From Nitrosopumilus sp. (GTDB lineage Archaea > Thermoproteota > Nitrososphaeria > Nitrososphaerales > Nitrosopumilaceae): 64,000 nt of DNA. Below the pieces are notes generated by a model. The model searched no databases. It was given only the letters and a program-made list of their open reading frames with translations, and was not told the origin of the DNA. Location: assembly GCA_965223425.1 (NCBI GenBank), contig OZ245003.1, positions 1,568,001 through 1,632,000 of the forward strand. The letters run 5' to 3'. This document shows, piece by piece, positions 1 through 64,000 of the stretch. Positions within the stretch are counted from its first letter, which is position 1; the number at the start of each line of letters is the position of its first letter. The translations under genes were made by a program, and so were the position numbers.

Positions 1-5
1 ATTAT

Positions 6-1187
6 GTGCGAAGTACAAACCAAAAGACTCGTGAAACCGCTTACAAGACAATTCTTACAAAATATACTGAAAATAAAGGGGTGATAGGAGAAATTTATCA
101 AAATATTGTTCGCAATTGGAGAGATGAGGGGATTGAAATCCGAGGTTACAAATCCCCAATATCAATGAGAAACATTGGAAACAATGTGGATGACAAAACT
201 ATAGAATCGCTCCTTTCAGTTTGTCAAAAAAATTCTTCTGTCTTTCAAAAATTCTTTATTCAAAAAGCAAAGATGTTAAAAATGAAAAAACTAAGAAGAT
301 ATGACATTTACGCTCCAGCAGCTGCAAACATCAAAGAAAAAAACTACACGTACTCTAAATCAGTAAAACTGGTGTTTGAGTCATTAGGGAAATTTAGTGA
401 AACCCTAGAAGGATTTGCAAGAAAGGTATTCAATGAGAATCATATTGATTCGTCAGTAAGGCAAGGAAAGAGGGATGGTGCATTTTGCAGCACTCTTTCG
501 CCAAAAATAACACCGTATGTGTTAGTAAATTTTACAGGTAAATCAAGAGACGTCTTTACGTTAGCTCATGAACTAGGCCATGCAGTGCATAGTCAGGCAG
601 CACAAGATAGATCAATTCTTGTCCAAGATGCTCCACTGCCTTTAGCAGAAACAGCTTCTACTTTTTCAGAATTGTTGCTATATGATAATCTATCAGACAA
701 GATTTCAGATGACGAAAAGAAAATTATGTTATCAGAAAAAATTGATGACTTGTATGCAACAATTCTGAGACAATCATTTTTTACAATATTTGAAGTTGAT
801 GCACACAGGCAGATTGGAAAAGGAACTACAGTAGATGAAATCTCAAAGACTTATCTACAAAATCTGAAAGAACAGTTTGGAAATTCAGTTAGTCTTTCTG
901 ACGATTTTGCAATAGAATGGAGTTGTATTCCTCATTTTTACCACACGCCATTTTACTGCTATGCATATTCTTTTGGAAACCTGCTTGCGTTGTCTTTATT
1001 TCAAAGATACAAAAAAGAAGGGAATGATTTTGTTCCTTCATACATCAACATCCTTGTAGCAGGGGGCTCTAAAAAACCAGAAAAGCTTCTCTCAGAATAC
1101 GGATTTGACATAAGATCTCCAAAGTTTTGGAAAGAAGGTTTTGACTATGTCAATGAACAAGTCAAAGCATTATCAGCACTAACTTGA
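6..1187 (+). CDS. pepF: M3 family oligoendopeptidase F (5'-truncated by window edge)
   Basis: HELGH zinc motif, LAETAS, PHFY..PFY.YAY motifs. Confidence 0.9.
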   Translation: MRSTNQKTRETAYKTILTKYTENKGVIGEIYQNIVRNWRDEGIEIRGYKSPISMRNIGNNVDDKTIESLLSVCQKNSSVFQKFFIQKAKMLKMKKLRRYDIYAPAAANIKEKNYTYSKSVKLVFESLGKFSETLEGFARKVFNENHIDSSVRQGKRDGAFCSTLSPKITPYVLVNFTGKSRDVFTLAHELGHAVHSQAAQDRSILVQDAPLPLAETASTFSELLLYDNLSDKISDDEKKIMLSEKIDDLYATILRQSFFTIFEVDAHRQIGKGTTVDEISKTYLQNLKEQFGNSVSLSDDFAIEWSCIPHFYHTPFYCYAYSFGNLLALSLFQRYKKEGNDFVPSYINILVAGGSKKPEKLLSEYGFDIRSPKFWKEGFDYVNEQVKALSALT

Positions 1188-1304
1188 TCGTTTAATAATT
1201 GGGGCTGACAGTCCAACGCAAGGACTGCCAGCTTGTTCCCCGAACGGTTTGAATTCGATGTCATTTTTCACACACTAATAACGGAATTTAAACGTTTGAA
1301 ATTA

Positions 1305-1874
1305 TTATAGGTCAAGTCTCTTTGGTTTTATCTTTCTAATCGTCCCAGCTAGGATGCCAATGGTAATTCCCAACTGATAAAGAAAATACAAAAGCACCTC
1401 AAATGTACTAGGGGTAAGATCCGTGAATCTACTCAAACCAGTCAGAAGTAATATGAATGCACTAAAAAAGAAAACAAACACTTTTGCTATTCCATGAATC
1501 TGTGTAAACTTTAAGAGAGCAAAAGTCATCACAGTAACAGAAATTGCAAGTACTGTTAGAAACCCAGTATTTACTCCAAAAATCAAGAAGAGTGTGGATA
1601 CAAATTCACCAGTGCTGCTTACTGACAAATTTGAGAATTCAATTTTCTCTGGAGAGGCAAAACGAGGGACGCTCAAAACCGCGTTTGCCAAAAATATTAC
1701 AAACAAGGAGATCGATACTGTCTTTACATGGTTTTGTAGCCTAGGAAATCTGACAAGAACAGCACGTCCTAGAACTGTGCCTTGAGATATACCAACGCCA
1801 AAAGCACTCAAGACTGCAATTATTGAAAAAATTGGATCTTGAAAGATGTCAACAAGAAATGGGATCAAAGCCAT
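1305..1874 (-). CDS. multi-pass membrane protein, hypothetical
   Basis: 189-aa ORF with about 5 hydrophobic segments. Confidence 0.7.
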   Translation of the reverse strand: MALIPFLVDIFQDPIFSIIAVLSAFGVGISQGTVLGRAVLVRFPRLQNHVKTVSISLFVIFLANAVLSVPRFASPEKIEFSNLSVSSTGEFVSTLFLIFGVNTGFLTVLAISVTVMTFALLKFTQIHGIAKVFVFFFSAFILLLTGLSRFTDLTPSTFEVLLYFLYQLGITIGILAGTIRKIKPKRLDL

Positions 1875-2021
1875 AGTTAACTAGTTATTGACAAAAATGA
1901 GGATATTAGCTGGTTGATAATGTATTTTTGTAAAAAAATAAAAAAAATTCATCTAACCACGTAATTGAAAAGGAGAAAATAAGAGTAAATTTAATAATTT
2001 CATCACTGGAATGAACAATCT

Positions 2022-3173
2022 ATGCGAAAAAATCTCTTTGTTTTAGCGTTAATTGTTTTGGTTGGAATTTCAACAAATTACGCCTATTCGCAAGAGCCAG
2101 GCCTTGCCACGTTTCAGGAAATTGCACAAATAGTAGTAGACAAGAGCATATCTCAGGACGTTACTGCATCAATTACATTACAAAGCACTAGCATTCAAGA
2201 AATCAAAATTCCTGTAGAAGTGGAACAGAAGATCAGGGAAAATAAAATAGTAAGAGCTGTAGTTTTGACTAACGAAGGACAATGCGTTCTTGGAGTAATG
2301 GATCAGTCATGTATTATGATAAATTTGGACAGAAATCCTGAGGATAAGGGCATCAGGGCCATTCAAGATTCTACAAAAATGATTGCTGACAAATACATTA
2401 ATGGAATTAATGAAGCATTTGACACAAATGCCAAATTTCATTCTGTCTTTGTTCACACTGATGATAAAACAAACAAGGCACTTGAAACCTCAGGAGTGGT
2501 TTCTGGCAGAGGCATTGTATCGGCCATTTACACAATGCCTATGGAAGATACCGATTCAATGTATCAGAAGGTTTCATCCATGCTTATTCCAAAAGCAATC
2601 AGAGAAGGAGGAGGATTTTATGATGTTGCAAGTAATTTATCAGTCGAGAAAAATGCAAAAATGATATTTTCATTGATTCCGTTAGATACAAAATCGCTAT
2701 TGCAGTTAAAATTATCAGTAGACTATCCAAACAAAGCCGCAACAGTTTCTCAAATTAATCCATTAGAATTTCTCAAAGCTGAAAGCCTTGATAGATCAGA
2801 TTATTTTTCAGAGGGGTTTTATCCGTTAAATTCCATAATTCAAGTAGTTGTTTTATCACCTGAAAACACAAATGTTTCAGATATCAAGGGAGGCATTGTT
2901 CCAACACAAATCATTGACAATGAAAAAATTCCCACAGATCTTACGAAAAATGGATGGATTTTTGATCCTGAAGAAGGGCAAAGAATTCAGGGCAAGTACG
3001 TTTTTGGTGAAAAAACATCCGTAGATCAAGAGGAATTAGAATTTTCATTGGGAGTGGAACCACCTATCATACAACCTAAAACAGAATTTGATGAATCAAT
3101 TCTAATGGTAATTATAATTACAATTGTTGCAATTGCAGCTGCAGTGTTTTACCTGAAAGGATATAAAAAATAA
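2022..3173 (+). CDS. secreted/surface protein with C-terminal membrane anchor
   Basis: signal peptide, C-terminal TM helix followed by KGYKK. Confidence 0.75.
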   Translation: MRKNLFVLALIVLVGISTNYAYSQEPGLATFQEIAQIVVDKSISQDVTASITLQSTSIQEIKIPVEVEQKIRENKIVRAVVLTNEGQCVLGVMDQSCIMINLDRNPEDKGIRAIQDSTKMIADKYINGINEAFDTNAKFHSVFVHTDDKTNKALETSGVVSGRGIVSAIYTMPMEDTDSMYQKVSSMLIPKAIREGGGFYDVASNLSVEKNAKMIFSLIPLDTKSLLQLKLSVDYPNKAATVSQINPLEFLKAESLDRSDYFSEGFYPLNSIIQVVVLSPENTNVSDIKGGIVPTQIIDNEKIPTDLTKNGWIFDPEEGQRIQGKYVFGEKTSVDQEELEFSLGVEPPIIQPKTEFDESILMVIIITIVAIAAAVFYLKGYKK

Positions 3174-3725
3174 TTAAAATATTAAACCTGCGGCAGCAAA
3201 GACAGTAGTCCATTTACCATCTTTGTGGCCTTTAGCTGATTGGGTAATGTTACGAGTGTTATAGATTTCACCTGAAATTGACCATTGTTGCCGTTTTTCA
3301 TTCCAAGCTTTATCAACATCAAATGGAATTCCTAAGGAGGATGCAAGCATTTGTGCTGCAATATCTTCGGCATAATCACCTGCCTGGATTTCATTTTGAC
3401 CAAAAGACTCGTATTCGGATAAATACCCATATCTTGTTTTGTCTTTTGGTTGTGCAAGACCTACTGATGCAGTACACATTCTATGTGGTTCATTGGTTTG
3501 ATTCTTTGAATAAATTGTAAAAAGAATCTGTCCGGGCTTGATTTGTTTTAGACCTTCTTTTCTTGGTATTAGTTTTGCATTTGGTGGAAATATACTAGAA
3601 ATCAATACAAGATTGGTTCCTGCAATTCCGGCATCTCTCAAGGCATATTCAAAACTAGTCAATCGATCTTCATGAACGCCTTTGCCTTTTGTAAGAAACA
3701 GTTTCTTGGCCACTAAATCCAACAT
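3174..3725 (-). CDS. pdaD: pyruvoyl-dependent arginine decarboxylase
   Basis: SFEYALRDAGI, NLVLISSIFPP self-cleavage site, GYLSE, WTTVFAAA. Confidence 0.9.
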   Translation of the reverse strand: MLDLVAKKLFLTKGKGVHEDRLTSFEYALRDAGIAGTNLVLISSIFPPNAKLIPRKEGLKQIKPGQILFTIYSKNQTNEPHRMCTASVGLAQPKDKTRYGYLSEYESFGQNEIQAGDYAEDIAAQMLASSLGIPFDVDKAWNEKRQQWSISGEIYNTRNITQSAKGHKDGKWTTVFAAAGLIF

Positions 3726-3777
3726 TTCTGAATTGATGAAAGAAAGTTATTATTTATACTTTAATTGATAGTGTCTT

Positions 3778-4263
3778 TTATAATTGATTTAAAAAAGTGG
3801 CAATCTCCTGACCGTGGTGTTCAACATCAATATCTCGAAAAATCTTTCGGATGATTCCTTTCTTATCAATAATAAATGTGGAACGCTTTGCCAATCCAAC
3901 AAAATTCAACCCAGCATATTTTTTGCAAGTGTCCTTTCTAGTATCACTTAGATGAAGATATGGTATGCTGTATTCCTTGACAAATTTAGCCTGATCTTCA
4001 ACTGTGTCTATAGAAATGGCAAGAATCTCAGTATCAGTTGACGTAATATCAGAATATGATGAAATCACACTTTCAGCCATTTTGAAAACTTTTTTTGAAG
4101 GACAACCAAACAGATGGTTTTTTGGATAAAAACATAGAACTACATTCTTTTTGTCTTTAAAGGAGTCAAGACGTAGAAAACTTCCATCGTGAGACAACAG
4201 TTCAAAACTCGGAGCTGATTGGCCTTCTTGCATGTTCATAATTATCTTTTGAATATATAACAA
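3778..4263 (-). CDS. peroxiredoxin (BCP/AhpC-TSA family)
   Basis: FYPK...GCP, LSD, RSTFIIDKKGII motifs; true start probably slightly downstream. Confidence 0.85.
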   Translation of the reverse strand: MLYIQKIIMNMQEGQSAPSFELLSHDGSFLRLDSFKDKKNVVLCFYPKNHLFGCPSKKVFKMAESVISSYSDITSTDTEILAISIDTVEDQAKFVKEYSIPYLHLSDTRKDTCKKYAGLNFVGLAKRSTFIIDKKGIIRKIFRDIDVEHHGQEIATFLNQL

Positions 4264-4303
4264 CTAAGATTAGCAAAACGAATTTACTAGATTTTGGTAG
4301 AAT

Positions 4304-4543
4304 CTATCTGTCCTTTCTTTTTTTCTTTCTTTTATCAGGTTCTTTTTGGATTTGTGTTAGAAAGATAAATACGAAAAATGCGCCTAGTCCAATGTTTACG
4401 ACTCCCATAAAGGTGATAATTATAGTCATGGAGGGAGGGGCAATAACTAATCCAATTATTAGGCCCATTGTACCGGTTGCAAAAAATAACATCATTAGTA
4501 CTTTGACTCTAGTTGGTTCGATGTATCTCAATAAAAGTACCAA
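4304..4543 (-). CDS. small two-TM membrane protein
   Basis: two hydrophobic helices and a basic C-terminus. Confidence 0.65.
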   Translation of the reverse strand: MVLLLRYIEPTRVKVLMMLFFATGTMGLIIGLVIAPPSMTIIITFMGVVNIGLGAFFVFIFLTQIQKEPDKRKKKRKDR

Positions 4544-4621
4544 AAGAGGACATTATTATAAACTGACGGTTAATCAGTTATTTTCACTATATTTATTTAT
4601 TAAAATCACATTTTTAATTTC

Positions 4622-4711
4622 ATGTCAAAAGCATATGAATACAGAGTTGTCTCAAAGATAGATAAAGACAAGATTCCAAGATTATCATCGCGCATTGATG
4701 TCTGTGATTGA
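4622..4711 (+). pseudogene. remnant of the integrase 5' end
   Basis: MSKAYEYRVVSKIDKDKIPRL resembles MTKEEHQYRVISKMDCKKISKKL of the 11078 integrase; stop after 29 codons. Confidence 0.7.
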
Positions 4712-4987
4712 CAGTTCTATATTATCTGTTTTGAAAACTGTGAGCAGTTATACAAAAAAATTACCTAAACCATCCAAGACGCACCAATGTAGAATTAACA
4801 TCTTCATATTATCTGTATCAAAAAAGAATTTTGTGGGCGGGTAGATAGATTGTATGCCTATCATGTACGAATTAGATATTGATTATGTTTTTTCATATTC
4901 AATTAAGAATTCAACAGCCGCCAATACCAACACCGAAGATTTAGAGAAATTAGCTATGAACGGTCTTGATGAACGAGTGAGAAAAAA

Positions 4988-5063
4988 GTACTGTTAACAA
5001 TAGAGGATCTTTTGCCAGCTGACACGCTCAATAAGCATCTCGGATCCTCAAAAGTTAAGTGCC
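4988..5063 (+). repeat. palindromic hairpin repeat, copy 1
   Basis: ttaac-aata-gaggatc...gatcctc-aaaa-gttaa; near-identical copy at 5657-5735. Confidence 0.85.
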
Positions 5064-5167
5064 CATAGGGTACTACAAATTTTGGTCTATTCAAGGCATT
5101 GTACATTTACAAAGGATTTGATCTGATTTGCCGACATGTTTTTAATTCTTGAAGAACAATCAAACTC

Positions 5168-5252
5168 GTCAGGGTCGCCAAGTTAGGTATGGCGTGTGTC
5201 TGAAAAACACATATCTCCTTCGGATGCATGGGTTCAAATCCCATCCCTGACG
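5168..5252 (+). tRNA. type II (long variable arm, G73, Ser-like body) tRNA with GAA anticodon
   Basis: acceptor GTCAGGG/CCCTGAC; D arm GCC..GG..GGC; anticodon stem TGTGT/ACACA with loop CT-GAA-AA; 16-nt variable region; T arm ATGGG-TTCAAAT-CCCAT; TATA-like ttttaatt about 25 nt upstream. Confidence 0.8.
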
Positions 5253-5292
5253 GGTTTATAGCATCTGTGTGGTATTGAGTCTTTAAAAAGTT

Positions 5293-5480
5293 TCATTGTT
5301 TGGTCTTTGCTAATTCCTTGAGTATGTCTCCATTACATGGTTTGGGACTGCACCAGCATCCCAAAACCCTGTTTTTTAGTTCAGGCAGATCTGCGATCAG
5401 TTCTGGTTGTGTCATGATCCATATGCGATACTGCAATAACCTGTTTGCGTGTGCCGTCTCTTCGGATGACAAATGGATTG
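5293..5480 (-). pseudogene. frameshifted, 5'-truncated DUF4326-like gene
   Basis: NPFVIRRDGTRKQVIA and YRIWIMTQPELIADLPELKNRVLGCWCSPKPCNGD lie in different frames; intact homologue at 30397. Confidence 0.8.
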
Positions 5481-5656
5481 CTGTCAATTCCAAAAGTTTG
5501 CAGTCGTAGACAGTACAATTCGTAGAAGTCTTTGTCATACATCATATTCACATATTTTTTATAGAAATAGACGGTCAATACGACAAAAAGTAATGTGGCC
5601 ATTCCCAAAATAATTATTGCAATTCCACTGTCGGTCATTTTCTTTCTCCCCTGATG

Positions 5657-5735
5657 GGTACTGTTAACAATAGAGGACTTTTGCCAGCTGACACGCTCAA
5701 TGTGGCGTCTCGGATCCTCAAAAGTTAACGGTGCC
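5657..5735 (+). repeat. palindromic hairpin repeat, copy 2
   Basis: ggtactgttaac...gttaacggtgcc 12-bp arms with two G-T pairs; inner gagga/tcctc stem. Confidence 0.85.
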
Positions 5736-5831
5736 TTGATCTGGCGGTTAAATCAAACAGATCAGGCCAGTTAGAATGTGTAAATCAACCTTGGTAACGT
5801 TTTAAACCTGAAAAATTTCATTTTATTTTGT

Positions 5832-5906
5832 GCCAATGTAGCTCAGCCTGGTTAGAGCAGCTGATTTGTAATCAGCAGGTCGTGGGTTCGGATCCCGTCA
5901 TTGGCT
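5832..5906 (+). tRNA. tRNA-Thr(TGT)
   Basis: GCCAATG/CATTGGC acceptor, GCTGA-TT-TGT-AA-TCAGC anticodon arm, GTTCGGATC T loop, U73. Confidence 0.95.
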
Positions 5907-6109
5907 TTTAAATTTCTTAAATCAAGTTATCATCATACAATTTCAGTTAAGCGAAATGTAAACAGAACATTCCTTTTGTTTTGTTATTAAACACAATTTG
6001 AGTCACATTCCAATTGTTCTATTCCTATTTTTTGTCCGATTTTTAGTACATTTCGCTTAACTGAATTTGGCAATACGATTAAGTATGCAAGAATTTTGAA
6101 CAAATTCAA

Positions 6110-7060
6110 ATGAGTTCAGATGATTTTGAATCGAGTAAAAATAGTGATCAAAGCACTGAGCAAAATAGTGATCAAAGCACTGAGCAAAATAGTGATCAAA
6201 GCACTGAGCAAAATAGTGATCAAAGCACTGAGCAAAATAGTGATCAAAGCACTGAGCAAAATAGTGATCAAAGCACTGAGCAAAATAACAATAAAAAAAT
6301 ATCTGTGAAAAAATCAACATTTAATGGACTAGTCATAGGACTGATTGCAGCAGTTGGAATTACGGCGTTTCTGGCAGGATCATATGCATCAAATCTGAAC
6401 TCAGATCAGATTTCCCAAGAAGACTTGGAAAACGCTATTGCCAAACTAGAACTTAAAATATTGCAAAACCAGTTACCGACAGAGCAACCCAAACCAATAG
6501 TAAAAATTTCAATAGATGATGATCCCATTATTGGAAATCCAGATGCCGCAATCTCAATAATTGAATTTTCAGATTTCCAATGCCCATTTTGTGCACGATT
6601 CCATATTCAAACACTTCCATCGATTCTTGAAGAATACATAGACCAAGGCAAAGTAAAACTAGTTTTCAGGGACTTTCCAATTCAAAGTATTCATCCAAAC
6701 GCATTGCCTGCATCAGTAGCTGCAGAATGTGCAAATGAACAAAACAAATTCAAAGAAATGCACGACATGCTATTTGAGAATCAAAATGAATGGGATAAAC
6801 AAGAAACCGCAGATGCAATATCTTTGTTTAATCAGTACGCTTCTGAAATTCAACTAGATCAAGATGAATTTGTGTCCTGTCTTACTGATGAAAAACAGAT
6901 TGATGAGATCAGAAAAGATCTTGATGATGGAAGAGAGTATGGTGTGTCAGGAACACCGGGATTCTTTGTAGGAAATGACAAGATAGGATATGTCGAGATA
7001 AAAGGAGCCCAGCCATTTGAAAGCTTCAAAAAAATCATCGATGCTCAACTAGACGCATAA
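6110..7060 (+). CDS. membrane-anchored DsbA-family thiol-disulfide oxidoreductase
   Basis: EFSDFQCPFC, FRDFP, GVSGTP cis-Pro motif; N-terminal repeats and TM helix. Confidence 0.9.
   Translation: MSSDDFESSKNSDQSTEQNSDQSTEQNSDQSTEQNSDQSTEQNSDQSTEQNSDQSTEQNNNKKISVKKSTFNGLVIGLIAAVGITAFLAGSYASNLNSDQISQEDLENAIAKLELKILQNQLPTEQPKPIVKISIDDDPIIGNPDAAISIIEFSDFQCPFCARFHIQTLPSILEEYIDQGKVKLVFRDFPIQSIHPNALPASVAAECANEQNKFKEMHDMLFENQNEWDKQETADAISLFNQYASEIQLDQDEFVSCLTDEKQIDEIRKDLDDGREYGVSGTPGFFVGNDKIGYVEIKGAQPFESFKKIIDAQLDA
6138..6287 (+). repeat. 24-bp coding tandem repeat x6 (NSDQSTEQ)
   Basis: aaaatagtgatcaaagcactgagc repeated 6 times. Confidence 0.95.
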
Positions 7061-7162
7061 AAATAACAAGCGTTTATTAGACCTAAACCAAGACGGCAAA
7101 CATCAGAATAATGACGAGCAGGCAATGAGCTTTTTCGTCATTGCTTAAGAGAAGAAAACAAA

Positions 7163-8470
7163 ATGACAAAGTTTGACGAATTAGGATTAAAAGAAGAGAT
7201 ACTAAAAGGAATTCGTGATCTTGGGTATGAAGAGACATTTCCAATACAAGAAGCGGTAATCCCAGTGCTAATTACAGGAAGAGATGTTGTAGGACAAGCT
7301 CATACTGGTTCTGGTAAGACTGCAGCTTTTGCACTATCAATGTTACAAGAAATCCAACCAAAAAATGGAATCCAGGGACTAATCATGGCACCCACAAGAG
7401 AACTTGCAATGCAGATTACCGATGAGATTAAAAAATTTAGCAAATATACCAAAATTAGAGTAGCAACAGTTTATGGAGGACAAGGGATGGGACTACAACT
7501 GGATGCTCTTGAGAGAGGAGTAGAAATTGTTGTAGCAACACCTGGCAGACTAATAGATCATCTCAAAAGAGGGTCAATTGATCTCAGAGATGTCACACAT
7601 ATTGTTCTAGATGAGGCAGACACAATGCTAGATATGGGATTTATTGACGATATTCAGTTCATTTTAGATCTAGCACCAGAAGAAAGAGCAATGTCATTGT
7701 TTTCAGCAACAATGCCAACTGAAATTCTTAGACTCTCTGAAGAATATCTAAAGAATCCAAAGCAATTCCTATTGGATGCAGATGATCTTAGTGGGGAAGG
7801 GATAGACCAATCATATTTAGTAATTAAAGACAGAGACAAATTCAAGTATCTAATTGATTTTATCAAGCCAGTAAAAGGCCAATGCATTGTGTTTTGTTCA
7901 ACAAAATACAGAACCAGAGACGTAGCAAAATTCCTGCATCAGGAGAAATTTGTTGCAGTGGCAATAGAAGGAGACATGTCACAGCACAGAAGAGAGCAAT
8001 CAATGAGCAAGTTCAGGAGCGGGAAAGCTGATGTTCTTGTTGCCACAGATGTAGCATCAAGAGGCATAGATGTTCCAAGAGTGGAATTGGTAATCAACTA
8101 TGACGTACCAAATCAAGAAATGGTGTATTTCCACAGAATAGGAAGAACAGCTAGGGCAGGTGCAAAAGGCAAAGCAGTAACATTTGTTTCATATTCATCT
8201 GTTGGGGATTGGAACATCATCAAACGTCAAATCAAGGTTCCTATCAAAGACCTGAATCAAGAAATGGGAATTGAAATTTCAATTCCAGATCCTCTAAAAA
8301 GACAAGTTCCATCAAGAAGGTATGGGGGTCAATCAAGATCTAATTATTCCAGAGGAGGATATGGAAGAAGTGGCAGAAGCCGGGATTCTAGAGATGACAG
8401 AGGCAAAGGTAGAAGAAGATTCAATGACAGAGGCGGTAGGAGCAGATACGGTGGACACAGCAGATGGTAA
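7163..8470 (+). CDS. DEAD-box RNA helicase
   Basis: AHTGSGKT, PTRELA, TPGR, DEAD, SAT, HRIGRTARAG, RGG-rich tail. Confidence 0.95.
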   Translation: MTKFDELGLKEEILKGIRDLGYEETFPIQEAVIPVLITGRDVVGQAHTGSGKTAAFALSMLQEIQPKNGIQGLIMAPTRELAMQITDEIKKFSKYTKIRVATVYGGQGMGLQLDALERGVEIVVATPGRLIDHLKRGSIDLRDVTHIVLDEADTMLDMGFIDDIQFILDLAPEERAMSLFSATMPTEILRLSEEYLKNPKQFLLDADDLSGEGIDQSYLVIKDRDKFKYLIDFIKPVKGQCIVFCSTKYRTRDVAKFLHQEKFVAVAIEGDMSQHRREQSMSKFRSGKADVLVATDVASRGIDVPRVELVINYDVPNQEMVYFHRIGRTARAGAKGKAVTFVSYSSVGDWNIIKRQIKVPIKDLNQEMGIEISIPDPLKRQVPSRRYGGQSRSNYSRGGYGRSGRSRDSRDDRGKGRRRFNDRGGRSRYGGHSRW

Positions 8471-8522
8471 TTACTGTAAAACTTAAAGGGCTGAACCACG
8501 TAAATTAATACAAGATAAAGTA

Positions 8523-8756
8523 ATGCACAAAGGCTTCATTTTATTAAATTGTGATCTTGGCGCTGAAGAATACATCGTAGATGAGTTAAAACAGTTACAG
8601 GAAATTAGTAACGCATATCTTACTTTTGGAGCATATGATGTAATTGGGGAGATTCAAACAGAAAACCAAGAAGAGTTTGAAAAAACAATTGCAGTAATAA
8701 GAAAACTCTCCAGAGTGGTCAGCACAATGACACTAAATGTGATTAGCCCCGAATAA
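8523..8756 (+). CDS. Lrp/AsnC ligand-binding domain protein
   Basis: TFGAYDVI and STMTL motifs; 77 aa with no HTH. Confidence 0.8.
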   Translation: MHKGFILLNCDLGAEEYIVDELKQLQEISNAYLTFGAYDVIGEIQTENQEEFEKTIAVIRKLSRVVSTMTLNVISPE

Positions 8757-8788
8757 TTGTTATAGGAGTTAATTCGGATTATTTCAAA

Positions 8789-9079
8789 TTGCAGAAAATT
8801 GAGTATGAAGGAACAGTCTGGGTACTAAATTACAATAATCCTCAACCATTATTAGATCACGCGCTTCACATGCTAGAAAGACACGGAGTCAAACGTGAAG
8901 ATATGGAAATAACAGAAACACCAACTGCCAAAGTAGGCGCAATAGTAGTTGAGATTTGGCCATACGAGTTGGTAGTGGCCAAAGTCAGAACAACTCGCAA
9001 TGACTCATTTATCAGCGGTACTGAATTTACAATTGAACTAAAATTAGACGAGGATGGAAATTATATAGATTATCTTTGA
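8789..9079 (+). CDS. hypothetical protein
   Basis: ORF overlapping the next gene's start. Confidence 0.6.
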   Translation: MQKIEYEGTVWVLNYNNPQPLLDHALHMLERHGVKREDMEITETPTAKVGAIVVEIWPYELVVAKVRTTRNDSFISGTEFTIELKLDEDGNYIDYL

Positions 9080-9765
9080 AGAAAAAGAAAATTCAAAACA
9101 TCATAATTGTCGGAATTGCCATTAGCATTATTGGCGCAATTGCCTCATACAACTATTCAGTTGAGCAGACCAAACAAAAAGGCCTTCAATTCGGAATGGC
9201 ATTAGAACGAATTGAAAAAGATGTAAGCGATTTACAGACAAAATTTTATTCTGAAAAAAACAGTTGGCAAGAAGGGGACATTTCAAAAGAAAGACTGTTA
9301 GAATTTTATGAAATACATTTGAATGAGTTTAAAGAAATAATTTCCAAGTATGACGAATTAACACCGCCAGAATTATTCAAAAGTTCAGTGGTACTGTTAA
9401 AACTCTCGTCTGAAACTCAACTACAAAGTGACTCTGAATATATTGAATGGATAAAAACAGGAGATGAGTCAGCAAAAATAAGATCAGATACATTAATTCA
9501 AGAAGCTTATGAATATCAGAATTTGGGATTGGCTGAATTTCAATCAGCCAAAGCAGGTGTAAAACATTACGTTGGAGGGGAAAAGTTTGAAGAGCCACAG
9601 AGCATTTCATCACAAAAAGTCATACAAGTATCAGAAAACATGAAAAGCATGTGTGAAAAAGAATTTAGAAATGAGTCAGGAGGGTTTGACTCTGATCAAA
9701 CAGAAATTGATTGGTTTAATTGCGTGAATGAGGCCGAAGGATGGAAAACCGAACACCTGCCATAA
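9076..9765 (+). CDS. N-terminally anchored hypothetical protein
   Basis: basic N-terminus, TM helix, helical domain. Confidence 0.65.
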   Translation: MKKKKIQNIIIVGIAISIIGAIASYNYSVEQTKQKGLQFGMALERIEKDVSDLQTKFYSEKNSWQEGDISKERLLEFYEIHLNEFKEIISKYDELTPPELFKSSVVLLKLSSETQLQSDSEYIEWIKTGDESAKIRSDTLIQEAYEYQNLGLAEFQSAKAGVKHYVGGEKFEEPQSISSQKVIQVSENMKSMCEKEFRNESGGFDSDQTEIDWFNCVNEAEGWKTEHLP

Positions 9766-9814
9766 CATCAAGTATCAACAAAAACTTCTTTAAAGAACAT
9801 AACTCAAACCAATT

Positions 9815-10573
9815 ATGGAAAAATTTTTTATCATTGCAATGATTCTTGTTGGGTTTATGCCAATAGCATTTGGCGAAGTGTTGATTCAAAATGATCAACA
9901 GTATGTCGGAGACGATGGCACATTTCACGTTGTTGGCGAGATTAAAAATGACTTGGAAGCTCCATTAAGCCAGATTAGCGTTCATGTAACTATGTTTGAC
10001 GAAAATCAAAACCCAATTGTAACAAAAGAAACCAATTCCTTAGTCAACACAGTCATGCCAGGAATGAAGGCCCCATTTGATCTTGTTTTAGCAGATAGTA
10101 AAGCAGGAAACATTGAATCGTATTCGTTGGAATTAGATTACAAAGTTAGCCCTCCAAAAAATCAAGTCATAGATATCATAGAATCAGAGTTGACTAGAGA
10201 CAGTCACAATAATTTGATGATAACTGGAACTGTCACAAATAAAGGGGATATCACAGCTAACACGGTTGCAATAATTGCAACACTATACGACAAAGAAGGC
10301 AATGTTGCTGCAGTGTCTAGAGTTCACCCAGAACCAGACTATCTTAGGGTAGAAGATAATGCATTCTTTTTAGTGACAGTTCCAGATAAAATTCAAACTA
10401 ATGGCATCAATGATTTCACACTGATTGCAGAATCCGAAGAGTATGCAGCTGTTCCAGAATTTCCCATAGGCACGCTTGTTTTGCTGGCAGGTACTTTGTC
10501 TGCATACATTGGAATTACAAAGTGTTCAGGCAGAATCATAACAAACCTGATTTCTGCAACAAATCTAAAGTAG
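9815..10573 (+). CDS. secreted FxLYD-domain protein with PEF-CTERM sorting signal
   Basis: two G.I.N...(M/L)(F/Y)D repeats and a VPEFP + TM tail. Confidence 0.75.
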   Translation: MEKFFIIAMILVGFMPIAFGEVLIQNDQQYVGDDGTFHVVGEIKNDLEAPLSQISVHVTMFDENQNPIVTKETNSLVNTVMPGMKAPFDLVLADSKAGNIESYSLELDYKVSPPKNQVIDIIESELTRDSHNNLMITGTVTNKGDITANTVAIIATLYDKEGNVAAVSRVHPEPDYLRVEDNAFFLVTVPDKIQTNGINDFTLIAESEEYAAVPEFPIGTLVLLAGTLSAYIGITKCSGRIITNLISATNLK

Positions 10574-10997
10574 GAAAGATTTCCTCCATCAACTCTGTTT
10601 TTTCAAGGGGGATGGGTTTTGAAAACTTTACTTGAAAAGTAATTGTCAACATGTCCTGGTCAGTGTGAGAGATTCTAACAGAATGGACATGACGATCAGT
10701 TTGGGATAGGAAATTTTTCCATTTTTCTATATGTCCTGCTACACGAGCCACATTTTTTTCTACTGTAGAGATATCAGTATCCAAATCAGTATCAAATAAC
10801 CCAAATTTGACAAGAGGAACCATGATTACTCCGCCCAAAACTTTATCATGGTTTTGTAGCATTGTAGAAATAATTTTTTCATGATTTTCTTTAGGATAAA
10901 TATCTCCATAATCAGGATCAAAATATCCTGCAATCATTTTTTTAGAGTCATATATACGAAAAAAGTCTTCGTCAGATTCTAATTTCCACAACACCAT
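10536..10997 (-). CDS. conserved hypothetical protein
   Basis: 153-aa ORF with host-like composition. Confidence 0.6.
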   Translation of the reverse strand: MVLWKLESDEDFFRIYDSKKMIAGYFDPDYGDIYPKENHEKIISTMLQNHDKVLGGVIMVPLVKFGLFDTDLDTDISTVEKNVARVAGHIEKWKNFLSQTDRHVHSVRISHTDQDMLTITFQVKFSKPIPLEKTELMEEIFPTLDLLQKSGLL

Positions 10998-11077
10998 GAA
11001 AATAATTTATGAGTAAATAAACGATTAACCATCCGTTTTCACTAACTTTATTTATTAAAATCACAAAAACTAGGCAC

Positions 11078-12760
11078 ATGACAAAGGAAGAACATCAATA
11101 CAGAGTAATATCAAAGATGGATTGCAAAAAAATATCTAAAAAACTCAGATCCACAATTTTAGAGTTAAATGTAGGTGATGAGATCAGCGTAAAATCCTTT
11201 TTTGAGAAACATAAACAGGCACTTGATTTTAAAAATGACAGGACTGCCAGAAACAGAATCGCAAATGCGTTTAAAATAGCACATGTGGAAAACACGATTG
11301 AGAGAATAAATGACCCGGCCGCTCCCGAATGGTTCAAAAAACTGGATACTGTCTCTTTCTGGCAATTACAGCTTCGCGGCAGCAAGTTCAAAAACTCAGA
11401 TGGCACAAAAACCTCCACTACAAAAACACAGTACCTGTTCCATTTGTGGCATTTCAACAAATGGATATTGGAAAAAACATTCACAATAAACACACTTCAG
11501 GCAGGCAGTGGGGGCCATTTTTTACAAAAGACAGAGGCAAGAAAATTCAGGAATGTCGAGGAGGTTCTGAGGATTCTGGAACAGCCGTTTTTCGATCAGA
11601 AAAATGTAATCCGGATCATAAAGCAGTATCTCTTGGATGCTTCTCTGCATTCGCATAAAAAGGCATCATACATGGCTATAACCAAAAACGCAATCGTGTC
11701 ATACTTTGAGAAAAACGAGTACCCACTGAAAATCATGTTCAATCCAAAGGTACCATACAATACGGAAAGTGAGGACCAGAACATGTCCCTTTCAGACCTT
11801 ATGGAGTTTTTAACTACCGGAAAGCCGTCAATATTGGAAAAAACCGTATTCCTATGCAAGTTTCAAAGGGGACTGGATGTATCAACACTTGTTGACAGGT
11901 TCAACTATGAGGCATGGGAACAGGTTGCAAAATGGTTCGGTTCAGAGAACCATGACTCGTGGGATTTGGAAAAGTGTCCGGTGCCCGTATCCCTTGTTCG
12001 GATAAAGACAGACTACAAGCACGTTGGATTTTTGGACAGGGATGCAATTGAGATGTTGCAGAAATATCTGGATTACAGAAAAACAAAAACAGAAACAGAT
12101 ATGCAAAAAGGGGAACCGTTATTTCTGAATAAATTTAACAGGGCGATATCTGCTGGATGGATGTTTAATAGTTTCTCACGCATTGCAAAAAGGGCCGGAA
12201 TCCAAAAATTTACGGAAATCAATGGCAGAAAACAGTACAAGATGGACTCGCACGAACTGCGGGACCTGCTAAAATCCACACTGATTGATTCCGGGTGCAG
12301 AATTGATGTGGCAGACCACGTCATTGGCCACAAGCCAAGGGACTCGTATGAGAAGCAGGCAATACTGTACCCCGAAACCCTGAGAAGGGAGTACTCCAAG
12401 GCCTCAAAGAGGCTCAACATATTTACAAAGTTCACAAGTGTCGTGTCAGGAAATGATGATGCAGACGAGCTGGGGGTGGAACTGCGGGAGAAACTGTCGG
12501 AACTGGAGAAGATAAGGGAAGGCAGGCTTGATGAGGAGGCGGCAAGGTATCGCAGCGAAATGGTTGCAGCAGAGCAGAAGAGGCAGATGGGGGGCCTCCT
12601 GGATACGGTAAACGAGCTCAAATCACAGATTGATTCCATGAAAAATGGCGGCCCCAAAAAACTAGAGTTTTGCTGCATTGACTGCAGTACCGTACATGGA
12701 AAACAAGAGTGTCCTTCCTGCGGTTCCATGATGAAGAGGATTTACGAGTCTTCTTCATGA
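11078..12760 (+). CDS. tyrosine recombinase/integrase with C-terminal coiled coil and Zn ribbon
   Basis: RIKT, HELR (HxxR), HVIGH, SYE catalytic Tyr; CIDC...CPSC tail. Confidence 0.9.
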   Translation: MTKEEHQYRVISKMDCKKISKKLRSTILELNVGDEISVKSFFEKHKQALDFKNDRTARNRIANAFKIAHVENTIERINDPAAPEWFKKLDTVSFWQLQLRGSKFKNSDGTKTSTTKTQYLFHLWHFNKWILEKTFTINTLQAGSGGHFLQKTEARKFRNVEEVLRILEQPFFDQKNVIRIIKQYLLDASLHSHKKASYMAITKNAIVSYFEKNEYPLKIMFNPKVPYNTESEDQNMSLSDLMEFLTTGKPSILEKTVFLCKFQRGLDVSTLVDRFNYEAWEQVAKWFGSENHDSWDLEKCPVPVSLVRIKTDYKHVGFLDRDAIEMLQKYLDYRKTKTETDMQKGEPLFLNKFNRAISAGWMFNSFSRIAKRAGIQKFTEINGRKQYKMDSHELRDLLKSTLIDSGCRIDVADHVIGHKPRDSYEKQAILYPETLRREYSKASKRLNIFTKFTSVVSGNDDADELGVELREKLSELEKIREGRLDEEAARYRSEMVAAEQKRQMGGLLDTVNELKSQIDSMKNGGPKKLEFCCIDCSTVHGKQECPSCGSMMKRIYESSS

Positions 12761-12918
12761 TATTGCCGGTGCGGCTTTTTCTTCCTTGATAGGAGATATC
12801 CATAGCATCCGTTGCAGAGTTTCTCACCGTCCCTTGATGCAGTCAGTTTTGATTTTTTCTGCCCTTTGCACCTGGCGCAGACAAACTCGACTGGCGTATC
12901 ATGGCGTATCAGCTTCAT
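12742..12918 (-). CDS. small Zn-finger protein (58 aa, below ORF-track cutoff)
   Basis: MKLIRHDTPVEFVCARCKGQKKSKLTASRDGEKLCNGCYGYLLS...; CxxC/CxxC. Confidence 0.6.
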   Translation of the reverse strand: MKLIRHDTPVEFVCARCKGQKKSKLTASRDGEKLCNGCYGYLLSRKKKPHRQYHEEDS

Positions 12919-13057
12919 TGGTGGCAGTTGATCATGATATGGTATATGACTTGTTGTGACGCCAGTTCCAAATAATGCGATTCCTGCCTAAACAGTGCCG
13001 TTAAATCCGCATTAGAAAATGAAAAAAATATTAGTGGATTTTTAATGGAGTGGGATT

Positions 13058-13384
13058 ATGGAGCCTGACTGTTATTCTGGCATGGCAACTGACCTGTTAA
13101 ACGCAGGAATGGGAGATGTCGGCAGACTGGAGTTTATACTCAAATGCATCAAAAATCAAAAGCCCTTGTACAACACTGACAAGTCATATCTGACACGAAA
13201 ACACCTGGAACTTGAAACAAAACTGGAGACATTGTCAGGGAATAAAAAACCCGGGATCGCAACACCTGAAAGCGAGTCAGACAGGATTGTGGACCGGGCA
13301 CTGTCCAGGGGAAAACATACTGGGACTGCCAGGCTTCCGGACAAGAAGGGTTCGTTTCTTGTAAGGCTGTTTGGCAGAAGATGA
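13058..13384 (+). CDS. hypothetical protein
   Basis: 108-aa ORF with ATG start. Confidence 0.6.
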   Translation: MEPDCYSGMATDLLNAGMGDVGRLEFILKCIKNQKPLYNTDKSYLTRKHLELETKLETLSGNKKPGIATPESESDRIVDRALSRGKHTGTARLPDKKGSFLVRLFGRR

Positions 13385-13396
13385 CAAAAAATCCTG

Positions 13397-13837
13397 TCAG
13401 CAAAAGGACTCTATCTGTTTTTCATTCAAATGCTCGCAGATCCGTTTTTTGCAGTCATCCTGATTTTCATAAGAGATGATTTTTGCCCCGTGCTTTTCCA
13501 GCAGTCCCAGAATAAATCGGGATGGCTGGCTTGCAACGTCATACACGCATATGACGTCCTTTCCGTCCTGAATGGCCATTGCAATCTCGGCACCCATTCC
13601 AGTTGAGGGCTCGTCGATGACTGCCAGTATCTTGTCGGAGCTCTCCAAATTTTTAAAGTCCATCTCAAAAACCTGGCTGAATGACAGCTGGGTGTGGACT
13701 GCCGGGTCGCTTTTCTTGTGTGGGAGATAAGGCTCGTGTCCGCATTCTGCGCAGACTGATCCAAGCCATTCATAAAACTCGTAAATTTTTTTCCTGTCCG
13801 ATACGACCTTCAGGGCCCCGGAAATGTATATCTTCAT
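13397..13837 (-). CDS. nucleoside 2-deoxyribosyltransferase / nucleotide N-hydrolase (Rcl/MilB-like)
   Basis: KIYISGAL, D..NLESSD, PSTGMGAEI motifs. Confidence 0.8.
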   Translation of the reverse strand: MKIYISGALKVVSDRKKIYEFYEWLGSVCAECGHEPYLPHKKSDPAVHTQLSFSQVFEMDFKNLESSDKILAVIDEPSTGMGAEIAMAIQDGKDVICVYDVASQPSRFILGLLEKHGAKIISYENQDDCKKRICEHLNEKQIESFC

Positions 13838-13956
13838 AATGGGTATCGGCCGTCTGAATATAATAGTTTTTTTGTGGTTTTTGTCATTGGCCGTTTGATG
13901 TAATTTGCTGGCATGTCTTTTTTCTCCGCAAAAGGATGTCCGTTCTATTTGTAGTT

Positions 13957-15555
13957 CTATCTTGTAATCCTTTCCTCAAAGACATCGGGGTGAATTATGT
14001 GCAGCCTGCCGCCCGTAATTTCATTTATCTCATCTGAAAATAATATAATGTCCCCGTCTCCCGTTAGCAGGATCACCCTTTCGTTTTCTGCCTTTCTCAT
14101 CGCATATGCAATTATCCTCATGTCGTTTTTTGCCTTTACAAACAGTCCTTGGAGGGCCTCCTTTCTTAGTTCGACATTAAGGTGTGGAATATCGGCCAGA
14201 TGTCTCTCATCCCTCTTTTCCTTCAATGGGAGATCATTGTGTCCTTTTTTGCTCAGTATGTCCCACACGTCACCTGCCTTCATTCTGAGCCATTCTCCTG
14301 CCTCTGATGAATTGTAGTCGCTTATGAGGTAGGAGTACATGTCGTTTAACAGCTTTAGATTCTTATCGTCGTCTTTTGCCATTTTTTCGAGAACATGGTC
14401 ATATAGATCCCGGTCCTCCTCTGTCTTGGCTGTTGCGGGTTCCGGATATTTGTATTCCTTCCAGACCTCCGGTGGTATGTCCACCATGTTGAGGTGCTCT
14501 TCCATAAATTTGAAAGTTGCAGATCGACAGAGCTGTGGAAATTCCCTGCCTTTTCTGCGCGCTACAAAATCAATCAGAACATTGGCATCAACCATTATGC
14601 GCTTGCCGTATACCGTATCTAAACTGTGTGTGCCGTGCGGTTCTTTATTCGGCGTTCCCTGTGATGAGGACTGCTCGTAGTGAGTTCTTTGTGGATTGGT
14701 GTTCTGCTCCCGTGCCGGTTTGTAAGGCGTTCTGTGGTAGCCTGAGTATTGTGGATAATTCTGAGGAGGGTAGTATACTTGCACTGGATATGGAATATGT
14801 CCTCCACCCCCTCCAACTTTGCCGTATCTTTTTATTCTCCTGTAAACCAGTAGGATAATTTTAATCAGAATTATGGGGAATGATATCATTATGATTATTA
14901 TGAGGATTACGGTGAAGCCTGACCGCTGTGATTCGGTCTCAAACATTATTTCAAGAAATGACACATAGGTATCAAAGGCGTTCTGCAGGTGAACAATTGC
15001 GATGTCTTGGGCCGTATCTGCGTAGCTGCCCACCATGTCCGTGACAGGCTCTGTTGACTCGAGAAATTGGTTGAAGAGATATGTCCTTTCTCCTTCTTCT
15101 TCCTGTTGATGTCCTGCCGGTGATGCCGGACTGTCGACATAGAACGTTGCGGTTCCCACCTCGCCTCCAAGCTCCGTATACACCAGCACCTTGTATTCTC
15201 CTGCGGGTTCTGCACTCTGTCCAAATACCGTGTATGCCGCACTTGACTTCCACAGGTCATTGCGATAGTCCTCCACAAGCAGGTTTGTCTCCTTGACTAT
15301 TTCCCCGTCGTGGGTGACAGTCATGAAATAGTGGCCGTCAGACGGGTTGTAGTTTTCAATTATAACTCCGATCTGCATCACCCTCTCATTATTCTCAAGG
15401 TGCAGCGTGTCCCCGCCTGGAAAATCCACAGTGATTCTCGTATCCTCGTATGCATGTGCGGCACTGCCGTCCAAGTACGGAAGCATCATAGTAGAAGCTG
15501 CCGCAATGAAAATGAGGGACATAATACTGCCGGCGGCCGGGTCAGTGCGACACAT
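13957..15555 (-). CDS. single-pass membrane protein with extracellular domain and cytoplasmic PIN domain
   Basis: signal peptide, beta-rich ectodomain, TM (FTVILIIIIMISFPIILIKIILLVYRRIKR), PIN motifs MVDANVLI / EVWKE / NDMRII / LLTGDGD. Confidence 0.7.
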   Translation of the reverse strand: MCRTDPAAGSIMSLIFIAAASTMMLPYLDGSAAHAYEDTRITVDFPGGDTLHLENNERVMQIGVIIENYNPSDGHYFMTVTHDGEIVKETNLLVEDYRNDLWKSSAAYTVFGQSAEPAGEYKVLVYTELGGEVGTATFYVDSPASPAGHQQEEEGERTYLFNQFLESTEPVTDMVGSYADTAQDIAIVHLQNAFDTYVSFLEIMFETESQRSGFTVILIIIIMISFPIILIKIILLVYRRIKRYGKVGGGGGHIPYPVQVYYPPQNYPQYSGYHRTPYKPAREQNTNPQRTHYEQSSSQGTPNKEPHGTHSLDTVYGKRIMVDANVLIDFVARRKGREFPQLCRSATFKFMEEHLNMVDIPPEVWKEYKYPEPATAKTEEDRDLYDHVLEKMAKDDDKNLKLLNDMYSYLISDYNSSEAGEWLRMKAGDVWDILSKKGHNDLPLKEKRDERHLADIPHLNVELRKEALQGLFVKAKNDMRIIAYAMRKAENERVILLTGDGDIILFSDEINEITGGRLHIIHPDVFEERITR

Positions 15556-15758
15556 GCATTGTGTATTGTGGCAAGTATGTTTTAACCCATGCGATCATGC
15601 GACGGCCTATTCCAAAGGACTGTCATAATGTGAGATTTATGACTGGTTTTATGGGGCGTGGAGACGACCCGACTCTGGGATAGTGGCCACTAAATTACAA
15701 ATCCTGGATTTGGAAAAAAACTCATTTGACAGTCGGCTTTTGTGCGATTGAATTGAGG

Positions 15759-15859
15759 GGAATGAGAGGCCAACCGAAAATGATTTGTTCAGAATGCAAG
15801 CTCGTATGTGCTTACCGTCTCATCCCCATTTTTCTATATCTTAGCTAAACTTGAATTTT
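15759..15859 (-). repeat. structured ~100-bp repeat, copy A (candidate ncRNA plus promoter)
   Basis: homologous to 17235-17333; terminal stem pairs with G-U only on the minus strand. Confidence 0.75.
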
Positions 15860-15875
15860 ATGAAATTGTCCGGCT

Positions 15876-16559
15876 CTATTCTTGAATACCTCTCAACTTT
15901 TTGAGGTTATCTTCCACTTTGTTCGGATACATTACCCACAACATGTCTCCTGTTATCTTTTTCATGTACCAGTCAAGTGTGGTGTGATCTCCGTCGTTTG
16001 ATATGAAGAACACATTGCATTTTTTTGCAAGTACGGCCGCCTGTGCAAGTAATAATGTGTCCCTTCCGCTGCGGGCAGATTTCTTCAACTTGCTTAACCG
16101 TTCCCTTTTCTCTGATGCCGAACATGTCACGTACGTTCCAAGTCCTTTTTTGACAAGCCAGTCGTGTGATTCCCTTCTGTCCGGATTGTTTGCCATCCAT
16201 AGTTGACGTTTTTGTATCTTGTCAAGTTCTTCTGCATGATTGCCTATCTTGTTTTCATAGTTTTCAAACCCGTCTTTTTGCAGTCCCTCATGTAGTTTGT
16301 CCATGGCCTCTTTTGTTTTATCTTCAAACATTGCCGTCCTTTTCCTGCTTGACGGGGTGTTTTTATTGCACATTATCAGTCGTCTTTCTACCTGGCTTGC
16401 ACTGGTCTTAAAGAATACCTTCCTTTCATTTTTTAACAATGTTTTTCTTAGACGGAGTACCAGCTCCTCTTCGGCTTCCTCCCTTTCGTCTCGTATATTC
16501 TGCAATCCAAAATAATACAATAGCGTGCTTGTGTCAAATGTTATGAGCAGTTCCTTCAT
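15876..16559 (-). CDS. PIN-domain protein
   Basis: ITFDTSTLL, RDTLLLAQA, FISNDGDH. Confidence 0.7.
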   Translation of the reverse strand: MKELLITFDTSTLLYYFGLQNIRDEREEAEEELVLRLRKTLLKNERKVFFKTSASQVERRLIMCNKNTPSSRKRTAMFEDKTKEAMDKLHEGLQKDGFENYENKIGNHAEELDKIQKRQLWMANNPDRRESHDWLVKKGLGTYVTCSASEKRERLSKLKKSARSGRDTLLLAQAAVLAKKCNVFFISNDGDHTTLDWYMKKITGDMLWVMYPNKVEDNLKKLRGIQE

Positions 16560-16565
16560 TTCGGG

Positions 16566-16943
16566 TCAGACCCTCGATGGATGACGCTTTAACCCATTTG
16601 TTATCAGTATCTTTTGTACATCCGGAATCTTCCATGCGTACTGTACGCGTATGCAGTCTGGTTCCTCGCAACAGTTGCACCATGAGTTTTTTCCTTTCTT
16701 AAAGTATATGGACATAATTCTGCCAATCTTGTCCAGCCCGTCATCAAGTATTTTCACATGATCATCATGCATGTTGATGTGCGTCAACCGTTCTGAATAT
16801 TCCCGAACCAATTTTTTTATCACATCTGTAACGAATTGACTCTTGTTTTGCAATCTGAAATTTTTCACACATTCCGAATCCGAGATTTTTTCAATCGAGT
16901 CCGGTAACGATTTCGGTATTTTTTCCGTTTCCAATTCTGCCAT
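16566..16943 (-). CDS. ribbon-helix-helix-like regulator with C-terminal Cys cluster
   Basis: IPKSLPDSIEK...NKSQFVTDVIKKLV; WCNCCEEPDCI. Confidence 0.6.
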   Translation of the reverse strand: MAELETEKIPKSLPDSIEKISDSECVKNFRLQNKSQFVTDVIKKLVREYSERLTHINMHDDHVKILDDGLDKIGRIMSIYFKKGKNSWCNCCEEPDCIRVQYAWKIPDVQKILITNGLKRHPSRV

Positions 16944-17234
16944 ATGTTAAATTTTACACATATGTTATTAATTTTGCATGTTTTCAGGCTGTGAAGTTAT
17001 GGGAATATGGACATGAAATACGGATCTTCACACAATCACAGATTTCTTAATGTGGTTTGGACTGATTTTGAATCTGAAGACGCATCAAATCCTGTCTTTT
17101 TGGCATCTGATCCTTTGGCCCAAATGACCATTTACAATCAAGGACGACTGGTTGACGATCTGTTTTTATCGATCTAAACCGTAATTTACGGTACTATGAT
17201 TTACAAATTTCTGGTTTTTAAGGAAAATTCTGAT

Positions 17235-17333
17235 GGAATGAGAGGCCACGAAAATGATTTGCTTAGAATGCACACTCGTATGTACTTACCATCTCATTCC
17301 AAATTTGCTGTATATTAGCTAAACTTGAATTTT
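17235..17333 (-). repeat. structured ~100-bp repeat, copy B
   Basis: ggaatgaga...tctcattcc stem and conserved ttagctaaacttgaatttt flank. Confidence 0.75.
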
Positions 17334-17480
17334 GCGATCAAAGTCAACTTTTTATATTTGTCAGTCCTTATAGAGTCTGCTTAGAATTGTCACACGAGAA
17401 AAAATCGTATGTATGGGAAGTAATAGCTTGCAAATCAAGAAAGCATGGTGATATTTGGCATGCCGATAATTACATGATTG

Positions 17481-17581
17481 AATTTGTAGCGGCCGCAAGT
17501 CTTCCTCTCTGGGCACTGTTGTTCCAGGGAGTGATGATGGTCTGACTCTGGAACAACATCCATTAAAAATTACAAATTACA
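17481..17581 (+). ncRNA. K-loop (box C/D motif) hairpin; possible H/ACA-like or leader RNA
   Basis: 13-bp stem 17517-17558 capped by GTGATGA-tggt-CTGA; outer aatttgta/tacaaatt stem followed by ACA. Confidence 0.55.
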
Positions 17582-17645
17582 ACTTTGATTTTCGTTCTCC
17601 GTCCCTCGAAAATGTGTCCGCATGTAGAGTGGAGGTCGGCACATA

Positions 17646-17840
17646 ATGGCCTCACAAAAAAGCCACATACGGCACAGTTCCTGCGGAATTGTTCTCAACA
17701 AGCTTTACTTCGTCCTATACAACCCCAAGCGAAAGGGCGGCGAGACAACTTTCTGTCAGGAGTGGATGTGGTGCAACAAATGCCGTCACCCAGTCAAAAT
17801 CAACCAGTCTGATCCGCTAACAGAGGAGATAACAAATTGA
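17646..17840 (+). CDS. small Zn-finger protein
   Basis: HSSC...CNKC; overlaps the next gene. Confidence 0.55.
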   Translation: MASQKSHIRHSSCGIVLNKLYFVLYNPKRKGGETTFCQEWMWCNKCRHPVKINQSDPLTEEITN

Positions 17841-18109
17841 TGATTCAGCCAGTAACACGCTGTTGTAAAAACAACCCAGAGTATGAGATAACGTATCCAA
17901 CAAGTGACGCAAATAAAACACAGATTGTCCGCGTGTGCAACTCCTGTTTCCACCTTGAGAAAAAATCCAAAAACTATCCGGACAGGCTGATAAAACCGTT
18001 CCGGCGCGGGGCAAAAATCATACTATGCACAAAGTGCGGAACGGACATCAAAAGGGCCGGCCGGTGCAAAAAGTGCCATCCAAAAAAGCAGGGAGAAGAC
18101 CAGAGATGA
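17837..18109 (+). CDS. small Zn-finger protein
   Basis: CC, CNSC, CTKC, CKKC. Confidence 0.6.
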   Translation: MMIQPVTRCCKNNPEYEITYPTSDANKTQIVRVCNSCFHLEKKSKNYPDRLIKPFRRGAKIILCTKCGTDIKRAGRCKKCHPKKQGEDQR

Positions 18110-18419
18110 CTGCCCTTAGAGCAATAATTAAAAACAAGAACGGACACGGGCACCATTATTTTCAAATAAGGCCCAGGCAAACGCGGGACGTTGCAAACGA
18201 GACGCCCCAAAGATGGTCCTGCTGGTGCGGAGAGATAGTAGAGGAGGTAGTCTAAATGAATGAGATATTATTGGAATTTCATGAGCTGAAGGAAATTGCG
18301 AACTATCTGAAAATAGCTGTCCGAAAAGGCAACACAACATCCCCGAAAATACAGGCAGTTGTGTCCCTCATGGAGAGCGGCAGGAATCCAGTCTGCAAAA
18401 TTTCAGTGGAGGAGAAGAA

Positions 18420-19091
18420 ATGAGCCATTCTGACCCAGTTGTGCCGGACTCTGAGATTTACAAAAAATTTGACGAGCAGGACGAAATCCAGATAATCAAC
18501 TCGGAAAAATACCTCGCAAGCGGACAGTGGCTCTACGAGGTGCAGGGACAATACTCCATATCATACGACGGCATACGCGCATTTGCCTCGTGGCTTGCCA
18601 GACACGGCATCACGGTACAGACCATATCATCTGAAATCACAATGCGCGGAGAGAAAGAGGAGGGGATGTTCCACGCCAAGGTCCGCGTCAAGGAGGCCAA
18701 CACCGGCGTGATATTTGAGGGCATATCCTCCCAGTCACAATACGGCGCAAGAAAGGACGGCACAAGATACTATGATTCCACGGCAGAGACAAAGTCACAC
18801 TCCAAGGCAGAAAGAAACGCGATAAGAAAGCACATTCCTCCCGACCTGATAGCGCAGTTCATCGAGGAGACAAAAAAGACCGGCAAGGTAAAGACGCTAA
18901 AGGAGACGGGAGAATGTCACAAATCCCATCCGAACAAAAAAACCAACTCAACATGGTGCAAGTGCGAAAAACCAAAGGTGCGCTTCCGGGCAGAAACGCA
19001 AGGCAAACACGCAGGATGTCATACATGCGTTGCCTGTGATCTGCCCGTACAGAACGCAGAGCAGATGCTAAAGGATGGGGACAAAGCATGA
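18420..19091 (+). CDS. Rad52/Sak-like single-strand annealing protein with C-terminal Zn finger
   Basis: HAKVRVKE...FEG...AETKSHSKAERNAIRK resembles the Rad52/22 fold. Confidence 0.55.
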   Translation: MSHSDPVVPDSEIYKKFDEQDEIQIINSEKYLASGQWLYEVQGQYSISYDGIRAFASWLARHGITVQTISSEITMRGEKEEGMFHAKVRVKEANTGVIFEGISSQSQYGARKDGTRYYDSTAETKSHSKAERNAIRKHIPPDLIAQFIEETKKTGKVKTLKETGECHKSHPNKKTNSTWCKCEKPKVRFRAETQGKHAGCHTCVACDLPVQNAEQMLKDGDKA

Positions 19092-19627
19092 CCTGGATAA
19101 CGAGGAAAATAAAACATGTCCATCCGGATGCCCAGTACATCACAATCTATCAAAAATCAGAGAAAGTGTCTAAAGTCCGAATGAAACATGTCCGTCTGGA
19201 TACCCATTACTACCTCGGAATTGCAAGCATATGCAACCAAGCGCGCCTCGGCAGCGGAACACAAGACATCACTTATGAGCCGCACATTGGACCACGCCTT
19301 AAATTCTGTCAGATCTGCAAAAGGATGCTAAAAACAGAAAAGATGTGTAAGATTGTAGCGGCAATAAACGACAGGATAAGCACGGCCCAGAGAAAACTAA
19401 ATGAGGGCGGCCTGCCTGACACCGCCCTCCAAGACATGGTGATGAATTATCTCTGTCACCCGGACACGCAAAGGCCGGTAAAAATATCAATACTCCAGGA
19501 AGCTATCAGAAACGAGTGTCCGAATGAATGTTTGGAATATCTTCTGATTACGCTGCTGACATCCGGCAGAATATCAATTTCAGACGATAAAATAAGTCCG
19601 TGTTTAATCGGGGAGATACCATCATGA
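19088..19627 (+). CDS. hypothetical protein
   Basis: ATGA overlap with upstream gene; CxxC. Confidence 0.55.
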   Translation: MTWITRKIKHVHPDAQYITIYQKSEKVSKVRMKHVRLDTHYYLGIASICNQARLGSGTQDITYEPHIGPRLKFCQICKRMLKTEKMCKIVAAINDRISTAQRKLNEGGLPDTALQDMVMNYLCHPDTQRPVKISILQEAIRNECPNECLEYLLITLLTSGRISISDDKISPCLIGEIPS

Positions 19628-20185
19628 TCAACTGCATATCTTATGTTACATGTGTCGGAGACCCTTCTGCCAGGGGGATGTCCGGCGCAGATGGTATGCA
19701 GCTGACGCGCGGGGTAAGTCGCACCCCCCGCGCATTCTGTTGTTTTCTATCTCAAATCATTTCAAATTTCGCTAATCGTTTCATGCGGTGTCGTCAAAAT
19801 ACTGTTGGCACGGGGAAACCGGCCATCCAGCACCGCATCCTTCATAACATACTGGCAGAATATTTTATAAAAAAACTGCGTGCGAGTCACACACACGGCA
19901 AAAACACTAGTAGCATCATGAGGATCTGCAGGTGCAATCATGAACCCCGGGATTCTGCGGGCCAAATGGCGCGCATGATGAAGGGGCGAGCGTTTGCATT
20001 TCTGGAATGCGCGAAAATGCATATGTCGTGTGTCAGTAACTTCAATAACTTCATACGACGTACAATAACATCGTTTACGTGTGGGAAGACAAACCGCTTT
20101 TTGTCAAAGTTTCGGAATCATGTCGTTGTCCTTCCATTCATGCCGAGAATTTTTTCACTGAAATACAGTCTGGTGAGAATATAAA

Positions 20186-20611
20186 ATGAATAATAATAAA
20201 GAGCTGAAACAACAAACCGACAACAATATCTATCTGAACCTAGAACGCGTGCACGGAGGATGGTATACACGTGATATCAATCGTGCTATAGAGTACATAC
20301 GGCATTTTGTTTTTCCAATGCAGGGTCTTGGTGTCAGAGCAAGTCATACCGGCGAGGGCTGGACACTGAGTGATCCTGTCACCATGACAGACAGGTATCT
20401 ATTTGATAGACATGCAGTGGTGAATGGCCGTACAACTTGGGAATTACTGTCCAGGAAGGAAATTGCAGAACAGCTTGTCAAGATTAAAAAGATTGCAGTA
20501 AATTGCAGAGGGAGCGACATTATCGACTACCAAAAAAACCTGGAAAGAACGAGATTGTTCCACGTGCAATATGAGAAGGAACTCGCAAAGAAGAAGGGTA
20601 AGATGGAATGA
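20186..20611 (+). CDS. hypothetical protein
   Basis: 141-aa ORF; ATGA overlap with the next gene. Confidence 0.55.
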   Translation: MNNNKELKQQTDNNIYLNLERVHGGWYTRDINRAIEYIRHFVFPMQGLGVRASHTGEGWTLSDPVTMTDRYLFDRHAVVNGRTTWELLSRKEIAEQLVKIKKIAVNCRGSDIIDYQKNLERTRLFHVQYEKELAKKKGKME

Positions 20612-20829
20612 GTGTCAACGAAGAGCGGAAATCTAGAATCGACTGGGACTTTTTGTTCAGTTTGTCACGTGCAATTTTTCTATTTTTTATGATTTTTGTT
20701 TCTCCGTTTTTGTTGCTTTGGTACTTGAATGAATTTCACGGGATTAGGAGTATTATGTTAGAATTTGGAGTTCTCGTGTATATGGCCATGTTAGTGGCCG
20801 GTACTATCGCAGATGCGATAGAAGACTGA
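20608..20829 (+). CDS. small two-TM protein
   Basis: hydrophobic segments. Confidence 0.55.
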   Translation: MSVNEERKSRIDWDFLFSLSRAIFLFFMIFVSPFLLLWYLNEFHGIRSIMLEFGVLVYMAMLVAGTIADAIED

Positions 20830-20890
20830 TTATGGGAAACTATACAAACCCCAAAGTAAAATTTGAAAATCCAGAGGTGTCAGCATCAAA

Positions 20891-21172
20891 ATGAAAGGTA
20901 TTGATGTGGCGGGCTTGTTTATTCTAGCTTTTTTGATACTGACATTCAGTTATGGGTTGCACTCATACGATTTCATATCAGAACTTGGAGCCCTCTGCAA
21001 TGATGATGTAGCAGACAAGGTCAAATGCTTGGAATCTGTGTTTTATACTCAAGTTATCTATGTTTTATTACTCGTGCTAATGTTGGTAGTAATGATACTT
21101 GTGGTTCTAGTGCAGATTTATGGCCATATACAATCCAAAAGAAAAAACATAAAGGAAATAGTGCCGGAATAA
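20891..21172 (+). CDS. small two-TM protein
   Basis: two TM segments with a Cys-containing loop. Confidence 0.55.
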   Translation: MKGIDVAGLFILAFLILTFSYGLHSYDFISELGALCNDDVADKVKCLESVFYTQVIYVLLLVLMLVVMILVVLVQIYGHIQSKRKNIKEIVPE

Positions 21173-21390
21173 TGCCACACATTTTTCACGTTTGCAGAAA
21201 ACACTATAAGCAGATCGACTTTGATACTCTGGCCAAAGTCGTTTATCCAGTTGGTGATAATTCCTATTGCGACGTTGACGGCTGTATTGCTCAGAGCTGT
21301 GTCGATGTCGTGTACAAAGAGTCCACTATGTTCACTGCACTTCGGAATTCTACTATGCGTGGCGTGGAGGACTGTGAACAGAATGTGTAA
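21172..21390 (+). CDS. small Cys/His protein
   Basis: TAATG coupling; CRKH...CDVDGC. Confidence 0.5.
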   Translation: MPHIFHVCRKHYKQIDFDTLAKVVYPVGDNSYCDVDGCIAQSCVDVVYKESTMFTALRNSTMRGVEDCEQNV

Positions 21391-21537
21391 AGAAAATAAA
21401 GTATTGGGAGTGAAAAGAGAAGTATTTTTTGAATTTTTGAAAAACTTTTCTTTAATTTTTGGAGGATTTGGTTTGCTAATAACCGGCTGCCATGTTCCTG
21501 CATATATGATGATTAGTGACAGGGAGCATTAGGACAG

Positions 21538-21903
21538 ATGATTAAAAAACTATTCAGAATCCTACCACATTATTTGATATGGGTTAATTTTTCACTGTTC
21601 GCGGTTTTTGGGACACTTATGACAAGTCTAGGTGTATTAGGAGATAAAGCTTGGATGATAATTGTTGGCTTTGTTCTTGTGTTTTTTGCTGTACTTTCTT
21701 TCTTTATAACAAAACCTTATGCAAATGAAATGGGACAACCTTATTTTGCCTGCGATGATGATCTCAGTATGGTATGTATTTACTCATGTATTCCCAAAGA
21801 AGAACTGGGAATAGTTCGTGTGAGAGAGCCGCATCCATGCTACATGACAGGCTGTCATGTTCCTGCATATATGATGATTTTAAACAATGAGTATCAGGAC
21901 TGA
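21538..21903 (+). CDS. membrane protein with C-terminal Cys motif
   Basis: two TM segments plus CDDD...CYMTGC. Confidence 0.55.
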   Translation: MIKKLFRILPHYLIWVNFSLFAVFGTLMTSLGVLGDKAWMIIVGFVLVFFAVLSFFITKPYANEMGQPYFACDDDLSMVCIYSCIPKEELGIVRVREPHPCYMTGCHVPAYMMILNNEYQD

Positions 21904-22264
21904 TACTGTAACAGGTACTATAACGCCTACCAAGAAAAAAATGTTTGACAGAATAAACACAAGTGAGAAAAACATGTCTCCACGGGACAAGAACGGTACG
22001 CACGGCCACAACTGCGCGCTTGAGCAACTGAGAGAGAAAAGGATCGAGCAGTCACTTGCCAACATTTTTCTCCTCCGACAAAAGGCAATGAGTCTGGCAT
22101 CTGATCTGGCAGAGGCGGAAAACAAAACCGTTCCGGATGGGGAGTCATCAATTTCATTTCTGCATGACATGTCAGTCGGGCAGGCAAATTATGCGAGGCT
22201 GTCGCTGAAGAGGACTGTAGGGGAGCTGCTGCGGGAAAGAGCCAGGCATAGTGGATACCAGTAA
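21887..22264 (+). CDS. hypothetical protein
   Basis: helical ORF in the operon direction. Confidence 0.45.
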   Translation: MSIRTDTVTGTITPTKKKMFDRINTSEKNMSPRDKNGTHGHNCALEQLREKRIEQSLANIFLLRQKAMSLASDLAEAENKTVPDGESSISFLHDMSVGQANYARLSLKRTVGELLRERARHSGYQ

Positions 22265-22480
22265 CATGGCAGGACGAAAATATACAAAGGCGGAGGCACG
22301 GATGCGCAGAAAAGAAATCGACGTAACTGTGCAGAGGTACATCATACTGTCCGCACCTGACAGGAATACTGCCGAATGCCTGCTGGAGTGGTGGAGAAAT
22401 TGAGCGCGCTTTCATCTGTGTGTGATGAGCTGGAAATATACGACATGGAAGAAGAGCATGACGGAAAAAAACAATGAGCC

Positions 22481-23170
22481 ATGCCAAATCAACTATTTTG
22501 CCAAGTAAAAATAATCTGTGCAGGAGAAGGTGGTATCATGACTACAGATGATGAATCAATTTATGATCATGCACAACTGTTGGGTCATTTTAACAAAAGA
22601 GCCATGAAAGAAATATCTAAATCAAAGCCATATTATAAATATGCCATAACAGGATTAGGTCTAAAATACAGAGCACATCCATTAGGAATTGCATTCGCAC
22701 TTGGGCATATTCCAAAACTTAAGAAATGGATCAAAAACAAACAATATAACGCAAACCGAATTAGAAAAATTTTATCCCAAACATCGGACATATCCCCACT
22801 TTACCCAGAATTTAATGACAGAACAAGCTCGTATTACACTTTTCCTATGATAATAGATAAGGAAATTACTGGTTTTAGCCGCGAACAGCTGGTGGATGCT
22901 ATGCATGCAGAGGGTTTTTCTGATATCGACATACCTCGTTCTACATCTCCTTTACATAACTTCGCGGCATTTAAAGAGCCATTGTCTCCAGTAACTAAAT
23001 ACCATAACTCTTGTGTAAGTGGGAGATATCCAGTCGCTGAAAAGATTTCATCACAAATTGTCAAAATGTCCGTTCCATTTGAGGCATCAGAAGACCCAAG
23101 GGGAGTCAGATTCATTGAATGTTTTGAGAAGGCATTGTTTAAAATACTGTCAAAACTGCAATCCAGATAA
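22481..23170 (+). pseudogene. DegT/DnrJ/EryC1/StrS PLP aminotransferase, N-terminal half missing
   Basis: starts at KIICAGEGGIMTTDD (PLP-lysine region); GLKYR; about 230 aa versus the usual ~380-430. Confidence 0.75.
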
Positions 23171-23182
23171 GGTGTATACAAC

Positions 23183-23665
23183 ATGCAAAAAATAAAAGAT
23201 GGTATGCAAAACGAACTAGTCAGTCTGGCCAAGAGGGACAAAATATCAAAGTTTGCAACGGGTGGAATAATCGGAAGAATGCAAAATAAAAGACTGGAAA
23301 TTCTCGTCATTACACGTTCCCCACTTGACTTTATGCCAAGCATTGAAGAGCTGCCCGGAGGTAAGGTCGAAGACGGTGAGACTCTGACTGATTCATTAAG
23401 GAGGGAGATTAAAGAGGAAACAAATCTGACTGTGGTTGAAATCACAGGACATCTTTTCAGTTTTGACTATTCTTCACCACATGGTGCCACAAGGCAGTTT
23501 AACTTCATAACCATGACAAGGGATTGGGAATATGTGCATCTGTCCGACGAACACGTATCCCATCGATGGATAGACGGCTCGCAGGTTTCTACAAGCAAGC
23601 TAACTGACAATATCAAGAGCGTGATAATGGCAAAGTGGAACGAGATTCAAAGGTTTTACGAATAA
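23183..23665 (+). CDS. NUDIX hydrolase
   Basis: PGGKVEDGETLTDSLRREIKEETNL Nudix box. Confidence 0.9.
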   Translation: MQKIKDGMQNELVSLAKRDKISKFATGGIIGRMQNKRLEILVITRSPLDFMPSIEELPGGKVEDGETLTDSLRREIKEETNLTVVEITGHLFSFDYSSPHGATRQFNFITMTRDWEYVHLSDEHVSHRWIDGSQVSTSKLTDNIKSVIMAKWNEIQRFYE

Positions 23666-23727
23666 ATCAGACACCTATAACTGAGATTTCCAAAGTCACA
23701 AAATCAAACCAAAAATTAGAATAAAGA

Positions 23728-24054
23728 TTGTTCAAAAGGAAAAAAACGGCAATGAGGAGATTCAATGAGGAGACCGCACGTTGTGATGAAGCCATCTACT
23801 CTTACATGGCAATCAAAATCAGGGTGAAGTGGCTCATAGAAAAATATCCCAATGTCATAAATTACACCAGTATTATGTTCGATCCGAGTATAGACCTAAA
23901 TGACGACATGGAAATTCCGGATGATTTTCAAGAGTACTGCGAGGAAGTAGGACTGAAAATCAAGGCCGTTTCCAAAAAAATGTCACACCGCCTCAAATCT
24001 GAATTCTACTATCGAATCAATTTCCACGTAATCGAGAATGATGCCGCAAAATGA
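23728..24054 (+). CDS. hypothetical protein
   Basis: 108-aa ORF. Confidence 0.5.
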   Translation: MFKRKKTAMRRFNEETARCDEAIYSYMAIKIRVKWLIEKYPNVINYTSIMFDPSIDLNDDMEIPDDFQEYCEEVGLKIKAVSKKMSHRLKSEFYYRINFHVIENDAAK

Positions 24055-24811
24055 ATGCCAAATTTGTCCCACAAATAATTTGAAAGAGAGGAACCGCATC
24101 CAACTCCAAATCAACCCGCAATACCTGGAGCTGGTTCCACGGGCAGAACCCAAACAGCTGAGAGGCCTGAAAAATTCCATGCAGAAGGACGGACAGCAGG
24201 TCAAAATAATCACAAACCCCGAAGGCGTGATCCTTGATGGCCACACAAGGTTTATGATCTGCAAGGAGCTGCACATGGAACCAAAATATGTAGTCAGGAA
24301 ATTCGACTCACCTGAAAAAGAAAAAGAGTTTGTAGTCTCTGTGAATCTCAACCGGAGACATATGTCGCTGTTTGAGCGGGGGGAGTGTATGCTGGAGTGG
24401 TGGAAGGAGGAGAAGAGAAGAAGCAGAATCGAGGGTGGATTTTTAGCAAAAGCGACAAGAAATACAGGAATAACCCACGGTGGAACAGTAAACGGAAAAA
24501 AGGACAGGCTGTTAAACAGGTTTTCGAAAATCATTGGAACAAGTCCGACCAGCACCTATGAACTGATATGGCTGATGCTTCACGCCCCTGAAAGCGAAAA
24601 GGAAAAACTGAGAAACGGGGAGATCGCCATTGATACGGCATTTTTGAAATTGGCAAAGCCGAAAAGAAAGTCCAGAAAAGACTACAAGAGGGATGGCAGG
24701 GTCTATCTGGCATACCCAAAATGTCTGAACTGTGCCAGACCGACAGTTGTGGCAAAGGACTGTCATGTGCACGGCACGTTGTGCTGCCTAAAATGCGGAT
24801 GGGGAATCTAA
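24038..24811 (+). CDS. ParB/Srx N-terminal domain protein with C-terminal Zn finger
   Basis: ILDGHTR, NLNRRHMS; CLNC...CHVH...CCLKCGWGI. Confidence 0.8.
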   Translation: MMPQNECQICPTNNLKERNRIQLQINPQYLELVPRAEPKQLRGLKNSMQKDGQQVKIITNPEGVILDGHTRFMICKELHMEPKYVVRKFDSPEKEKEFVVSVNLNRRHMSLFERGECMLEWWKEEKRRSRIEGGFLAKATRNTGITHGGTVNGKKDRLLNRFSKIIGTSPTSTYELIWLMLHAPESEKEKLRNGEIAIDTAFLKLAKPKRKSRKDYKRDGRVYLAYPKCLNCARPTVVAKDCHVHGTLCCLKCGWGI

Positions 24812-25549
24812 GTGCAAAAAACGAAGATAAAACCGAGAATCAATGCGGCATATTACGACTTTATCCCAAGACCAAACGCAAAAGACCGAAGAAGACTGAA
24901 GGAATCAATCAGAAGGAACGGGGTCGAGATTCCATTAATCCTGAACAGGGACGGATTCATCATGGATGGCCATACCAGATATGAAATCTGTCAGGAACTG
25001 GGAATAACTGACATTCCGACTGAGATCAAGGAATTTTCTGATGAAGAGTCAGAAAGAAAGTTTGTGATAATGACAAATCTGTCAAGAAGGCATCTGAACA
25101 GGTTTCAAAAAATCGAGCTGTCACTGCCACTGCTTGAACTGGAAGAGAAAAGGGCAAAAGAGAGGATGAATTGGAGAAAATTACATCCCGAACTGGCAAA
25201 GATCAGCGGGAATGGACATGCAACCAAAATGAAGGGTAGGATCAAAGAGGGGGGTGCAGCTGAGATTTTTGGCAAAAAAATAGGAATAGGAAAGACGACT
25301 GTAGCTTACTTCAATTACCTGAAGAAAAACGCGCCAACAGAACTGCTCCTCAAGTGCAGAAACGGCGAGATTGCCATCCAGAATGCCTATTATCTTCATG
25401 TGGGACAAAGACTGATGTCCTCAGGGGTGCGGCCCGAAAAGACAGTCGACTTTTGTCCCAAATGCAACTCAAAGACTGCAAGGCCAAAGCGGACAAAATG
25501 CCACGTGCACAAGTGGTTCTGCTGCGAGCACTGCAAGTGGGGGATATGA
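24812..25549 (+). CDS. ParB/Srx domain protein, paralogue of the upstream gene
   Basis: IMDGHTR, NLSRRHLN; CPKC...CHVH...CCEHCKWGI. Confidence 0.8.
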   Translation: MQKTKIKPRINAAYYDFIPRPNAKDRRRLKESIRRNGVEIPLILNRDGFIMDGHTRYEICQELGITDIPTEIKEFSDEESERKFVIMTNLSRRHLNRFQKIELSLPLLELEEKRAKERMNWRKLHPELAKISGNGHATKMKGRIKEGGAAEIFGKKIGIGKTTVAYFNYLKKNAPTELLLKCRNGEIAIQNAYYLHVGQRLMSSGVRPEKTVDFCPKCNSKTARPKRTKCHVHKWFCCEHCKWGI

Positions 25550-25712
25550 CATGAGAATCAAATGCAGAAAGTGCAGTCTTTGATAAACGGCAAGAAAGGG
25601 ATGCAGAAACTAGAAATTGATTGTAAGTGCAAAAAACATCAAATGACAAAAAGAAACCCACCAAAAACGGGCACATGGTCTCAGTGGGAATTAATATTGA
25701 GAAAAAAATAAC

Positions 25713-26519
25713 ATGAAACCGCATGACTACCAGATTGACGCAAAGAACGCAGTTGCTATAATCATATCTGCCGCAGTCATAATAATTCTATTAAATTCAT
25801 TCGCAGAAGAATTCCTGGTTGATTTTGGTGTAGAGAAAAAATATCATGCTGGTTCGGATAAAATATCCGAGATCATTCTAATGAACACGGGTTTGATTCA
25901 GGCAGAGGATGTCATGGCGTACATACAATTCGATTCGGAAATCCCAACACCGGACATGGAATGCCCAGAAGGAAGCCTGTCTCACAACAAGGTGGAAATA
26001 TCAATTGATTTTGAAAGAATGTCTATCAATGTCTTCTGTAAGATAAATTTTCCTGAATCGGACAACTATGACACAACTATAATCGTAATCACGTCAAACA
26101 ATCATTCAGCCGTATATCCAGAACAAAAGCCACCCTATTATTTTGGGATGCCCGCATATGTCATGTTGGGGCTTGTACTGGTAGGAGAACTGTTTGTGAT
26201 ATTTTACTTTTCAAAATCTGTATATGATAAGTTTTTGCAGTTGTTTTCTCGGCATCACAAAAAAATCAAATGCTGGAAAAAGACCAGAGAAAAAATAAAA
26301 CAAGCCCACAATATCAAAGTGAACCCTTATGACGTGTCGATTCTTTGCAGTATCACACATGGGAATTATACCGCATCCCAGATATGTGCGGACACAAAAA
26401 TCATAAAAAGATACGTCAAGAGAAGAATTGAATTTTTGCAAAAAAATGACATCCTACTTCCGGATAAAATACAGATGTATGACTCCGTCAAAACATCAAT
26501 CAGGCATCTCTGCGACTGA
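25713..26519 (+). CDS. membrane protein with extracellular loop domain and C-terminal winged-helix-like domain
   Basis: TM-loop-TM-HTH (TASQICADTKIIKRYVKRRIEFLQKNDIL); paralogue at 49188. Confidence 0.6.
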   Translation: MKPHDYQIDAKNAVAIIISAAVIIILLNSFAEEFLVDFGVEKKYHAGSDKISEIILMNTGLIQAEDVMAYIQFDSEIPTPDMECPEGSLSHNKVEISIDFERMSINVFCKINFPESDNYDTTIIVITSNNHSAVYPEQKPPYYFGMPAYVMLGLVLVGELFVIFYFSKSVYDKFLQLFSRHHKKIKCWKKTREKIKQAHNIKVNPYDVSILCSITHGNYTASQICADTKIIKRYVKRRIEFLQKNDILLPDKIQMYDSVKTSIRHLCD

Positions 26520-26565
26520 TTCCAGTGTGTAAAAAGTCTCATCCAAATTATTCAAAAAACAGACA

Positions 26566-26796
26566 ATGAAGATAAAACTATCCCAAATCAGTACGGGGGG
26601 GAGGATCAGAAAAGACATGGGTGACATTGAGGAGCTTGCAGAGAGTATCAAAAACGAGGGATTGTTGTCGCCGATACTGTTGATGAAGACTGGCAAGAAC
26701 AGATACAGACTTCTTGCCGGCAAGCGAAGACTGAAAGCGCACAAACTGCTGCGGCTGACAACAATTGAGGCAATAATCAAAGAGAGACCAGCATGA
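26566..26796 (+). CDS. stand-alone ParB N-terminal domain
   Basis: IEELAESIKNEGLLSPI, LLAGKRRLKA. Confidence 0.8.
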   Translation: MKIKLSQISTGGRIRKDMGDIEELAESIKNEGLLSPILLMKTGKNRYRLLAGKRRLKAHKLLRLTTIEAIIKERPA

Positions 26797-27926
26797 AGAA
26801 ACTGTCCAGAACAGAACTCCTGAAGAACGTACCATATCCTCTCAGGATCGAGATAATCGAAAACGAGTTTCGAATCGATCTCTCCGAAAGCGACAAGGCG
26901 GATCTTGCAGAAAGGATAAGGCCGTATCTCAAAGACCAGACAAAGCCTGGAAGGCGTACGGACTTGGAGAAATCAACCTCGGGCAAACATTTGCCCGAGG
27001 TTGCGCCAGAAAGGGTCAATGAAAAAATCGGCAAAATCCTCAAAGAAAGTAAGGAAACGGTCAGAAAAAGGGACAAGGTTTTTGAAAGTGTCGACGAGGA
27101 CATGAAAAACGACCTGAATTCCGGTGCAAAGTCACTGCATTCGGCATACCAGCAGACTGTGGCGCGACAGAATGCAACAAAGAAAATCCCGCCACTGCCA
27201 TCTGGAAAATTCAACCATATAGTAGAGGATCCGGGATGGGATTTTGCCAACAAAAACATCGGGGGCTCCGGGGAGTCAGGCGCGTCATACAAATACCGGA
27301 CACAGCCTACAGCCAAGATTGCAAGGATCCCAATATTAGACATAGCAGCTGATGACGCAATACTGTACATGTGGACGACAAACCAGCACCTGATAACCGG
27401 CTCCATGCTGGCAAGCGAGTATCATGCAATCCTGGAGGACAACAGACTGAAGCAAACCAAAACCAAAAGCGAGTCAAAAATAAATAAACTCAAGGTCGAG
27501 ATTAGGGAAAAGAAGCGGCTGCTTAAGGACACGCTGGGAAAGCAAAAGGTGCAAAGCGATGCGCTGTCCGTAATGCACTGCCACGGGTTTGCCCCCAAAT
27601 ACATCATAACGTGGGAAAAGGAGGGAAAGGAGGGATGGGGCGGCTACGGCTTCAACAATGTGACCGAGCACCTGTTGATCGGAGTCAGGGGAAAGGTGGC
27701 GGCATTTGGCCTGAGCGAAAAGACCATAGTAAAAACAAAATACCGTCGCAATTCACACTCTGAAAAGCCAGATGCAATGTGGCATTTAATAGAAAAGTGC
27801 GCCAAAACGCAGAGATGGAAGGGCAGAAAACTGGAACTCAACTGCAGAACGCCAAGAAGGGGATGGCATCCGCACGGTGATCAAATCGCCGCAAATGACA
27901 TTGCTGAATGGAAAAAACTGAGATAG
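26793..27926 (+). CDS. ParB-type HTH fused to MT-A70 family methyltransferase
   Basis: IENEFRIDL, DPGW (DPPW-like), LYMWTTN, TEHLLIGVRG, HSEKP. Confidence 0.8.
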   Translation: MKKLSRTELLKNVPYPLRIEIIENEFRIDLSESDKADLAERIRPYLKDQTKPGRRTDLEKSTSGKHLPEVAPERVNEKIGKILKESKETVRKRDKVFESVDEDMKNDLNSGAKSLHSAYQQTVARQNATKKIPPLPSGKFNHIVEDPGWDFANKNIGGSGESGASYKYRTQPTAKIARIPILDIAADDAILYMWTTNQHLITGSMLASEYHAILEDNRLKQTKTKSESKINKLKVEIREKKRLLKDTLGKQKVQSDALSVMHCHGFAPKYIITWEKEGKEGWGGYGFNNVTEHLLIGVRGKVAAFGLSEKTIVKTKYRRNSHSEKPDAMWHLIEKCAKTQRWKGRKLELNCRTPRRGWHPHGDQIAANDIAEWKKLR

Positions 27927-28461
27927 CAGGGAATTACGTAACTCCACAGACATGTCGAAAAAATATTCCATAACCGACTCTGAGATTGATTCTGAGACAC
28001 AGTCAATACTTGATACCGTGCTGCCCTTTGTCAGCAGAGAAAGGATTCGCGGCAAAACGCGTGATGAGACGCACAGGCATCTCACAGACATTACAAATAT
28101 GATAATTGAAAAGGTCTACAAGTGCGAGCAGTCCAAGAAAAAGTCATGAAAAAAGACATTACGCAACTGATCAATATCGTCAAAAGAAAGCGCACAAAGT
28201 CTGCGATAATCTCCGGACTTGGGACGTGGAGCCTTGATAATCTCGGCGATGCCATATTTGTAAAAAAGATTGGTCACAAGACGACATTCTGCCTTGACTT
28301 TGAATCGACTGATTCGGATGCGGAACTTGTGGAAATACGCATGACCACCAGTGATGACGGCAGTCGCGTAAATAAGAGCGAGTACACCCCCAACTGTGGG
28401 AGATCCGCATGACTGTAAACAATGACTGCAACTGCGCAAATGATATTGTATATATTCTGAA

Positions 28462-28668
28462 ATGACGAATGGAAGGATTGCCGTTCCTGGAATATTTCAC
28501 ACCCTGCTTGCTGTTGCGCTGGGACCTGTTGCCGGTGCAGTACTGCTCCATCGCTACAAGACTACGGCCGACTTTGAGACCGGGCGGTATCTGTGGAGGC
28601 TGTCAATAATCTCATCTGTTTTGATGTCATGGGTCGTCATAACAGTTGGAACGGTAATGTGCACATGA
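28462..28668 (+). CDS. small membrane protein
   Basis: two hydrophobic segments. Confidence 0.45.
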   Translation: MTNGRIAVPGIFHTLLAVALGPVAGAVLLHRYKTTADFETGRYLWRLSIISSVLMSWVVITVGTVMCT

Positions 28669-28694
28669 CTTTGATACGTGACAGAAAAGAAGAG

Positions 28695-29138
28695 TCATTT
28701 GCATTTCCTATCCAAAACGTAATTCAAAAACTCACTTTTGAACTTGTGATGATTGCCAGAGTCGCTTATCCATTTTTTATGAACCTTCATCTCGGCGTGG
28801 ATTACAGGCTCCCATGTTATCCTGTTGTCTGCATTGTTTACCGTCCGGTCATACACAGTTTCACACACGTTCCACACCATGTACGCATATGCCTCATATC
28901 TTATCAACTGGTTTCCAGCAAAGGAACTCTTGTAATCAGATGTCTTTTCCTTGTCCCTGAATTCGGGATTGTCAATTCCAATCTTGAGAATCTCCATGTA
29001 CATTCTGTCAAGGTCGGAATACGAGCTGCTTTCAACGGTCTTTTTGAAGGTATAAACGGAAAACCCGAGGGCCGCAATTCCAGTAAAAATGGCAAGAATG
29101 AATCCCATCAAATTCCAAAATGCGCCGGAATCCATCAC
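28695..29138 (-). CDS. N-terminal TM hypothetical protein
   Basis: TM plus helical domain; 4-bp overlap with the GNAT gene. Confidence 0.65.
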   Translation of the reverse strand: MMDSGAFWNLMGFILAIFTGIAALGFSVYTFKKTVESSSYSDLDRMYMEILKIGIDNPEFRDKEKTSDYKSSFAGNQLIRYEAYAYMVWNVCETVYDRTVNNADNRITWEPVIHAEMKVHKKWISDSGNHHKFKSEFLNYVLDRKCK

Positions 29139-29767
29139 AGATCACCATCCACAACTTTGCTTCTCTCACTTGTGACAGTCTCAGAGTCGAGTCCGGAGAT
29201 GCCGTATACTCCGTCATGAATCTCAGATATCATCTCATCGACTGTTTGTTTCCGGTCGTTCCATGCAGACACGTCAGGATGTGTGATCCCCATGAGATTC
29301 ATCACCTCGCTCCCGCCGCTTCCGTATCCCGGCATGACATATTTGTCTGTGATCAGAAACGCGCCGTGTCTCTTCCAGAACCTAATTCTGTCAGTCTTTT
29401 TTCGGATGTCCGGCTCCATTTCCTGCTGGATCTCCATGAGCATGACTGGGATCTCCGCAGAGAGGACATTTGACTTTAGGTACCATACCATCTCCCCTCC
29501 TATCCCTTTTCCGCGCATGTTCTTGCGGACTGCCATATAGTCAATCAGCACAAAGTGTTTTGAGAAATACAGCAGCATTACACCCACTATTGACTTGTCC
29601 ATCAATGCCACGAACATTTTGTACCTGTCATCGCCTGCAAGAAGCGACACAGTGGCATCCACGGGCCGAACCTCATTTGCCGGAAACGCCTGGATATAAA
29701 TGTCGACTGCCTGTGCAAACGCATCAGAATCATAGTCATCTAGCATGCTGATTTGTATCTCATCCAT
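29135..29767 (-). CDS. GNAT-family acetyltransferase
   Basis: IDYMAVRKNMRGKGIG, RIRFWKRHG. Confidence 0.85.
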   Translation of the reverse strand: MDEIQISMLDDYDSDAFAQAVDIYIQAFPANEVRPVDATVSLLAGDDRYKMFVALMDKSIVGVMLLYFSKHFVLIDYMAVRKNMRGKGIGGEMVWYLKSNVLSAEIPVMLMEIQQEMEPDIRKKTDRIRFWKRHGAFLITDKYVMPGYGSGGSEVMNLMGITHPDVSAWNDRKQTVDEMISEIHDGVYGISGLDSETVTSERSKVVDGDL

Positions 29768-30396
29768 ACGAACACAACAGTTGGTTTACATCGGGCAATT
29801 AAATCAGTATCGAAGCATGTGCGCATGATTGGACAGGACAGAATTTGAAAATATCCAGCTTGATGAAGAACGTCTGCTATGACGTTAAAACCGGCCATAA
29901 ACTGAGGGAATAATGTACCCAGACCAGATAGAGACTGTTAAAAAATTCATGCCGAAATTCGGATGCATACAGAACCACATAATCAGGTTTGTACGGGCGC
30001 ACAGGCTGCTGGATGGCGTGGAGGACAAAAAATGCTCGATGATGGTACATGAGATGAGAATTGGGGGGTGTGCATATGTGTATAATGGTGCATCCCTTGG
30101 AGTCAAATCCGTCTTCTGCTCGGACTTGGAGTGCTTTTTGGGCGGTCTTGACAGAACTTCTGTCGTAAAATTCATCGGTGATAAAAAAATGACTGGCAAA
30201 AAGCAGTCATCAGCGACTTGATAATAATTGCAAAAAAGTGCTATCTGTGCGGTATTGAGATGCCGGAGGTGCGCGACCACTTGAGGGCAAATCAGGGGAA
30301 ATACGTCATAACAGGCGTTGCAAGAAGGTGCAGGTACGGACACTTGGTGCCAAACGATTTTGAGGATGAGCACTAGATTTAGACAGGAGATTAAAA

Positions 30397-30654
30397 ATGA
30401 TTAGAATAGTCCACAACAAAAATGAGAAATACGATATTTTAATCGACAGGACGGGCAAGTGGGGAAATCCATTTGTCATCCCAAGAGACGGCACACGCAG
30501 GGAGGTTATTGCAAAGTATCGCGCGTGGATCATGACACAGCCACAGCTGATCGCAGATCTGCCCAGACTAAAAAACAAGGTTTTGGGATGCTGGTGCAGT
30601 CCCAAGCCATGTCACGGGGATGTACTGAAAGAATTGGCAGAGGCCGAGCAATGA
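30397..30654 (+). CDS. DUF4326-like protein
   Basis: IDR..KWGNPF, LGCWCSPKPCHGDVL. Confidence 0.85.
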   Translation: MIRIVHNKNEKYDILIDRTGKWGNPFVIPRDGTRREVIAKYRAWIMTQPQLIADLPRLKNKVLGCWCSPKPCHGDVLKELAEAEQ

Positions 30655-30694
30655 AACTTTTTAAAGATTCAAGACCGCACAGATACTATAAACC

Positions 30695-30774
30695 CGTCAT
30701 GGATGGGATTTGAAACCGTGGTACACGATCAGTGGTTTTCAGTCACCCGCCATACCTAACTTGGCGACCCTGAC
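30695..30774 (-). pseudogene. degenerate copy of the Ser-like tRNA(GAA)
   Basis: 5' 27 nt identical to the 5168 copy; CTGAAAA loop kept; mismatches in acceptor, anticodon and T stems; shorter variable region. Confidence 0.75.
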
Positions 30775-30803
30775 GAGTTTGATTGTTTTTTAAGAATTAA
30801 AAC

Positions 30804-31253
30804 ATGTCGTCAAATCCTTGTAAATATACAATGCCATTGAATGAATCAAAGTTTGTAGTCTCCTATGGCGGCGGTGTGAACTCCACTGCAATGATAATAT
30901 GGCTAATCACCCACAAAAGGCCGATTGACTGTGTCATATTTTCAGATACCGGAAACGAGGTGCCTGAAACCTACAAATACATAGAACGGCACATGGGGCC
31001 GTATCTGGAAAAACGCAACATTCCGTTTGTTGCAGTATACAACTATTCAAAAATATCCCTGTGGGCAAAATGCATGGTAAGAAGGGTATTCCCCGACACG
31101 TACCGCAGATGGTGCACAGGGGATTTCGAGGTACGACCAATACGCCGATTCTACCGGACTCAAAAAAACGGTTCTGTAACGTTGTTGGTACATGAGATAT
31201 GGATCAAACCTACTTATATAATACACGTGTGTTTACTAAACGATAGAAAATGA
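30804..31253 (+). pseudogene. PAPS-reductase-family (PP-loop) protein, C-terminally truncated
   Basis: VVSYGGGVNSTAM, FSDTGNE, RWCT; similarity ends after about 120 aa. Confidence 0.7.
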
Positions 31254-31549
31254 AGAGTGTGTTTAGATTCTGGGATAATATTTTTATCGAATTTGCTTTA
31301 TTGATATCTTTGTTAACAGCTGGCATTATGGTTGCCATGCAATATGGTATCAATGACGTGTATTCAGTTCTTGCAATAGTTGCAATTTTTGCCATTGCAT
31401 CACTGTTTATGATTCGTACATGTGCGTATATTGTATATCAACATTGATCAACAGATACCATTAGCATACATATATCCCATGTACCGACAACGTTATAGAA
31501 CCAAAAAAACAAAAAACACTTATCCCTCCACCATTAATAAAAAACAAGA

Positions 31550-32365
31550 TTGAAAAAGATAACCGCCAATCCGATATCCTACCGCCTCAAGGAGGTTCCG
31601 ATTAATTCCGTAACTGTCTGGGACGAGGCGCAGTCAAGGACACTTGATCATGACGGCATATCCTCACTTGCAAAATCTATCCAGCAGGAGGGACTGCAGA
31701 ACCCTCCAATGGTGCAGAGAAATGGCAAAGATGAGTACCTGCTGATGGCAGGACAGAGAAGGCTGGAGGCGCTCAAAAAGCTCGGCGCCAAGACCATTCC
31801 CGTACTCGTACTTGATAATGACAGTGCCTGTGACATAATTGACGCAAAGGCAGTATCTGTGATAGAGAACGTACACAGAAAGGAGATGAACCCGTCGGAC
31901 ATGACAGCATCATGCCAGTTTTTGGTGGAAAAACTTGGCAGGGCAGATGCCGCAAGGGCCCTTGGGATAAAGTCCTCCACTCTGCGCGAGCACCTCGGAT
32001 TTTCCGTGGTGCCGGGCAGAATAAGAAAGATGGTGCCAAAACAGATATCAAGGCGCGACGCAATACGCATATGCCGGAAGGTTCCGTCAGAATCACGGGC
32101 AGAGGAAATAATACAAAAGATAGCAAAGTATGACGTGGCAAAGAAAAGGAGATACATCGATGCGCTGGAACATCTGGGCGGAAGTGCCGAACTCTCAGAA
32201 ATCTCAAAACAGGCAAACTTGTTCAGGGCAAGGCAGAACATACAGGTAAAAATATCAAAAAGACAGGCAATGGGACTGGCAAAAATATCAAAGGAACAGG
32301 AGATGGAGCCGTCAGAGATGGCACACAAGATAGTATCTGACTACCTCCTGCGAAGAGGATACTGA
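31550..32365 (+). CDS. ParB/RepB/Spo0J family protein with RHH-like C-terminus
   Basis: SLAKSIQQEGLQNP, LMAGQRRLEA, ENVHRKEM. Confidence 0.85.
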   Translation: MKKITANPISYRLKEVPINSVTVWDEAQSRTLDHDGISSLAKSIQQEGLQNPPMVQRNGKDEYLLMAGQRRLEALKKLGAKTIPVLVLDNDSACDIIDAKAVSVIENVHRKEMNPSDMTASCQFLVEKLGRADAARALGIKSSTLREHLGFSVVPGRIRKMVPKQISRRDAIRICRKVPSESRAEEIIQKIAKYDVAKKRRYIDALEHLGGSAELSEISKQANLFRARQNIQVKISKRQAMGLAKISKEQEMEPSEMAHKIVSDYLLRRGY

Positions 32366-32424
32366 CTTAAAAATTTGAAACCAGCCTCTGTCCTGACCGT
32401 ACCGGGCCGTCTGAAAAAATAATC

Positions 32425-33291
32425 ATGCCGTACAAATGCCTGTGTCCGAGGCCGCACCTTTATGAGGACCGTCACAACGGGGAGATCTGCTGCTCTGTGT
32501 GCGGAACGGTACTTGACTGCGGCACTCCATGTGCCACGGTGCATGCTGAAAAAAACAACCTTGGAATGGATAACTACGGGATAGGAACAAAGCCCGTAGG
32601 CGTGAGAACCGGCCGCATTATCCCGACTGAAACTATGGCAAGCAAGATTTGCCGCAAACGCACGCCAGAGGCCGGGCTGTTTAAGGCGATGATGCCAATA
32701 CTTGAGAAAATTTCGGCCCCGAGGCACATGATGGACGGGTCGTTTATGTTTGGCAGAAAGGTGATCGCCAGCGGGATTGCCAAGAACCGGATGACAGTCG
32801 CAGTAGCTGCCGCCTGCATACTTGCAGTCAGCAGGACTTACAGAAAGGTGATATCTGAGAAGGAGATGGCCGCAATTGCAAACATAGAGAAGAAGAATAT
32901 CGGCAGGGTATACAGGATTATCCAGAAGGAGTTTGGCATTCCTGCTGCGGACCTGTCCCACAGAACGCGGGCGATAATCTCAAAGTCGTGTGCCATGCTG
33001 GGAATTTCAATGCACCTGCAACGCGAATCACTTGAGCTCTTTTCCGTGCTTAACCACCGCGAGATGACTCACGGAAGGAATCCGTACGTCGTGGCAGGTG
33101 CAGTCATATACATGGCTGCAAAAAAACACGGCAATGGGGTGACATTTAAAAAAATGTCAAGCGTGTGCGACGTGACGGCAAATGGGATTATAAACGCCTA
33201 CGAAAAGTTTGCGTGCTGTGACGTGACAAGCGGTGGGGCCGCCGGCGGCCGGAAGAAAATGAGGCCGGCAGGCACTGGTCGACATGAATAG
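32425..33291 (+). CDS. tfb: transcription factor B (TFIIB) homologue
   Basis: Zn ribbon C..H...GEICCSVCGTV; two cyclin repeats (VAAACILAVSR, GRNPYVVAGAVIYMA). Confidence 0.8.
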   Translation: MPYKCLCPRPHLYEDRHNGEICCSVCGTVLDCGTPCATVHAEKNNLGMDNYGIGTKPVGVRTGRIIPTETMASKICRKRTPEAGLFKAMMPILEKISAPRHMMDGSFMFGRKVIASGIAKNRMTVAVAAACILAVSRTYRKVISEKEMAAIANIEKKNIGRVYRIIQKEFGIPAADLSHRTRAIISKSCAMLGISMHLQRESLELFSVLNHREMTHGRNPYVVAGAVIYMAAKKHGNGVTFKKMSSVCDVTANGIINAYEKFACCDVTSGGAAGGRKKMRPAGTGRHE

Positions 33292-34060
33292 CAGGGAGGA
33301 AAGCTCGATGCTGGAATGGTATCCGAAAGTAAAAAGTTTGGACATACCCCAGCCGCAGACGGAAATGGTGGAAATTCCAAACGAGGACTTTTTGGAACTC
33401 GTTGGGAGCGGCAATTGCACTCTCAGGCAATACCAGAAGCGGTTCTCGGACATACTTGACTCACTTGCGCCGTTTCCTGTTTTTTTGCGCAGTGACTGCT
33501 CAAGCCAGAAGCACTCGTTCAAAAGAACATGCAGGCTCCCGGACAAAAAATCGCTGCTGGGCCATATCCTTGAGCTTGTGGACTTGAATTTTGCATGTGG
33601 GCTGACTGACAACGCGCTGGTGTTCCGCAAGTGGCTTGATCTGGACGCGGGCTTTGCGGCATTTGACGGGCTGCCAATAAACACGGAAGCAAGGGTATTT
33701 CTCAATCGCGGTAAAGTACAGTGCATTCATCCGTACTGGCCCGAGGAGGTAATAGAATCATGGATCTGGCATAGGAGCAAGTTGGAGGCTCAATTTGGGG
33801 GAAAACTGCCAAACGCAATAAATCCGAGATGGAGGGAAATCCTAAAGTCACAAAACGACATGGTGACAAAATCAAGGCCCATCCTTGAGAAATACTCAAG
33901 GAAGATAATAGACAGGATCGGCGACGGGTACTGGAGTGCCGACTTTGCGTTTTGTCGGGACGGGCTGTGGTATATGATAGACATGGCCAAAGGCGATGTG
34001 TCATACCACCATCCCGCATGCAGGTTTGACAGTCGCGGAACGGGGGTGTCTCATGGTTAG
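33284..34060 (+). CDS. ATP-grasp domain protein (R2K-like)
   Basis: PVFLRSD..SQKH, EARVF, PYW, WSADF...WYMID. Confidence 0.65.
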   Translation: MNSREESSMLEWYPKVKSLDIPQPQTEMVEIPNEDFLELVGSGNCTLRQYQKRFSDILDSLAPFPVFLRSDCSSQKHSFKRTCRLPDKKSLLGHILELVDLNFACGLTDNALVFRKWLDLDAGFAAFDGLPINTEARVFLNRGKVQCIHPYWPEEVIESWIWHRSKLEAQFGGKLPNAINPRWREILKSQNDMVTKSRPILEKYSRKIIDRIGDGYWSADFAFCRDGLWYMIDMAKGDVSYHHPACRFDSRGTGVSHG

Positions 34061-34271
34061 AATGATAGGATACACGGACGTGAAGGTCATGGAAGTGCGT
34101 GACGGCAAAACGACACTGGAAGTTACAGTTGATGAGCGCGAATATATAGTCACAGTTGATGTCACATCTGACACAATTGTCGGCGGCGGGCCGTCATTGT
34201 CCAGAACAGACAGGACTCTCCTCTCAAACGGCATCATCCGCGCAATCAAGGAAGGCAGGGAACCGCAATGA
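34053..34271 (+). CDS. small hypothetical protein between 21-bp direct repeats
   Basis: ATG overlapping the upstream gene end. Confidence 0.5.
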   Translation: MVRMIGYTDVKVMEVRDGKTTLEVTVDEREYIVTVDVTSDTIVGGGPSLSRTDRTLLSNGIIRAIKEGREPQ

Positions 34272-34616
34272 TGAGCGGTCTCATGGCATCGCAATCGACC
34301 AGTCCCGCATGCAGGTTTGACAGGTAGGTAGGTTGCCAGTAAACGTATACACGTGCGACTGTGGCAAAATAATTACCGGAGAGGACAACTGGCTGAGGCA
34401 CAAAAGGCACTACAACATACATCCAGATGAAAGCTGCAAGTAGACATACAGAAGAAACAATGGGGCTGTGTCATTAAATGGGTTATGTAGACTATTCCGT
34501 GTATAATTTCTGCAAAAAATGCGAACTGAAATTTTTGAAAACAAAGGGTGGAATATGTCCGGAGTGTCACAGGAGGGCGCGATTAGGCCCGTGCTTGCGC
34601 AGATACATTCCAAGAA

Positions 34617-35876
34617 ATGGCGAGGTCCAAAAGAAAAGGTACTAGACTTGCAAGACAATATTATCGGCGTGTAAAAAATATGGACAGGATAACAAAGTAC
34701 TCCAACCAAATAATGGGGGACTTTTCCTTTCTGACACGGAGTGATTCTGGTGAAATTCTTTACTATGAAAATGGAGTATACCGTCCAGGAGGCGGGGTGG
34801 TGATAGAGGTTGAGGCGTACAAACGCGTGAAGAACTGTAACATTAGAATCTGTCAGGAGATAACAAACAGGATTCGCCGCATCACCCAGACCGGCCCGAT
34901 GGCATTCAATTCCAATCACGACCTGATTAACGTGAAAAACGGACTGTTAAACGTAAAAACCGGACAGTTTCTGCCCCATTCCCCAGAGATTCCATTCACA
35001 AATCAGATGAGTGTCATTTATGACAGGACGGCAAAGGCAGAAAAGTTTGAGCAATTCATGAAACAGATACTTCCTGAGAAGGAGCAAACCACAGTATATG
35101 AGATGTTTGCAGCCCCACTCATCCATAATCTTGACTTGGGAAAAATAATGATTTGTGTCGGGGAGGACCCCGGAGGCAAGTCCACACTCTTTGGAGTGAT
35201 GGGGGAGATATATGGGGATGACTGTATCCATGTTCCGATAAATGAAATGATGGCGTTTCATTCCCTGCTGCTGCAAAAAAAACTCAACATCTCCGATGAC
35301 ATACACATCACAAAAAAGGATCTCAAACTACTCAGAAATCTAATCACAAAAAAAGACATGGGCGACACGTGCAAAATGGCGCGTCTGTTCTTCTCATGCA
35401 ACGTAATTGACTGGAAGGGCGGTGAGGAGGACATATTTCGCAGGATAGATTTTGACGTGTCATTCACATCAGGGACAGAAAACCCCAATCTCCTAGATGA
35501 GTTAACTGAAGAGAAAAGCGGCATACTCAACATACTGCTCTCCCATGCAAGGACCCTGCAAGAGAACGGCAGACTCACGCACAGCTATGGGAAAAAATCT
35601 GACAGGCAGATGGGGAATTCATCCAAAACAGATGTGGATGACGCGGTGGTTGACTTTGCGAATGCGTACATTATTCAGTCCGACGACGGCATGGAACCCA
35701 AGGACGGGATGTATGAAAAGTTTGCAATCTTTTGCAAACAGAACAATATACATCCCATGAGCCAATGGTATTTTTCAAAAAAACTGGCAAAACTTGGATA
35801 TAAGTGGAAGAAGAAAAGATTTGACGGACTGCCACAAAATGTCTGGTTGGATGTCAAATTGAAGAGCAGTCTCTAA
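34617..35876 (+). CDS. degenerate D5/P4-type SF3 helicase paralogue
   Basis: INVKNGLL D5_N region; Walker A GEDPGGKST; deletions relative to the downstream paralogue. Confidence 0.75.
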   Translation: MARSKRKGTRLARQYYRRVKNMDRITKYSNQIMGDFSFLTRSDSGEILYYENGVYRPGGGVVIEVEAYKRVKNCNIRICQEITNRIRRITQTGPMAFNSNHDLINVKNGLLNVKTGQFLPHSPEIPFTNQMSVIYDRTAKAEKFEQFMKQILPEKEQTTVYEMFAAPLIHNLDLGKIMICVGEDPGGKSTLFGVMGEIYGDDCIHVPINEMMAFHSLLLQKKLNISDDIHITKKDLKLLRNLITKKDMGDTCKMARLFFSCNVIDWKGGEEDIFRRIDFDVSFTSGTENPNLLDELTEEKSGILNILLSHARTLQENGRLTHSYGKKSDRQMGNSSKTDVDDAVVDFANAYIIQSDDGMEPKDGMYEKFAIFCKQNNIHPMSQWYFSKKLAKLGYKWKKKRFDGLPQNVWLDVKLKSSL

Positions 35877-35879
35877 TAG

Positions 35880-37955
35880 ATGGAAAAACCGGAAGTGGAG
35901 TCTGTGGATTCCCTAGTAAAGTTATTTTCAAAAAAGTTTGGATGCGATCCTGTCAGACTGTCGGCATTTGTCAAAGACCAGACTGCGGAAAATCCCGGAA
36001 AAGTGGTATGTGGGATGGGTGACCACAAGATCGAAAATGAGGAAACAATCCATACTTTTGATGGCGAATCATACAATCTGCAAAGCAATTTCTGCTCGAA
36101 CTTGGAGTGCTTTCTGAGTGGACTGGAGGAGGGAACAATTGATGTGCTTGATGGGAATGATCCAAATCTGAAAAAGCCTGCAAAGAAAAAGGCAAAAAAA
36201 CGCGTCAACACCCCAGATGGGGCCGATGAGGGGGACGAGATTACCCACATTGACTATGCCAGGGAGATTATGGGGGAACATTATTTCCTGACACTGAAGG
36301 ACACTGGTGAAATACTGTACTATGAGGACGGGAGGTACCGCTTTGGCGGAGAGGTCGTAATCACGGAAGAAGCATACAAGGTCGTGCCAGTCTGCAGAAT
36401 CAGCATACTGCGCGAGATCATCCAGTTTATCAAGGCAGACACGTTTGTGGAGCGGGAAATCTTTGATGCGGATCCCGACATCATTAACGTGAAAAACGGA
36501 CTGATCAACATACGCACAAACGAATTCATGGAGCACACCCCAAACATTCCCTCAAGGCAGCAGCTTGATGTGATTTATGACAAGAGTGCAAGGGCGGAAA
36601 AGTTTGAGCAATTCATGGAACAGGTGATGCCTGATTCACAGGAAAAGGCCACAATCTGTGAGATGTTTGCCGCCCCACTGCTACCGAAACTAAACCTCGA
36701 GCTGATAATGGTGTGTGCGGGAGAGGGCTCGAACGGAAAATCGACTTTGTTGAAAATTATGGACAATCTGTATGGCGATGATGCCTGCTCACACGTGTCA
36801 ATACACGATCTGATTGACAACCGGTTCTTCCGCGCGTATCTTGACGGGAAGAAACTCAACATCTGTGCCGATATCAGCAGTGACGAGATGAGTGATTTAA
36901 AAATCATAAAGAGTCTGGTCACGCGTGAGAAAATAACCGTAGAGAAGAAGAACCTGCCTCCGTTTGACATGATAAATACGGCAAGCATGTTCTTCTCGTG
37001 TAACAGACTGCCCGACGTAAAGGAGGATACCGATGCCGTGTTCCGTCGGTTTCGAATTCTGAATTTTGAACAGCAGTTTTCCGGCGATCAGATCAATCCA
37101 TATCTGTTTGATGAGTTGTTGGAGGAAAAAAGCGGCATACTCAACATACTGCTCTCCCATGCAAGGACCCTGCAAGAGAACGGCCGCCTGACATATGGCA
37201 TCAATATCCGCCAGACGCGGAAGGAGTGGAGGGAAGGCGTTGATACTGTTCAGAACTTTTTATCGGCATGTACGGAGGATGTTCAGGGGCAGAACGTTCC
37301 AAAGAACGAGCTGTATCAGAGATATACAAAATTCTGCAGGGGGCGTGGGGATTTGCCAAAGTCAAACAACGGATTCTCCCTGAAAATAACCAGCTTTGGC
37401 TACACGTGGAGGAAGATGTGGCATGAGGGGAAGGGTCAGAACGTGTGGATAGACCTGAAACTAAAGAAGGAGGGGAATAGTAGAGACAAAAATGGTCCAG
37501 GAGATGGGGATGAGATAAGGGCCGTCCCCCATTTGGAGACTGAGAATCCTGATGTAAAATCCAAAGATGGAGACTTTGTGGATGTGAAACCAAAAGATGC
37601 CACTGACTATGAGAATGTGACTTTGGGCGGAAAACCGGAATATGTGGAGGGAGACGAGCCCGGTGTTGGTGTCTTTGTGGATATTTTTACTAATTTGGCC
37701 AAATCCGGCGATGTGGATAGAAAGGAACTGGCCGAAGAGATGGTGAAGAGTGAAAAGTGGAATGAAATGGAGGCAGAAAAGTTGATAGACAATATAATCA
37801 AATCAGGGAGAATCAAGTCAGTCTCAGAAGGAAGGGGTGGGAAATTTTTCTGTGAAACATGCAATGCAGGTCCGTTCACCTCCGGTTCCATGGCCTTTGG
37901 AGGCAAAAAAATTGAGGAATACCATAAAAACCACAAAACAAGGGAGATAGAATGA
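35880..37955 (+). CDS. D5/P4-family SF3 replicative helicase with N- and C-terminal Zn motifs
   Basis: INVKNGLI, GEGSNGKST, NICAD, FFSCN, AVFRRF, winged-helix C domain. Confidence 0.9.
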   Translation: MEKPEVESVDSLVKLFSKKFGCDPVRLSAFVKDQTAENPGKVVCGMGDHKIENEETIHTFDGESYNLQSNFCSNLECFLSGLEEGTIDVLDGNDPNLKKPAKKKAKKRVNTPDGADEGDEITHIDYAREIMGEHYFLTLKDTGEILYYEDGRYRFGGEVVITEEAYKVVPVCRISILREIIQFIKADTFVEREIFDADPDIINVKNGLINIRTNEFMEHTPNIPSRQQLDVIYDKSARAEKFEQFMEQVMPDSQEKATICEMFAAPLLPKLNLELIMVCAGEGSNGKSTLLKIMDNLYGDDACSHVSIHDLIDNRFFRAYLDGKKLNICADISSDEMSDLKIIKSLVTREKITVEKKNLPPFDMINTASMFFSCNRLPDVKEDTDAVFRRFRILNFEQQFSGDQINPYLFDELLEEKSGILNILLSHARTLQENGRLTYGINIRQTRKEWREGVDTVQNFLSACTEDVQGQNVPKNELYQRYTKFCRGRGDLPKSNNGFSLKITSFGYTWRKMWHEGKGQNVWIDLKLKKEGNSRDKNGPGDGDEIRAVPHLETENPDVKSKDGDFVDVKPKDATDYENVTLGGKPEYVEGDEPGVGVFVDIFTNLAKSGDVDRKELAEEMVKSEKWNEMEAEKLIDNIIKSGRIKSVSEGRGGKFFCETCNAGPFTSGSMAFGGKKIEEYHKNHKTREIE

Positions 37956-38580
37956 GTTATGGAAGCGATCGGAAAAAAAATTCATTCCAGTTGTGATTTT
38001 GATATTTTGGAAAAATTGGTTTTGAAAAGTTGTAAAAAATTGAATATCATATATGAAAACGGTAAAAATAGAGTGGTAATAGTTATGATGATCGCTAACC
38101 TTCCAACTTCTTCCAGACTACCTTCATTTCCACTCTCTAGATTTTCGCCTTTTTTGGTAAAAAATGCGATCTTTTTTAGATTTTCTGATCGCAAAATTTT
38201 GTTTTTTGGTGAAAATGACGAAATTCGTTAAAATCCTAAAATTTGAACGGTTAATAATGGCAAATTCCAGTCATTTTTGGAAATTTTAGCGAATTCCGAA
38301 GTTCTATAGGCAGACATCACAAATTAGACAAAAACAAAAAATTTTGATCGCAAAAATTTCGTGCCTAGAATTTGGTGAAAATCGGCCAAAAAACCAATTC
38401 CTTCCAGTCATTCCAGTCATTCCAGTCTTATATTTAGCCCATATAATTGATAAAAATGCGATCCATTTGCCTAAAAAGTGCAGTTATACGGGCTAAATAG
38501 AAAAAGACTGGAATGGCTGGAATGTGGAACATAATTTACAGACCCAGTTCCAACTGGTGCATATCCATCTAATTGGTCAT
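37956..38580. promoter_or_regulatory. AT-rich non-coding putative replication origin with inverted repeat
   Basis: ttccagtc x3 at about 38402-38427; imperfect inverted repeat about 38409-38447 / 38483-38524; recurring gatcgcaaaa / aaaatgcgatc. Confidence 0.6.
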
Positions 38581-39078
38581 GGAACGTCATTTTTGTAAAA
38601 ACGGACTCCAAATTGACAGATAACTGGAATGAATGGAACGTCATTTTTGTAAAAACGGACTCCAAATTGACAGATAACTGGAATGAATGGAACGTCATTT
38701 TTGTAAAAACGGACTCCAAATTGACAGATAACTGGAATGAATGGAACGTCATTTTTGTAAAAACGGACTCCAAATTGACAGATAACTGGAATGAATGGAA
38801 CGTCATTTTTGTAAAAACGGACTCCAAATTGACAGATAACTGGAATGAATGGAACGTCATTTTTGTAAAAACGGACTCCAAATTGACAGATAACTGGAAT
38901 GAATGGAACGTCATTTTTGTAAAAACGGACTCCAAATTGACAGATAACTGGAATGAATGGAACGTCATTTTTGTAAAAACGGACTCCAAATTGACAGATA
39001 ACTGGAATGAATGGAACGTCATTTTTGTAAAAACGGACTCCAAATTGACAGATAACTGGAATGAATGGAACGTCATTT
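38581..39078 (+). repeat. 54-bp perfect tandem repeat, 9 copies plus a partial (iteron-like)
   Basis: ggaacgtcatttttgtaaaaacggactccaaattgacagataactggaatgaat starting at 38581, 38635 ... 39013, partial at 39067. Confidence 0.97.
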
Positions 39079-39147
39079 GATGGTACACAAACTCTCGTTT
39101 TTCAATTTTGATGTAACTTTGTCCAAACTTTTGGTCAAAGTATCTAT

Positions 39148-41586
39148 TTGACTGACAAGAATCTACTCTTTCTCTCCTCAATAATTCAGGATGGAAATAT
39201 GACTTTGAAATTCTATGATGAATCAGAGAGAAAAATAGTGACAGTAAATGCAGGAAAGTACGATCATTATTCTCTGGTCAGAGACGACACAGGAGACATA
39301 ACAAAGCACGACCTAATCACAGACAGGCCGGCCAGGTTTAGGATTTCAACTGACTTGTCGCAGGAAAAAACAAATGAGAAGGAGGTCAGTGACATATCCT
39401 CTTACATATATGACAATAATCTCAACCCCGGCAGGTTCTATACAATTTCCAACGGAAAGATACTTCTCAAAGAAATGGAGATATCAACAGAAATGGAGGA
39501 TGCACTGACTGAAATTATAGACCAGGGCATTGGTTTTGGAATGCCAGATAAGCACAGCTACCACAAACAGATGATAGAGACGGCAAGAATTCTATCTGAA
39601 CCAATCCCCGACATTTCCCGCCTTGCATTTGACATAGAGATCGAGCCGGCCGGAGACGGTGGAATTGATGTAAATCACGCAAGCAAAAAGATAACGGCAG
39701 TCTCCTTTTCATCCAATGACGGTCTTGCCGCATGTCTTGTGCTCGGAGATGAAAACGATACCAGAAAAATATCACTAAAATCCACCGATTTGACAGTACG
39801 GATATTCGATTCGGAATCGGCGATGCTAAAGGAGTCATTTACAATTATGAAGGGATTTCCATGCTGGCTGACTTTTTTTGGCAGACGCTTTGACCTGCCA
39901 TACATGTATAATCGCGCAAATCAGCTTGGGCTGTCCGTCCACAGGGACATGATGACTATGCGCCTAAAGGGCGGGCAGACGATGGCAGCCCCGATAAAAT
40001 CAATACATTTGGACTTGCATGACATCTTTTCCAATCCAGCACTGTACACGTATGCATTTTCTGAGAAATACGGATCATACTCACTTGATGACGTTGCAAC
40101 TGCGATGCTGGGGGAGGGCAAGACCTCGTCAGGCTCCGAGGTGGGAACGATGTCAATGATGGAACTGGCAAAGTACTGCTATCAGGACTCCAAACTCACC
40201 ATGAACCTGACAAAATATGCAAACAATGCCGTGATGAACATGATGGTGATACTGTCGAGAATCTCCGTGATGGGAATTGACGATGTCTCCCAAACCAGGG
40301 TCTCAACCTGGATCTGCTCGATGCTCTGGAACAATCACAGGAAGACAAACGCGATAATACCGCGAAGGGATGAGCTTGACTCCAAGACCACATCACACCT
40401 GAGAATGAGCGAGTCCTCAATAATTAGCGGAAAAAAGTATCGCGGCGGAATGGTTCTGGAGCCAAAGATGGGAGTCCACTGGGGGATGACTGTTCTTGAC
40501 TTTGCCTCGATGTATCCGCACCTGATGCAGATTCACAACCTCTCCTATGAGACTGTGATGTGTCCGCACGAGGAGTGCAAGTCAAACTCCATACCATCCA
40601 CCGAATATCACACGTGCACAAAAAGAAACGGCATGCTTGCAGAGATGATCGGAACGCTGCGTGAGCTGCGCGTGCACGTCTTCAAGCGATTCTCACAGAA
40701 CAGAGAGGTCCCAAAGGAGCAGAGGGAACTCTACAAGATAATTGCCGGGGCAATCAAGGTCTTCATGAACGCAAGCTACGGCGTCATGGGGTCTGACCTG
40801 TTCTCAATATATTACCTCCCAGTAGCAGAGTCAGTCACCGCATCGGGCAGAAAAATAATTGCAGATACGATGGAGCGGTGCAAAGACATGGGGGTGGAAG
40901 TGCTGTATGGCGACACTGACTCGCTGTTTGCTGCTGGAATCACAAAATCCCAACGTGAGAAGATAATATCTGAAACTGCAAAAATTCACGGCACCGAGCT
41001 TGAGGTGGACAAGGAATACAGGTTTGCAATACTTACCGAGCTGAAAAAGAACTATCTGGGAATAATGGAGGACGGATCAAGTGAAATCAAGGGACTGACA
41101 GGCAAAAAGTCACACACTCCAAAATTTATAAGAAAATCATTCCGCGACGTTGTGAAAATTCTCTCCGACGTAAAGTCCGAGGAGGAGATGGGGCCGGCAA
41201 TCAGGCAGATCATCTCGCACATACAGCGGGACATAGAGAGAATCAACACCCATGACATATCACTGGAGGATCTCACATTTAGGATGAAGATAACAAAGCC
41301 GATCTCAGAGTACACAAAGAGCCAGCCGCAGCATGTCACGGCAGCAAAGATACTTGGGGAGAAGTGCGGTGTGGAGGTGCAGCAGGGAAGCGTAATCCAG
41401 TACATCAAGACTGCAACTGCGCCGTATGTCACTCCCATGGAGCTTGCAAACATCGACTCCATCTCCACAAAAAAATACACAGAGTCACTCTCATCTGTCA
41501 TGGGGCAGATACTTCCCGCGCTTGGCACCTCGATGGAGGTGATAATTACCGGCTCCAAGCAGGACTCCATTGAGAGCTTTACATAA
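39148..41586 (+). CDS. polB: family B DNA polymerase (archaeal B1-like, RNA-primed type)
   Basis: FDIE, FDLPY, YCYQD exonuclease motifs; LDFASMYP, KVFMNASYG, YGDTDS, KKNY; CPHEEC insert. Confidence 0.95.
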   Translation: MTDKNLLFLSSIIQDGNMTLKFYDESERKIVTVNAGKYDHYSLVRDDTGDITKHDLITDRPARFRISTDLSQEKTNEKEVSDISSYIYDNNLNPGRFYTISNGKILLKEMEISTEMEDALTEIIDQGIGFGMPDKHSYHKQMIETARILSEPIPDISRLAFDIEIEPAGDGGIDVNHASKKITAVSFSSNDGLAACLVLGDENDTRKISLKSTDLTVRIFDSESAMLKESFTIMKGFPCWLTFFGRRFDLPYMYNRANQLGLSVHRDMMTMRLKGGQTMAAPIKSIHLDLHDIFSNPALYTYAFSEKYGSYSLDDVATAMLGEGKTSSGSEVGTMSMMELAKYCYQDSKLTMNLTKYANNAVMNMMVILSRISVMGIDDVSQTRVSTWICSMLWNNHRKTNAIIPRRDELDSKTTSHLRMSESSIISGKKYRGGMVLEPKMGVHWGMTVLDFASMYPHLMQIHNLSYETVMCPHEECKSNSIPSTEYHTCTKRNGMLAEMIGTLRELRVHVFKRFSQNREVPKEQRELYKIIAGAIKVFMNASYGVMGSDLFSIYYLPVAESVTASGRKIIADTMERCKDMGVEVLYGDTDSLFAAGITKSQREKIISETAKIHGTELEVDKEYRFAILTELKKNYLGIMEDGSSEIKGLTGKKSHTPKFIRKSFRDVVKILSDVKSEEEMGPAIRQIISHIQRDIERINTHDISLEDLTFRMKITKPISEYTKSQPQHVTAAKILGEKCGVEVQQGSVIQYIKTATAPYVTPMELANIDSISTKKYTESLSSVMGQILPALGTSMEVIITGSKQDSIESFT

Positions 41587-43167
41587 ATGTCGATGATTGA
41601 ATCGTTCCCCCCGCAATATACTATGCGAAGCGCGCAGAAAAGCATAATCGGAAGGATAGAGGAGGCAACAAAGTCCGGATATCCAAACATCGTGGTGTGC
41701 GCTCCTGTGGGTGTCGGCAAGAGCCACATTGCAGTCACATTTGCCAGGCACTTTGGGGGCTCCTCCATAATTACGCACCAAAAGGTACTGCAGGACCAGT
41801 ATGCCGATAACTTTCGGTTTTTGGCATCGGCAAAGGGCAGGCAGAACTATCCCTGCATAATGATCTGCAATGACGTTGATCCTCACGGGAAGAACCGGAC
41901 GGGGCCTGAGACCACCTGTGCAAACGGAAAATGCTCGTATAGATACGGCGGAAAGACACGCTGGTGCGAATACAAGCCGAAGATTGAGGACTTTGAGACA
42001 ATGCCGGCAGGCGCAGTAGTCGGGCCGTCAGGGGCGTGCCACTACTACAACGCAAAATACATTGCCATGCTCTCAAAGCACTCGCTGTACAACTATGCGG
42101 CATACTATCACTTTAAGCGGTTTGGAAATACGAGGATGGACAGCGAATGCGTCGTAGCCGATGAGGCACACGAGATAGAGGAGACGCTGGTTAACCATGC
42201 CTCCATCACCATTCCAAGGGACGACTTTCGGATGTGCGGGCTTGACATGCCAAAGGGGAACATAGACGACATCCTGGACGGACTGGGGGAGATTGTCAAG
42301 ACATGCTACGGGGAAATCCGCTCTGCAGGGATTGATGCAGACACGCAGAGGTGGAAGAGGCTGGAGGAAAAGTGCTCTACCATATCATTTGAGGGACGAA
42401 AAGACCCGGAGAACATAGTTTTTGAGATAAAAAACGGCGAGATTGCGCTAAAGCCGGTAAGCGTGAAGGGAATGGCCAGAAGGATGTTTGATGGGAAGCG
42501 AAACCTGTTTCTCTCTGGGACAATACACGGAGAGATGTTCTGCGGAATGATGGGGATAGACTCCCGAGATTGCCGGTACATCGAGGTGAAGGACCATCCA
42601 TTTGAGCTAAAAAACAGGACCATGCATTTTTTAAACTCGGCAAGGCTGACAGAAAAATCAAGGGAGACAGACTTTGATGCGGCATATACTTCCGTAGTCA
42701 GAATTCTAGCGAAACATCATGATGAAAAGGGAATCATACTTACCACGTCAAAAAAGCAGTGCATGCAGCTGTCGGGAAAAATAAAAAACCGCGAGGTCAT
42801 CATGGCCTTTGGACCAAAGAGGGACGAGGCAGTAAAGAGGCACGTGGAGTCACCCAGACCGTCCGTGCTTCTTGCTCCAGGGATGTGGAGTGGGGCGGAT
42901 CTGTCAGGGGAAAGGTCGAGGTTTCAGATAATTTTGAAGGTTCCATATCTGTCCATGGCAGACATCCGAATAAGTCACAAGACACACCTCTGGTACAAAT
43001 ATCAGGCATTGGTCAAGTTTCTGCAGGGGTGCGGGAGGTCTGTCAGACATGAGACGGACTATTCTGTTACATATGTCATCGATTCGGGGATAGCTGATCT
43101 TGTCAGGAGCATGCGAAAGTACATTCCTGCGGCGTATCTTGATGCGATAGACATGGCGATGCAATGA
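41587..43167 (+). CDS. DinG/XPD/Rad3-like SF2 helicase
   Basis: APVGVGKS, KGRQNYPC, DEAH, LSGT, QGCGRSVRHETD. Confidence 0.9.
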   Translation: MSMIESFPPQYTMRSAQKSIIGRIEEATKSGYPNIVVCAPVGVGKSHIAVTFARHFGGSSIITHQKVLQDQYADNFRFLASAKGRQNYPCIMICNDVDPHGKNRTGPETTCANGKCSYRYGGKTRWCEYKPKIEDFETMPAGAVVGPSGACHYYNAKYIAMLSKHSLYNYAAYYHFKRFGNTRMDSECVVADEAHEIEETLVNHASITIPRDDFRMCGLDMPKGNIDDILDGLGEIVKTCYGEIRSAGIDADTQRWKRLEEKCSTISFEGRKDPENIVFEIKNGEIALKPVSVKGMARRMFDGKRNLFLSGTIHGEMFCGMMGIDSRDCRYIEVKDHPFELKNRTMHFLNSARLTEKSRETDFDAAYTSVVRILAKHHDEKGIILTTSKKQCMQLSGKIKNREVIMAFGPKRDEAVKRHVESPRPSVLLAPGMWSGADLSGERSRFQIILKVPYLSMADIRISHKTHLWYKYQALVKFLQGCGRSVRHETDYSVTYVIDSGIADLVRSMRKYIPAAYLDAIDMAMQ

Positions 43168-44132
43168 CGGGTCACGCGATAGAAAAGTATGTGTTCGAGG
43201 GCGGCATGGAGGCACTAAAGGAACTGAAATTTCCAATCGGGGATGTCCTGGAGGGAAGAACAGACTGCGACAAATCAGTACTAAGGGAGGCAATGGCGGG
43301 GATAATATCGGCGGCAACAGGAAAAAGGATTGATGCCGGCGGCACTCCGGCACTAGTCCATGGCAGGCCGTATCCAAAAAATGCCGTGATGTTTTCCCTC
43401 TCTGCAATAATGCTAAAGGCAGTCGACAGGGAAACTGTCACAAAAAAGTACGCGCTGGCCCACTCCATTAGGGCCGAAAAGAGGATAGAGTCTGAGATTT
43501 TAAGAGGCGGGTTTGGTGGAATTGTGCGCAAACTGGTTCTGGGAGTAAGGATAGATGAGCCGTGCATGATGCCGGTATCCGAGTATCTGAGGCGTGCCGT
43601 ACACATCGGCGAGTCAAAGTGGAGTCTTGTAAACAGAAGGGTGGAGGAGGGGATGGTATTGCTTGCAGTTCATGAGATGGTCCGGCTCCTGCGGTGGGAC
43701 ATCACCAGCACTATAGAGGCGGCAATCAATGAAATTAACGTTACGGAGAGAACGGCAAAGCTGGTAGAAGATTATACAAGAAAGATAATGGAGGCCGTTC
43801 CAAAACAGATATCCACAAATGTCGGCGAGTCTGGATGGCCGCCATGCATACGGCACGCAATAAAGTATCTGTACGGCGGCGGGAACCTGAATCATACTGG
43901 GAGATTCATGCTTGCATCATATTTAGTAAAGGCAGGTGTCAGCAAGGAGGTGATATGCGGGCACTTTGTTCCGGCACCGGACTATAACGAGAGGGTGACA
44001 AGCCAGCAGGTCGAGCACATAAGGCGCGGAAAATACATCCCGCCGTCATGTGCAAAGCTGGAGACTTTGGGACTCTGCCACAGGAACCGGAAATGTGGAA
44101 GCATACGCAATCCGATACAGTACCGCCAATGA
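43164..44132 (+). CDS. priL: DNA primase large subunit
   Basis: WSLVNRRVEEG, WPPCI, LNHTGRF, PDYNERVT, PPSC...GLC...C Fe-S ligands. Confidence 0.9.
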   Translation: MTGHAIEKYVFEGGMEALKELKFPIGDVLEGRTDCDKSVLREAMAGIISAATGKRIDAGGTPALVHGRPYPKNAVMFSLSAIMLKAVDRETVTKKYALAHSIRAEKRIESEILRGGFGGIVRKLVLGVRIDEPCMMPVSEYLRRAVHIGESKWSLVNRRVEEGMVLLAVHEMVRLLRWDITSTIEAAINEINVTERTAKLVEDYTRKIMEAVPKQISTNVGESGWPPCIRHAIKYLYGGGNLNHTGRFMLASYLVKAGVSKEVICGHFVPAPDYNERVTSQQVEHIRRGKYIPPSCAKLETLGLCHRNRKCGSIRNPIQYRQ

Positions 44133-45286
44133 ACCGCATACTCCACGGCGACTGTACGGAGAGGCTGGCGGAAATAGAGTCAGAAACCGTGGATCTCCTT
44201 GCAACTGATCCGCCGTACGGATACGGATTCCTGGGAAACTCCTGGGACTCTGATGTGCCGACATCCCAGGCATGGAGTGAGTGCCTCAGATGTCTCAAGC
44301 CCGGGGCCTTCGCTTTTGTTTTCTCTTCACCGAGGGCAGACCTCATGTCAAGGATGATAACGAGACTTGGCGATGCGGGGTTTGTCACCGGGTTTACGCC
44401 GATATTTCGGGCCTTTGCGGGGGGATTCTCAAAGGGGAGAAACGTTGCAGATGTGCTGGGGCCGGACCACGAGCTGTATCAACGGCTGAGGGGCTCATAC
44501 ACCGGGTATCACCCAAAGGCTGCCGTGGACGTGGTGATTGTCGCAATGAAGCCGCTCTCAGAGTCCACGTTTACTGCGCAGTCCTGCAGGAACGGCAAGG
44601 GGGTCACGTGGCTTGATGATGTCAGAATTCCGGCAGATCCGGCAGATGGTGACGGTAATAGCAGTGGCGGAAGGTTTCCTGCAAACCTGGTGGTCTCTGA
44701 TGACTCGCTCAATGACGGCAGGGAGCACAAGAGCGGGGTGGTTTTCCCACACCACAATATCACAGGAAAGAAATACCTGTACGACAAGTACGGACACAGG
44801 ACGGCATCGGACACTGTCTGCTATGGCGACTCTGGATCTTTTTCCAGGTTCTTTGACATTGACAAATGGGAGGCGCAGTTCATTGTTGACAGCCGTCCAA
44901 CGCGGGCCGAGATGGATGCCGGAGTGACTCCGCAGAGCGGGCCTCTTGCGGAACTCTGTTCGAATGAAAAACCGGACGGCAGTGGAGTGAGAAACAACAC
45001 ACACCACACCGTAAAGTCGATTGTGTTCATGTCTTATTTGGTAATGATGGGGACAAGGCGCGGCGATACCGTCCTTGATCCGTTTGCCGGATCTGGTACT
45101 ACGGCAATTGCCGCAACGCTCCTTGGAAGGGACTCCATATCGATTGAAATTGAGCACAAGAACTACATGATGATCAGGGAGAGGGCGGAATACTGGAAGA
45201 ACAGGCAGTACGGGAACATCTCGAAGATAAAGAAACAGGATGAGGCAGAATCGCAGACAGACATTACGGAATGGGTAGAGGACTGA
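44129..45286 (+). CDS. N4/N6 DNA methyltransferase (beta class)
   Basis: TDPPYG precedes VLDPFAGSGTT; GRFPAN; ATGA overlap with priL. Confidence 0.9.
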   Translation: MNRILHGDCTERLAEIESETVDLLATDPPYGYGFLGNSWDSDVPTSQAWSECLRCLKPGAFAFVFSSPRADLMSRMITRLGDAGFVTGFTPIFRAFAGGFSKGRNVADVLGPDHELYQRLRGSYTGYHPKAAVDVVIVAMKPLSESTFTAQSCRNGKGVTWLDDVRIPADPADGDGNSSGGRFPANLVVSDDSLNDGREHKSGVVFPHHNITGKKYLYDKYGHRTASDTVCYGDSGSFSRFFDIDKWEAQFIVDSRPTRAEMDAGVTPQSGPLAELCSNEKPDGSGVRNNTHHTVKSIVFMSYLVMMGTRRGDTVLDPFAGSGTTAIAATLLGRDSISIEIEHKNYMMIRERAEYWKNRQYGNISKIKKQDEAESQTDITEWVED

Positions 45287-45660
45287 CCGTGAGGGGGATG
45301 CCGCAGTGGCCGTGCGCATATGATGACTGTACCGTGATGCTCAATGACGTTGATAATTTTATAACACGAAAATACTGCGACAGTCACCGAAAGATAAGGC
45401 AAAAGGAGCAGAACAGGACAAAAAACTTGAAACGCCCGAGGAAGTGGAAGGGAAAGAAACGGAACTGCGTCGTGTGCGGGGCGGCACTGAAGAATGCGAC
45501 GAGATACTGCGGGAAGGCATGTCACAGATGGCAGGCCAACCGAAACAGGCAGGCAAGAAAAACAGTCGGCCTGTGCCATTTGTGCTACTCTAGCAACAGG
45601 GAGCTGAAAATTGTCGCCGGAATTCCGATGTGTGTGGAATGTGCCGAGAAGAAGGAATGA
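45271..45660 (+). CDS. Cys-rich Zn-finger protein
   Basis: multiple CxxC / YC motifs. Confidence 0.6.
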   Translation: MGRGLTVRGMPQWPCAYDDCTVMLNDVDNFITRKYCDSHRKIRQKEQNRTKNLKRPRKWKGKKRNCVVCGAALKNATRYCGKACHRWQANRNRQARKTVGLCHLCYSSNRELKIVAGIPMCVECAEKKE

Positions 45661-45881
45661 CGGCAGAGCAGATATTGTGTATTTTGATCAGGGAAATTTC
45701 TTTTTGTGGTATTATCATCTGCAGATCCGCACAAATTACGGCATCGACTGATATGAATATCTGAAATGACCGTCCGGCCGCTTGACTATGAAAAGGAACC
45801 TGCTGTTGATTTGAATGCCCCGTGTCCTGAGCTGGACGAATCAATATCGTTGCAGAGAAACTATCTTTTTGGAAAGGAAGT

Positions 45882-46064
45882 ATGAATTTCAACATTAATG
45901 TAAAATGCAGAATATGCGGAAGGCTGTTTTCGAAAAAAACAAACGACAAAAGGACAGTGACATGTTCACGGGAATGCAGCATGGAGAACGCCAAAAGAAC
46001 GTCAAGGGAATGGCATGCCAGCCGCCATAGAAAGAGGGCTGGCACCAGTAAAAATGAACTTTGA
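45882..46064 (+). CDS. small Zn-finger protein
   Basis: CRIC...CSREC. Confidence 0.55.
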   Translation: MNFNINVKCRICGRLFSKKTNDKRTVTCSRECSMENAKRTSREWHASRHRKRAGTSKNEL

Positions 46065-46259
46065 GACTGGGACAAGACGTGCGGCCCATGACAGGGACTG
46101 GCGCGGCAAAAATAGCATGCACGTTCCCATGAAAAAGGAACGGGAAATGGACAGCAAATGCAAACACAGGGCGTTCATACGCATGTCTGACGGCAGAAAA
46201 ATCTGCAGTCACTGCTTCAGTCAGGTCGGTGCCGCCGCCAAAAACCACTGCCGTGGAAG

Positions 46260-46697
46260 GTGAAGAATAAATTGCCTAAAACGTTCAGCTTCGCGCAAGC
46301 TTTGCTGTCTGACCCGCTTCATGTCCATCTGCTTAAAATATGTGTGGATGAAAAAATATTTGATTCTCATGACGACGGCACATATTCGTTCAACAGCAGT
46401 TTCATCCACATATTCAGGTCAGTCACGATAGACCAGGAAATGCACAGGTCCTCTCACATACCCGTGACGGTCAGGGTTTTGGAAAGTATGATGCGTACAT
46501 ACTGTTCATCAGAATTTGACGACATTACCAGGAACTTTTTGTCAGCCATGATTCTGCGCGTACTTGTGACGGATCCCGCCTATCCGGAAACGGAGAAGGA
46601 CAGAATATCGCACTACATGAAAAATATGAATTCCATGAATGACGCCAAATATGACAAACAGAAAAGGGAACTCCTTGAGAGGGAAAAATTACGGTGA
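46260..46697 (+). CDS. hypothetical protein
   Basis: 145-aa ORF with GTGA overlaps. Confidence 0.55.
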   Translation: MKNKLPKTFSFAQALLSDPLHVHLLKICVDEKIFDSHDDGTYSFNSSFIHIFRSVTIDQEMHRSSHIPVTVRVLESMMRTYCSSEFDDITRNFLSAMILRVLVTDPAYPETEKDRISHYMKNMNSMNDAKYDKQKRELLEREKLR

Positions 46698-46971
46698 CAC
46701 AAATGAAACCACAACACAACGATCCAATGTCTGGCGTATTGGACATGGGCCTGTCCTGCGGCAGGGCAAATCCGTCGGACGTCTTTGTCAAAAAATGTGT
46801 CAGATGCAGTATGATTTTTGAATCGTCATTTGATTCCAAACGTCCCACATGCTCGGACTGCAGCCCAATTTCAAAGAGGAAGAGGAAAAATCACTGAGCC
46901 GGATTTTTTTCAACGGAGTGACACGCCCGAAACCGGGCATGCCTGCCTTTGTTCGTGCGCGACGCCAAGCC

Positions 46972-47388
46972 ATGCAGTATCGTGATCGTCCCAACTCAAA
47001 AATGAGGCTCTTCAACAAAATACTGAACATACTGGATTCAATCCGGCTGGACGAGCCGTTTGAGTACGAGTCGGAACTGGAAGAAAGGGTGGCAAGGCTG
47101 CTAAGGTCAGAAAACATAAAGTCAAAGACACAGCAAAAATCAAAGGATCTGAGATATGACGTGATCTGCAATGAGGGTTCTACTGTAGTATGCATCGAGC
47201 TGAAAGTGATTGCAGACACCTCAAATGTGAAACAGTTTGACGAGTATCATCAGAATTTTCCAAACGGCTTTATAATTCTGTGCTGGCGGGCGACAGGGCC
47301 GCTAAGGGACATATTTGAAAGCGTGAAGAGGCAGAGCCCGACATCAATTGCACTGGTAGAGATATCACAGAGGAGCAGCATGATATGA
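46972..47388 (+). CDS. PD-(D/E)xK nuclease-fold protein
   Basis: ESELE...RYDVI...CIELK...QFDEY. Confidence 0.65.
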   Translation: MQYRDRPNSKMRLFNKILNILDSIRLDEPFEYESELEERVARLLRSENIKSKTQQKSKDLRYDVICNEGSTVVCIELKVIADTSNVKQFDEYHQNFPNGFIILCWRATGPLRDIFESVKRQSPTSIALVEISQRSSMI

Positions 47389-49154
47389 ACTACGGCACGC
47401 TGACTGTAAAAAGAGAGGAGAACGAGGAAATAATTCAGATTGATGTGGAAGACAACGAGGTGGGACTGTTCTTCTCAAGGCTGATTCCATCACACGATAT
47501 TTTTCCATTCACCGTCAAGGCCCACACGGATAACGTGCGGCTGATCAGAATGGTGATGAGGGAGTACCCGCTTGAAATCAAGACAAGGGATGCATGGAAG
47601 TCACTATTGAACGGAATAAGAGAGCAGAAAAAACAGGAAAAAAAACTGGAGACACTGGTGCCAATAGAGCCGAGCAGGCAGAAATTCATCGGGGAATTGT
47701 TCCCGTTTCAGAAACTGGGCCTGGACTTTATGCTAAAGGCAAAGGGAATGGCGCTTCTGGCCGACGAGATGGGCCTTGGAAAAACCATTCAGACTCTGGC
47801 GTTCATATCAAAAAGACCTGACAGCGTTCCCGCAATAATTGTGGCGCCGCTAGTTACGCTATACAACTGGAAGCGGGAGATTGAGAAATTCCTGAGACTG
47901 GAATGTAAAAACACGCTGTGTGGAGACTCGCTACAGACGCCACGGGTGGAAGTAATAAGGTCCGGGAAAAAGAAGCCGGGGCCCGCCGAGTTTTACATCA
48001 TAAACTATGAGATGCTCATGAAACAGGTCCCACACCTCAAGCAAACAAATCCGAAAATGATCGTATACGATGAGATACAAAACCTGAGAAATACGGACAC
48101 TTACAAGTTCAAGTCATGCAGGGCCCTGGCACAGCTGGACTCGGTACGGTACCGGCTGGGGCTGTCCGGGACGCCCGTCTATAACCGTGGAACAGAGATG
48201 TACGGCATTGCAAACATTATACGGCCCGGAGTACTTGGTGACTATGAGGAGTTCAAAAGAAGGTACTGCACTCCATATGTGCCAAACCGCACGGAGGATG
48301 ACAAAAGGACGGCACTCTCAAAAGTACTGAGGAAAAGCATAATGATACGCAGAAAAAAGACGGACGTGCTGCGGGATCTGCCGGAAAAAATACGCATGCA
48401 GCAGAGAATCCAGATTGATACAGAGTTCTACGAGGAGGAACTCGGGAAATTATACGAGAGGATAGAGGAGATAAAGGATTGTATGGGTGAGTTGGAAACG
48501 GAGGACGGGAAAAAGGAGGGACTCTTCTCGCTGAACAAGAAGATAAGGGAGATGCGGGTTGCAGAGCGCCAGATTGCAGGAATTGCAAAGGCGCCACACA
48601 TCATAAACTATGTCACGTCGTTATTGGATGACTATGAGGAGGAGAAATTCGTGATTTTCGCCCATCACAGGATGGTACATCAGATACTGTTGGAGGGGCT
48701 GCGGATGTACAATCCCCTTCAGATCATAGGGGGGCAGAGCGACAAAAAAAGACAGGAGGCAATCGACAGGTTTCAAACCGAGAAGGAATGTCGCGTGATA
48801 ATATGCGGCCTGCGTGCCGGAAATGTCGGAATCAACCTGACCAGTGCGGCATATGTCATCTTTGCGGAACTTGACTGGAGTCCGTCAATTCACAGGCAGG
48901 CAGAGGACAGGCTGCACAGAATAGGACAGAAGAAGAGCGTGTTTTCGCACTATCTGGTGGGTACTGGGACCTTTGATGAGATGTTGGCGGACGTTCTTGC
49001 AGACAAGACGCTGGAGATTGGCAACGTGCTTGGGGACAAGCTGGAAGGCCTGGACAACACAAAGGCGCTAAAGTTCCTTGAAGACAAATTCAAGATACGG
49101 CCGGGGTTCATTGCCGATGACATGACATCAGAAAAGAACGGGAAAAATAAGTAA
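47385..49154 (+). CDS. SNF2-family helicase (HARP-like)
   Basis: LADEMGLGKT, DEIQ, LSGTP, QAEDRLHRIGQ. Confidence 0.92.
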   Translation: MNYGTLTVKREENEEIIQIDVEDNEVGLFFSRLIPSHDIFPFTVKAHTDNVRLIRMVMREYPLEIKTRDAWKSLLNGIREQKKQEKKLETLVPIEPSRQKFIGELFPFQKLGLDFMLKAKGMALLADEMGLGKTIQTLAFISKRPDSVPAIIVAPLVTLYNWKREIEKFLRLECKNTLCGDSLQTPRVEVIRSGKKKPGPAEFYIINYEMLMKQVPHLKQTNPKMIVYDEIQNLRNTDTYKFKSCRALAQLDSVRYRLGLSGTPVYNRGTEMYGIANIIRPGVLGDYEEFKRRYCTPYVPNRTEDDKRTALSKVLRKSIMIRRKKTDVLRDLPEKIRMQQRIQIDTEFYEEELGKLYERIEEIKDCMGELETEDGKKEGLFSLNKKIREMRVAERQIAGIAKAPHIINYVTSLLDDYEEEKFVIFAHHRMVHQILLEGLRMYNPLQIIGGQSDKKRQEAIDRFQTEKECRVIICGLRAGNVGINLTSAAYVIFAELDWSPSIHRQAEDRLHRIGQKKSVFSHYLVGTGTFDEMLADVLADKTLEIGNVLGDKLEGLDNTKALKFLEDKFKIRPGFIADDMTSEKNGKNK

Positions 49155-49187
49155 CGGGGTTCTTGAGAACGCGGAAAAAACAAAAGA

Positions 49188-49988
49188 TTGCATAGTTCTT
49201 TTATCTGCTCGTTACGGCGGCTCTATATGTCCGACATCCCAAACATAATAGTGATTGCCATTCCGATAATTACGCTGTTTGTGGCCTCTGAGAATCTTGC
49301 TGGGGAGTTTCTTGCAAATCCAGTAATTGACATGCGTCGGGACATCGCGATGGTATACAACGACGGACTGATCCAGGCAACTGACGTACACGTCCACTTT
49401 GAGTCTTCAAAGGAGATTAGTCTTGAAAAATGTGTGGAAGGTCGCATTACATCACCGAATACAGTAGAGTTTGAGAGGATGTCAGTTGGGATTACGTGCA
49501 AAGTATATGTTGATTTGCCTGATTTGAATGCCATAATCACGGCAGACAACATGGCTGCCGTAACATACACTTACGGCCTGGCAAGCACTAACCCTTCAAG
49601 TGCGACAATATCTGCTGTGGTTTTGATATTGTCCACACTGCTTGCGGTGTTATGGTTTCTGTTGGTTCGAAAGGCATGGTATTTTCCAAGTTCTGCGGTT
49701 CTGAAACACTCTTACGACGGACACAATCCAGACTGGAAAGAATTCTGTAGACGGGTCAACCGGAAATACCATGTGAAGATAAATGATTTTGATGCCTTGA
49801 TTCTACACAGGATTATTCATGCAAACTTGCATGACATACTTTTGATATGTGGTGCTACCGGAATGTCCCAGCAGTTTGTGAGCAGGAGAATATCAAACAT
49901 GCAGAGAATAGACATGTTGGATGAGAATGTCAGGATAGTTGAGGCGATTGCAGATCCACTCAAGGAGTGCTTTGAAGAGTCAAGATAG
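49188..49988 (+). CDS. membrane protein with C-terminal winged-helix-like domain, paralogue of 25713
   Basis: NDGLIQATDV, CVEG, FERMSV shared with 25713; HTH ICGATGMSQQFVSRRI. Confidence 0.6.
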   Translation: MHSSFICSLRRLYMSDIPNIIVIAIPIITLFVASENLAGEFLANPVIDMRRDIAMVYNDGLIQATDVHVHFESSKEISLEKCVEGRITSPNTVEFERMSVGITCKVYVDLPDLNAIITADNMAAVTYTYGLASTNPSSATISAVVLILSTLLAVLWFLLVRKAWYFPSSAVLKHSYDGHNPDWKEFCRRVNRKYHVKINDFDALILHRIIHANLHDILLICGATGMSQQFVSRRISNMQRIDMLDENVRIVEAIADPLKECFEESR

Positions 49989-50038
49989 GACACTGACTGC
50001 AATGTCTGCAAAGACATGCACTGAGAAGAGGGAATGTC

Positions 50039-51046
50039 TTGAATGAAATGGAAGGATATGCCAACATCAAGAAGGGTTCAGAAACATACATGATGTTGAA
50101 ATACGGCCCGCAGCCAAAGGGAAATCATTCCTACCTTGTCAGGGACGGCAAAGTAACAAGAGAGGCAAAGTGGCTGCTGTTTGCATGTGATCTGCGGATT
50201 TCATTTTTGGAGCTGTGCATTCTCTCGTTTGTGATACTGCACCACATGAAACGGGAAAAGAGGGGGATGAATACGTCGTTGGAACGCAAGATGCTGTATC
50301 ATCTGTTTGGTGGAATCCTGAGTCGTCAAAGTATAGTAGATGTTCTAACAAAGCTAAGAAAACGGGGATTCATCAAACATTCAGGCAAAAAATCAGTAGA
50401 TGTCGACGACAAGGCGGCAAAGCTGATAAAATCCAACAAGGCAGAGATATATGAAATAAGGGAATACATCGAGAAGAATCTTGACGTAAAATTAAGCAGT
50501 TTATCAACAGTTGATCCAAAATTAAGAAAAAAATTTGAGAACGCCACACCGTTGGGGTCCAGACCCGTGAAAGAGTTTGAGGGAATCAACCATTCAAAAA
50601 TAGTAAAAAATTCCAAAGTGTACAAGATGCTGAAAAACGGGCCATTGCCGAAAGGCGATTATTCCTACCTTGTGAAAAATGGCAAAATAACGAAGGAGGC
50701 AAGGTGGCTGATGCTTGCATCTGATCTCGGCCTGTCGTTTGGCGGTATGTGTATCCTGTCCTATTTGATCTATCTGCACGGCAAATTCATAGATACGGAC
50801 ATGCTGCACATGGGATTGCACAGGCCGTGGATCCGTGAGGCGTTTACTGGACACTTGAGGCATCAAACTGTCGTGAGAACCATGACACAGCTAAAACAGC
50901 TGGGATTCATTGATACTGCGCGGCCCGGATATCATTCCGTATTTTTCAAAAAGGAGACTCTGGACAGGTTTATGAAATTACACAAAACAGAAATATTTGA
51001 AATCGTAGAATACGTTGAAAATGATCTTGGAATAGGCGCGTATTGA
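50039..51046 (+). CDS. protein with two tandem winged-helix-like repeats
   Basis: duplicated MLK.GP.PKG..SYLV..GK.T.EA.WL..A.DL units. Confidence 0.65.
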   Translation: MNEMEGYANIKKGSETYMMLKYGPQPKGNHSYLVRDGKVTREAKWLLFACDLRISFLELCILSFVILHHMKREKRGMNTSLERKMLYHLFGGILSRQSIVDVLTKLRKRGFIKHSGKKSVDVDDKAAKLIKSNKAEIYEIREYIEKNLDVKLSSLSTVDPKLRKKFENATPLGSRPVKEFEGINHSKIVKNSKVYKMLKNGPLPKGDYSYLVKNGKITKEARWLMLASDLGLSFGGMCILSYLIYLHGKFIDTDMLHMGLHRPWIREAFTGHLRHQTVVRTMTQLKQLGFIDTARPGYHSVFFKKETLDRFMKLHKTEIFEIVEYVENDLGIGAY

Positions 51047-51083
51047 AAAATCAGGCATTAAATAGAATCCATTAGCATAAAGT

Positions 51084-51959
51084 ATGAAGCAGGAATTTAT
51101 CTGGTACAGGATACGACAGTTCCCCTCCACTACGTCTGAAAAGTACGACGACACAATGGACAGGGATCTTCGCATGCTGTGCGACTCAATACCGGACTTT
51201 ATGATTGCCATCTTCAAGCTCGAAAAATCCGGAACGTCAATGTATATTCGCGTTCCGCTGGAATCGGCAAGGCAGGTAGAGTCGGTTCCATCATTTGGCA
51301 AGGAGGAGCAGGAGTACCCAATCACCACAAAGATCTCCGCACTTGCACACATGAAACTGCGAAAAAAGTCCGTGTATCCGCTTGTTACAGACGTTAAGGA
51401 CATGCACCAGGACATCTTTTCGCTGCTTGCGACTGCACCGTATGGCGCGTTTTACATCCGGCTCTTGCACGCAAATTCCAGCAACATAAAAAAACAGTTT
51501 GATTCACTCAAGAAAAAGCACGAGAGGCAGAAGGAAAAACAGAACAAAAATACAAACTGGTATGAATCCCCCATGAAGTCAAAGGCAGAATGCAGCCTGT
51601 TCTTTTATGCCGAAGTTTTCTATGCGACAAAATTATCTTCGGACATTGATCTTTTCGAGTCTGTCATTCCATATACTGATCCCAACCAGGAGCCAAACGG
51701 ACTGGTACGCAGCAAGCTGATCCTCTCAAACAAAAAGCACCCGGAAAAGGCCACGGCAAGTCTCAAAAAGCTGCTGCTGGCACCTGCAAAAAAGACACAG
51801 ATGACTCTCTCACAGAATGACATTGTGCCCTTTGTCAGGTTTCCGCACGACGCAGATCACCTGCAGATGGATTCGGCCACAACTGACACGTTCACAAACT
51901 TTGCCCCCGAGGGGCAAATAACTGACCCGCAAAGGCAGTTTGAGGAGGACACAAAATAA
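51084..51959 (+). CDS. hypothetical protein
   Basis: 291-aa ORF, TAATG-coupled to the next gene. Confidence 0.6.
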   Translation: MKQEFIWYRIRQFPSTTSEKYDDTMDRDLRMLCDSIPDFMIAIFKLEKSGTSMYIRVPLESARQVESVPSFGKEEQEYPITTKISALAHMKLRKKSVYPLVTDVKDMHQDIFSLLATAPYGAFYIRLLHANSSNIKKQFDSLKKKHERQKEKQNKNTNWYESPMKSKAECSLFFYAEVFYATKLSSDIDLFESVIPYTDPNQEPNGLVRSKLILSNKKHPEKATASLKKLLLAPAKKTQMTLSQNDIVPFVRFPHDADHLQMDSATTDTFTNFAPEGQITDPQRQFEEDTK

Positions 51960-53347
51960 TGATTGCATCACTTATGCTGGCACTGCTGGCAGTGGCCGGC
52001 GCAAATGGCGCCGGAAATTATTTTGAGATAGACGACCAGGTACTGAAAAAATCAGGCTCTGACAATTACGTGAATGTTTCAGGGGAGATTTTATACCCCA
52101 ACGTCAACATGACCCTCACATATCCTGACGGCACCACCTCACATTCTGCATCAATCATACCAAAAAACACGTTTTCAAGTTTCATATATATCGACGATGA
52201 TACGTTTCAGTCCGGCCTGTACAGGATAGACGTGGTTCCGTACAACAGTACGGAGGCCGGAAAACAGATTACGGACTATTTTGTCCTGCTTGACTATGAC
52301 GGAACGGTAAACATCAGGATAGAGCCAAACGCGTCAGTTGAATGTGCGCCGACAACTGATGCCCACGGAAACCCGCTGCGCATCGAGGAGCACTGCATCA
52401 TTCCTGCCGTATCGCACATACCGCTTTCATTCGGAGTGAAATTCACCAATGCGGACTACAAGACCCACAATCTGCAGTTTGGGGGACATGAGACCGGCCC
52501 AATCATACCAGAGGGGGAACAGGCGATATTTTTTGAGAAAAAGTCGCTGAAGGTTTTTAATTATTACTGCAGTTATCACCCGTGGGTAAAGGGCGAGCTG
52601 CGCGTATCGGATGTGGATTCCCTGCGGTATGTTGCGCCGCCGCCGCTAATCATTCCGAATGCGACCGATCACGATCCTACAAACCCCGGCGTATCGGGAC
52701 TGGATGCGGCAGATTATGATCTTGACGGCTGTGAAAAGTGTCACGTGGGCGCCGTAACTGAGATAGAAGACGGGGATACCATATTTGTGAATGGCAAGCC
52801 GCTGCGTCTTGCCCTTGCCAATGCGCCGGAGAAACATGAAGATGGATTTAATGAGGCCAACACGTTTGTCGCAAAAACATGTCCTGTGGGGATGTCGGTG
52901 CTGGTGGACATTGACGACGAACGCCCGACTGACTCGTACGGCAAGGCCATAGCCAAAATAACGTGCGGAAAAACAAACCTCAATGCGGCATTGCTGGAAA
53001 AGGGACACGCCGTGCCGTATAGTGCATTCTGTTCTGCCAGCGAGTTTCTTGACGAGCAGTGGGGGGCAGACGCATGCGGCGTGGAATTACATGTGGAGCA
53101 GGCAGAGGAATTTGGACCGGAGCAGGAGGACGTGATTGTTATCATACCGCCGATTCAAGACTTCCAAAACAACACGTCTGAGATAATTGATTCCATCCAA
53201 GACGTGGAGATAGATTACGGGCTGGTGGCGCTTGGAATAATGATACCCATGGCCGTGGCGGTCCTGTGGCTGCTTTCCAAGAGGAATGGAAGACCGGACT
53301 ATCAGGCAGATGAAGAGCCCGGCGACAATTTCAAATATTTGGAATAG
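51959..53347 (+). CDS. surface protein: cupredoxin-like domain plus thermonuclease (SNase) domain plus TM anchor
   Basis: YYCSYHPWVKG; EDGDTI, LRLALANAPE, DSYGK; C-terminal TM. Confidence 0.75.
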   Translation: MIASLMLALLAVAGANGAGNYFEIDDQVLKKSGSDNYVNVSGEILYPNVNMTLTYPDGTTSHSASIIPKNTFSSFIYIDDDTFQSGLYRIDVVPYNSTEAGKQITDYFVLLDYDGTVNIRIEPNASVECAPTTDAHGNPLRIEEHCIIPAVSHIPLSFGVKFTNADYKTHNLQFGGHETGPIIPEGEQAIFFEKKSLKVFNYYCSYHPWVKGELRVSDVDSLRYVAPPPLIIPNATDHDPTNPGVSGLDAADYDLDGCEKCHVGAVTEIEDGDTIFVNGKPLRLALANAPEKHEDGFNEANTFVAKTCPVGMSVLVDIDDERPTDSYGKAIAKITCGKTNLNAALLEKGHAVPYSAFCSASEFLDEQWGADACGVELHVEQAEEFGPEQEDVIVIIPPIQDFQNNTSEIIDSIQDVEIDYGLVALGIMIPMAVAVLWLLSKRNGRPDYQADEEPGDNFKYLE

Positions 53348-53384
53348 GAATGGATTCCATTTGGCAGCTGTGATTTGTTTTAAT

Positions 53385-53461
53385 GCCGGACGATTTGTTT
53401 ATTAAGAAACTCATGGATTCAATACTCTGTGCCGCTAAAATCAAAGATCATTCTCGTATCC
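53385..53461 (+). repeat. 77-bp direct repeat, copy 1
   Basis: 76/77 identical to 54102-54178; contains TATA-like tttattaa. Confidence 0.9.
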
Positions 53462-53713
53462 AGTATGATGATTCTACTTTTGACTGTAAAGCTATCTGAT
53501 GATGGCAGACATTCGACGATCTGCAGAGTACCAAAGCCAATCTTAGAATTATTAAATTATCCTACATCAATTAAATTTGAAATCAACGCCAAAATTTCCA
53601 GAGTTCGTTTATCACGGCAATAGACCACTACGATCGATAATGGAGGCTGGGAGCCTTGATGCTTTTCTTGATGCGTCAGAAGAGGGGGAAGATGTCCCAT
53701 GTAACACGGGGTA

Positions 53714-53962
53714 TTGTCACAGCTAATGCACTGCAAGAATCATTGTGAATTTTTCGAGTTTGTCAGCCGTACCAGATTTTACGATCCCGACACCCGTCAG
53801 TGCAGCGGATGCACGCCCTACAGGTTTTTCATATCCACTGCAACACACTGCCCATGCTGCGGCAATGGCCTAAAGTACAAGCCACATGCATGTCAAGTGC
53901 GGGCAAATAAAATGTATCGCGACAAGACAAAAAAGGAGAAGATGCAGCAAAGTGCACTGTAA
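53714..53962 (+). CDS. small Zn-finger protein (degenerate tandem duplicate follows)
   Basis: HCKNHCEFF...CSGC...CPCC; same start repeated at about 53955. Confidence 0.6.
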   Translation: MSQLMHCKNHCEFFEFVSRTRFYDPDTRQCSGCTPYRFFISTATHCPCCGNGLKYKPHACQVRANKMYRDKTKKEKMQQSAL

Positions 53963-54101
53963 GAATCATTGTGAATTTTTTCAGTTTGTCGGCAGAGAAA
54001 GAAATGACGATCCTGACACGCGTCAGTGCGTTACCTGCACGGCTGCCGAGAATACTGTGAGATCAAGATCCGTATTCATGTCCCCAATTTGTTACAGAAC
54101 C

Positions 54102-54178
54102 GCCGGACGATTTGTTTATTAAGAAACTCATGGATTCAATACTCTGTGCCGCTAAAATCAAAGATAATTCTCGTATCC
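54102..54178 (+). repeat. 77-bp direct repeat, copy 2
   Basis: see copy 1; lies just upstream of the R-M gene. Confidence 0.9.
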
Positions 54179-54231
54179 GATATGTCCAAATGCAAAACAT
54201 TTGACCGGAACCGGAAGAAAAAAGTGAGATC

Positions 54232-57200
54232 ATGAGACGGTCCGAAGATACAGTAAGTTACGAGATGGCGGACATACTCGACGAAATGAGGGCAAACTGG
54301 AAAGTCTTCAGCCAACCTCTGAATGTTTTCAAAGGCAGTAGAAAAAAACCCGATATTTTGATTCGTGAGGGAGGCCTGACAAACGTAATAATAGAAAATG
54401 AGATCGAACCTGCCAACCCCAATGATGACGCCATAAACAAACTGGAAGAAAAATACAAGGAAGGAGACGGCGTATCAGCAGTAATCGCAGTACAGATTCC
54501 CAAGCGTTTCAGGAATCTGGGGAATAAACTCAAAGACGAGCTAAAATCCGCAGTCGATCTAAAGTATGCAGTCTACAATCCCGTTCGATTCCCAAAAAGC
54601 GACTGGTTAACAGGCAGCCTGCACGATATTTCTACAGCGGCGCAGATAACATCCGTTCCAGAGGAAGTAGTCAAGGACTGCGTGGACAGCATGAGCGATT
54701 CCATAGACTCGATTGCAGATCTTATAGATAAAGCAGGTAGTAGTACCAAAAAGAATATTGCAAAGCTGTTGTTTCAAAAACCAAACAAACAGACATGGAA
54801 AATGGCAGGACTTATCCTATCCAACGCATTTGTCTTTCATAACAACATTGCCGGTGAATTCGGAATAAGAACACTCCGTGAGATCACCCGCCTAGGACTG
54901 ATAAATTTAACCGAACTGAGCACGGAATGGGAAAAGATACTGGACGTCAATTATTTTGCCATATTCGACATTGCCAAAACGATTTTGAATTATATCGACG
55001 AGACGACTGCAAATGAGATATCGACCAAACTTGATGTGACATCTAGGGAGATAACCGCTAGGGGCCTTGCACGTTCAACTGACATGTACGGTTCCCTCAT
55101 ACAGAGGATGATCACGGACAGAAAGACACTTGCCTCGTTTTACACGCTTCCGGAATCCGCGGCATTGCTGGCAGGACTGGTCATGCCACCTCCAAATTCA
55201 GGAATGTTCAACTCGCCAAAAAACATGAAAAATATACGGGTGGCAGATTTTGCGTGCGGAACGGGGACATTGCTGACTATGGCATACAAACAGATGATAA
55301 TGAATTATGAGTCGGGGGGGGGGACATGCGAAAAATCCACGACTCGATGCTCGGTCAATCAATAATAGGGTTTGACGTGCTGCCAAGTGCAGTGCATTTG
55401 ACCGTATCCTCACTTGCGGGAATCTTTCCAAAAAAGACCATCAAGACCACAAACATCGGAACGGCGATATTAGGAAAGAAAAATGATATGTATCATCTCG
55501 GCTCATTGGATTTTATACTAGACGACAGTACGTTGGGAAACAAGGGCGTATTCATCGTAGGAAATAAAACAGAAACATACACAGATCACGGCATAAGAAA
55601 CAATTCCATTGATTACATAATTATGAACCCGCCGTTCACAAGCAACACAAAGGGAGGAATGGCAGGCCACGCGATGTTTGCGTCATTCGATACGAGTGAG
55701 AAAGACCAGAAACAAATGTCAACCATTGAAAAAACACGATTTCAAGACACATGCGCCGATGGAAATGCGGGCCAAGCCACCCATTTTGTAGCCGTAGCTG
55801 ACAAAAAATTAAAGCCCGGTGGAACCATGGGGCTGGTGCTACCATTGACATCGGCACGGGGCGCTTCTTGGGAAAAATTCAGAGAGTTGTTGCGCACAAA
55901 ATACAAAGACATCATCGTGGTCAGTATAGCTGGTTCGACAACGGCGGATGGATCATTTTCATTTGATACCAACATGAACGAAATACTGGTTATTGCCAAA
56001 AAAGAATCAGCAGAAAAAATAAAGATGATGGGTGCCAAACAGGCAAAAATTGACGAATTGGAAGATACGATCAAAAAATACAAAACAATATTAAAAAAAT
56101 CATCCAAAAAGAACCATGACAAAGGCAGCAATACGCCCGAAATAAAGGAAAAACAGCAAGAAATCAAGGCAATTAAAAACCAGATATCCGACATGCATTC
56201 ATCCAAACGTGGCAAATTCACAACTCTCAAACATAGACCGCGGTCAATTTTAAACGCAATGGAGATAGTAAAACAAATTCGAAACAATGAAAGATTAATC
56301 AAATTAGACGGTGCGACAAAGGGCACTACACAGATTATTGTAGGCAGTGACAGTGTAGGAAGTATGATGGACTGTCCGATAAGTTTTGACTGGTGGTTTG
56401 TAGGGGTCAATGACGCATATTTGTTGCAGATTGGGTATAATTTGATTAATGGAATATTCTCATATTTGGACGGAGCCGAATACAAAGTTCCCATGACTGT
56501 TTTAGGAAACAATTTTGGGCCGTTATCTAGAGATACGGCAGATAATTCACCAGACGGAACAAGAGCCCCATTTACCACATCTAGTTTGAACGGCACCGCA
56601 ATTTATTTCGGACTCGATAAAAATAACTCCAAAACTCAAAAATCTATAAAAGTGAAACCGGATTCCATGGCCATACCAAAAGCCAATGCGACTCCTGCCA
56701 ATGTGGAGAAGATAGCAAATACTGCAACACATCTACATATCAACAAACAGGGAAGATATACCAGTCAGCGTATGCTTGTATTGTATACAGATCGCAGGAC
56801 AATCGGAACCGGAGAACTTCCAAGCTATAACATAGATGAAAAATACGAAAAGGCGTTTGCCATATGGGGAAACTCCACATTAGGAATATTTTGTTTTTGG
56901 CTTGGCAGTTCAAAACAGCAATTTGGACGCGTAAAAACATCTCACACCGGCTGGGAAAAAATGAACGTGTTGGATTTCTCTAAATTAGCCGATGATCAAC
57001 TAGAACAATTCAACGAATTATTTGAGGATTATGCAGACAAGGATCTAAAACCCATGAAAAACATGAATGTTGATAAAATACGAAAAGAAATCGACCAAAA
57101 AATCCTCAAAATCCTCAAAATCGACCAGTCAATAGACGACCTAAGAGATAGACTGTGCCGGGAACCATCGATTAATGGAGGTCGGCAAACTGCACATCAC

Positions 57201-57245
57201 CACATCCAATCTTCAACGACAGGCAAGACATTAACAAAAAAGTAA
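54232..57245 (+). pseudogene. type IIG restriction-modification enzyme frameshifted at a G10 tract
   Basis: PDILI...IENE nuclease and DFACGTG motif I in 54232-55365; MNPPF motif IV and TRD in 55326-57245; G10 at 55314-55323. Confidence 0.85.
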
Positions 57246-57429
57246 GTGGCATCCTTGAATCAAATCATACGATTTTTTTGAATTGTGAGAAAATTGCATG
57301 CCTATATCACGACAACTTCACAGAACCCGGCAAAACAGGGTTTAAATAGAATACGTCTGTAGTAATATTGAGATGTTCGGCACTTTCACCGCAAGACAAA
57401 TCATTGAAAGATTCTACTAGTTTTTATCA

Positions 57430-57487
57430 ATTAGTTACGTTATACGACTGGAATTACCAGTAATTCCAGTGATATAACGTAACTAAT
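57430..57487. repeat. 58-bp near-perfect palindrome
   Basis: 28-bp arms attagttacgttatacgactggaattac / gtaattccagtgatataacgtaactaat, 2 mismatches, 2-nt centre. Confidence 0.95.
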
Positions 57488-57525
57488 CAACACGCAAAAA
57501 AACCGCTTTAAATAGAAATTTTTTT

Positions 57526-58215
57526 ATGACATTTCGACTGTATTTGAATAGATGTGTGGTTTGTAATGATAATAATTATGTCAAGGTGGATACTGAAACC
57601 GTATGTGGCACATGCGGCGTAGTTGCTGATCAAGAAATCCTAGACAATTCATGCGCTGCAAGCAAGTCACAAGTTCTAGTCCACGAGGAGGAAAGACTTG
57701 GCTCACGAAAGATAATTGTAGACGGCATCGGCCTGGAGCACATCAATTCCAAACGCGTCGAGCAGATGATCACGAAAAATGACAGGTATCTCGACGACTT
57801 TTCAAAAATTTGCGGGGACATGCGTCTGCCACACCATATTAATAGGACGGCATTTAGCATGTTCAAGAAACTGCGCCATTCCGGATGTGGATACGGAAAG
57901 ATGGCAGTGTTTGCGATACATCAGACATGTGTGGAGTCGGGGATTATCTATGACGAAAAAAGACTTCTTGACATAACGAGGGCAAGATTCGGGCTGAAAC
58001 GACCGCTATCAATAAACAGATCACTCTATCGTGTCAAGCCAGTCGCAATTGAAATGGGATTGGTAAAAAAAGACGAGTCCAAAACAAAATATCTTTTTAG
58101 AAAGTTCGTCAGTCCGAAAAATTCCAACAATGCAGCCAAAACTATTGAGGTGTTTTTGGGATCCGAGGCAAAAAAGATAAGGGACGCAGAGGAGATGCTC
58201 AATGCCTACAAATAG
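57526..58215 (+). CDS. divergent TFB-like protein (Zn ribbon plus one cyclin repeat)
   Basis: CVVC...ETVCGTCGVV, LGS, KICGDMRLPHHINRTAFSMFKK. Confidence 0.7.
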   Translation: MTFRLYLNRCVVCNDNNYVKVDTETVCGTCGVVADQEILDNSCAASKSQVLVHEEERLGSRKIIVDGIGLEHINSKRVEQMITKNDRYLDDFSKICGDMRLPHHINRTAFSMFKKLRHSGCGYGKMAVFAIHQTCVESGIIYDEKRLLDITRARFGLKRPLSINRSLYRVKPVAIEMGLVKKDESKTKYLFRKFVSPKNSNNAAKTIEVFLGSEAKKIRDAEEMLNAYK

Positions 58216-59176
58216 AATGACGGACATTCCAATCGGCAAGATTGTACTGCCGGATGTCATACAGTCACCGTCCGTGTATAGCATTAAACAGATAATGAAA
58301 TCACTTGAACCGAACCCGCTAACAGATGAGATATTTGTCACGGTAACCGAGGTAAAGAAGGGCTATATGCTTGTAGACAAGTATGATGTGTATTATGCGG
58401 CAAAGAGACTGAAGCTAAAACAGATCAAGGCATGTGTGATTAATGATCCAAAAGATCCACTTGCTACATATGTAAAACTGACAAAAAAAGACTATCAGAA
58501 TCCTGTAAAGGTCATAAGACTGATGAGGAGATACGTGGATCAATTCGGGATGGAAAAGACGTTGCAGACGTTGCATCTTGAAAATGCATTTGCAAAAATG
58601 TACAAACTTGAATTCAGTGAAAATGTATTGGATACACTGGATTCAATGTTTGATGCCGCATATGAGGAAGGTGCGAGAACCACTGGACCGTTTGCGATGT
58701 TGAGGTTTATTTCCGAACTCGAAGAGAAGGCCCAGCTTGATCTCATAGAGCGCATCAACAAACTTAAAGATCCACTGAAATCAAACTTCCGATGGCCACA
58801 CAACGAATACCTGAAAAAAATGATTCCAGAGTCGGACAAAAAATCAGAGAAAGATAAGAATACAAAAAACGAAGTCGGCAGCGCCGGCAGTGCCAGCACC
58901 GGCATCAACAAGTTCCAGTGCGATCACTGCAATTCACAGTATCTGGTGGAGGACAACCGCGTCACGCCGTACACGGAAAAGTCAGGAGTGATAGTGATGG
59001 AAGGCAACAAGGGCAAGCCGGTGTTCGGACTGGGGAAAAAACACTCCAAATATCTTAACATGCAGCCCGGAGAGAACCCCGAGGTGATCACTTCAGATTC
59101 AGGCGACATCAAATCAATAATGAAAAAGATGCAGGGCAGAAAGTTCGTCATTATTTTGGGTTCAAAAACAGCTTAA
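58202..59176 (+). CDS. divergent ParB/Srx-fold protein with Zn ribbon
   Basis: IPIGKI, GYMLVDKYDVYYAAKRLKLKQIKA; CDHC. Confidence 0.55.
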   Translation: MPTNRMTDIPIGKIVLPDVIQSPSVYSIKQIMKSLEPNPLTDEIFVTVTEVKKGYMLVDKYDVYYAAKRLKLKQIKACVINDPKDPLATYVKLTKKDYQNPVKVIRLMRRYVDQFGMEKTLQTLHLENAFAKMYKLEFSENVLDTLDSMFDAAYEEGARTTGPFAMLRFISELEEKAQLDLIERINKLKDPLKSNFRWPHNEYLKKMIPESDKKSEKDKNTKNEVGSAGSASTGINKFQCDHCNSQYLVEDNRVTPYTEKSGVIVMEGNKGKPVFGLGKKHSKYLNMQPGENPEVITSDSGDIKSIMKKMQGRKFVIILGSKTA

Positions 59177-59281
59177 TACAACTGGTATGGTGTAAATATG
59201 ATAAAGCAAATACAGTCAGTAAACGCCCGATGGCCGCACATCCCACCGGGTGCTTTATCCATTTCTACCAACCTATCGGCG

Positions 59282-59686
59282 ATGTCCTATATGAATGAAA
59301 TTCTTCTGGTGTCCGCAGGATTATTGCTGATGGGCGGGATTGCAATATTCGTCTTTGGGTCTGAGATGCAGTCAACTGCGATGATGCTCACTGACATCAA
59401 CAGGATAAACCGCGAGATAATGGAGGAGAAGATAGACTTTACATCAGTGGATGAGAATGGGCCGGAAGTGATATTTACTCTCACCAACTTTGGCAGCAAG
59501 GATACCGAAATAATTGCAATACTGTCCGAAGAGGGCACAAAGTGCGAGTGTACCACCAATAATTCTGATTCAAAAGATAAGATGATTCTAATCAACAAGC
59601 AGACAGAGTTTACATGCAAGAAGGAGACAGGCAAAAAATATTACGCCGTAACTGATACAAAGCAGGTCCTGGTGCTGGAACTTTGA
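59282..59686 (+). CDS. archaeal pilin-like protein
   Basis: N-terminal hydrophobic helix with Glu (MNEILLVSAGLLL), EKI, LTNFG. Confidence 0.45.
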   Translation: MSYMNEILLVSAGLLLMGGIAIFVFGSEMQSTAMMLTDINRINREIMEEKIDFTSVDENGPEVIFTLTNFGSKDTEIIAILSEEGTKCECTTNNSDSKDKMILINKQTEFTCKKETGKKYYAVTDTKQVLVLEL

Positions 59687-61245
59687 GACAGGATTCGCAT
59701 TCAGACGGCCCAATAATGCGGCGTAAAAGTATGTTTTTAATTCTTATAATCCTGTCTGCGGGAATTCTTGCCTGTCTGGTGACATCGCAAGAAAGCATGG
59801 CAGATACGTGGCAGTTTGGCCAGCTGAGGCACGGTGAGACGTTTGAATACTATATCTGTGACAATGTGACACTTGATCGTAGAACTGGGCTGTCGTCAAA
59901 ATGCTATGAGATGGAGATGTGGGTGGTTGATCGGGTTCCGACTGATACCGGTCCGGTGTGGATATTACACGTGACAATATTGGGTGGTGAGGAGAAGCAT
60001 GATCTGATACTACTAAATGAAAGATTTCAGCCACAGTCGATTTACCACCAGTATGTGGAGGACTCGCTTGCATCTACCATATTCTGGGGCCCAAAATATT
60101 TCACGGAATTTGAGACGGTTATCGGAAACAGCATAGCCACCGTACCGTCAAAGTATAATGACGTGGATATCATCGTGTCTGATTTTGTTGACTTTCAGGG
60201 AGACAGGGAATATTTGTTGCAGTGGAGCAACGACTATGAGAATCAGATGTGGATACGCAACACATCGCCACTGCCGTCAAAGGCGACAGTCTACTCTGAG
60301 ATCCATTCCGGGTTCAAGTCCCACATTGCATACGAGTACGAGCTAAAATCACATTCCTCAAATTTCGACACAACGCTTGGAGCAGACGAGGGTTTTCCTG
60401 ACGGCTTTTTTCCAGGTAATGTGGGCGGTGACATTTCGATATTAGATGATCCATTTGATGAGATGTCAGAAAATGACATCACAAACGATATTGATGTTTT
60501 CATTCCAGAGGAAATCACTCCATCTGACATTCAGGAGAATGGCACAGGAGCCTCAATTCCTGACTTTGTGCCAGAGGAAATCACTCCATCTGATCAGGCA
60601 AACGATACGGACATTACAATTCCTGACTTTGTGCCAGAGGAAATCACTCCATCTGACATTCAGGAGAATGGCACAGGAGCCTCAATTCCTGACTTTGTGC
60701 CAGAGGAAATCACTCCATCTGATCAGGCAAACGATACGGACATTACAATTCCTGACTTTGTGCCAGAGGAAATCACTCCATCTGATCAGGCAAACGATAC
60801 GGACATTACAATTCCTGACTTTGTGCCAGAGGAAATCACTCCATCTGATCAGGCAAACGATACGGACATTACAATTCCTGACTTTGTGCCAGAAGAGATC
60901 ACTCCATCTGACATTCAGGAGAATGGCACAGGTAATGATATTACAAACGATACGTCAAATGACTTGTTAATTGTTAATGATGATGTGCCAGGTGATATAG
61001 TTACAGCTGATAACGCGACTATAGGTATTTCGCAAGATGAAATTGATGAGATAATTACGAATCTCATTGACGGAATTTCAGAAGATCAAGATGAGATTCC
61101 AGCTGATATCCCAGCCGATACGCCAGATGAGATTCCGGAACCGCAGGCCACAACGGAGGATGTGCAATCAGACAACAGTGATATGCAACAAGATGATTTC
61201 CTTGCAGGCATTGTGTCGTTTTTTAAGTCGCTGTTTGGCCTTTAA
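59683..61245 (+). CDS. secreted acidic repeat-containing surface protein
   Basis: signal peptide, acidic repeats with N-x-T sequons, amphipathic C-terminus FFKSLFGL. Confidence 0.75.
   Translation: MRQDSHSDGPIMRRKSMFLILIILSAGILACLVTSQESMADTWQFGQLRHGETFEYYICDNVTLDRRTGLSSKCYEMEMWVVDRVPTDTGPVWILHVTILGGEEKHDLILLNERFQPQSIYHQYVEDSLASTIFWGPKYFTEFETVIGNSIATVPSKYNDVDIIVSDFVDFQGDREYLLQWSNDYENQMWIRNTSPLPSKATVYSEIHSGFKSHIAYEYELKSHSSNFDTTLGADEGFPDGFFPGNVGGDISILDDPFDEMSENDITNDIDVFIPEEITPSDIQENGTGASIPDFVPEEITPSDQANDTDITIPDFVPEEITPSDIQENGTGASIPDFVPEEITPSDQANDTDITIPDFVPEEITPSDQANDTDITIPDFVPEEITPSDQANDTDITIPDFVPEEITPSDIQENGTGNDITNDTSNDLLIVNDDVPGDIVTADNATIGISQDEIDEIITNLIDGISEDQDEIPADIPADTPDEIPEPQATTEDVQSDNSDMQQDDFLAGIVSFFKSLFGL
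60505..60932 (+). repeat. coding tandem repeat of 66-bp (A) and 63-bp (B) units, order A-B-A-B-B-B-A(partial)
   Basis: PEEITPSDIQENGTGASIPDFV / PEEITPSDQANDTDITIPDFV. Confidence 0.9.
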
Positions 61246-61480
61246 CTCAATTTCAAGCGCGGATGCGTCGATCCAAATTTCCGTAACGCAAGTTACGGCC
61301 CCATTGAAGCAAACTAAAAACATTACCATGTTACAGTTCTGTACGTTTCAAACAATGACATCATGGAGGGTGTTGCAACACCTGGCGAATTTGCGCGAGT
61401 GATAAGCAAGGAAATCCTCACACCGAGACGGACATGAATAAATCTTTGAAAACTCAAAGTTTTCGGAATAGATCCAAGCG

Positions 61481-61551
61481 CGGACACGTCGGGAGCCGGA
61501 CCCGAATCTCCCAGTTCTTACGTAGGTGCATGGCCGTCATGCTACGTGCCC
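61481..61551 (-). ncRNA. tRNA-like cloverleaf (atypical or pseudo-tRNA)
   Basis: GGGCACG-TA-GCAT-GACGGCC-ATGC-A-CCTAC-GTAAGAA-CTGGG-AGAT-TCGGG-TCCGGCT-CCCGA-CGTGTCC-G. Confidence 0.7.
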
Positions 61552-61702
61552 ACAAAGATTTATTAAATAATCCATGCCAACAATCCCAGTTCTTACGTAG
61601 GTTAGGCCAGCGTGCTAATCTCTTTTTCTGTTTTGGAATGAAGGTTTGTGTTATCGTAAATGCAGGTTTCATAAAGTTGATGACCCGCGCTTGTATGAAT
61701 AG

Positions 61703-62113
61703 ATGAACGGGGAGGACCAGCTACAGATTGCAGCACTTGCAGGATACATCGAGCATACATGCGGCATACACAAATCCCTGATCAGGGCAGAACATCGCAT
61801 ACTATTATACGACAACAAAGTGATAGGGATATTTTCAAAAATCACCGACAACATATGCAGAAGAACCACAACGCTAAACCCCGACATCATAATCCTGAAC
61901 AAGTCCAGAAGGAAGATACGGCTGGTAATAGAGCTTGACGGCTCGGCGCACGACCGGCCACACATTGACCGTGGCAGAACCAGGAGGCGGAACATGTTGT
62001 ACAAAATGGCAAGGATTCCGTTCGTGGTGATCAACATCAGGGAGTTCAGGCGGCATCGAAAGTCATGGTTTGATTTTATTGACAGGAAGCTGGTGTCTAA
62101 CAACACGCATTGA
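61703..62113 (+). CDS. DUF559/Vsr-like endonuclease
   Basis: NPDII, LVIELDGSAH, RNMLYKMARIP. Confidence 0.75.
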   Translation: MNGEDQLQIAALAGYIEHTCGIHKSLIRAEHRILLYDNKVIGIFSKITDNICRRTTTLNPDIIILNKSRRKIRLVIELDGSAHDRPHIDRGRTRRRNMLYKMARIPFVVINIREFRRHRKSWFDFIDRKLVSNNTH

Positions 62114-62313
62114 AAAATGTGGAAATTAATATCTGAGTGGAATATATTTCTGTCACGAATCTGCGGTTCTGAAAATTTGCAAGATCATAAATCCGAACTG
62201 TTACCGATCACATCCCACATGGACACAGATTGTTTGTGGCAAAGAAGATTGAAGAAGAGCGCAGGCAAAATCCATAAAAACCAACTTTAAAAACAAACGG
62301 CCGGTTCAGTTTT

Positions 62314-62664
62314 ATGGATGAATCACCCGAACACAATCCTCCCGCCCCCTCAAAATGGTGGTACATCGGACATGCGTTTTTAGGGGTGATAACAGGTCTG
62401 GCATGCTACGTCCTGTACAAGGACAAGAACCCGCAGATGGCAAGAAGGCACCTGATCACCTCGATATGGTTCCCAATTGCAGTATGGGTCGGCCTCAGTC
62501 TGGTTTTGGCACTTGCATTTCCTTCCGATTACATGCTGGAAGATATGGCGCCGCTTGGGCATGATCTCATGGCGCTCAATGCAGGTGCAGAGTCTGATGG
62601 ACCATCATTCCCAGATCATAGGCAATTGGCATATACGGAGCCGATGATTGAATTTTTTATATAA
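62314..62664 (+). CDS. small membrane protein
   Basis: WWY...GVITGL...KDKNP.MAR with TM segments. Confidence 0.6.
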   Translation: MDESPEHNPPAPSKWWYIGHAFLGVITGLACYVLYKDKNPQMARRHLITSIWFPIAVWVGLSLVLALAFPSDYMLEDMAPLGHDLMALNAGAESDGPSFPDHRQLAYTEPMIEFFI

Positions 62665-62745
62665 TACCATATTTATTTAATTGTAGAAATGTACGTGTTT
62701 ACTTTGAAAAATATACTTCCAAATTAGCCTCAAAATGGAGAAAAA

Positions 62746-63771
62746 ATGGCAACCAACACACATACGTTTGAGGCAATACGTGGAATGCAGGCAGGCAGTA
62801 ATTTCTACATTGCCATGTGTACGCTAAAGTCAGTGGCCAAGCTGTTCACATATACTGATGCTGACATCCCGGCAGAACAGAGAGCGCAGCGAACCCTTCG
62901 AAAGTCCAGAATCCCAAAGATACGCGATTACATCCTGCAAAATTCAGATGACTATATTTTTTCATCAATTACAGTATCAGTTGACGGCAGGATAGCGTTC
63001 ACTCCGATTTCGGCAACCAGGAAGGATATCGGAATGATTTCATTCTCCCAGGATGCCTCTATCTTAATCAATGACGGCCAGCACCGCGCAGCTGCGATAA
63101 AAAATGCAATCGAGGAGAACCCACAGCTTGGCCAAGACAAAATCTCAGTTGTCTTCTTTGAGGACCTAAAGCTCGAAAAAAGCCAGCAGATGTTTGCGGA
63201 TCTTAACAAACATGCAGTAAAGCCGACAAGGTCGCTTGGAATATTATATGACAGGCGCAATGACTTTGCAATTTTCCTGGTCGAAATGATCAAAAGTATC
63301 AAGGTGTTCCATAACAGAATAGAGATGGAAAAGACCAGCATATCCAACCGCTCTACAAAGTTCTTTACGCTAAACGGCCTGGAGCTTGCGACCAAAAATC
63401 TCCTTGGAAAGGACAAAAACCTAAAAGAGGGCGAGAAAAAGACCGTAATTGATTTCTGGAACACCGTTGCAAAAAATATTCCAGAATGGTCGCTGTTGAT
63501 GGACAGGAAAGTGACTCCCACGGAACTGAGAAAGGACTGCGTTCACGCAAATACAAACATGCTGGAGGCCATCGCAATTGCGGGCAACAGGCTGATAAAA
63601 AACCATCCAAATGAATGGAAACAAAAACTGTCAGGCCTGCAAAAGATAGACTGGAGCAGGACAAACCGGGAATGGGACGACAAGATAATAATTAGAGGCA
63701 AGATGACAAAGACAAGGGCTGGAATGAACAGCGCCGCAAAAATTCTGATAAGGTACTGCGGGGGTAAATAA
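62746..63771 (+). CDS. dndB: DNA sulfur modification protein DndB
   Basis: AIRGMQAG, RAQR, YIFSSIT, INDGQHR, QQMFADLN. Confidence 0.92.
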   Translation: MATNTHTFEAIRGMQAGSNFYIAMCTLKSVAKLFTYTDADIPAEQRAQRTLRKSRIPKIRDYILQNSDDYIFSSITVSVDGRIAFTPISATRKDIGMISFSQDASILINDGQHRAAAIKNAIEENPQLGQDKISVVFFEDLKLEKSQQMFADLNKHAVKPTRSLGILYDRRNDFAIFLVEMIKSIKVFHNRIEMEKTSISNRSTKFFTLNGLELATKNLLGKDKNLKEGEKKTVIDFWNTVAKNIPEWSLLMDRKVTPTELRKDCVHANTNMLEAIAIAGNRLIKNHPNEWKQKLSGLQKIDWSRTNREWDDKIIIRGKMTKTRAGMNSAAKILIRYCGGK

Positions 63772-64000
63772 TGGAATCAGTTTTCAAGTCAAGAACCCTC
63801 GGTGATATACATGCGGAAATTCAGCAAGTCTATCTTGGGGACAAAAGGCCGTGGATTCTCGGATTTAGCGGAGGCAAGGACTCTACCTGCATGATACAGA
63901 TAGTGTGGACTGCACTGTCAAAACTGCCAAAATCCAAGCTCACAAAAAAGATCTATGTGATATCTTCTGACACCCTGGTCGAATCGCCAAAAATAGTGGA
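63771..64000 (+). CDS. dndC: DNA phosphorothioation sulfurtransferase DndC (partial, runs off the window)
   Basis: RPWILGFSGGKDST, SDTLVESP; TAATG-coupled to dndB. Confidence 0.9.
   Translation, partial: MESVFKSRTLGDIHAEIQQVYLGDKRPWILGFSGGKDSTCMIQIVWTALSKLPKSKLTKKIYVISSDTLVESPKIV

Follow-up and report, generated by a model that had tools for sequence, protein, structure and literature searches.

What amino acid would be brought to the ribosome by a tRNA with the body of a serine acceptor and the anticodon of a phenylalanine acceptor? The question is raised by an intact class II gene of serine type at positions 5168–5252 (+ strand) of the window, as the whole 64,000-nt stretch of Nitrosopumilus sp. 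DNA analysed is termed here. The fully paired cloverleaf, 16-nt variable arm, G73, CT-GAA-AA loop and upstream TATA-like box described for it in an earlier note are confirmed by ARAGORN, Rfam and the sequence. ARAGORN calls a tRNA with anticodon GAA at 5167–5253(+) and finds no intron when introns are allowed. The score against Rfam RF00005 is 58.1 bits (gathering score 29) with no non-standard pairs flagged, and this score, together with the universal tertiary nucleotides (U8, A14, G15/C48, G18G19, A21, U33, a purine at 37 and T54-C56/A58), places it in that tRNA family. Acceptor, D, anticodon and T stems are of 7, 4, 5 and 5 bp. As read from the sequence the anticodon is 5202–5204, within the loop CUGAAAA, and the discriminator G73 is 5252; the T loop is UUCAAAU, a 4-bp stem is present in the 16-nt variable region, and CCA is not encoded. 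[The variable arm was also considered as an intron with a BHB motif. On inspection, excising the segment inside the alternative helix described below leaves no cloverleaf, and the ARAGORN structure is intron-free.]

The TATA-like run is at 5139–5147 (−29 to −21 of the tRNA), the leader ends in AAACUC, and 3′ of the gene, at 5253–5262 (+), is a T-rich, family-conserved trailer beginning GGUUUAU. Most of 20 family members compared share an A/T-rich element at approximately −31 to −21, the same leader end and the trailer GGUUU, and the region 5139–5167 (+) probably works as promoter and 5′ leader. Base-call error, which the earlier note had discounted, is excluded since contigs from three DNA runs of two studies (X1, X2 and X4) span the gene with no variant letter over 5168–5252.

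In model systems the PheRS determinants, besides the anticodon, are A73, G20 and G37. The genome's own tRNA-Phe has all three and a short variable loop. The tRNA of 5168–5252 has anticodon GAA on a body that is not class I, with G73, U20 and A37 in their place. On sequence, this body has the serine identity set but not that of phenylalanine. G73, the long variable arm, G30:C40 and a D loop of the length found in the genome's four tRNA-Ser, 2 nt shorter than in its tRNA-Leu, support the earlier description of a serine-type rather than a phenylalanine-type body. G73 is present in all 16 rows of the family alignment A6 and G30:C40 is GC in 13 of them (columns 31–41), though the genome's tRNA-Leu also has G30:C40, so that this pair alone is not discriminating. 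Serine identity is independent of the anticodon, archaeal and bacterial-type SerRS both use G73 and G30:C40 as determinants, and archaeal LeuRS is blocked by G73, an antideterminant (PMC9976931, in part). The other features of tRNA-Leu (A73, the longer D loop, a leucine anticodon) are also absent, as are the UCA anticodon and archaeal 9/4 fold of tRNA-Sec, the present gene having GAA and a 7/5 fold. By decoding it is not a tRNA-Ser: its anticodon is GAA instead of NGA or GCU.

Comparison with wider sets of tRNAs points the same way. Model R1 scores the four tRNA-Ser at 64.1–52.8 bits, above all tRNA-Leu (at most 50.2) and tRNA-Phe (46.5), though a class I tRNA, called tRNA-Thr(CGU), reaches 50.7 bits, just under the tRNA-Ser. 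An anticodon-blind pattern of D arm and T loop with class II spacing finds, among the matches listed, a serine anticodon in 119 of 121 metagenome or viral tRNAs. Among the matches listed for the D-arm pattern alone, 13 tRNAs of genome records include seven genuine tRNA-Ser and no tRNA-Leu; the pattern also matches a canonical tRNA-Ser(GGA), L083, of a related lineage. The X sequences, as the family is labelled, form one clade (91/91 support) whose placement relative to the Ser and Leu clades is a polytomy. In the acceptor stem the window gene has U2-A71, C3-G70 and A4-U69, where host tRNA-Ser have C2-G71 and G4-C69, and these differences might lower recognition by SerRS.

The gene belongs to a conserved, mobile-element-borne accessory tRNA family. 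At E≤1e-14, R1 gives 16 matches in 11 of the 151 genus genomes (G000 included) and none in the remaining 140, and one Nitrosotalea MAG also carries a family member. Anticodons in the 18 X-like rows of alignment A2 are GAA in 15, GAU in two and CAU in one. In A6, which holds the 16 X-type rows (median pairwise identity 78%), 97% of cells are paired and both sides change in 13 of 21 pairs, a figure reached by none of 500 shuffles. Compensatory changes are found in all four stems, that of the anticodon included. No row departs from U33, G34, A35, A37, A38 or G73, one of the 16 lacks A36, and GAA is retained among family sequences down to 58% identity. The long variable arm is kept in 16/16 rows, though shortened in the degenerate copy L046. 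Homologues with GGA or random anticodons had been named by the earlier note as the mark of simple pseudogene drift. The homologues keep GAA in 15 of 18 rows, with GAU or CAU in the others and a serine anticodon in none, so that, with the compensatory stem changes, these grounds for refutation are absent. Selection is not uniform, as several copies are decayed: one within the window (30695–30774), three of four tandem copies inside an element in G172, and a 5′-truncated one in L079. A class II tRNA with an X-type D arm in L096 bears the anticodon UUC. Two other hybrid tRNA families occur in the genus, one a second class II family, the other of Ala type with G3:U70 and leucine anticodons on class I bodies.

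All 12 annotated loci are in or beside mobile elements, with integrase, transposase or element replication genes nearby, just as the term ‘element-borne’ of the earlier note had implied. In five of the 12 the tRNA is adjoined by a small gene of the rhodanese superfamily, which is DUF4326 at the two window loci and in G172 and a rhodanese gene in G159 and G154. The tRNA has its 3′ end towards an integrase in G009, G159 and G154. The 21-nt tRNA 3′ end is not duplicated at the island flanks in G159 and G165 (≤2 mismatches), though in this phylum attachment sites of down to 8 bp occur (PMC6563490), so that short repeats could be present there. With no match at E≤1e-14 in 140 of 151 genus genomes, the tRNA is to be seen as cargo rather than as a host target. 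[Carriage as an IS passenger was tried and rejected. A paralogue near C1:1117k is between two multi-copy IS elements yet outside both repeat units, and the distance from hybrid tRNA to IS ends varies from 230 to 1860 nt. As to a viral origin, two pattern scans of IMG/VR found no X-type tRNA.]

Within the window the gene is on a ~1.2-kb insertion, 4575–5792, between host genes and the single tRNA-Thr(UGU); its flanks are only 41–42 bp apart in G172 and G165 (aligned-block ends 428 and 470/471). Also on the insertion is a DUF4326 remnant at 5293–5538 (−), a truncated or diverged ORF of 81 aa with a partial match to Pfam PF14216 (E 1.3e-9), its likeness to the intact copy being confined to the C-terminal 48 aa (75% identity by blastp). 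That intact gene, 30397–30654 (+), encodes 85 aa (Pfam E 1.7e-26; 79% identical to the G172 homologue) and adjoins the second tRNA copy, 30695–30774 (−). As the earlier note had it, this copy combines the same CUGAAAA loop with another anticodon stem. However, it scores 32.3 bits with Rfam, has four non-standard pairs (one in the acceptor stem, one in the anticodon stem, two in the T stem) and a shortened variable arm, and receives no call from ARAGORN. It is a decayed pseudogene in an inverted repeat and therefore does not count as an independent working gene. The arms of the repeat, ~5140–5479 and ~30466–30802 (matches I1–I3), are 85–92% complementary and ~25 kb apart; the earlier note had made no mention of them. 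The right arm is inside a large mobile element and is syntenic with the G172 element (PAPS-reductase-like gene, tRNA array, DUF4326, MT-A70). The large mobile region opens with a tyrosine-recombinase (integrase) gene at 11078–12760 (+), recognised by Pfam PF00589; the region begins where host synteny stops, at ~11032. No capsid, portal or terminase gene was found in the element by PHROGs; a lone ‘portal’ match in the window falls on a NUDIX domain.

What, then, would such a tRNA do? The explanation that we prefer, though with belief and doubt evenly matched, is that the single SerRS charges tRNA(GAA) and that serine is thereby placed at UUY codons. The tRNA would be transcribed from its own TATA-type promoter and would mature like an ordinary tRNA. 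Since SerRS reads the long variable arm and G73 (with G30:C40) and not the anticodon, the genome's one SerRS would charge it with serine. An extra synthetase is not supported: the genome has a single SerRS gene, and the window genes yielded no aaRS domain. The Ser-tRNA would be brought to the ribosome by aEF1A, where G34 would pair with UUC and UUU in competition with canonical tRNA-Phe, so that a fraction of phenylalanine codons would receive serine. We infer its transcription, serylation, decoding, lock and biological role. GAA is the main PheRS determinant and some charging with phenylalanine is therefore possible, and A37 in place of a wyosine-type G37 may make for poor decoding of UUY. 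Phenylalanine and serine codons make up 4.43% and 7.28% in 37 element ORFs versus 4.08% and 7.30% in 1694 other ORFs; with fractions so matched to those of the chromosome there is no sign that the element relies on recoding. In yeast, engineered tRNA-Ser with GAA or GAU insert serine at phenylalanine or isoleucine codons and are among the most toxic of the 64 anticodons (PMC6125640). By these data a freely expressed Ser-tRNA(GAA) would be very harmful, and so it must be restrained, weakly charged or silent. What the element would gain is a matter for speculation: a toxin or addiction function, host shut-off, abortive infection or competition between elements.

A possible source of restraint is an alternative helix (5196–5227, +), seen in the minimum free energy fold and in family pair counts, that may act as a self-lock over the anticodon. 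In this fold 5196–5204, which is the 3′ part of the 5′ strand of the anticodon stem followed by C32 U33 G34 A35 A36, pairs with 5219–5227 (the variable-arm loop, its 3′ strand and 2 nt more). The helix has 8 bp, joining positions 28–35, G34 and A35 included, to the 3′ strand of the variable arm. The MFE is −31.3 kcal/mol, compared with −28.3 when the cloverleaf is enforced. In the family 85.5% of the cells of the helix are paired (10–46% in slid controls). Pair 30–69 has four pair types and pair 33–66 changes from CG to UA in three rows, though the helix was proposed from the window sequence itself and the covariation amounts to few independent events. In the MFE structures of nine of the 16 members it stands in place of the anticodon and variable stems. 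The anticodon stem is kept in only two of the 16 X members, compared with 113 of 119 serine-type controls among the matches listed and 21 of 34 canonical tRNAs of this genome, though MFE misfolding of the other 13 in so AT-rich a genome weakens the case. Inspection of the genome's own tRNA-Ser showed no such helix. The locked fold would hide both the anticodon and the variable arm needed by SerRS, and could be an intrinsic brake or switch for an adaptor that would otherwise be toxic.

The same helix would suit a tRNA-shaped RNA with no part in translation, either a decoy or sponge that draws off some enzyme (anticodon nuclease, tRNA-modifying enzyme or aaRS) or a regulatory RNA acting in the locked fold, which is the rival that survives best, unlikely as it is while still deserving real weight. 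Beyond masking of the anticodon, it draws on the adjoining rhodanese-superfamily genes, the predicted role of DUF4326 in ADP-ribose conflict systems being the processing of ribose-linked phosphates (PMC9503650), and on the many allo-tRNA(UAU) that are translation-inactive and tied to toxin-antitoxin loci or transposons (PMC5389517). However, a decoy has no need of an intact acceptor stem, G73, T loop and D loop or of covariation in four stems; covariation of the anticodon stem itself means that the cloverleaf too is under selection. No anticodon nuclease that could be its partner was found by PADLOC, which covered 63 of the 77 window ORFs.

That result also counts against an improbable alternative, a body-swapped tRNA-Phe charged by PheRS via GAA and decoding UUY correctly, which could provide extra or nuclease-resistant decoding, for instance against a defence recognising the normal tRNA-Phe body. 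The anticodon is the strongest PheRS determinant, the one on which the enzyme relies most, and phage tRNAs that evade anticodon nucleases exist. Strict conservation of GAA accords with such a role, as does TTC at 1.55% in element genes versus 1.07%. However, the other determinants known from model systems are replaced (G73, U20, A37), and the same body occurs with GAU and CAU, and its D arm with UUC in L096, so that what is constant across anticodons is the serine identity set. In addition, the leucine anticodons of the sister Ala-type family are on class I bodies that archaeal LeuRS should not charge.

That the gene is a functionless, decaying relic, a mutated copy of tRNA-Ser(GGA) remaining at an element attachment site, is very improbable: though GAA is one substitution from GGA, L083 shares the D arm, elements of the phylum usually integrate at tRNA genes (39 of 68 elements; PMC6563490), the 3′ end faces an integrase at three loci and decayed copies do occur, GAA is kept to 58% identity with all four stems compensated and promoter and leader conserved, a serine anticodon is in none of the 18 rows, the 3′ end is not duplicated at the island flanks of G159 and G165, and the four tandem copies of G172 are inside the element.

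Serine insertion at phenylalanine codons, the preferred reading, has parallels outside the archaea. The allo-tRNAs of bacteria (Mukai et al., NAR 2017, PMC5389517) also have serine-type identity, a long variable arm and non-serine anticodons, and are likewise rare or patchy, associated with transposons and toxin-antitoxin loci, and in some cases decayed or inactive. ‘Allo-tRNA-like’, as the earlier note put it, is apt for function only and not for fold, since allo-tRNAs have 8/4 or 9/3 acceptor/T-stem geometry and have been described in bacteria, whereas the present tRNA is archaeal and has the canonical 7/5. Here, moreover, GAA is dominant and there is an anticodon-masking helix, for which the excerpted text of that paper describes no allo-tRNA counterpart. 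The yeast tS-F(GAA) and tS-I(GAU) (Zimmerman et al., NAR 2018, PMC6125640) share a tRNA-Ser body, GAA or GAU, and A37. They are laboratory constructs held by an engineered decay pathway, whereas the archaeal tRNA is natural, conserved and borne by mobile elements, and any restraint on it would be intrinsic. Charging identity and anticodon also disagree in tRNAProX of Streptomyces and Kitasatospora and in the tRNA-Ser/Ala(CAG) of CUG-clade yeasts, both natural and some with features that damp decoding (PMC11415595). However, tRNAProX has proline identity, A33 and a dedicated ProRSx, while no extra synthetase was found here, and the yeast cases involve genome-wide codon reassignment rather than accessory element cargo. 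In that review archaea are mentioned only for EF1A, and an archaeal case is not described. Canonical archaeal tRNA-Ser(GGA) shares the class II fold, G73, G30:C40 and the D-arm motif (L083), and its loop CUGGAAA is one base from CUGAAAA. It differs in the intron of the genome's own copy, absent here, in the acceptor stem, and in that the present tRNA has a Phe-reading anticodon and is accessory and mobile.

Mismatch of charging identity and anticodon has been described before in natural tRNAs: in bacteria as allo-tRNAs and tRNAProX, in some yeasts and among human variants. In the literature searched (mistranslating tRNA and mobile genetic elements, and allo-tRNA titles among the matches listed) no archaeal precedent was found. 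What is new is the host, an abundant marine archaeal genus; the canonical and well-conserved fold; and the presence in mobile DNA of multi-copy families of both anticodon-blind identities, Ser and Ala. Also new are the anticodons: those of the hybrid families in the genus include GAA, GAU and GUC, which the yeast work names among the highly toxic ones (PMC6125640). A tentative and rather unlikely extension is that Nitrosopumilus mobile elements carry a toolkit of mis-adapting tRNAs with Ser or Ala bodies, the GAA family being locked until triggered, as an RNA-only toxin or switch that would work by mistranslation across the proteome. [It starts from Ser and Ala being the two main identities with anticodon-ignoring synthetases, and the conflicts concerned would be of element against host or element against element.] Since ARAGORN-type annotation gives ‘tRNA-Phe’ by the anticodon alone, such hybrids are hidden and inferences from tRNA sets may be distorted. 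A covarying helix over the anticodon and the arm read by SerRS offers a testable idea for how a dangerous adaptor could be carried safely. If it is true, mistranslation would be added to the weapons and switches that mobile elements are known to use.

The window tRNA, called by ARAGORN at 5167-5253 (plus strand) with anticodon GAA, is matched by the Rfam tRNA model at 5168-5252 with 58.1 bits (threshold 29) and no non-standard pair, which bears out the fully paired cloverleaf claimed in the earlier note. As read from the sequence, its acceptor, D, anticodon and T stems have 7, 4, 5 and 5 bp, its anticodon loop is CUGAAAA (anticodon at 5202-5204) and its variable region of 16 nt includes a 4-bp stem; the T loop is standard, the discriminator is G, CCA is not encoded and the full set of universally conserved tertiary nucleotides is present. 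DNA contigs from three runs in two studies cover it with no variant letter listed, and so the A at position 35 is no sequencing error; the same note's contention that GAA is not a base-call error thus holds.

The genome of the window (G000; 2.64 Mb, 41% G+C, with contig C1) already has a canonical class I tRNA-Phe(GAA) with A73, G20 and G37 and four canonical tRNA-Ser (GGA, with an intron, UGA, CGA and GCU), which makes the window tRNA an extra gene. It has one SerRS gene. ARAGORN listed no tRNA-Leu(UAA), tRNA-Trp or tRNA-Glu(UUC) there; these probably carry introns. Its load of insertion sequences is very high (one of 1.4 kb in about 36 copies, one IS66-family element in at least 8), which fits its size, most relatives having 1.2-2.2 Mb. 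The interpretation favoured here, to which about an even chance of being right is given, is that the window tRNA is accessory and element-borne, that the host SerRS would charge it with serine, and that the serylated tRNA(GAA) would read UUC and UUU, with the consequence that some phenylalanine codons would receive serine.

A covariance model of the tRNA's family, termed X-type, was built from the three copies in G000, and within the genus it gave 16 matches in 11 of 151 genomes (E<=1e-14, G000 counted). No X-type match was found in 141 genomes from 26 other genera of the family, where the sole 74-bit match is an ordinary tRNA-Ser(GCU). Across 60 relatives, of which 24 belong to other families in the order, matches well above the tRNA-Ser level (87.9-96.9 bits) occur in genomes G009 and G036 only, the best others having 70.6 bits or less. 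The matches listed in a pattern scan with one genome per species include an X-type tRNA of a Nitrosotalea MAG (L114) with anticodon GAA, a GAA copy lacking its 5′ part (L079) and a class II tRNA from a Nitrosopumilaceae MAG (L096) that shares the D arm and has anticodon UUC. [A contig from another study, X5 record 27, at a high depth of 529.7, aligns at window 5162-5212 and carries a different X-type tRNA like that of G167, from which it follows that at least one other sample has related elements in abundance.]

The earlier note had equated GGA or random anticodons among homologues with simple drift. Its own reading survives this test: the 18 X-like rows of a 19-row alignment (the other row is an ordinary tRNA-Leu) have GAA in 15, GAU in 2, CAU in 1 and a serine anticodon in none, and the stems covary. 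In a 16-row alignment of X-type members only, with pairwise identity of 58%-99% (median 78%), 97% of cloverleaf cells are paired, with changes on both sides in 13 of 21 pairs; none of 500 shuffles reaches the observed values and slid partners are 33-47% paired, though fitting the alignment to the model favours the structure. U33, G34, A35, A37, A38 and G73 are invariant, and most members share an A/T-rich element at about -30 to -21, a leader and a trailer. This covariation, the invariant anticodon-loop bases with G73, and the recurring flanks are what purifying selection leaves in a gene whose function includes the GAA anticodon, not the mark of a drifting pseudogene. That the selected product is a decoy or regulatory RNA which does not take part in translation is unlikely, while deserving to be kept in view.

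Everything testable points to serine identity for the body. The window tRNA has G73, a long variable arm and G30:C40, the features that archaeal and bacterial-type SerRS are described as reading, with no part played by the anticodon, and G73 is described as blocking archaeal LeuRS (PMC9976931). Its D loop has the length of that in the tRNA-Ser of G000 and is 2 nt shorter than in the tRNA-Leu. With the X-type model the four tRNA-Ser of G000 (64.1, 58.6, 57.4 and 52.8 bits) outscore all tRNA-Leu, none of which exceeds 50.2, and the tRNA-Phe (46.5); a class I tRNA at C1:2204831, called tRNA-Thr(CGU) by ARAGORN, has 50.7 bits and so comes just under the weakest tRNA-Ser. An anticodon-blind scan with the D-arm motif yielded, among the genome-record matches listed, 13 tRNAs, namely seven tRNA-Ser of other archaea, six hybrids and no tRNA-Leu, and the D arm was also found in one more tRNA-Ser(GGA), which is canonical and has an intron. 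When D arm, T loop and class II spacing were combined, 119 of the 121 metagenome and viral matches listed had serine anticodons, the exceptions being a true tRNA-Leu(UAA) with A73 and a G73 hybrid with GAG. [The latter, on metagenome contig L293, is class II with the same D arm and a leucine anticodon and lies outside the Nitrosopumilus family, and hybrids of this design may thus be more widespread.] A maximum-likelihood tree recovers the X clade, which forms a polytomy with the Ser and Leu clades. Besides the anticodon, the determinants for PheRS in model systems are A73, G20 and G37. The window tRNA has none of these, all present in the genome's own tRNA-Phe, but G73, U20 and A37, and a body-swapped tRNA-Phe still charged with phenylalanine is correspondingly improbable.

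Host genes occupy the window from 1 to about 4574 and again from 5793 to 11031. The same two blocks are 41-42 bp apart in genomes G172 and G165 (aligned-block ends 428 and 470/471), from which 4575-5792 is a 1.2-kb insertion; it holds the tRNA and a truncated DUF4326 gene (5293-5538, minus strand) and adjoins the sole tRNA-Thr(UGU) of the genome. A run of 12/24-nt repeats (6114-6329) lies in the N-terminal part of a DsbA-like ORF. A large mobile region, 11078-62100, starts with an integrase and has ParB-like nucleases, MT-A70 and other DNA methylases, DndB, SNF2, NUDIX, a nucleoside deoxyribosyltransferase-like protein, two D5-type primase-helicases, PolB and a TFIIB homologue (32425-33291); no capsid or terminase was detected in it with PHROGs. 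A 54-nt unit is repeated in tandem about 14 times (38471-39186) directly upstream of the PolB start or overlapping it. A 52-nt direct repeat of 79% identity, found on the left border of the tRNA insertion (4559-4610) and at the host/integrase junction (11014-11065), could be of promoter type or resemble an attachment site. That the tRNA itself is just the relic of an attachment site is very improbable.

Within the mobile region is the second copy (30695-30774, minus strand), in the order PAPS-reductase-like gene, tRNA, DUF4326 ... MT-A70. As the earlier note had said, its loop is the same and its anticodon stem differs, but it looks like a pseudogene: ARAGORN did not call it, its Rfam score is only 32.3 bits, four of its pairs are non-standard and its variable arm is shortened. 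Both copies belong to an inverted repeat (about 5140-5479 and 30466-30802, 85-92% complementary) that also includes DUF4326, and decay has been complementary, the left arm having an intact tRNA and a truncated DUF4326 gene, the right a decayed tRNA and an intact one (30397-30654, plus strand). The remaining G000 paralogue, C1:1117192-1117281, has a different but fully paired anticodon stem, the loop UUGAAAA and G73.

Homologues in related elements, for which a search had been proposed, were found, and mobile-element hallmarks are present at all 12 annotated X-type loci (a count that leaves out those of G167, G086 and G078). The gene order around the second copy recurs in G172, where an element that encodes MCM and TFIIB as well has four X-type tRNAs in tandem. 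In G009 the tRNA is followed by an integrase and PriX primase element and is duplicated as a 1.6-kb inverted repeat. IS66-family transposases adjoin the tRNA in G000 (near 1117k), G165 and G154, and other transposases are near it in G163 and G036. A small rhodanese-superfamily gene adjoins the tRNA at 5 of the 12 loci: DUF4326 at two in G000 and one in G172, and in G159 and G154 a 98-aa rhodanese (L178:9409-9705; L180:10534-10830), 90% identical between the two, without a homologue in G000 and with an integrase further on.

X-type tRNAs are not the only hybrids in the genus. One family, of Ala type, has class I bodies of 71 nt with acceptor G1-G2-G3-C4 and G3:U70, accompanied by A73 in 27 of 29 hybrid rows. 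Its covariance model has matches in 16 of 151 genus genomes (E<=1e-12), of which at least one among those listed (G072) has a normal tRNA-Ala(CGC) only. The anticodons of 31 rows, read by eye from aligned loops, are GAA 12, AAG 7, GAG 3, CAG 1, GUC 3, AUC 1, GAU 2 and CGC 2, the CGC rows being normal Ala; several members have C33 or A34, unusual for archaea. G000 has copies at C1:129092-129163, 769461-769531 and 1454123-1454193, and the window a decayed one (61481-61551, minus strand; G73, altered T loop). A second class II family, with G73 and a different acceptor stem, is present in 8 of 151 genomes (GAU 5, GAA 2, CAG 1, UAU 1), two GAU copies being in G000 near C1:1.697 Mb (C1:1696869-1696954 and 1698003-1698090, equivalent to L002:9870-9955 and 11004-11091). 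Genes in that region include one for MmeI-type restriction-modification, one for an actin-like protein and one for a nuclease. Of the synthetases that charge without regard to the anticodon, those for serine and alanine are the main two. Finding both bodies with Phe, Leu, Ile and Asp anticodons in one pool of mobile genes speaks for a shared logic of selection.

Hybrid-identity tRNAs are already known, among them bacterial allo-tRNAs (PMC5389517), from which the window tRNA differs by definition since its fold is 7/5, and tRNAProX, those of CUG-clade yeasts and human variants (PMC11415595); in the accessible text of the latter review archaea are mentioned only in passing. The literature searched had no description of such a tRNA in Nitrosopumilus or other archaea, and in the available text of a survey of integrated elements in the phylum tRNAs figure only as integration targets (PMC6563490). 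If it works, the window tRNA would work like the engineered yeast tRNA-Ser with GAA, tS-F(GAA), which puts serine at phenylalanine codons (its GAU counterpart does so at isoleucine codons); both are reported as among the most toxic of 64 anticodons, GUC also being extremely toxic (PMC6125640). Such toxicity fits a role in conflict, not housekeeping, though for X-type tRNAs that role is speculation.

The window tRNA does not have the cloverleaf as its minimum free energy (MFE) fold (-31.3 versus -28.3 kcal/mol with the cloverleaf enforced). In a second helix 5196-5204 (the 3′ part of the anticodon-stem 5′ strand, C32, U33 and the anticodon) pairs with 5219-5227 (variable-arm loop, 3′ strand and two nucleotides). 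Across the 16-row alignment (columns 29-37 with 62-70) 85.5% of its cells are paired, against 10-46% for slid partners. Pairs 29-70 and 35-64 (G34) are GC in all 16 rows and 36-63 (A35) is AU in 12, while 30-69 occurs as AU, UA, UG and GU, 33-66 has switched from CG to UA in three rows, and in one member, L044, three adjacent pairs are switched together. Column 69 is unpaired in the cloverleaf, and its covariation with the anticodon stem is therefore no by-product of the variable arm. The helix was proposed from one family sequence, independent events are few and the alignment was fitted to the model. Among the 16 members, 9 have an MFE fold in which it displaces both the anticodon stem and the variable stem; the anticodon stem is kept in 2 of 16, compared with 113 of 119 serine-type tRNAs that share the D arm, among the matches listed, and 21 of 34 canonical G000 tRNAs, in folding that ignores modifications and tertiary contacts. 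This conserved anticodon-masking helix is the most original element of the case. If it is real, the RNA would be bistable, and the alternative fold would hide both the anticodon and the arm recognised by SerRS, and so would act as a restraint or switch.

Follow-up and report, generated by a model that had tools for sequence, protein, structure and literature searches.

We describe a predicted type I (N-out, C-in) single-pass membrane protein of Nitrosopumilus sp. that places a PIN-fold nuclease domain beneath an extracellular domain. The gene for this receptor-like membrane PIN nuclease (532 aa) occupies positions 13957..15555 on the (-) strand of the window, by which we mean the whole stretch of 64,000 nucleotides that was analysed. 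Outside the membrane, modelling gives, with low confidence, an Ig-like beta-sandwich on a helical stalk; on the inner side, a flexible tether of ~70 residues would lead to a PIN-fold predicted metal-dependent endonuclease with its four acidic positions intact. Among the genomes searched, the clade of this PIN domain appears restricted to one family of ammonia-oxidising archaea, and the gene lies near the integrase end of a predicted integrative-conjugative element (ICE) of ~180 kb. A sensor role in exclusion or abortive infection is plausible for this protein, and constitutive tethering of the nuclease at the membrane is an equally live rival.

The ORF list and re-translation give the same exact bounds (13957-15555, (-)), with an ATG start and a stop codon at 13957-13959, and from base composition only ~1e-9 open frames of 532 codons would be expected per window. 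The 4.1-kb stretch that includes the gene is identical and gap-free in public-run contigs from two studies, one of which may be the assembly source. The protein has five parts: a signal-peptide-like N-terminus, an ectodomain that may be beta-rich, a transmembrane (TM) helix with the basic patch RRIKR, a 72-aa linker, and a 217-aa C-terminal domain.

The N-terminus (residues 1-35; 15451..15555, (-)) carries R3 and a hydrophobic core at residues 11-25; Kyte-Doolittle hydropathy reaches 1.7-1.85 over residues ~7-28, which are followed by the signal-peptide-like site A33-H34-A35|Y36. Cleavage at this site is probable from the sequence; were the segment to stay uncleaved, it would form a first TM helix and the sidedness of the remaining protein would be unchanged. 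The only other hydrophobic segment, 185 residues away, is the TM helix FTVILIIIIMISFPIILIKIILLVY (residues 214-238; 14842..14916, (-)), with hydropathy of up to 3.14. It is preceded by an acidic juxtamembrane region (residues 154-212; 14920..15096, (-)), predicted to be helical in a low-confidence model (helices 154-166 and 178-212), and directly followed by R239-R240-I-K-R243, a basic stop-transfer patch on the predicted cytoplasmic side (residues 239-243; 14827..14841, (-)). This arrangement of an acidic stretch before and a basic patch after the helix fits the positive-inside rule, and by inspection all eight receptor-like proteins that we identified have a cluster of R/K directly past the TM helix. 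The tether that follows (residues 244-315; 14611..14826, (-)) is low-complexity and G/P/Y/Q-rich (P10, Y9, G9, and Q7 in the 77 residues counted); the linkers of relatives are likewise low-complexity and unrelated by sequence. The signal peptide, the single TM helix with positive-inside RRIKR, and the Pro/Gln/Tyr linker named in the preliminary description are thus all borne out.

The same description proposed a beta-rich extracellular domain. The extracellular part stands, as the sequence between signal peptide and TM helix, while its beta-rich character is weakly suggested by an AlphaFold model (8 rows; mean pLDDT 55.6) with eight strands at residues 40-140 and helices at 154-212. The strands form a possible Ig-like or macroglobulin-MG-like beta-sandwich (15136..15438, (-); low confidence), and the matches of this poor model are to the commonest beta-sandwich. 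In the ESM Atlas every score for the ectodomain was under 0.8; the host genome holds no paralogue of it, and BLASTP gave no alignment between it and the metagenome protein P0004, a receptor-like relative.

The C-terminal domain (residues 316-532; 13960..14610, (-)) starts with KRIMVD(323)AN and finishes with ILLTGD(500)GD(502). Its model is confident and depicts a three-layer alpha/beta/alpha domain with a parallel sheet that superimposes on solved PIN domains, with VapC toxins as the closest fold in structure comparison. On this modelling it is a divergent PIN domain of the VapC-like group, and the possibility weighed in the preliminary description, that the domain is not a PIN fold, is contradicted. 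The acidic residues that were said to be retained are indeed present. A PIN domain has an Asp after strand 1, a Glu in the helix after strand 2, an Asp before a helix (D-x-x-I-x-A), and an Asp ending the last core strand; these correspond to the predicted catalytic residues D323 (14587-14589, (-)), E367 (14455-14457, (-)), D478 (14122-14124, (-)), and D500/D502 (14056-14058 and 14050-14052, (-)). D478, D500, and D502 are near-invariant across 27 aligned rows, and D323, D478, and D500 are invariant in 8/8 receptor-like proteins. A helical insert of ~95 aa (about residues 375-470) carries the family-invariant W422 (14290-14292, (-)).

The PIN assignment is based on fold and conserved residues, with no direct Pfam match: no PIN model hit the protein at E<=1. 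PIN models in Pfam matched 6 of 26 relatives at E<=0.01 and exceeded curated cut-offs in two, L040 (PIN_4 24.9 bits vs a cut-off of 21.9; PIN 24.8 vs 23.6) and L024 (PIN_8 27.6 vs 26.1), while P0002 and P0004 reached 21.3 and 20.7 bits with PIN_4, slightly below its cut-off of 21.9. Foldseek against the PDB placed HARP and VapC in the top rows, weakly (best E 0.11, nothing at E<=0.001). Against PDB sequences the protein alone had 0 matches, and the family profile matched 1o4w best (E 0.0014), a structure assigned to the archaeal Fcf1-like group PIN_9 in the available text of the PIN survey PMC5499597. NCBIfam searched with 27 domain rows and PHROGs searched with the protein gave nothing useful. 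Neither RNase_Zc3h12a (PF11977) nor kinase or KEN families matched the protein at E<=1 in Pfam, and no Regnase structure was among the best 50 VIA rows for the domain, an absence that carries little weight by itself.

The clade of this PIN domain was found in 20/401 genomes of the one family and in 0/177 from the class's other families. The host genome has an AmoA match and McrA was not found in it, so we consider the host an ammonia oxidiser. Within the family the distribution is sporadic, with several paralogues per genome (up to seven matches, in G345). We counted a protein as receptor-like if it combined signal peptide, ectodomain, TM helix, basic patch, linker, and PIN domain. Seven of the 17 long frames inspected have this layout, the present gene included, as does P0004; the seven further proteins therefore come from five other genomes (six with the host) and one metagenome, and the fusion is not unique to this assembly, as the preliminary description had allowed it might be. 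L042 was left out of the count, its hydrophobic residues 175-194 being PIN strand 1 and not a TM helix. L032 and L033 have long N-terminal parts that probably reflect frames over-extended through high-GC DNA, and these were set aside. The receptor-like ectodomains vary, consisting of either one or two Ig-like domains or of a Cys-rich domain. Elsewhere the clade's PIN stands by itself or follows ribosomal protein eS17 or TPR repeats in a fusion. The receptor-like forms are split in the tree over several separate groups with support, and the nearest relatives of one group are a fusion with eS17 and one with TPR repeats (99/89 and 97/91). From these sequences, the clade's PIN appears to behave as a portable effector module that has been joined to at least three kinds of signal-peptide/ectodomain/TM cassette. 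In two genomes (G305 and G203), the sole eS17 match is the one fused to the clade's PIN.

No close homologue of the protein was found in searches of 5.8 billion proteins and of representative proteins. The former, a word-indexed search run with the whole protein, the domain profile, and a full-length profile of eight proteins, returned only the protein's own cluster; it also misses P0004, so its blanks say little. The all-against-all search of representative proteins with the single domain gave three weak matches only (E~1e-4). One of these three, P0003 (1619 aa, with BAR/PH domains), was set aside as a low-complexity match.

This protein differs from known PIN families in several ways. VapC toxins are ~130 aa long, whereas the domain described here has 217 aa with the Trp-bearing insert, stands behind a signal peptide, ectodomain, and TM helix, has no adjacent antitoxin gene, and lacks a direct Pfam PIN match. 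PIN_8, PIN_12, and DUF4935 are VapC-like PIN groups of unknown function in which strand 2 is followed by a long helical insert, and some relatives of our protein reach the PIN_8 and PIN_12 models. In the available portion of PMC5499597, DUF4935 has its long insert after S2 and is mostly encoded by mono-cistronic genes, both of which resemble the clade described here; the groups are almost wholly bacterial in that portion of the survey, however, and the protein itself does not match them. The same portion makes no mention of a receptor-like membrane form of these groups. The remark in the preliminary description that PIN domains are usually soluble holds in general, and is qualified by the membrane-anchored COG4956 group (YacL-like), which has four N-terminal TM helices, a PIN domain, and a C-terminal TRAM domain (PMC5499597, available portion). 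This multi-pass anchor without an outer domain is the only membrane PIN in that part of the survey; our protein, in contrast, has a signal peptide, an outer part of ~175 aa, one TM helix, and no TRAM match.

The genomic setting is that of a mobile element. GC content climbs from 0.36 to 0.45 at ~12 kb of the window, and the GC profile delimits a GC-rich island of ~180 kb (about 1,580 to 1,760 kb). At its left edge is a tyrosine integrase gene (11078..12760, (+); Pfam Phage_integrase 35.2 bits, PHROG integrase), 1.2 kb from the PIN gene. VirB4-like (C1:1,676,051-1,677,910) and VirD4-like (C1:1,677,907-1,680,627) genes lie inside the GC-rich stretch, with 50-56% identity to their counterparts in genome G250, and a ParB-like gene and replication genes of its own are also present on the island. 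An integrase and a VirB4/VirD4 pair in one island is the combination by which thaumarchaeal ICEs are recognised; in the available text of Krupovic et al. 2019 (PMC6563490), these ICEs combine an integrase of the tyrosine type with a VirB4/VirD4 pair, and also encode a ParB-like protein and their own replication functions. By GC profile, with its ends unmapped, the island is ~180 kb long vs a median of 64 kb for thaumarchaeal ICEs in that text. The word "PIN" is absent from the main text of PMC6563490.

Altogether, this suggests a one-component, surface-coupled nuclease that acts, through exclusion or abortive infection, when the element, its host, and incoming viruses or rival elements come into conflict, a reading that we hold tentatively and at somewhat less than even confidence. 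The variable ectodomain, when engaged, would cause the protein to cluster or dimerise; the tethered PIN domains would then meet under the membrane, and RNA would be cut. The target RNA would most likely be ribosome-associated or membrane-proximal, as the clade's eS17 fusions and Fcf1-like affinity suggest. Ire1 and RNase L provide the comparison of a sensor on the outer or lumenal side, joined by one TM helix to a cytoplasmic RNase that oligomerisation switches on. The analogy is of layout only; our protein has no kinase or KEN match in Pfam, and its nuclease fold is unrelated. Several observations count against a sensor. PADLOC-DB v2 returned 0 families at E<=0.01 for the protein and five neighbouring ORFs; no recognised defence gene adjoins it, and 40-50 kb separate it from the element's Dnd and methylase genes. 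Three receptor-like relatives lie amid ordinary genes: L049 adjoins a HAD hydrolase and an F420 ligase; L036 a DtxR-type regulator, DUF192, and an M50 peptidase; and L047 a DHH protein, a TrmB regulator, and an IS. The quality of the ectodomain model, and its matches to so common a fold, likewise weaken the case.

These ordinary chromosomal neighbourhoods favour a constitutive membrane tether without sensing, in which a PIN domain that is always active, or regulated by a partner, is held at the inner membrane face as in RNase Y or COG4956. Such a protein would turn over membrane-proximal RNA, for example transcripts under translation at the translocon, or incoming RNA/DNA, with its ectodomain serving as a stalk or S-layer spacer. 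We hold this reading with slightly less confidence than the sensor role. The ectodomains are short generic Ig-like modules, there is the precedent of membrane-anchored PIN proteins (PMC5499597, available portion), and the eS17 fusions suggest that the clade arose from a ribosome-linked function, possibly a housekeeping one. A core function would, however, be expected to be less sporadic than a clade present in 20/401 genomes and multi-copy in some; ectodomains are swapped between lineages, which recognition explains more easily; and the gene sits on a mobile element.

The neighbouring genes bear on whether the protein belongs to a toxin-like addiction or regulatory module, that is, a VapC-type toxin checked by a 125-aa ORF or a soluble paralogue, which would stabilise the element. 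We consider this quite improbable. A soluble PIN of the same clade (227 aa; 15876..16559, (-); identified by BLASTP and alignments) lies 320 bp upstream on the same strand; it matches the C-terminal end of our protein (BLASTP E 0.002), and in the tree it is nearest a G250 gene (100/99) and not its neighbour. The 125-aa ORF (16566..16943, (-); from the ORF list) could encode a partner or regulator. It stops 6 bp short of the soluble PIN gene, a spacing that, along with VapC toxins being the closest fold, favours such a module. So does an 85-nt element (repeat family D8) with one copy upstream of the receptor-like gene (15775..15859, (-)) and a second, 86% identical in alignment, upstream of the 125-aa ORF (17249-17333); it occurs nowhere else in the genome, and its being shared by both transcription units suggests common control. 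Each copy can form a long hairpin (fold z-scores -2.2 and -2.6), and Rfam had no match in 13000-18500, the element included. In type II VapBC pairs, however, a small antitoxin gene stands immediately upstream in one operon, and no small antitoxin-type ORF occurs in the 320 bp upstream of our gene. The 125-aa ORF itself has no Pfam, PADLOC, or PHROG match at the thresholds used, antitoxin families included, and neither it nor the deoxyribosyltransferase-like and 108-aa ORFs have look-alikes at the loci of the relatives. Among 12 soluble relatives checked, no small ORF was seen to recur upstream, and the length of the domain with its insert is not that of VapC.

A part in the conjugation machinery, with the membrane nuclease processing element DNA at the transfer channel in place of a missing relaxase, is very unlikely. 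In G250, a receptor-like homologue heads a same-strand run with M10-like peptidase, VirB4-like, and VirD4-like genes, and no relaxase candidate was detected in thaumarchaeal ICEs in the available text of PMC6563490. In its own genome, however, our gene is ~94 kb from the VirB4/VirD4 genes, and directly upstream of the island VirB4 are two surface proteins of ~1000 aa and a 143-aa membrane protein, with no PIN; other homologues are not beside transfer genes, and VapC-like PIN domains are known as RNases. That the fusion arose by chance and the gene is an inactive relic, unexpressed or non-functional, is suggested by the missing close homologue and by a listing of public runs that names no RNA run with the sequence, and is hardly credible given an intact 532-codon frame, all predicted catalytic positions kept, the layout preserved in seven other proteins, and an identical sequence in assemblies of two studies.

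The sensor role can be extended to the clade as a whole, in a form that we regard as improbable. Ammonia-oxidising archaea and their conjugative elements would use a family of one-component TM sensor-nucleases, in which interchangeable Ig-like or Cys-rich modules on the outside gate a cytoplasmic PIN RNase derived from a ribosome-linked (eS17-fused, Fcf1-like) nuclease, and contact with a virus or with the mating apparatus of a rival element would lead to cutting of ribosomal or ribosome-bound RNA at the membrane. The eS17-PIN fusions that are the only eS17 in some archaea give a separate clue to RNA cleavage linked to the ribosome. PIN nucleases rank with the commonest toxins and RNA-processing enzymes of prokaryotes, and are known as soluble, partner-controlled proteins. 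A single-pass PIN with swappable ectodomains, if true, would connect the cell surface directly to RNA cleavage by a very short signalling route. Ammonia-oxidising archaea are important in the nitrogen cycle, and to our knowledge almost nothing is known of their defence, mobile-element exclusion, or transmembrane signalling. We also know of no routine genetic system for their mobile elements, so a self-contained effector, open to testing in a heterologous host, would be a practical entry point.

The target gene lies at 13957..15555 on the minus strand and opens with an ATG; its 532 open codons compare with a chance expectation of ~1e-9 per window for a frame of that length, calculated from the island base composition. 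Two studies have public-run contigs that span the surrounding 4.1-kb stretch with zero differences or gaps, and one of them may be the source of the assembly; fragments from two further studies match the stretch identically over their overlaps. Hydropathy analysis revealed two hydrophobic segments. The first (residues ~7-28) resembles a signal peptide and ends in AHA|Y; if uncleaved, it would form a first TM helix, and the outer part and the C-terminal domain would remain on the same sides of the membrane. The second, very hydrophobic segment (residues 214-238) lies between an acidic stretch on its N-terminal side and RRIKR directly after it; a 72-residue low-complexity linker rich in G/P/Y/Q comes next. 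The signal peptide, TM helix with RRIKR, and Pro/Gln/Tyr linker of the preliminary description are borne out by hydropathy and sequence, and its cytoplasmic PIN domain with acidic residues by the topology signals, a PIN fold, and an intact acidic set.

This C-terminal domain (residues 316-532) starts with KRIMVDAN and finishes with ILLTGDGD...HIIHPDVFEERITR. Re-translation of the window covered all the parts and residues given here. The target matched zero Pfam models and zero PDB sequences, and an exhaustive search of residues 310-532 against 1.84 billion representative proteins gave three weak matches, two of them informative: P0004 (499 aa), whose parts are arranged as in the target, and P0002 (287 aa), with a ribosomal S17e domain N-terminal of the PIN domain. 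Their Pfam PIN_4 scores (20.7 and 21.3 bits, respectively) fall slightly below the cut-off of 21.9. Among 26 relatives scanned, six matched PIN models at E<=0.01 and two exceeded curated cut-offs (L040 for PIN_4 and PIN, L024 for PIN_8). A 27-row alignment displays the PIN signature: D323, the Asp after strand 1; E367 in P-x-x-V-x-x-E; D478 in D-x-x-I-x-A-x-A; and D500 and D502 in S/T-x-D-x-D. The family profile also matches the PIN protein 1o4w at the sequence level (E 0.0014). After strand 2, the target core is interrupted by about 95 helical residues, and the alignment places an invariant Trp, W422, within this long insert. A PIN superfamily survey describes such a helical insertion at this position for DUF4935/PIN_12 and related groups, which are of unknown function (PMC5499597). 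By predicted fold and residues, the target domain falls among the VapC-like PIN domains, but it has no direct match to a curated sequence family.

The preliminary description had called for a search for the same architecture elsewhere, and it was found in six other frames plus P0004. Of the 17 inspected frames of roughly 380 aa or longer that hold the domain, target included, seven have a signal peptide, ectodomain, TM helix, R/K patch, low-complexity linker, and PIN domain: the target, L035 (genome G250), L036 (G292), L034 (G345), L047 and L048 (both G422), and L049 (G172, same genus). The others comprise two eS17 fusions (the L032/P0002 type and L041), two TPR fusions (L050 and L051), one PIN domain followed by a TM helix (L040), and five with a C-terminal extension or an unclear N-terminal part. 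P0004 brings the receptor-like proteins to eight, every one of which keeps D323, D478, and D500. Their ectodomains consist of one Ig-like unit (target and P0004), two units (L034-L036, L047, and L048), or a Cys-rich domain (L049). No sequence relatives of the target ectodomain were detectable. When aligned with the ectodomains of the remaining receptor-like proteins, it shows a loose shared beta-sandwich pattern (...G-x-Y-x-V-x-V....G......F-x-V), and three relatives have sub-threshold matches to Pfam MG2; on this basis, the beta-rich ectodomain proposed earlier is likely, short of a firm demonstration. This architecture is real and modular: it turns up repeatedly, its outer parts are exchanged between members, and its PIN domain is a module that moves between protein layouts.

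A maximum-likelihood tree of 32 PIN domains has an unresolved backbone but supports several groups. Among the receptor-like forms, L035 pairs with L047 and L036 with L034, separately and with strong support (100/100 each). L049 pairs with an eS17 fusion (99/89), that pair joins a TPR fusion (97/91), and the target sits unplaced on a long branch. A four-sequence profile (target, P0002, P0004, and the neighboring 227-aa ORF) detected relatives in 18 of the 401 class genomes searched, every one in the window's family (17/223 versus 0/177 in 19 other families); a 27-domain profile found them in 20 of 401 genomes of that family, in five of 27 genera. The TPR-repeat proteins L050 (910 aa; G345:C2 ~727,000-730,000) and L051 (at least 643 aa; G344:C104) carry a C-terminal PIN domain of the target's clade, and their repeats are another sensor-like or partner-binding module preceding the putative nuclease.

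In L041 (G305:C1 ~474,100-475,100), L032 (G203:C3 ~245,800-246,650), and P0002, eS17 is fused to the target's PIN clade with acidic residues intact. L041 matches Pfam Ribosomal_S17e at E 2.7e-17, and the fusion is the sole S17e match in both G305 and G203; the eS17 of the window's own genome has an acidic repeat tail in place of the PIN domain. These fusions suggest a ribosome-linked nuclease. The best solved-structure sequence match of the family profile, 1o4w, is an archaeal Fcf1-like protein (PMC5499597).

The host encodes AmoA, and McrA was absent from its genome, indicating an ammonia-oxidising archaeon. At ~12 kb of the window, immediately beyond a tyrosine integrase (11078-12760), GC jumps from 0.36 to about 0.45. 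The GC-rich island (window ~12000-64000 and beyond; G000:C1 ~1,580,000-1,760,000) covers ~180 kb at GC 0.43-0.48 versus ~0.36 in the flank, and within the window it encodes PolB, two D5-type primase-helicases, a primase large-subunit-like protein, ParB-like and SNF2/ZorD-like proteins, several methylases, and DndB. VirB4- and VirD4-like genes, 50% and 56% identical to their G250 counterparts and preceded by two ~1000-aa surface proteins, lie about 94 kb away from the target. The island, its extent taken from GC, probably represents an integrative-conjugative element of very large size; it fits the thaumarchaeal elements described in PMC6563490 but far exceeds their median. In G250, receptor-like L035 is first in a same-strand run with M10-like peptidase, VirB4-like, and VirD4-like genes, while other homologs lie amid ordinary genes or adjoin insertion sequences.

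The target is followed, 119 bp downstream on its own strand, by a nucleoside 2-deoxyribosyltransferase-like gene (13397-13837, minus strand; Pfam 32.9 bits, PHROG matches). Upstream is a soluble 227-aa PIN gene (15876-16559, minus strand), a relative of the target domain, with a 125-aa ORF (16566-16943, minus strand) ahead of it that matched no known family in Pfam, PADLOC, or PHROG. The nearest relative of the 227-aa gene is a G250 gene (100/99) and not the target, which rules out a recent tandem duplication of the two. An 85-nt element occurs in only two copies in the genome (15775-15859 and 17249-17333, minus strand; 86% identical), one upstream of the target and one upstream of the 125-aa ORF/soluble PIN pair. 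Each can fold into a hairpin of ~60 nt (fold z-scores -2.2 and -2.6), and neither matched Rfam; the element could be a shared promoter/operator, leader, or small RNA.

Several other features were seen in the window. A 52-nt AT-rich direct repeat (4559-4610 and 11014-11065, 79% identical) has its second copy at the margin of the GC jump, directly ahead of where the integrase starts. Nearly identical ~70-nt stretches (4988-5058 and 5658-5728) precede tRNA-Phe (5167-5253; at 87 nt, long enough for an intron) and tRNA-Thr (5832-5906), and may serve both tRNA genes as a common promoter region. A 54-nt unit in ten tandem copies, six identical (38471-39186), occupies the DNA just ahead of the PolB ORF (39148-41586) and extends over its annotated TTG start. 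A 520-aa ORF (59683-61245) with a NACHT C-terminal helical domain match (NCH4) and internal 129/63-nt repeats (60490-60932) adjoins tRNA-Leu (61480-61551) and the DndB gene (62746-63771).

The sole membrane PIN group found in the 2017 survey (PMC5499597) combines four TM helices with a TRAM domain, and the target has neither feature. Nor is the target of the Regnase type, as it has no match to that Pfam model. Full-text searches on single-pass or membrane-anchored PIN nucleases and on PIN domains in thaumarchaeal mobile elements found no account of the target's layout, although the survey's supplementary per-protein TM tables may hold cases. In the mechanism we propose, the ectodomain would meet something at the cell surface, and this event would lead to nucleic-acid cleavage by the PIN domain beneath the membrane. 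We favor RNA as the substrate, because the fold is nearest VapC-type RNases and the clade is linked to the small ribosomal subunit in two ways, by the Fcf1-like match and by the eS17 fusions. A rival somewhat less probable than this coupling, and one that sequence data alone do not separate from it, is that the outer part and helix simply tether the nuclease to the membrane and sense nothing. We consider a VapBC-like addiction module improbable, and a nuclease of conjugation more doubtful still. A dead fusion is very improbable beside the invariant acidic residues of the receptor-like proteins. We tentatively favor, at somewhat less than even confidence, a protein that couples a cell-surface event to RNA cleavage under the membrane, and that may serve in conflicts, either by keeping out a second element or through abortive infection.

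What the first reader, a model, noticed from the sequence alone, without database searches (positions are those of the whole stretch)
34617..49154. Integrated element with a near-autonomous replisome built around a 9x54-bp repeat array
Seen: a co-oriented block of degenerate D5 helicase, intact D5/SF3 helicase, 1.2 kb non-coding gap with inverted repeats and 9 identical 54-mers, PolB, DinG/XPD helicase, PriL, MTase, PD-(D/E)xK nuclease and SNF2. It sits in a >53-kb element with a tyrosine integrase. Known: thaumarchaeal casposons use Cas1 plus protein-primed PolB, whereas this PolB has the cellular B1-type signature (CPHEEC insert). No capsid, terminase or VirB4 is recognisable in the window. 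Inference: a large self-replicating integrative element mixing a phage-type helicase with host-type polymerase and primase parts, possibly an undescribed MGE class.
Basis: partly seen in the sequence, partly recalled or inferred. Interest (0 to 1): 0.85.

Follow-up and report, generated by a model that had tools for sequence, protein, structure and literature searches.

The report
Replication module of a giant archaeal conjugative element
The flagged block is the DNA-replication module and likely origin of a 162-kb mobile element integrated in the chromosome of a marine ammonia-oxidizing archaeon; the element belongs to a known class (conjugative elements), but this conserved helicase-polymerase-primase gene set seems not to have been described.

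Summary
The genes and the perfect 54-bp x 9.3 array lie at the stated coordinates.

The element is far larger than the window shows. Synteny with four same-genus genomes bounds a 162.3-kb insertion (window 11,032 to 173,305) flanked by an 11-bp direct repeat, with one tyrosine integrase at its left end.

Beyond the window it carries VirB4-like, VirD4-like and VirB11/FlaI-like ATPases. Inside the window it has adjacent ParB and TFIIB genes. This matches published thaumarchaeal integrative-conjugative elements, not a new class.

What appears new is the module: D5-type SF3 helicase, repeat-rich gap, cellular-type PolB, XPD-like helicase and PriL.
- It recurs in the same order in three other Nitrosopumilaceae genomes and rearranged in a fourth.
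- Its PolB and PriL form clades separate from the host copies.
- The gaps share 9-bp-phased TTCCA motifs, in inverted sets around an AT-rich spacer in three of the five genomes. This suggests an iteron origin.
- No PriS is encoded. A model supports element PriL binding host PriS.

"Near-autonomous" is overstated. No sign of an excised or amplified form was seen.

The parts
11018..11028 (.). attL core: 11-bp direct repeat TAAACGATTAA. Its only other copy within 180 kb is at island coordinate 173310 (attR, outside the window).
   Evidence: Synteny with G009, G007, G006 and G012 jumps from window 11031 to 173306. The relatives' empty site holds one copy of the core.
11078..12760 (+). Tyrosine integrase (560 aa), intact and 50 bp from attL. 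It is the only Phage_integrase match inside the island.
   Evidence: PF00589 35.2 bits; own-genome scan.
31550..32365 (+). ParB-like protein
   Evidence: ParB_N 47 bits.
32425..33291 (+). TFIIB homologue, adjacent to ParB
   Evidence: TFIIB 70.7 bits; own-genome scan.
33284..34060 (+). Conserved hypothetical protein. A 48%-identical homologue lies next to PriL in the G163 element.
   Evidence: tblastn; no family hit.
34617..35876 (+). Truncated, divergent paralogue of the SF3 helicase (419 aa)
35880..37955 (+). D5/P4-family SF3 helicase (691 aa) with conserved Cys/His-rich N- and C-terminal domains and no primase domain. Proposed initiator and replicative helicase.
   Evidence: DUF5906 78.1 bits and TIGR01613 200.9 bits. 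It matches only the C-terminal halves of PHROG primase-helicases. Orthologue alignments.
37956..39198 (.). 1243-bp intergenic region, the proposed origin of replication. It holds 35 TTCCA/TGGAA motifs, against 4.2 per kb in the rest of the window.
38402..38427 (+). Three tandem 9-bp units TTCCAGTCA, the left arm of the inverted iteron set
38428..38503 (.). AT-rich spacer (GC 30%) between the inverted arms, itself holding a 22-nt inverted repeat. Candidate unwinding element.
38504..38524 (-). Right arm: two 9-bp-phased TGGAA units, 95% complementary to 38409-38429
38579..39078 (.). 54-bp x 9.3 perfect tandem array. Each unit carries two 9-bp-phased sites (ACTGGAATGAATGGAAC) in the orientation of the right arm.
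39199..41586 (+). Family B DNA polymerase of the cellular (Nitrososphaeria PolB1) type, 41% identical to the host copy. FDIEIE, DFASMYP and YGDTDS stretches are present (recognised from recall as Exo I and motifs A and C).
41587..43167 (+). XPD/DinG-like SF2 helicase, with GVGKS, DEAH and a Cys-rich insert
43164..44132 (+). PriL, the primase large subunit, with four invariant cysteines (C228, C296, C305, C311). No PriS is present in the element.
44048..45286 (+). N6/N4 DNA methyltransferase, not conserved with the module. Likely cargo or anti-restriction.
46849..47388 (+). Only a motif is visible.
47385..49154 (+). SNF2-family helicase. A 46%-identical paralogue lies elsewhere in the chromosome. 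Not conserved with the module.

Best explanation
Window 34617-44132 is the replication module of a 162.3-kb integrative-conjugative element (ICE) in the chromosome of a Nitrosopumilaceae archaeon. The element sits in an intergenic site between 11-bp direct repeats, with its tyrosine integrase at the left end.

Proposed mechanism (inferred):
1. After excision, or on arrival in a new cell, the D5/P4-family SF3 helicase binds the 9-bp-phased TTCCA sites in the 1.2-kb gap between its own gene and PolB.
2. Sites in opposite orientation flank an AT-rich ~75-bp spacer where the duplex would open. The 54-bp x 9 array adds about 19 more sites. It looks like a recent, lineage-specific expansion that could serve initiator loading or copy control.
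3. The helicase then acts as the replicative helicase in place of MCM.
4. The element's own cellular-type PolB synthesizes DNA.
5. The element's PriL, which has no PriS partner in the element, recruits the host catalytic primase subunit PriS.
6. The role of the XPD-like helicase is open.
7. All other replisome parts (clamp, loader, SSB, ligase, flap nuclease) would come from the host.

The MTase, small ORFs and SNF2 gene (44048-49154) are accessory cargo, not part of the conserved module.
For: Shown:
- Boundaries. Four same-genus genomes run from window 11031 straight to 173306. The 11-bp core occurs only at 11018 and 173310 within 180 kb. One integrase lies in the island.
- ICE features. T2SSE ATPase 107.5 bits. 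VirB4-like P-loop_TraG 55.6 bits, DUF87 and AAA_10, next to a VirD4-like gene (T4SS-DNA_transf 21.8 bits against a 20.1 cut-off; TraG-D_C 24.3 against 22). ParB and TFIIB are adjacent. ArdC-N and an actin-like protein are present. These match the signature in PMC6563490, section 12.
- The host keeps its own PolB and PriL.
- Module conservation. D5, gap, PolB, XPD and PriL occur in the same order in G056, G129 and G163, and rearranged in G263. A second PriL was found in 6 of 301 genomes of the class. Five of those six carry the module (G221 was not examined), and G000 is the only one of 68 in its genus.
- Trees. The 5 element PolBs fall in a 13-row clade (99*) apart from the 17-row host clade (100*). 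Element and host PriLs split at 100/100, with the same grouping of G000 with G056 and G129.
- Motifs. TTCCA/TGGAA occurs at 28 per kb in the gap against 4.2 per kb in the rest of the window. It is also enriched in the gaps of G056 (13.0 vs 1.6), G129 (19.0 vs 2.5) and G263 (10.6 vs 2.4). Inverted, phased sets around a spacer are visible in G056 and G129. With the array collapsed to one unit, 18 motifs remain in 797 bp, against 1.6 +/- 1.3 in 2000 shuffles; none of the shuffles reached 18.
- Primase. PriS occurs once in the genome, beside the host PriL. The D5 protein has no primase domain. All four PriL cysteines are invariant.
- Complex model. Host PriS with element PriL scored ipSAE 0.90 and the best of 3 controls scored 0.00. 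That mark was reached by 58 of 80 solved complexes and by 2 of 110 mismatched pairs. The three runs agree in at least 64% of contacts, and the partner's pLDDT is at least 81. PriS-PriL is a textbook solved pair, so this shows likeness of the interface, not binding.
Against: - No experiment or read evidence shows replication from this site.
- Contigs of two runs bridge attL without a break. Depth is not higher in the element than in the flank: X3 872 against 1021-1049, and X1 5.0 against 5.3.
- Cumulative GC skew shows no turn at 38-39 kb.
- In G163 the gap shows only weak motif enrichment (3.6 vs 1.7 per kb).
- The VirD4-like hits are only just above their cut-offs. No VirB6, TadC, prepilin peptidase or pilin family was hit.
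- Which protein binds the TTCCA sites is untested. The AlphaFold model of the helicase was poor (pLDDT 61).
- The island is compositionally mosaic, carries IS copies, and could include nested elements.
Confidence: 0.6

Rival explanations
1. The 54-bp array, and perhaps all the TTCCA sites, form a centromere-like partition site or a copy-control (handcuffing or incompatibility) site. They would be bound by one of the element's ParB-like or other DNA-binding proteins, not by the helicase. The true origin would lie elsewhere.
For: The element encodes several ParB-like proteins (24812-25549, 31550-32365, island 69663-70568) and an actin-like segregation protein. The nine copies are 100% identical, and array length differs between relatives: 17 bp x 4.2, 84 bp x 4.5, or none. 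That suggests a dosage-type site rather than a fixed origin core.
Against: The motif-rich gap keeps its place beside the helicase and PolB genes in four of five elements. It shows inverted sets around an AT-rich spacer, which is typical of origins. The ParB genes are not adjacent to it. The two roles are not exclusive.
Confidence: 0.18
2. The module does not drive autonomous vegetative replication. It serves DNA synthesis linked to conjugative transfer (for example priming and completing the incoming strand) or damage tolerance and repair for the host or element.
For: There is no coverage excess and no excised form in the contigs laid. The XPD-like helicase family is known from repair (Pfam and NCBIfam names). 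PolB-containing operons in archaea have been proposed to act in repair (PMC6563490, passage seen).
Against: An SF3 initiator-type helicase next to an iteron-rich AT-rich gap is the standard layout of plasmid and phage replicons. Module genes co-evolve as one unit apart from the host copies.
Confidence: 0.14
3. One reading: a new class of self-replicating integrative element, or an unrecognised provirus, unrelated to known thaumarchaeal MGE classes.
For: More than half of the island's ORFs have no family hit. Thaumarchaeal capsid proteins are hard to detect by profile. The D5, PolB, XPD and PriL combination was not found in the papers searched.
Against: A VirB4/VirD4 pair, a T2SSE ATPase and the ParB-TFIIB pair are present. 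No capsid, terminase or portal family appeared in 175 ORFs. A scan of IMG/VR with the helicase alignment gave 44 loci, none with PolB, XPD and PriL.
Confidence: 0.06

Closest known systems
Thaumarchaeal integrative-conjugative elements (Krupovic et al. 2019, PMC6563490; sections 12 and 13 and passages read)
   Same: Integration by a tyrosine integrase, here into an intergenic site. A VirB4/VirD4 pair. A FlaI/PilT-type ATPase. A TFIIB homologue next to ParB. Restriction-modification and other cargo.
   Different: The paper gives a median ICE size of 64 kb; this element is 162 kb. In that paper only NitEve-E6 encodes a PolB, and it is casposon-like, not cellular-type. No element there is described with PriL or with a D5 helicase lacking a primase domain ('PriL' and 'D5-like' occur 0 times in the text). 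Here ParB precedes TFIIB, whereas the paper describes TFIIB upstream of ParB. The paper's supplementary tables could not be read and may list gene content that I did not see.
ThaMY3-E2, the largest cryptic integrated element in that paper (98.3 kb)
   Same: A large thaumarchaeal integrated element carrying a PolB homologue plus a replicative helicase.
   Different: Its helicase is MCM, not SF3. It was classed as cryptic, with no conjugation genes reported. I made no sequence comparison because the record was not available to me.
Phage/plasmid P4-alpha and D5-type primase-helicases, and pRN1 ORF904 (PMC2777425 and PMC4234260, abstracts seen in the listing)
   Same: An SF3 helicase core plus a winged-helix-like Pox_D5 region. 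The gene lies next to its cis-acting site. From recall, not checked here: P4 alpha binds short iterons in ori and crr.
   Different: The element's protein lacks the N-terminal primase or prim-pol domain. Instead it travels with a cellular-type PriL and PolB.
Family 1 and 2 casposons of Thaumarchaeota
   Same: Integrated elements that carry their own family B polymerase.
   Different: No Cas1 family hit in 175 ORFs. The polymerase is 41% identical to the host replicative PolB over its full length, not protein-primed. The ends are direct repeats with an integrase, not Cas1 with terminal inverted repeats.

Membership tests
Thaumarchaeal ICE (PMC6563490) | Integrated, with recombinase and flanking att repeats; empty site in relatives | tested here: met
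Thaumarchaeal ICE (PMC6563490) | Pair of VirB4/TrbE-like and VirD4/TraG-like ATPases | tested here: met
   Adjacent genes at island 108051-109910 and 109907-112627. P-loop_TraG scores 55.6 bits. T4SS-DNA_transf (21.8) and TraG-D_C (24.3) are just above their cut-offs.
Thaumarchaeal ICE (PMC6563490) | TFIIB homologue coupled with ParB | tested here: met
   ParB 31550-32365 and TFIIB 32425-33291 are adjacent, in the reverse of the order described.
Thaumarchaeal ICE (PMC6563490) | Membrane and pilus parts (VirB6, VirB3, TadC, prepilin peptidase, pilins) | tested here: inconclusive
   No such Pfam family among 175 ORFs. The large unannotated proteins at island 90870-107058 have homologues in the genome's second conjugation-like cluster.
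Thaumarchaeal ICE (PMC6563490) | Actual cell-to-cell transfer | not testable with these tools
   Needs mating experiments.
Casposon | Cas1 integrase and protein-primed or casposon-type PolB | tested here: not met
   No Cas1 family hit in the ORFs scanned. The PolB is cellular-type.
Head-tail or DJR provirus | Capsid protein, terminase or packaging ATPase, portal | tested here: not met
   None among 175 ORFs by Pfam. Ten in-window ORFs (eight with no Pfam hit, plus the helicase and the untested gap ORF) were also scanned against PHROGs without a structural hit. Divergent archaeal capsids could escape these profiles.
P4/D5-family SF3 helicase | Helicase core with Walker A, motif C and Arg finger; family model above its cut-off | tested here: met
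   35880-37955 scores TIGR01613 200.9 bits against 108.7. GKST, FFSCN and FRRF are conserved. The first copy (34617-35876) is below both cut-offs.
P4/D5-family primase-helicase | N-terminal primase (AEP or Toprim) domain | tested here: not met
   It matches only the C-terminal halves of PHROG primase-helicase profiles. There is no primase family hit.
Archaeal/eukaryotic PriL | PriL fold with four Fe-S cysteines and a PriS-binding surface | tested here: met
   PF04104 scores 66.4 bits. C228, C296, C305 and C311 are invariant. The modelled interface uses residues 137-164, which hold the invariant Y141, W153, L155, N157, V160 and G163. NCBIfam equivalog cut-offs are not reached (143.7 against 339).
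Cellular replicative PolB of Nitrososphaeria | Full-length similarity, intact exonuclease and polymerase motifs, placement inside the cellular clade | tested here: inconclusive
   41% identity over 777 residues, with FDIEIE, DFASMYP and YGDTDS stretches present (their assignment as Exo I and motifs A and C is from recall). NF004417 scores 747.5 bits, below its 780 cut-off. The element PolB branches in its own long-branched clade, outside the host family's clade.

The most novel reading that the evidence does not exclude
A lineage of giant conjugative elements of marine and symbiotic ammonia-oxidizing archaea replicates with a chimeric replisome. An SF3 helicase replaces Cdc6/MCM at a defined iteron origin. 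An element-borne cellular-type PolB does the synthesis. An orphan PriL captures the host's PriS. If so, the 1.2-kb gap plus the helicase gene would be the first defined autonomous replicon for Nitrososphaeria, a group for which I recall no genetic system.
Probability: 0.35. Interest if true: 0.75.

Novelty: new variant of a known kind. Interest (0 to 1): 0.55.

Why it matters
Ammonia-oxidizing archaea are major players in the nitrogen cycle, yet I recall no plasmid vector or genetic system for them.

A conjugative element with a mappable origin and its own initiator helicase offers a concrete candidate replicon and transfer system to test.

The orphan PriL is an unusual takeover strategy: the element would steal only the catalytic primase subunit from the host.

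The SF3 helicase working with a cellular-type PolB and PriSL would be a natural hybrid between viral and cellular replisomes. That bears on how MGEs recruit and exchange replication genes.

At 162 kb it is also much larger than the thaumarchaeal ICE sizes I saw in print: a median of 64 kb, with the largest cryptic element at 98.3 kb.

Tried and rejected
No earlier notes were used.
- A direct search for exact repeats of 16 nt or more between the left flank and the downstream 400 kb found nothing useful. The att core is only 11 bp and was found through synteny instead.
- The first PolB tree used wrong ORFs for G163, chosen as the longest ORF in a GC-rich locus. I rebuilt it with the correct frames and dropped 10 near-duplicate rows (P0003, P0004, P0012, P0015, P0016, P0023, P0028, P0030, P0106, P0120).
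- The clade of P0025-P0029 and P0033 sits inside the 13-row clade (99*) that holds all five element PolBs, within the 12-row subclade that excludes G263's. Its origin stays unknown: P0027 had no match at E <= 1e-280 in 301 genomes of the class.
- The AlphaFold2 model of the helicase from a 6-row alignment was poor (mean pLDDT 61). I ran no fold search on it.
- Scans with the single helicase in IMG/VR found nothing. Scans with alignment A3 gave 23 genome, 80 metagenome and 44 viral loci. tblastn was run on 144 of these 147 loci (L090-L233); L087, L088 and L089 had already been seen to carry the module. Among the 144, only L103 has PolB, XPD and PriL. By their match figures the four module-bearing genome loci duplicate the four genomes found, so I count them once.
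- L090, on a 51-kb contig, has the helicase beside an actin-like gene but no PolB.
- No protein of the island matches contig C2.
- No RNA holder was listed among the sequencing runs. All runs laid were contigs, so rare excised forms, starts and copy number could not be judged.
- The paper search for P4 iterons did not give the passage I wanted. That analogy rests on recall.
- Supplementary tables of PMC6563490 were not read.

Full report
OBSERVATION.

Tandem Repeats Finder reports a 54-bp unit repeated 9.3 times with 100% matches at 38579-39078 (sequence read).

Pfam confirms these genes, all on the + strand:
- a D5-like protein at 34617-35876, with its helicase-core model below cut-off;
- a D5/SF3 helicase at 35880-37955;
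- a family B polymerase, whose in-frame ATG is at 39199, ending at 41586;
- an XPD/DinG-like helicase at 41587-43167;
- PriL at 43164-44132;
- an N6/N4 methyltransferase at 44048-45286;
- an SNF2 helicase at 47385-49154.

A tyrosine integrase lies at 11078-12760.

The claimed PD-(D/E)xK nuclease (46849-47388) has no hit in Pfam, NCBIfam or PHROGs. Only a D...ELK motif can be read.

The first D5 copy is 45% identical to the second. It lacks the second copy's terminal domains and about nine residues around the VEKK stretch.

HOST AND EXTENT. The window is G000:C1:1568001-1632000, in a genome of 2.51 Mb plus a 123-kb contig. Named relatives of the polymerase, and the titles of related loci, place the genome in Nitrosopumilaceae (Nitrososphaeria).

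GC rises from about 36% to about 45% at 11-12 kb and stays high for about 160 kb.

Four same-genus genomes (G009, G007, G006, G012) are collinear with the window up to 11031 and continue at island coordinate 173306. At the junction the relatives have one copy of TAAACGATTAA. This genome has one copy at each end (11018 and 173310) and none elsewhere in 180 kb.

The insertion is therefore 162.3 kb, in an intergenic site. The intact integrase lies 50 bp inside attL, and it is the only Phage_integrase match within the island.

WHAT KIND OF ELEMENT. I scanned 175 different island ORFs with Pfam: 80 singly and 95 more through two alignments.

Outside the window the island encodes:
- a T2SSE (VirB11/FlaI-type) ATPase;
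- a VirB4-like ATPase next to a VirD4/TraG-like protein (own-genome scans);
- an actin-like segregation protein, ArdC-N, DUF2958, several restriction-modification systems and a dnd cluster;
- a TBP homologue.

Inside the window, ParB (31550-32365) and TFIIB (32425-33291) are adjacent, just upstream of the replication block.

Krupovic et al. 2019 (PMC6563490, section 12, read) define thaumarchaeal ICEs by the VirB4/VirD4 pair, FlaI/PilT ATPases, membrane and pilin parts, and a TFIIB gene coupled with ParB. This island meets all of these except the membrane and pilin parts, which Pfam did not detect.

No capsid, terminase, portal or Cas1 family was hit. The element is an ICE, a known class.

THE MODULE IS CONSERVED AND SEPARATE FROM THE HOST'S GENES. 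The genome has a second PolB at C1:1.16 Mb (41% identity over 777 residues) and a second PriL at C1:0.21 Mb (34%), next to the only PriS.

A search of 301 genomes of the class with the helicase found matches in 47. Only four were full-length at 44-47% identity: G056, G129, G163 and G263.
- In G056, G129 and G163 the order is helicase, gap, PolB, XPD-like, PriL.
- In G263 it is PolB, gap, two helicase paralogues, XPD-like, PriL.
- Each of these four genomes has exactly two PolB genes.

A second PriL was found in 6 of 301 genomes. Five of them are the module carriers, and G221 was not examined. G000 is the only carrier among 68 genomes of its genus (the count includes the unpublished genomes G293, G244 and G147, each with one copy).

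In a 50-row PolB tree, the five element copies fall in one 13-row clade (SH-aLRT 99) together with three metagenomic proteins and a six-member group of unknown origin. The six host copies lie in a separate 17-row clade (100).

An 11-row PriL tree splits element from host copies at 100/100, with the same grouping of G000 with G056 and G129.

The module has therefore been inherited as a unit within an MGE lineage whose hosts range from 39% to 67% GC.

VirB4 homologues lie 20-113 kb from the module in the three contiguous relatives. In G263 the homologue is 51% identical.

The MTase, small ORFs and SNF2 are not conserved with the module.

THE GAP. The 1243-bp gap has 31-35% GC, against 45% for the in-window part of the element. 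Its layout is:
- three tandem TTCCAGTCA units at 38402-38427;
- a 76-nt AT-rich spacer with its own 22-nt inverted repeat;
- an inverted arm, GACTGGAATGGCTGGAATG;
- the 54-bp array, each unit of which carries ACTGGAATGAATGGAAC, that is, two sites 9 bp apart in the orientation of the right arm.

TTCCA/TGGAA occurs 35 times, or 28 per kb, against 4.2 per kb in the rest of the window. With the array collapsed to one unit, 18 motifs remain in 797 bp. The expectation from 2000 shuffles is 1.6 +/- 1.3, and none reached 18.

The corresponding gaps in three relatives are also enriched:
- G056: 13.0 against 1.6 per kb;
- G129: 19.0 against 2.5 per kb;
- G263: 10.6 against 2.4 per kb.

In G056 and G129 the same layout can be read: phased GTTCCA pairs facing each other across a spacer. 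Their tandem arrays differ: 17 bp x 4.2 in G129, and 84 bp x 4.5 and others in G263. G163 is only weakly enriched (3.6 against 1.7 per kb).

A short motif kept at the same position across proteins only 40-48% identical argues for a functional binding site. The perfect 54-bp array itself is a recent, lineage-specific amplification.

ORFs running through the array exist because 54 is a multiple of 3. I take them as spurious, since relatives have arrays whose period is not a multiple of 3.

MECHANISM (INFERRED). The helicase belongs to the P4/D5 family (TIGR01613 200.9 bits). It aligns only with the C-terminal halves of phage primase-helicase profiles. Its conserved extra domains are small and Cys/His-rich. 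It therefore has no primase of its own.

I propose that it binds the TTCCA sites, opens the AT-rich spacer and serves as the replicative helicase.

The polymerase keeps FDIEIE, DFASMYP and YGDTDS stretches, which I recognise from recall as Exo I and motifs A and C.

PriL keeps all four cysteines. The structure model places host PriS on PriL residues 137-164. Its score was 0.90 and the best of three controls scored 0.00. That mark was reached by 58 of 80 solved complexes and by 2 of 110 mismatched pairs. The runs agree in at least 64% of contacts, and the partner's pLDDT is at least 81. Because PriS-PriL complexes are solved, this shows that the interface is retained, not that binding occurs.

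No clamp, clamp loader, SSB, ligase or flap nuclease family was hit. The element depends on the host for most of the replisome, so 'near-autonomous' overstates it.

ACTIVITY. Contigs of two runs from two studies bridge attL with no differences. Depth is not higher in the element (X3: 872 against 1021-1049; X1: 5.0 against 5.3), and no joint or loose end at attL was listed. Contigs drop rare variants, so this does not exclude a rare excised form.

NOVELTY. In the papers I could search and read (PMC6563490: passages and sections 12-13), I found no thaumarchaeal element with a cellular-type PolB, PriL and a primase-less D5 helicase.
- The only ICE-borne PolB described there is casposon-like.
- The only other PolB-bearing large element, ThaMY3-E2, pairs its PolB with MCM.
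- The paper's supplements were not available.

I rate this as a new variant of a known kind: a giant ICE with a previously undescribed, conserved replication module and a readable candidate origin.

Noticed in passing
window 5063-5479 and 30466-30868: The host tRNA-Phe gene and its flank (about 420 bp) are repeated in inverted orientation inside the island at 83% identity. Rfam sees only a weak tRNA at 30695-30774 (-). This may be a relic of an earlier integration or of captured host DNA.
   Followed up: partly
window 61480-61551 (-): ARAGORN calls a tRNA-Leu(aag) inside the island. Rfam does not report it at gathering score.
   Followed up: no
window 6138-6287 and 60505-60932: A perfect 24-bp x 6.2 repeat lies inside host ORF 6110-7060. 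Repeats of 63 and 129 bp lie inside island ORF 59683-61245. Both are probably coding repeats.
   Followed up: no
window 54232-57245 and island 74051-77069 (G000:C1:1642051-1645069): A two-gene MTase/Eco57I-like pair is duplicated in inverted orientation within the island, at about 71% nt and 59-70% aa identity.
   Followed up: no
window 62746-64000 and on to island 68744; also G000:C1 ~827-833 kb and ~874-880 kb: The genome holds three dndB-E/iscS-type DNA phosphorothioation clusters, one of them on the island.
   Followed up: no
G000:C1 ~889-924 kb: A second conjugation-like cluster holds a VirB4-like gene, a T2SSE ATPase, and homologues of the island's large unannotated proteins and of its actin-like protein. 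It has no D5-PolB-PriL module. The genome probably carries two ICEs.
   Followed up: partly
G000:C2 (123,097 bp): The second contig has GC 47% and four Phage_integrase matches. It has no protein similarity to the island and no terminal overlap. Its nature (plasmid or unplaced island) is open.
   Followed up: partly
island 100-173 kb (loci L020-L025): A TBP homologue is encoded on the island (Pfam TBP, E 4.9e-10) in addition to TFIIB. The element may therefore bring its own basal transcription factors.
   Followed up: no
L090 (51-kb contig titled as a Poribacteria MAG): A 39%-identical helicase lies next to an actin-like gene on a 58% GC contig binned with a bacterium. This may be a mis-binned archaeal mobile element.
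   Followed up: partly
island 88864-90243 and many places in G000:C1: A 1.37-kb IS with a DDE transposase is present in dozens of near-identical copies across the chromosome. Several other IS families are also abundant.
   Followed up: no
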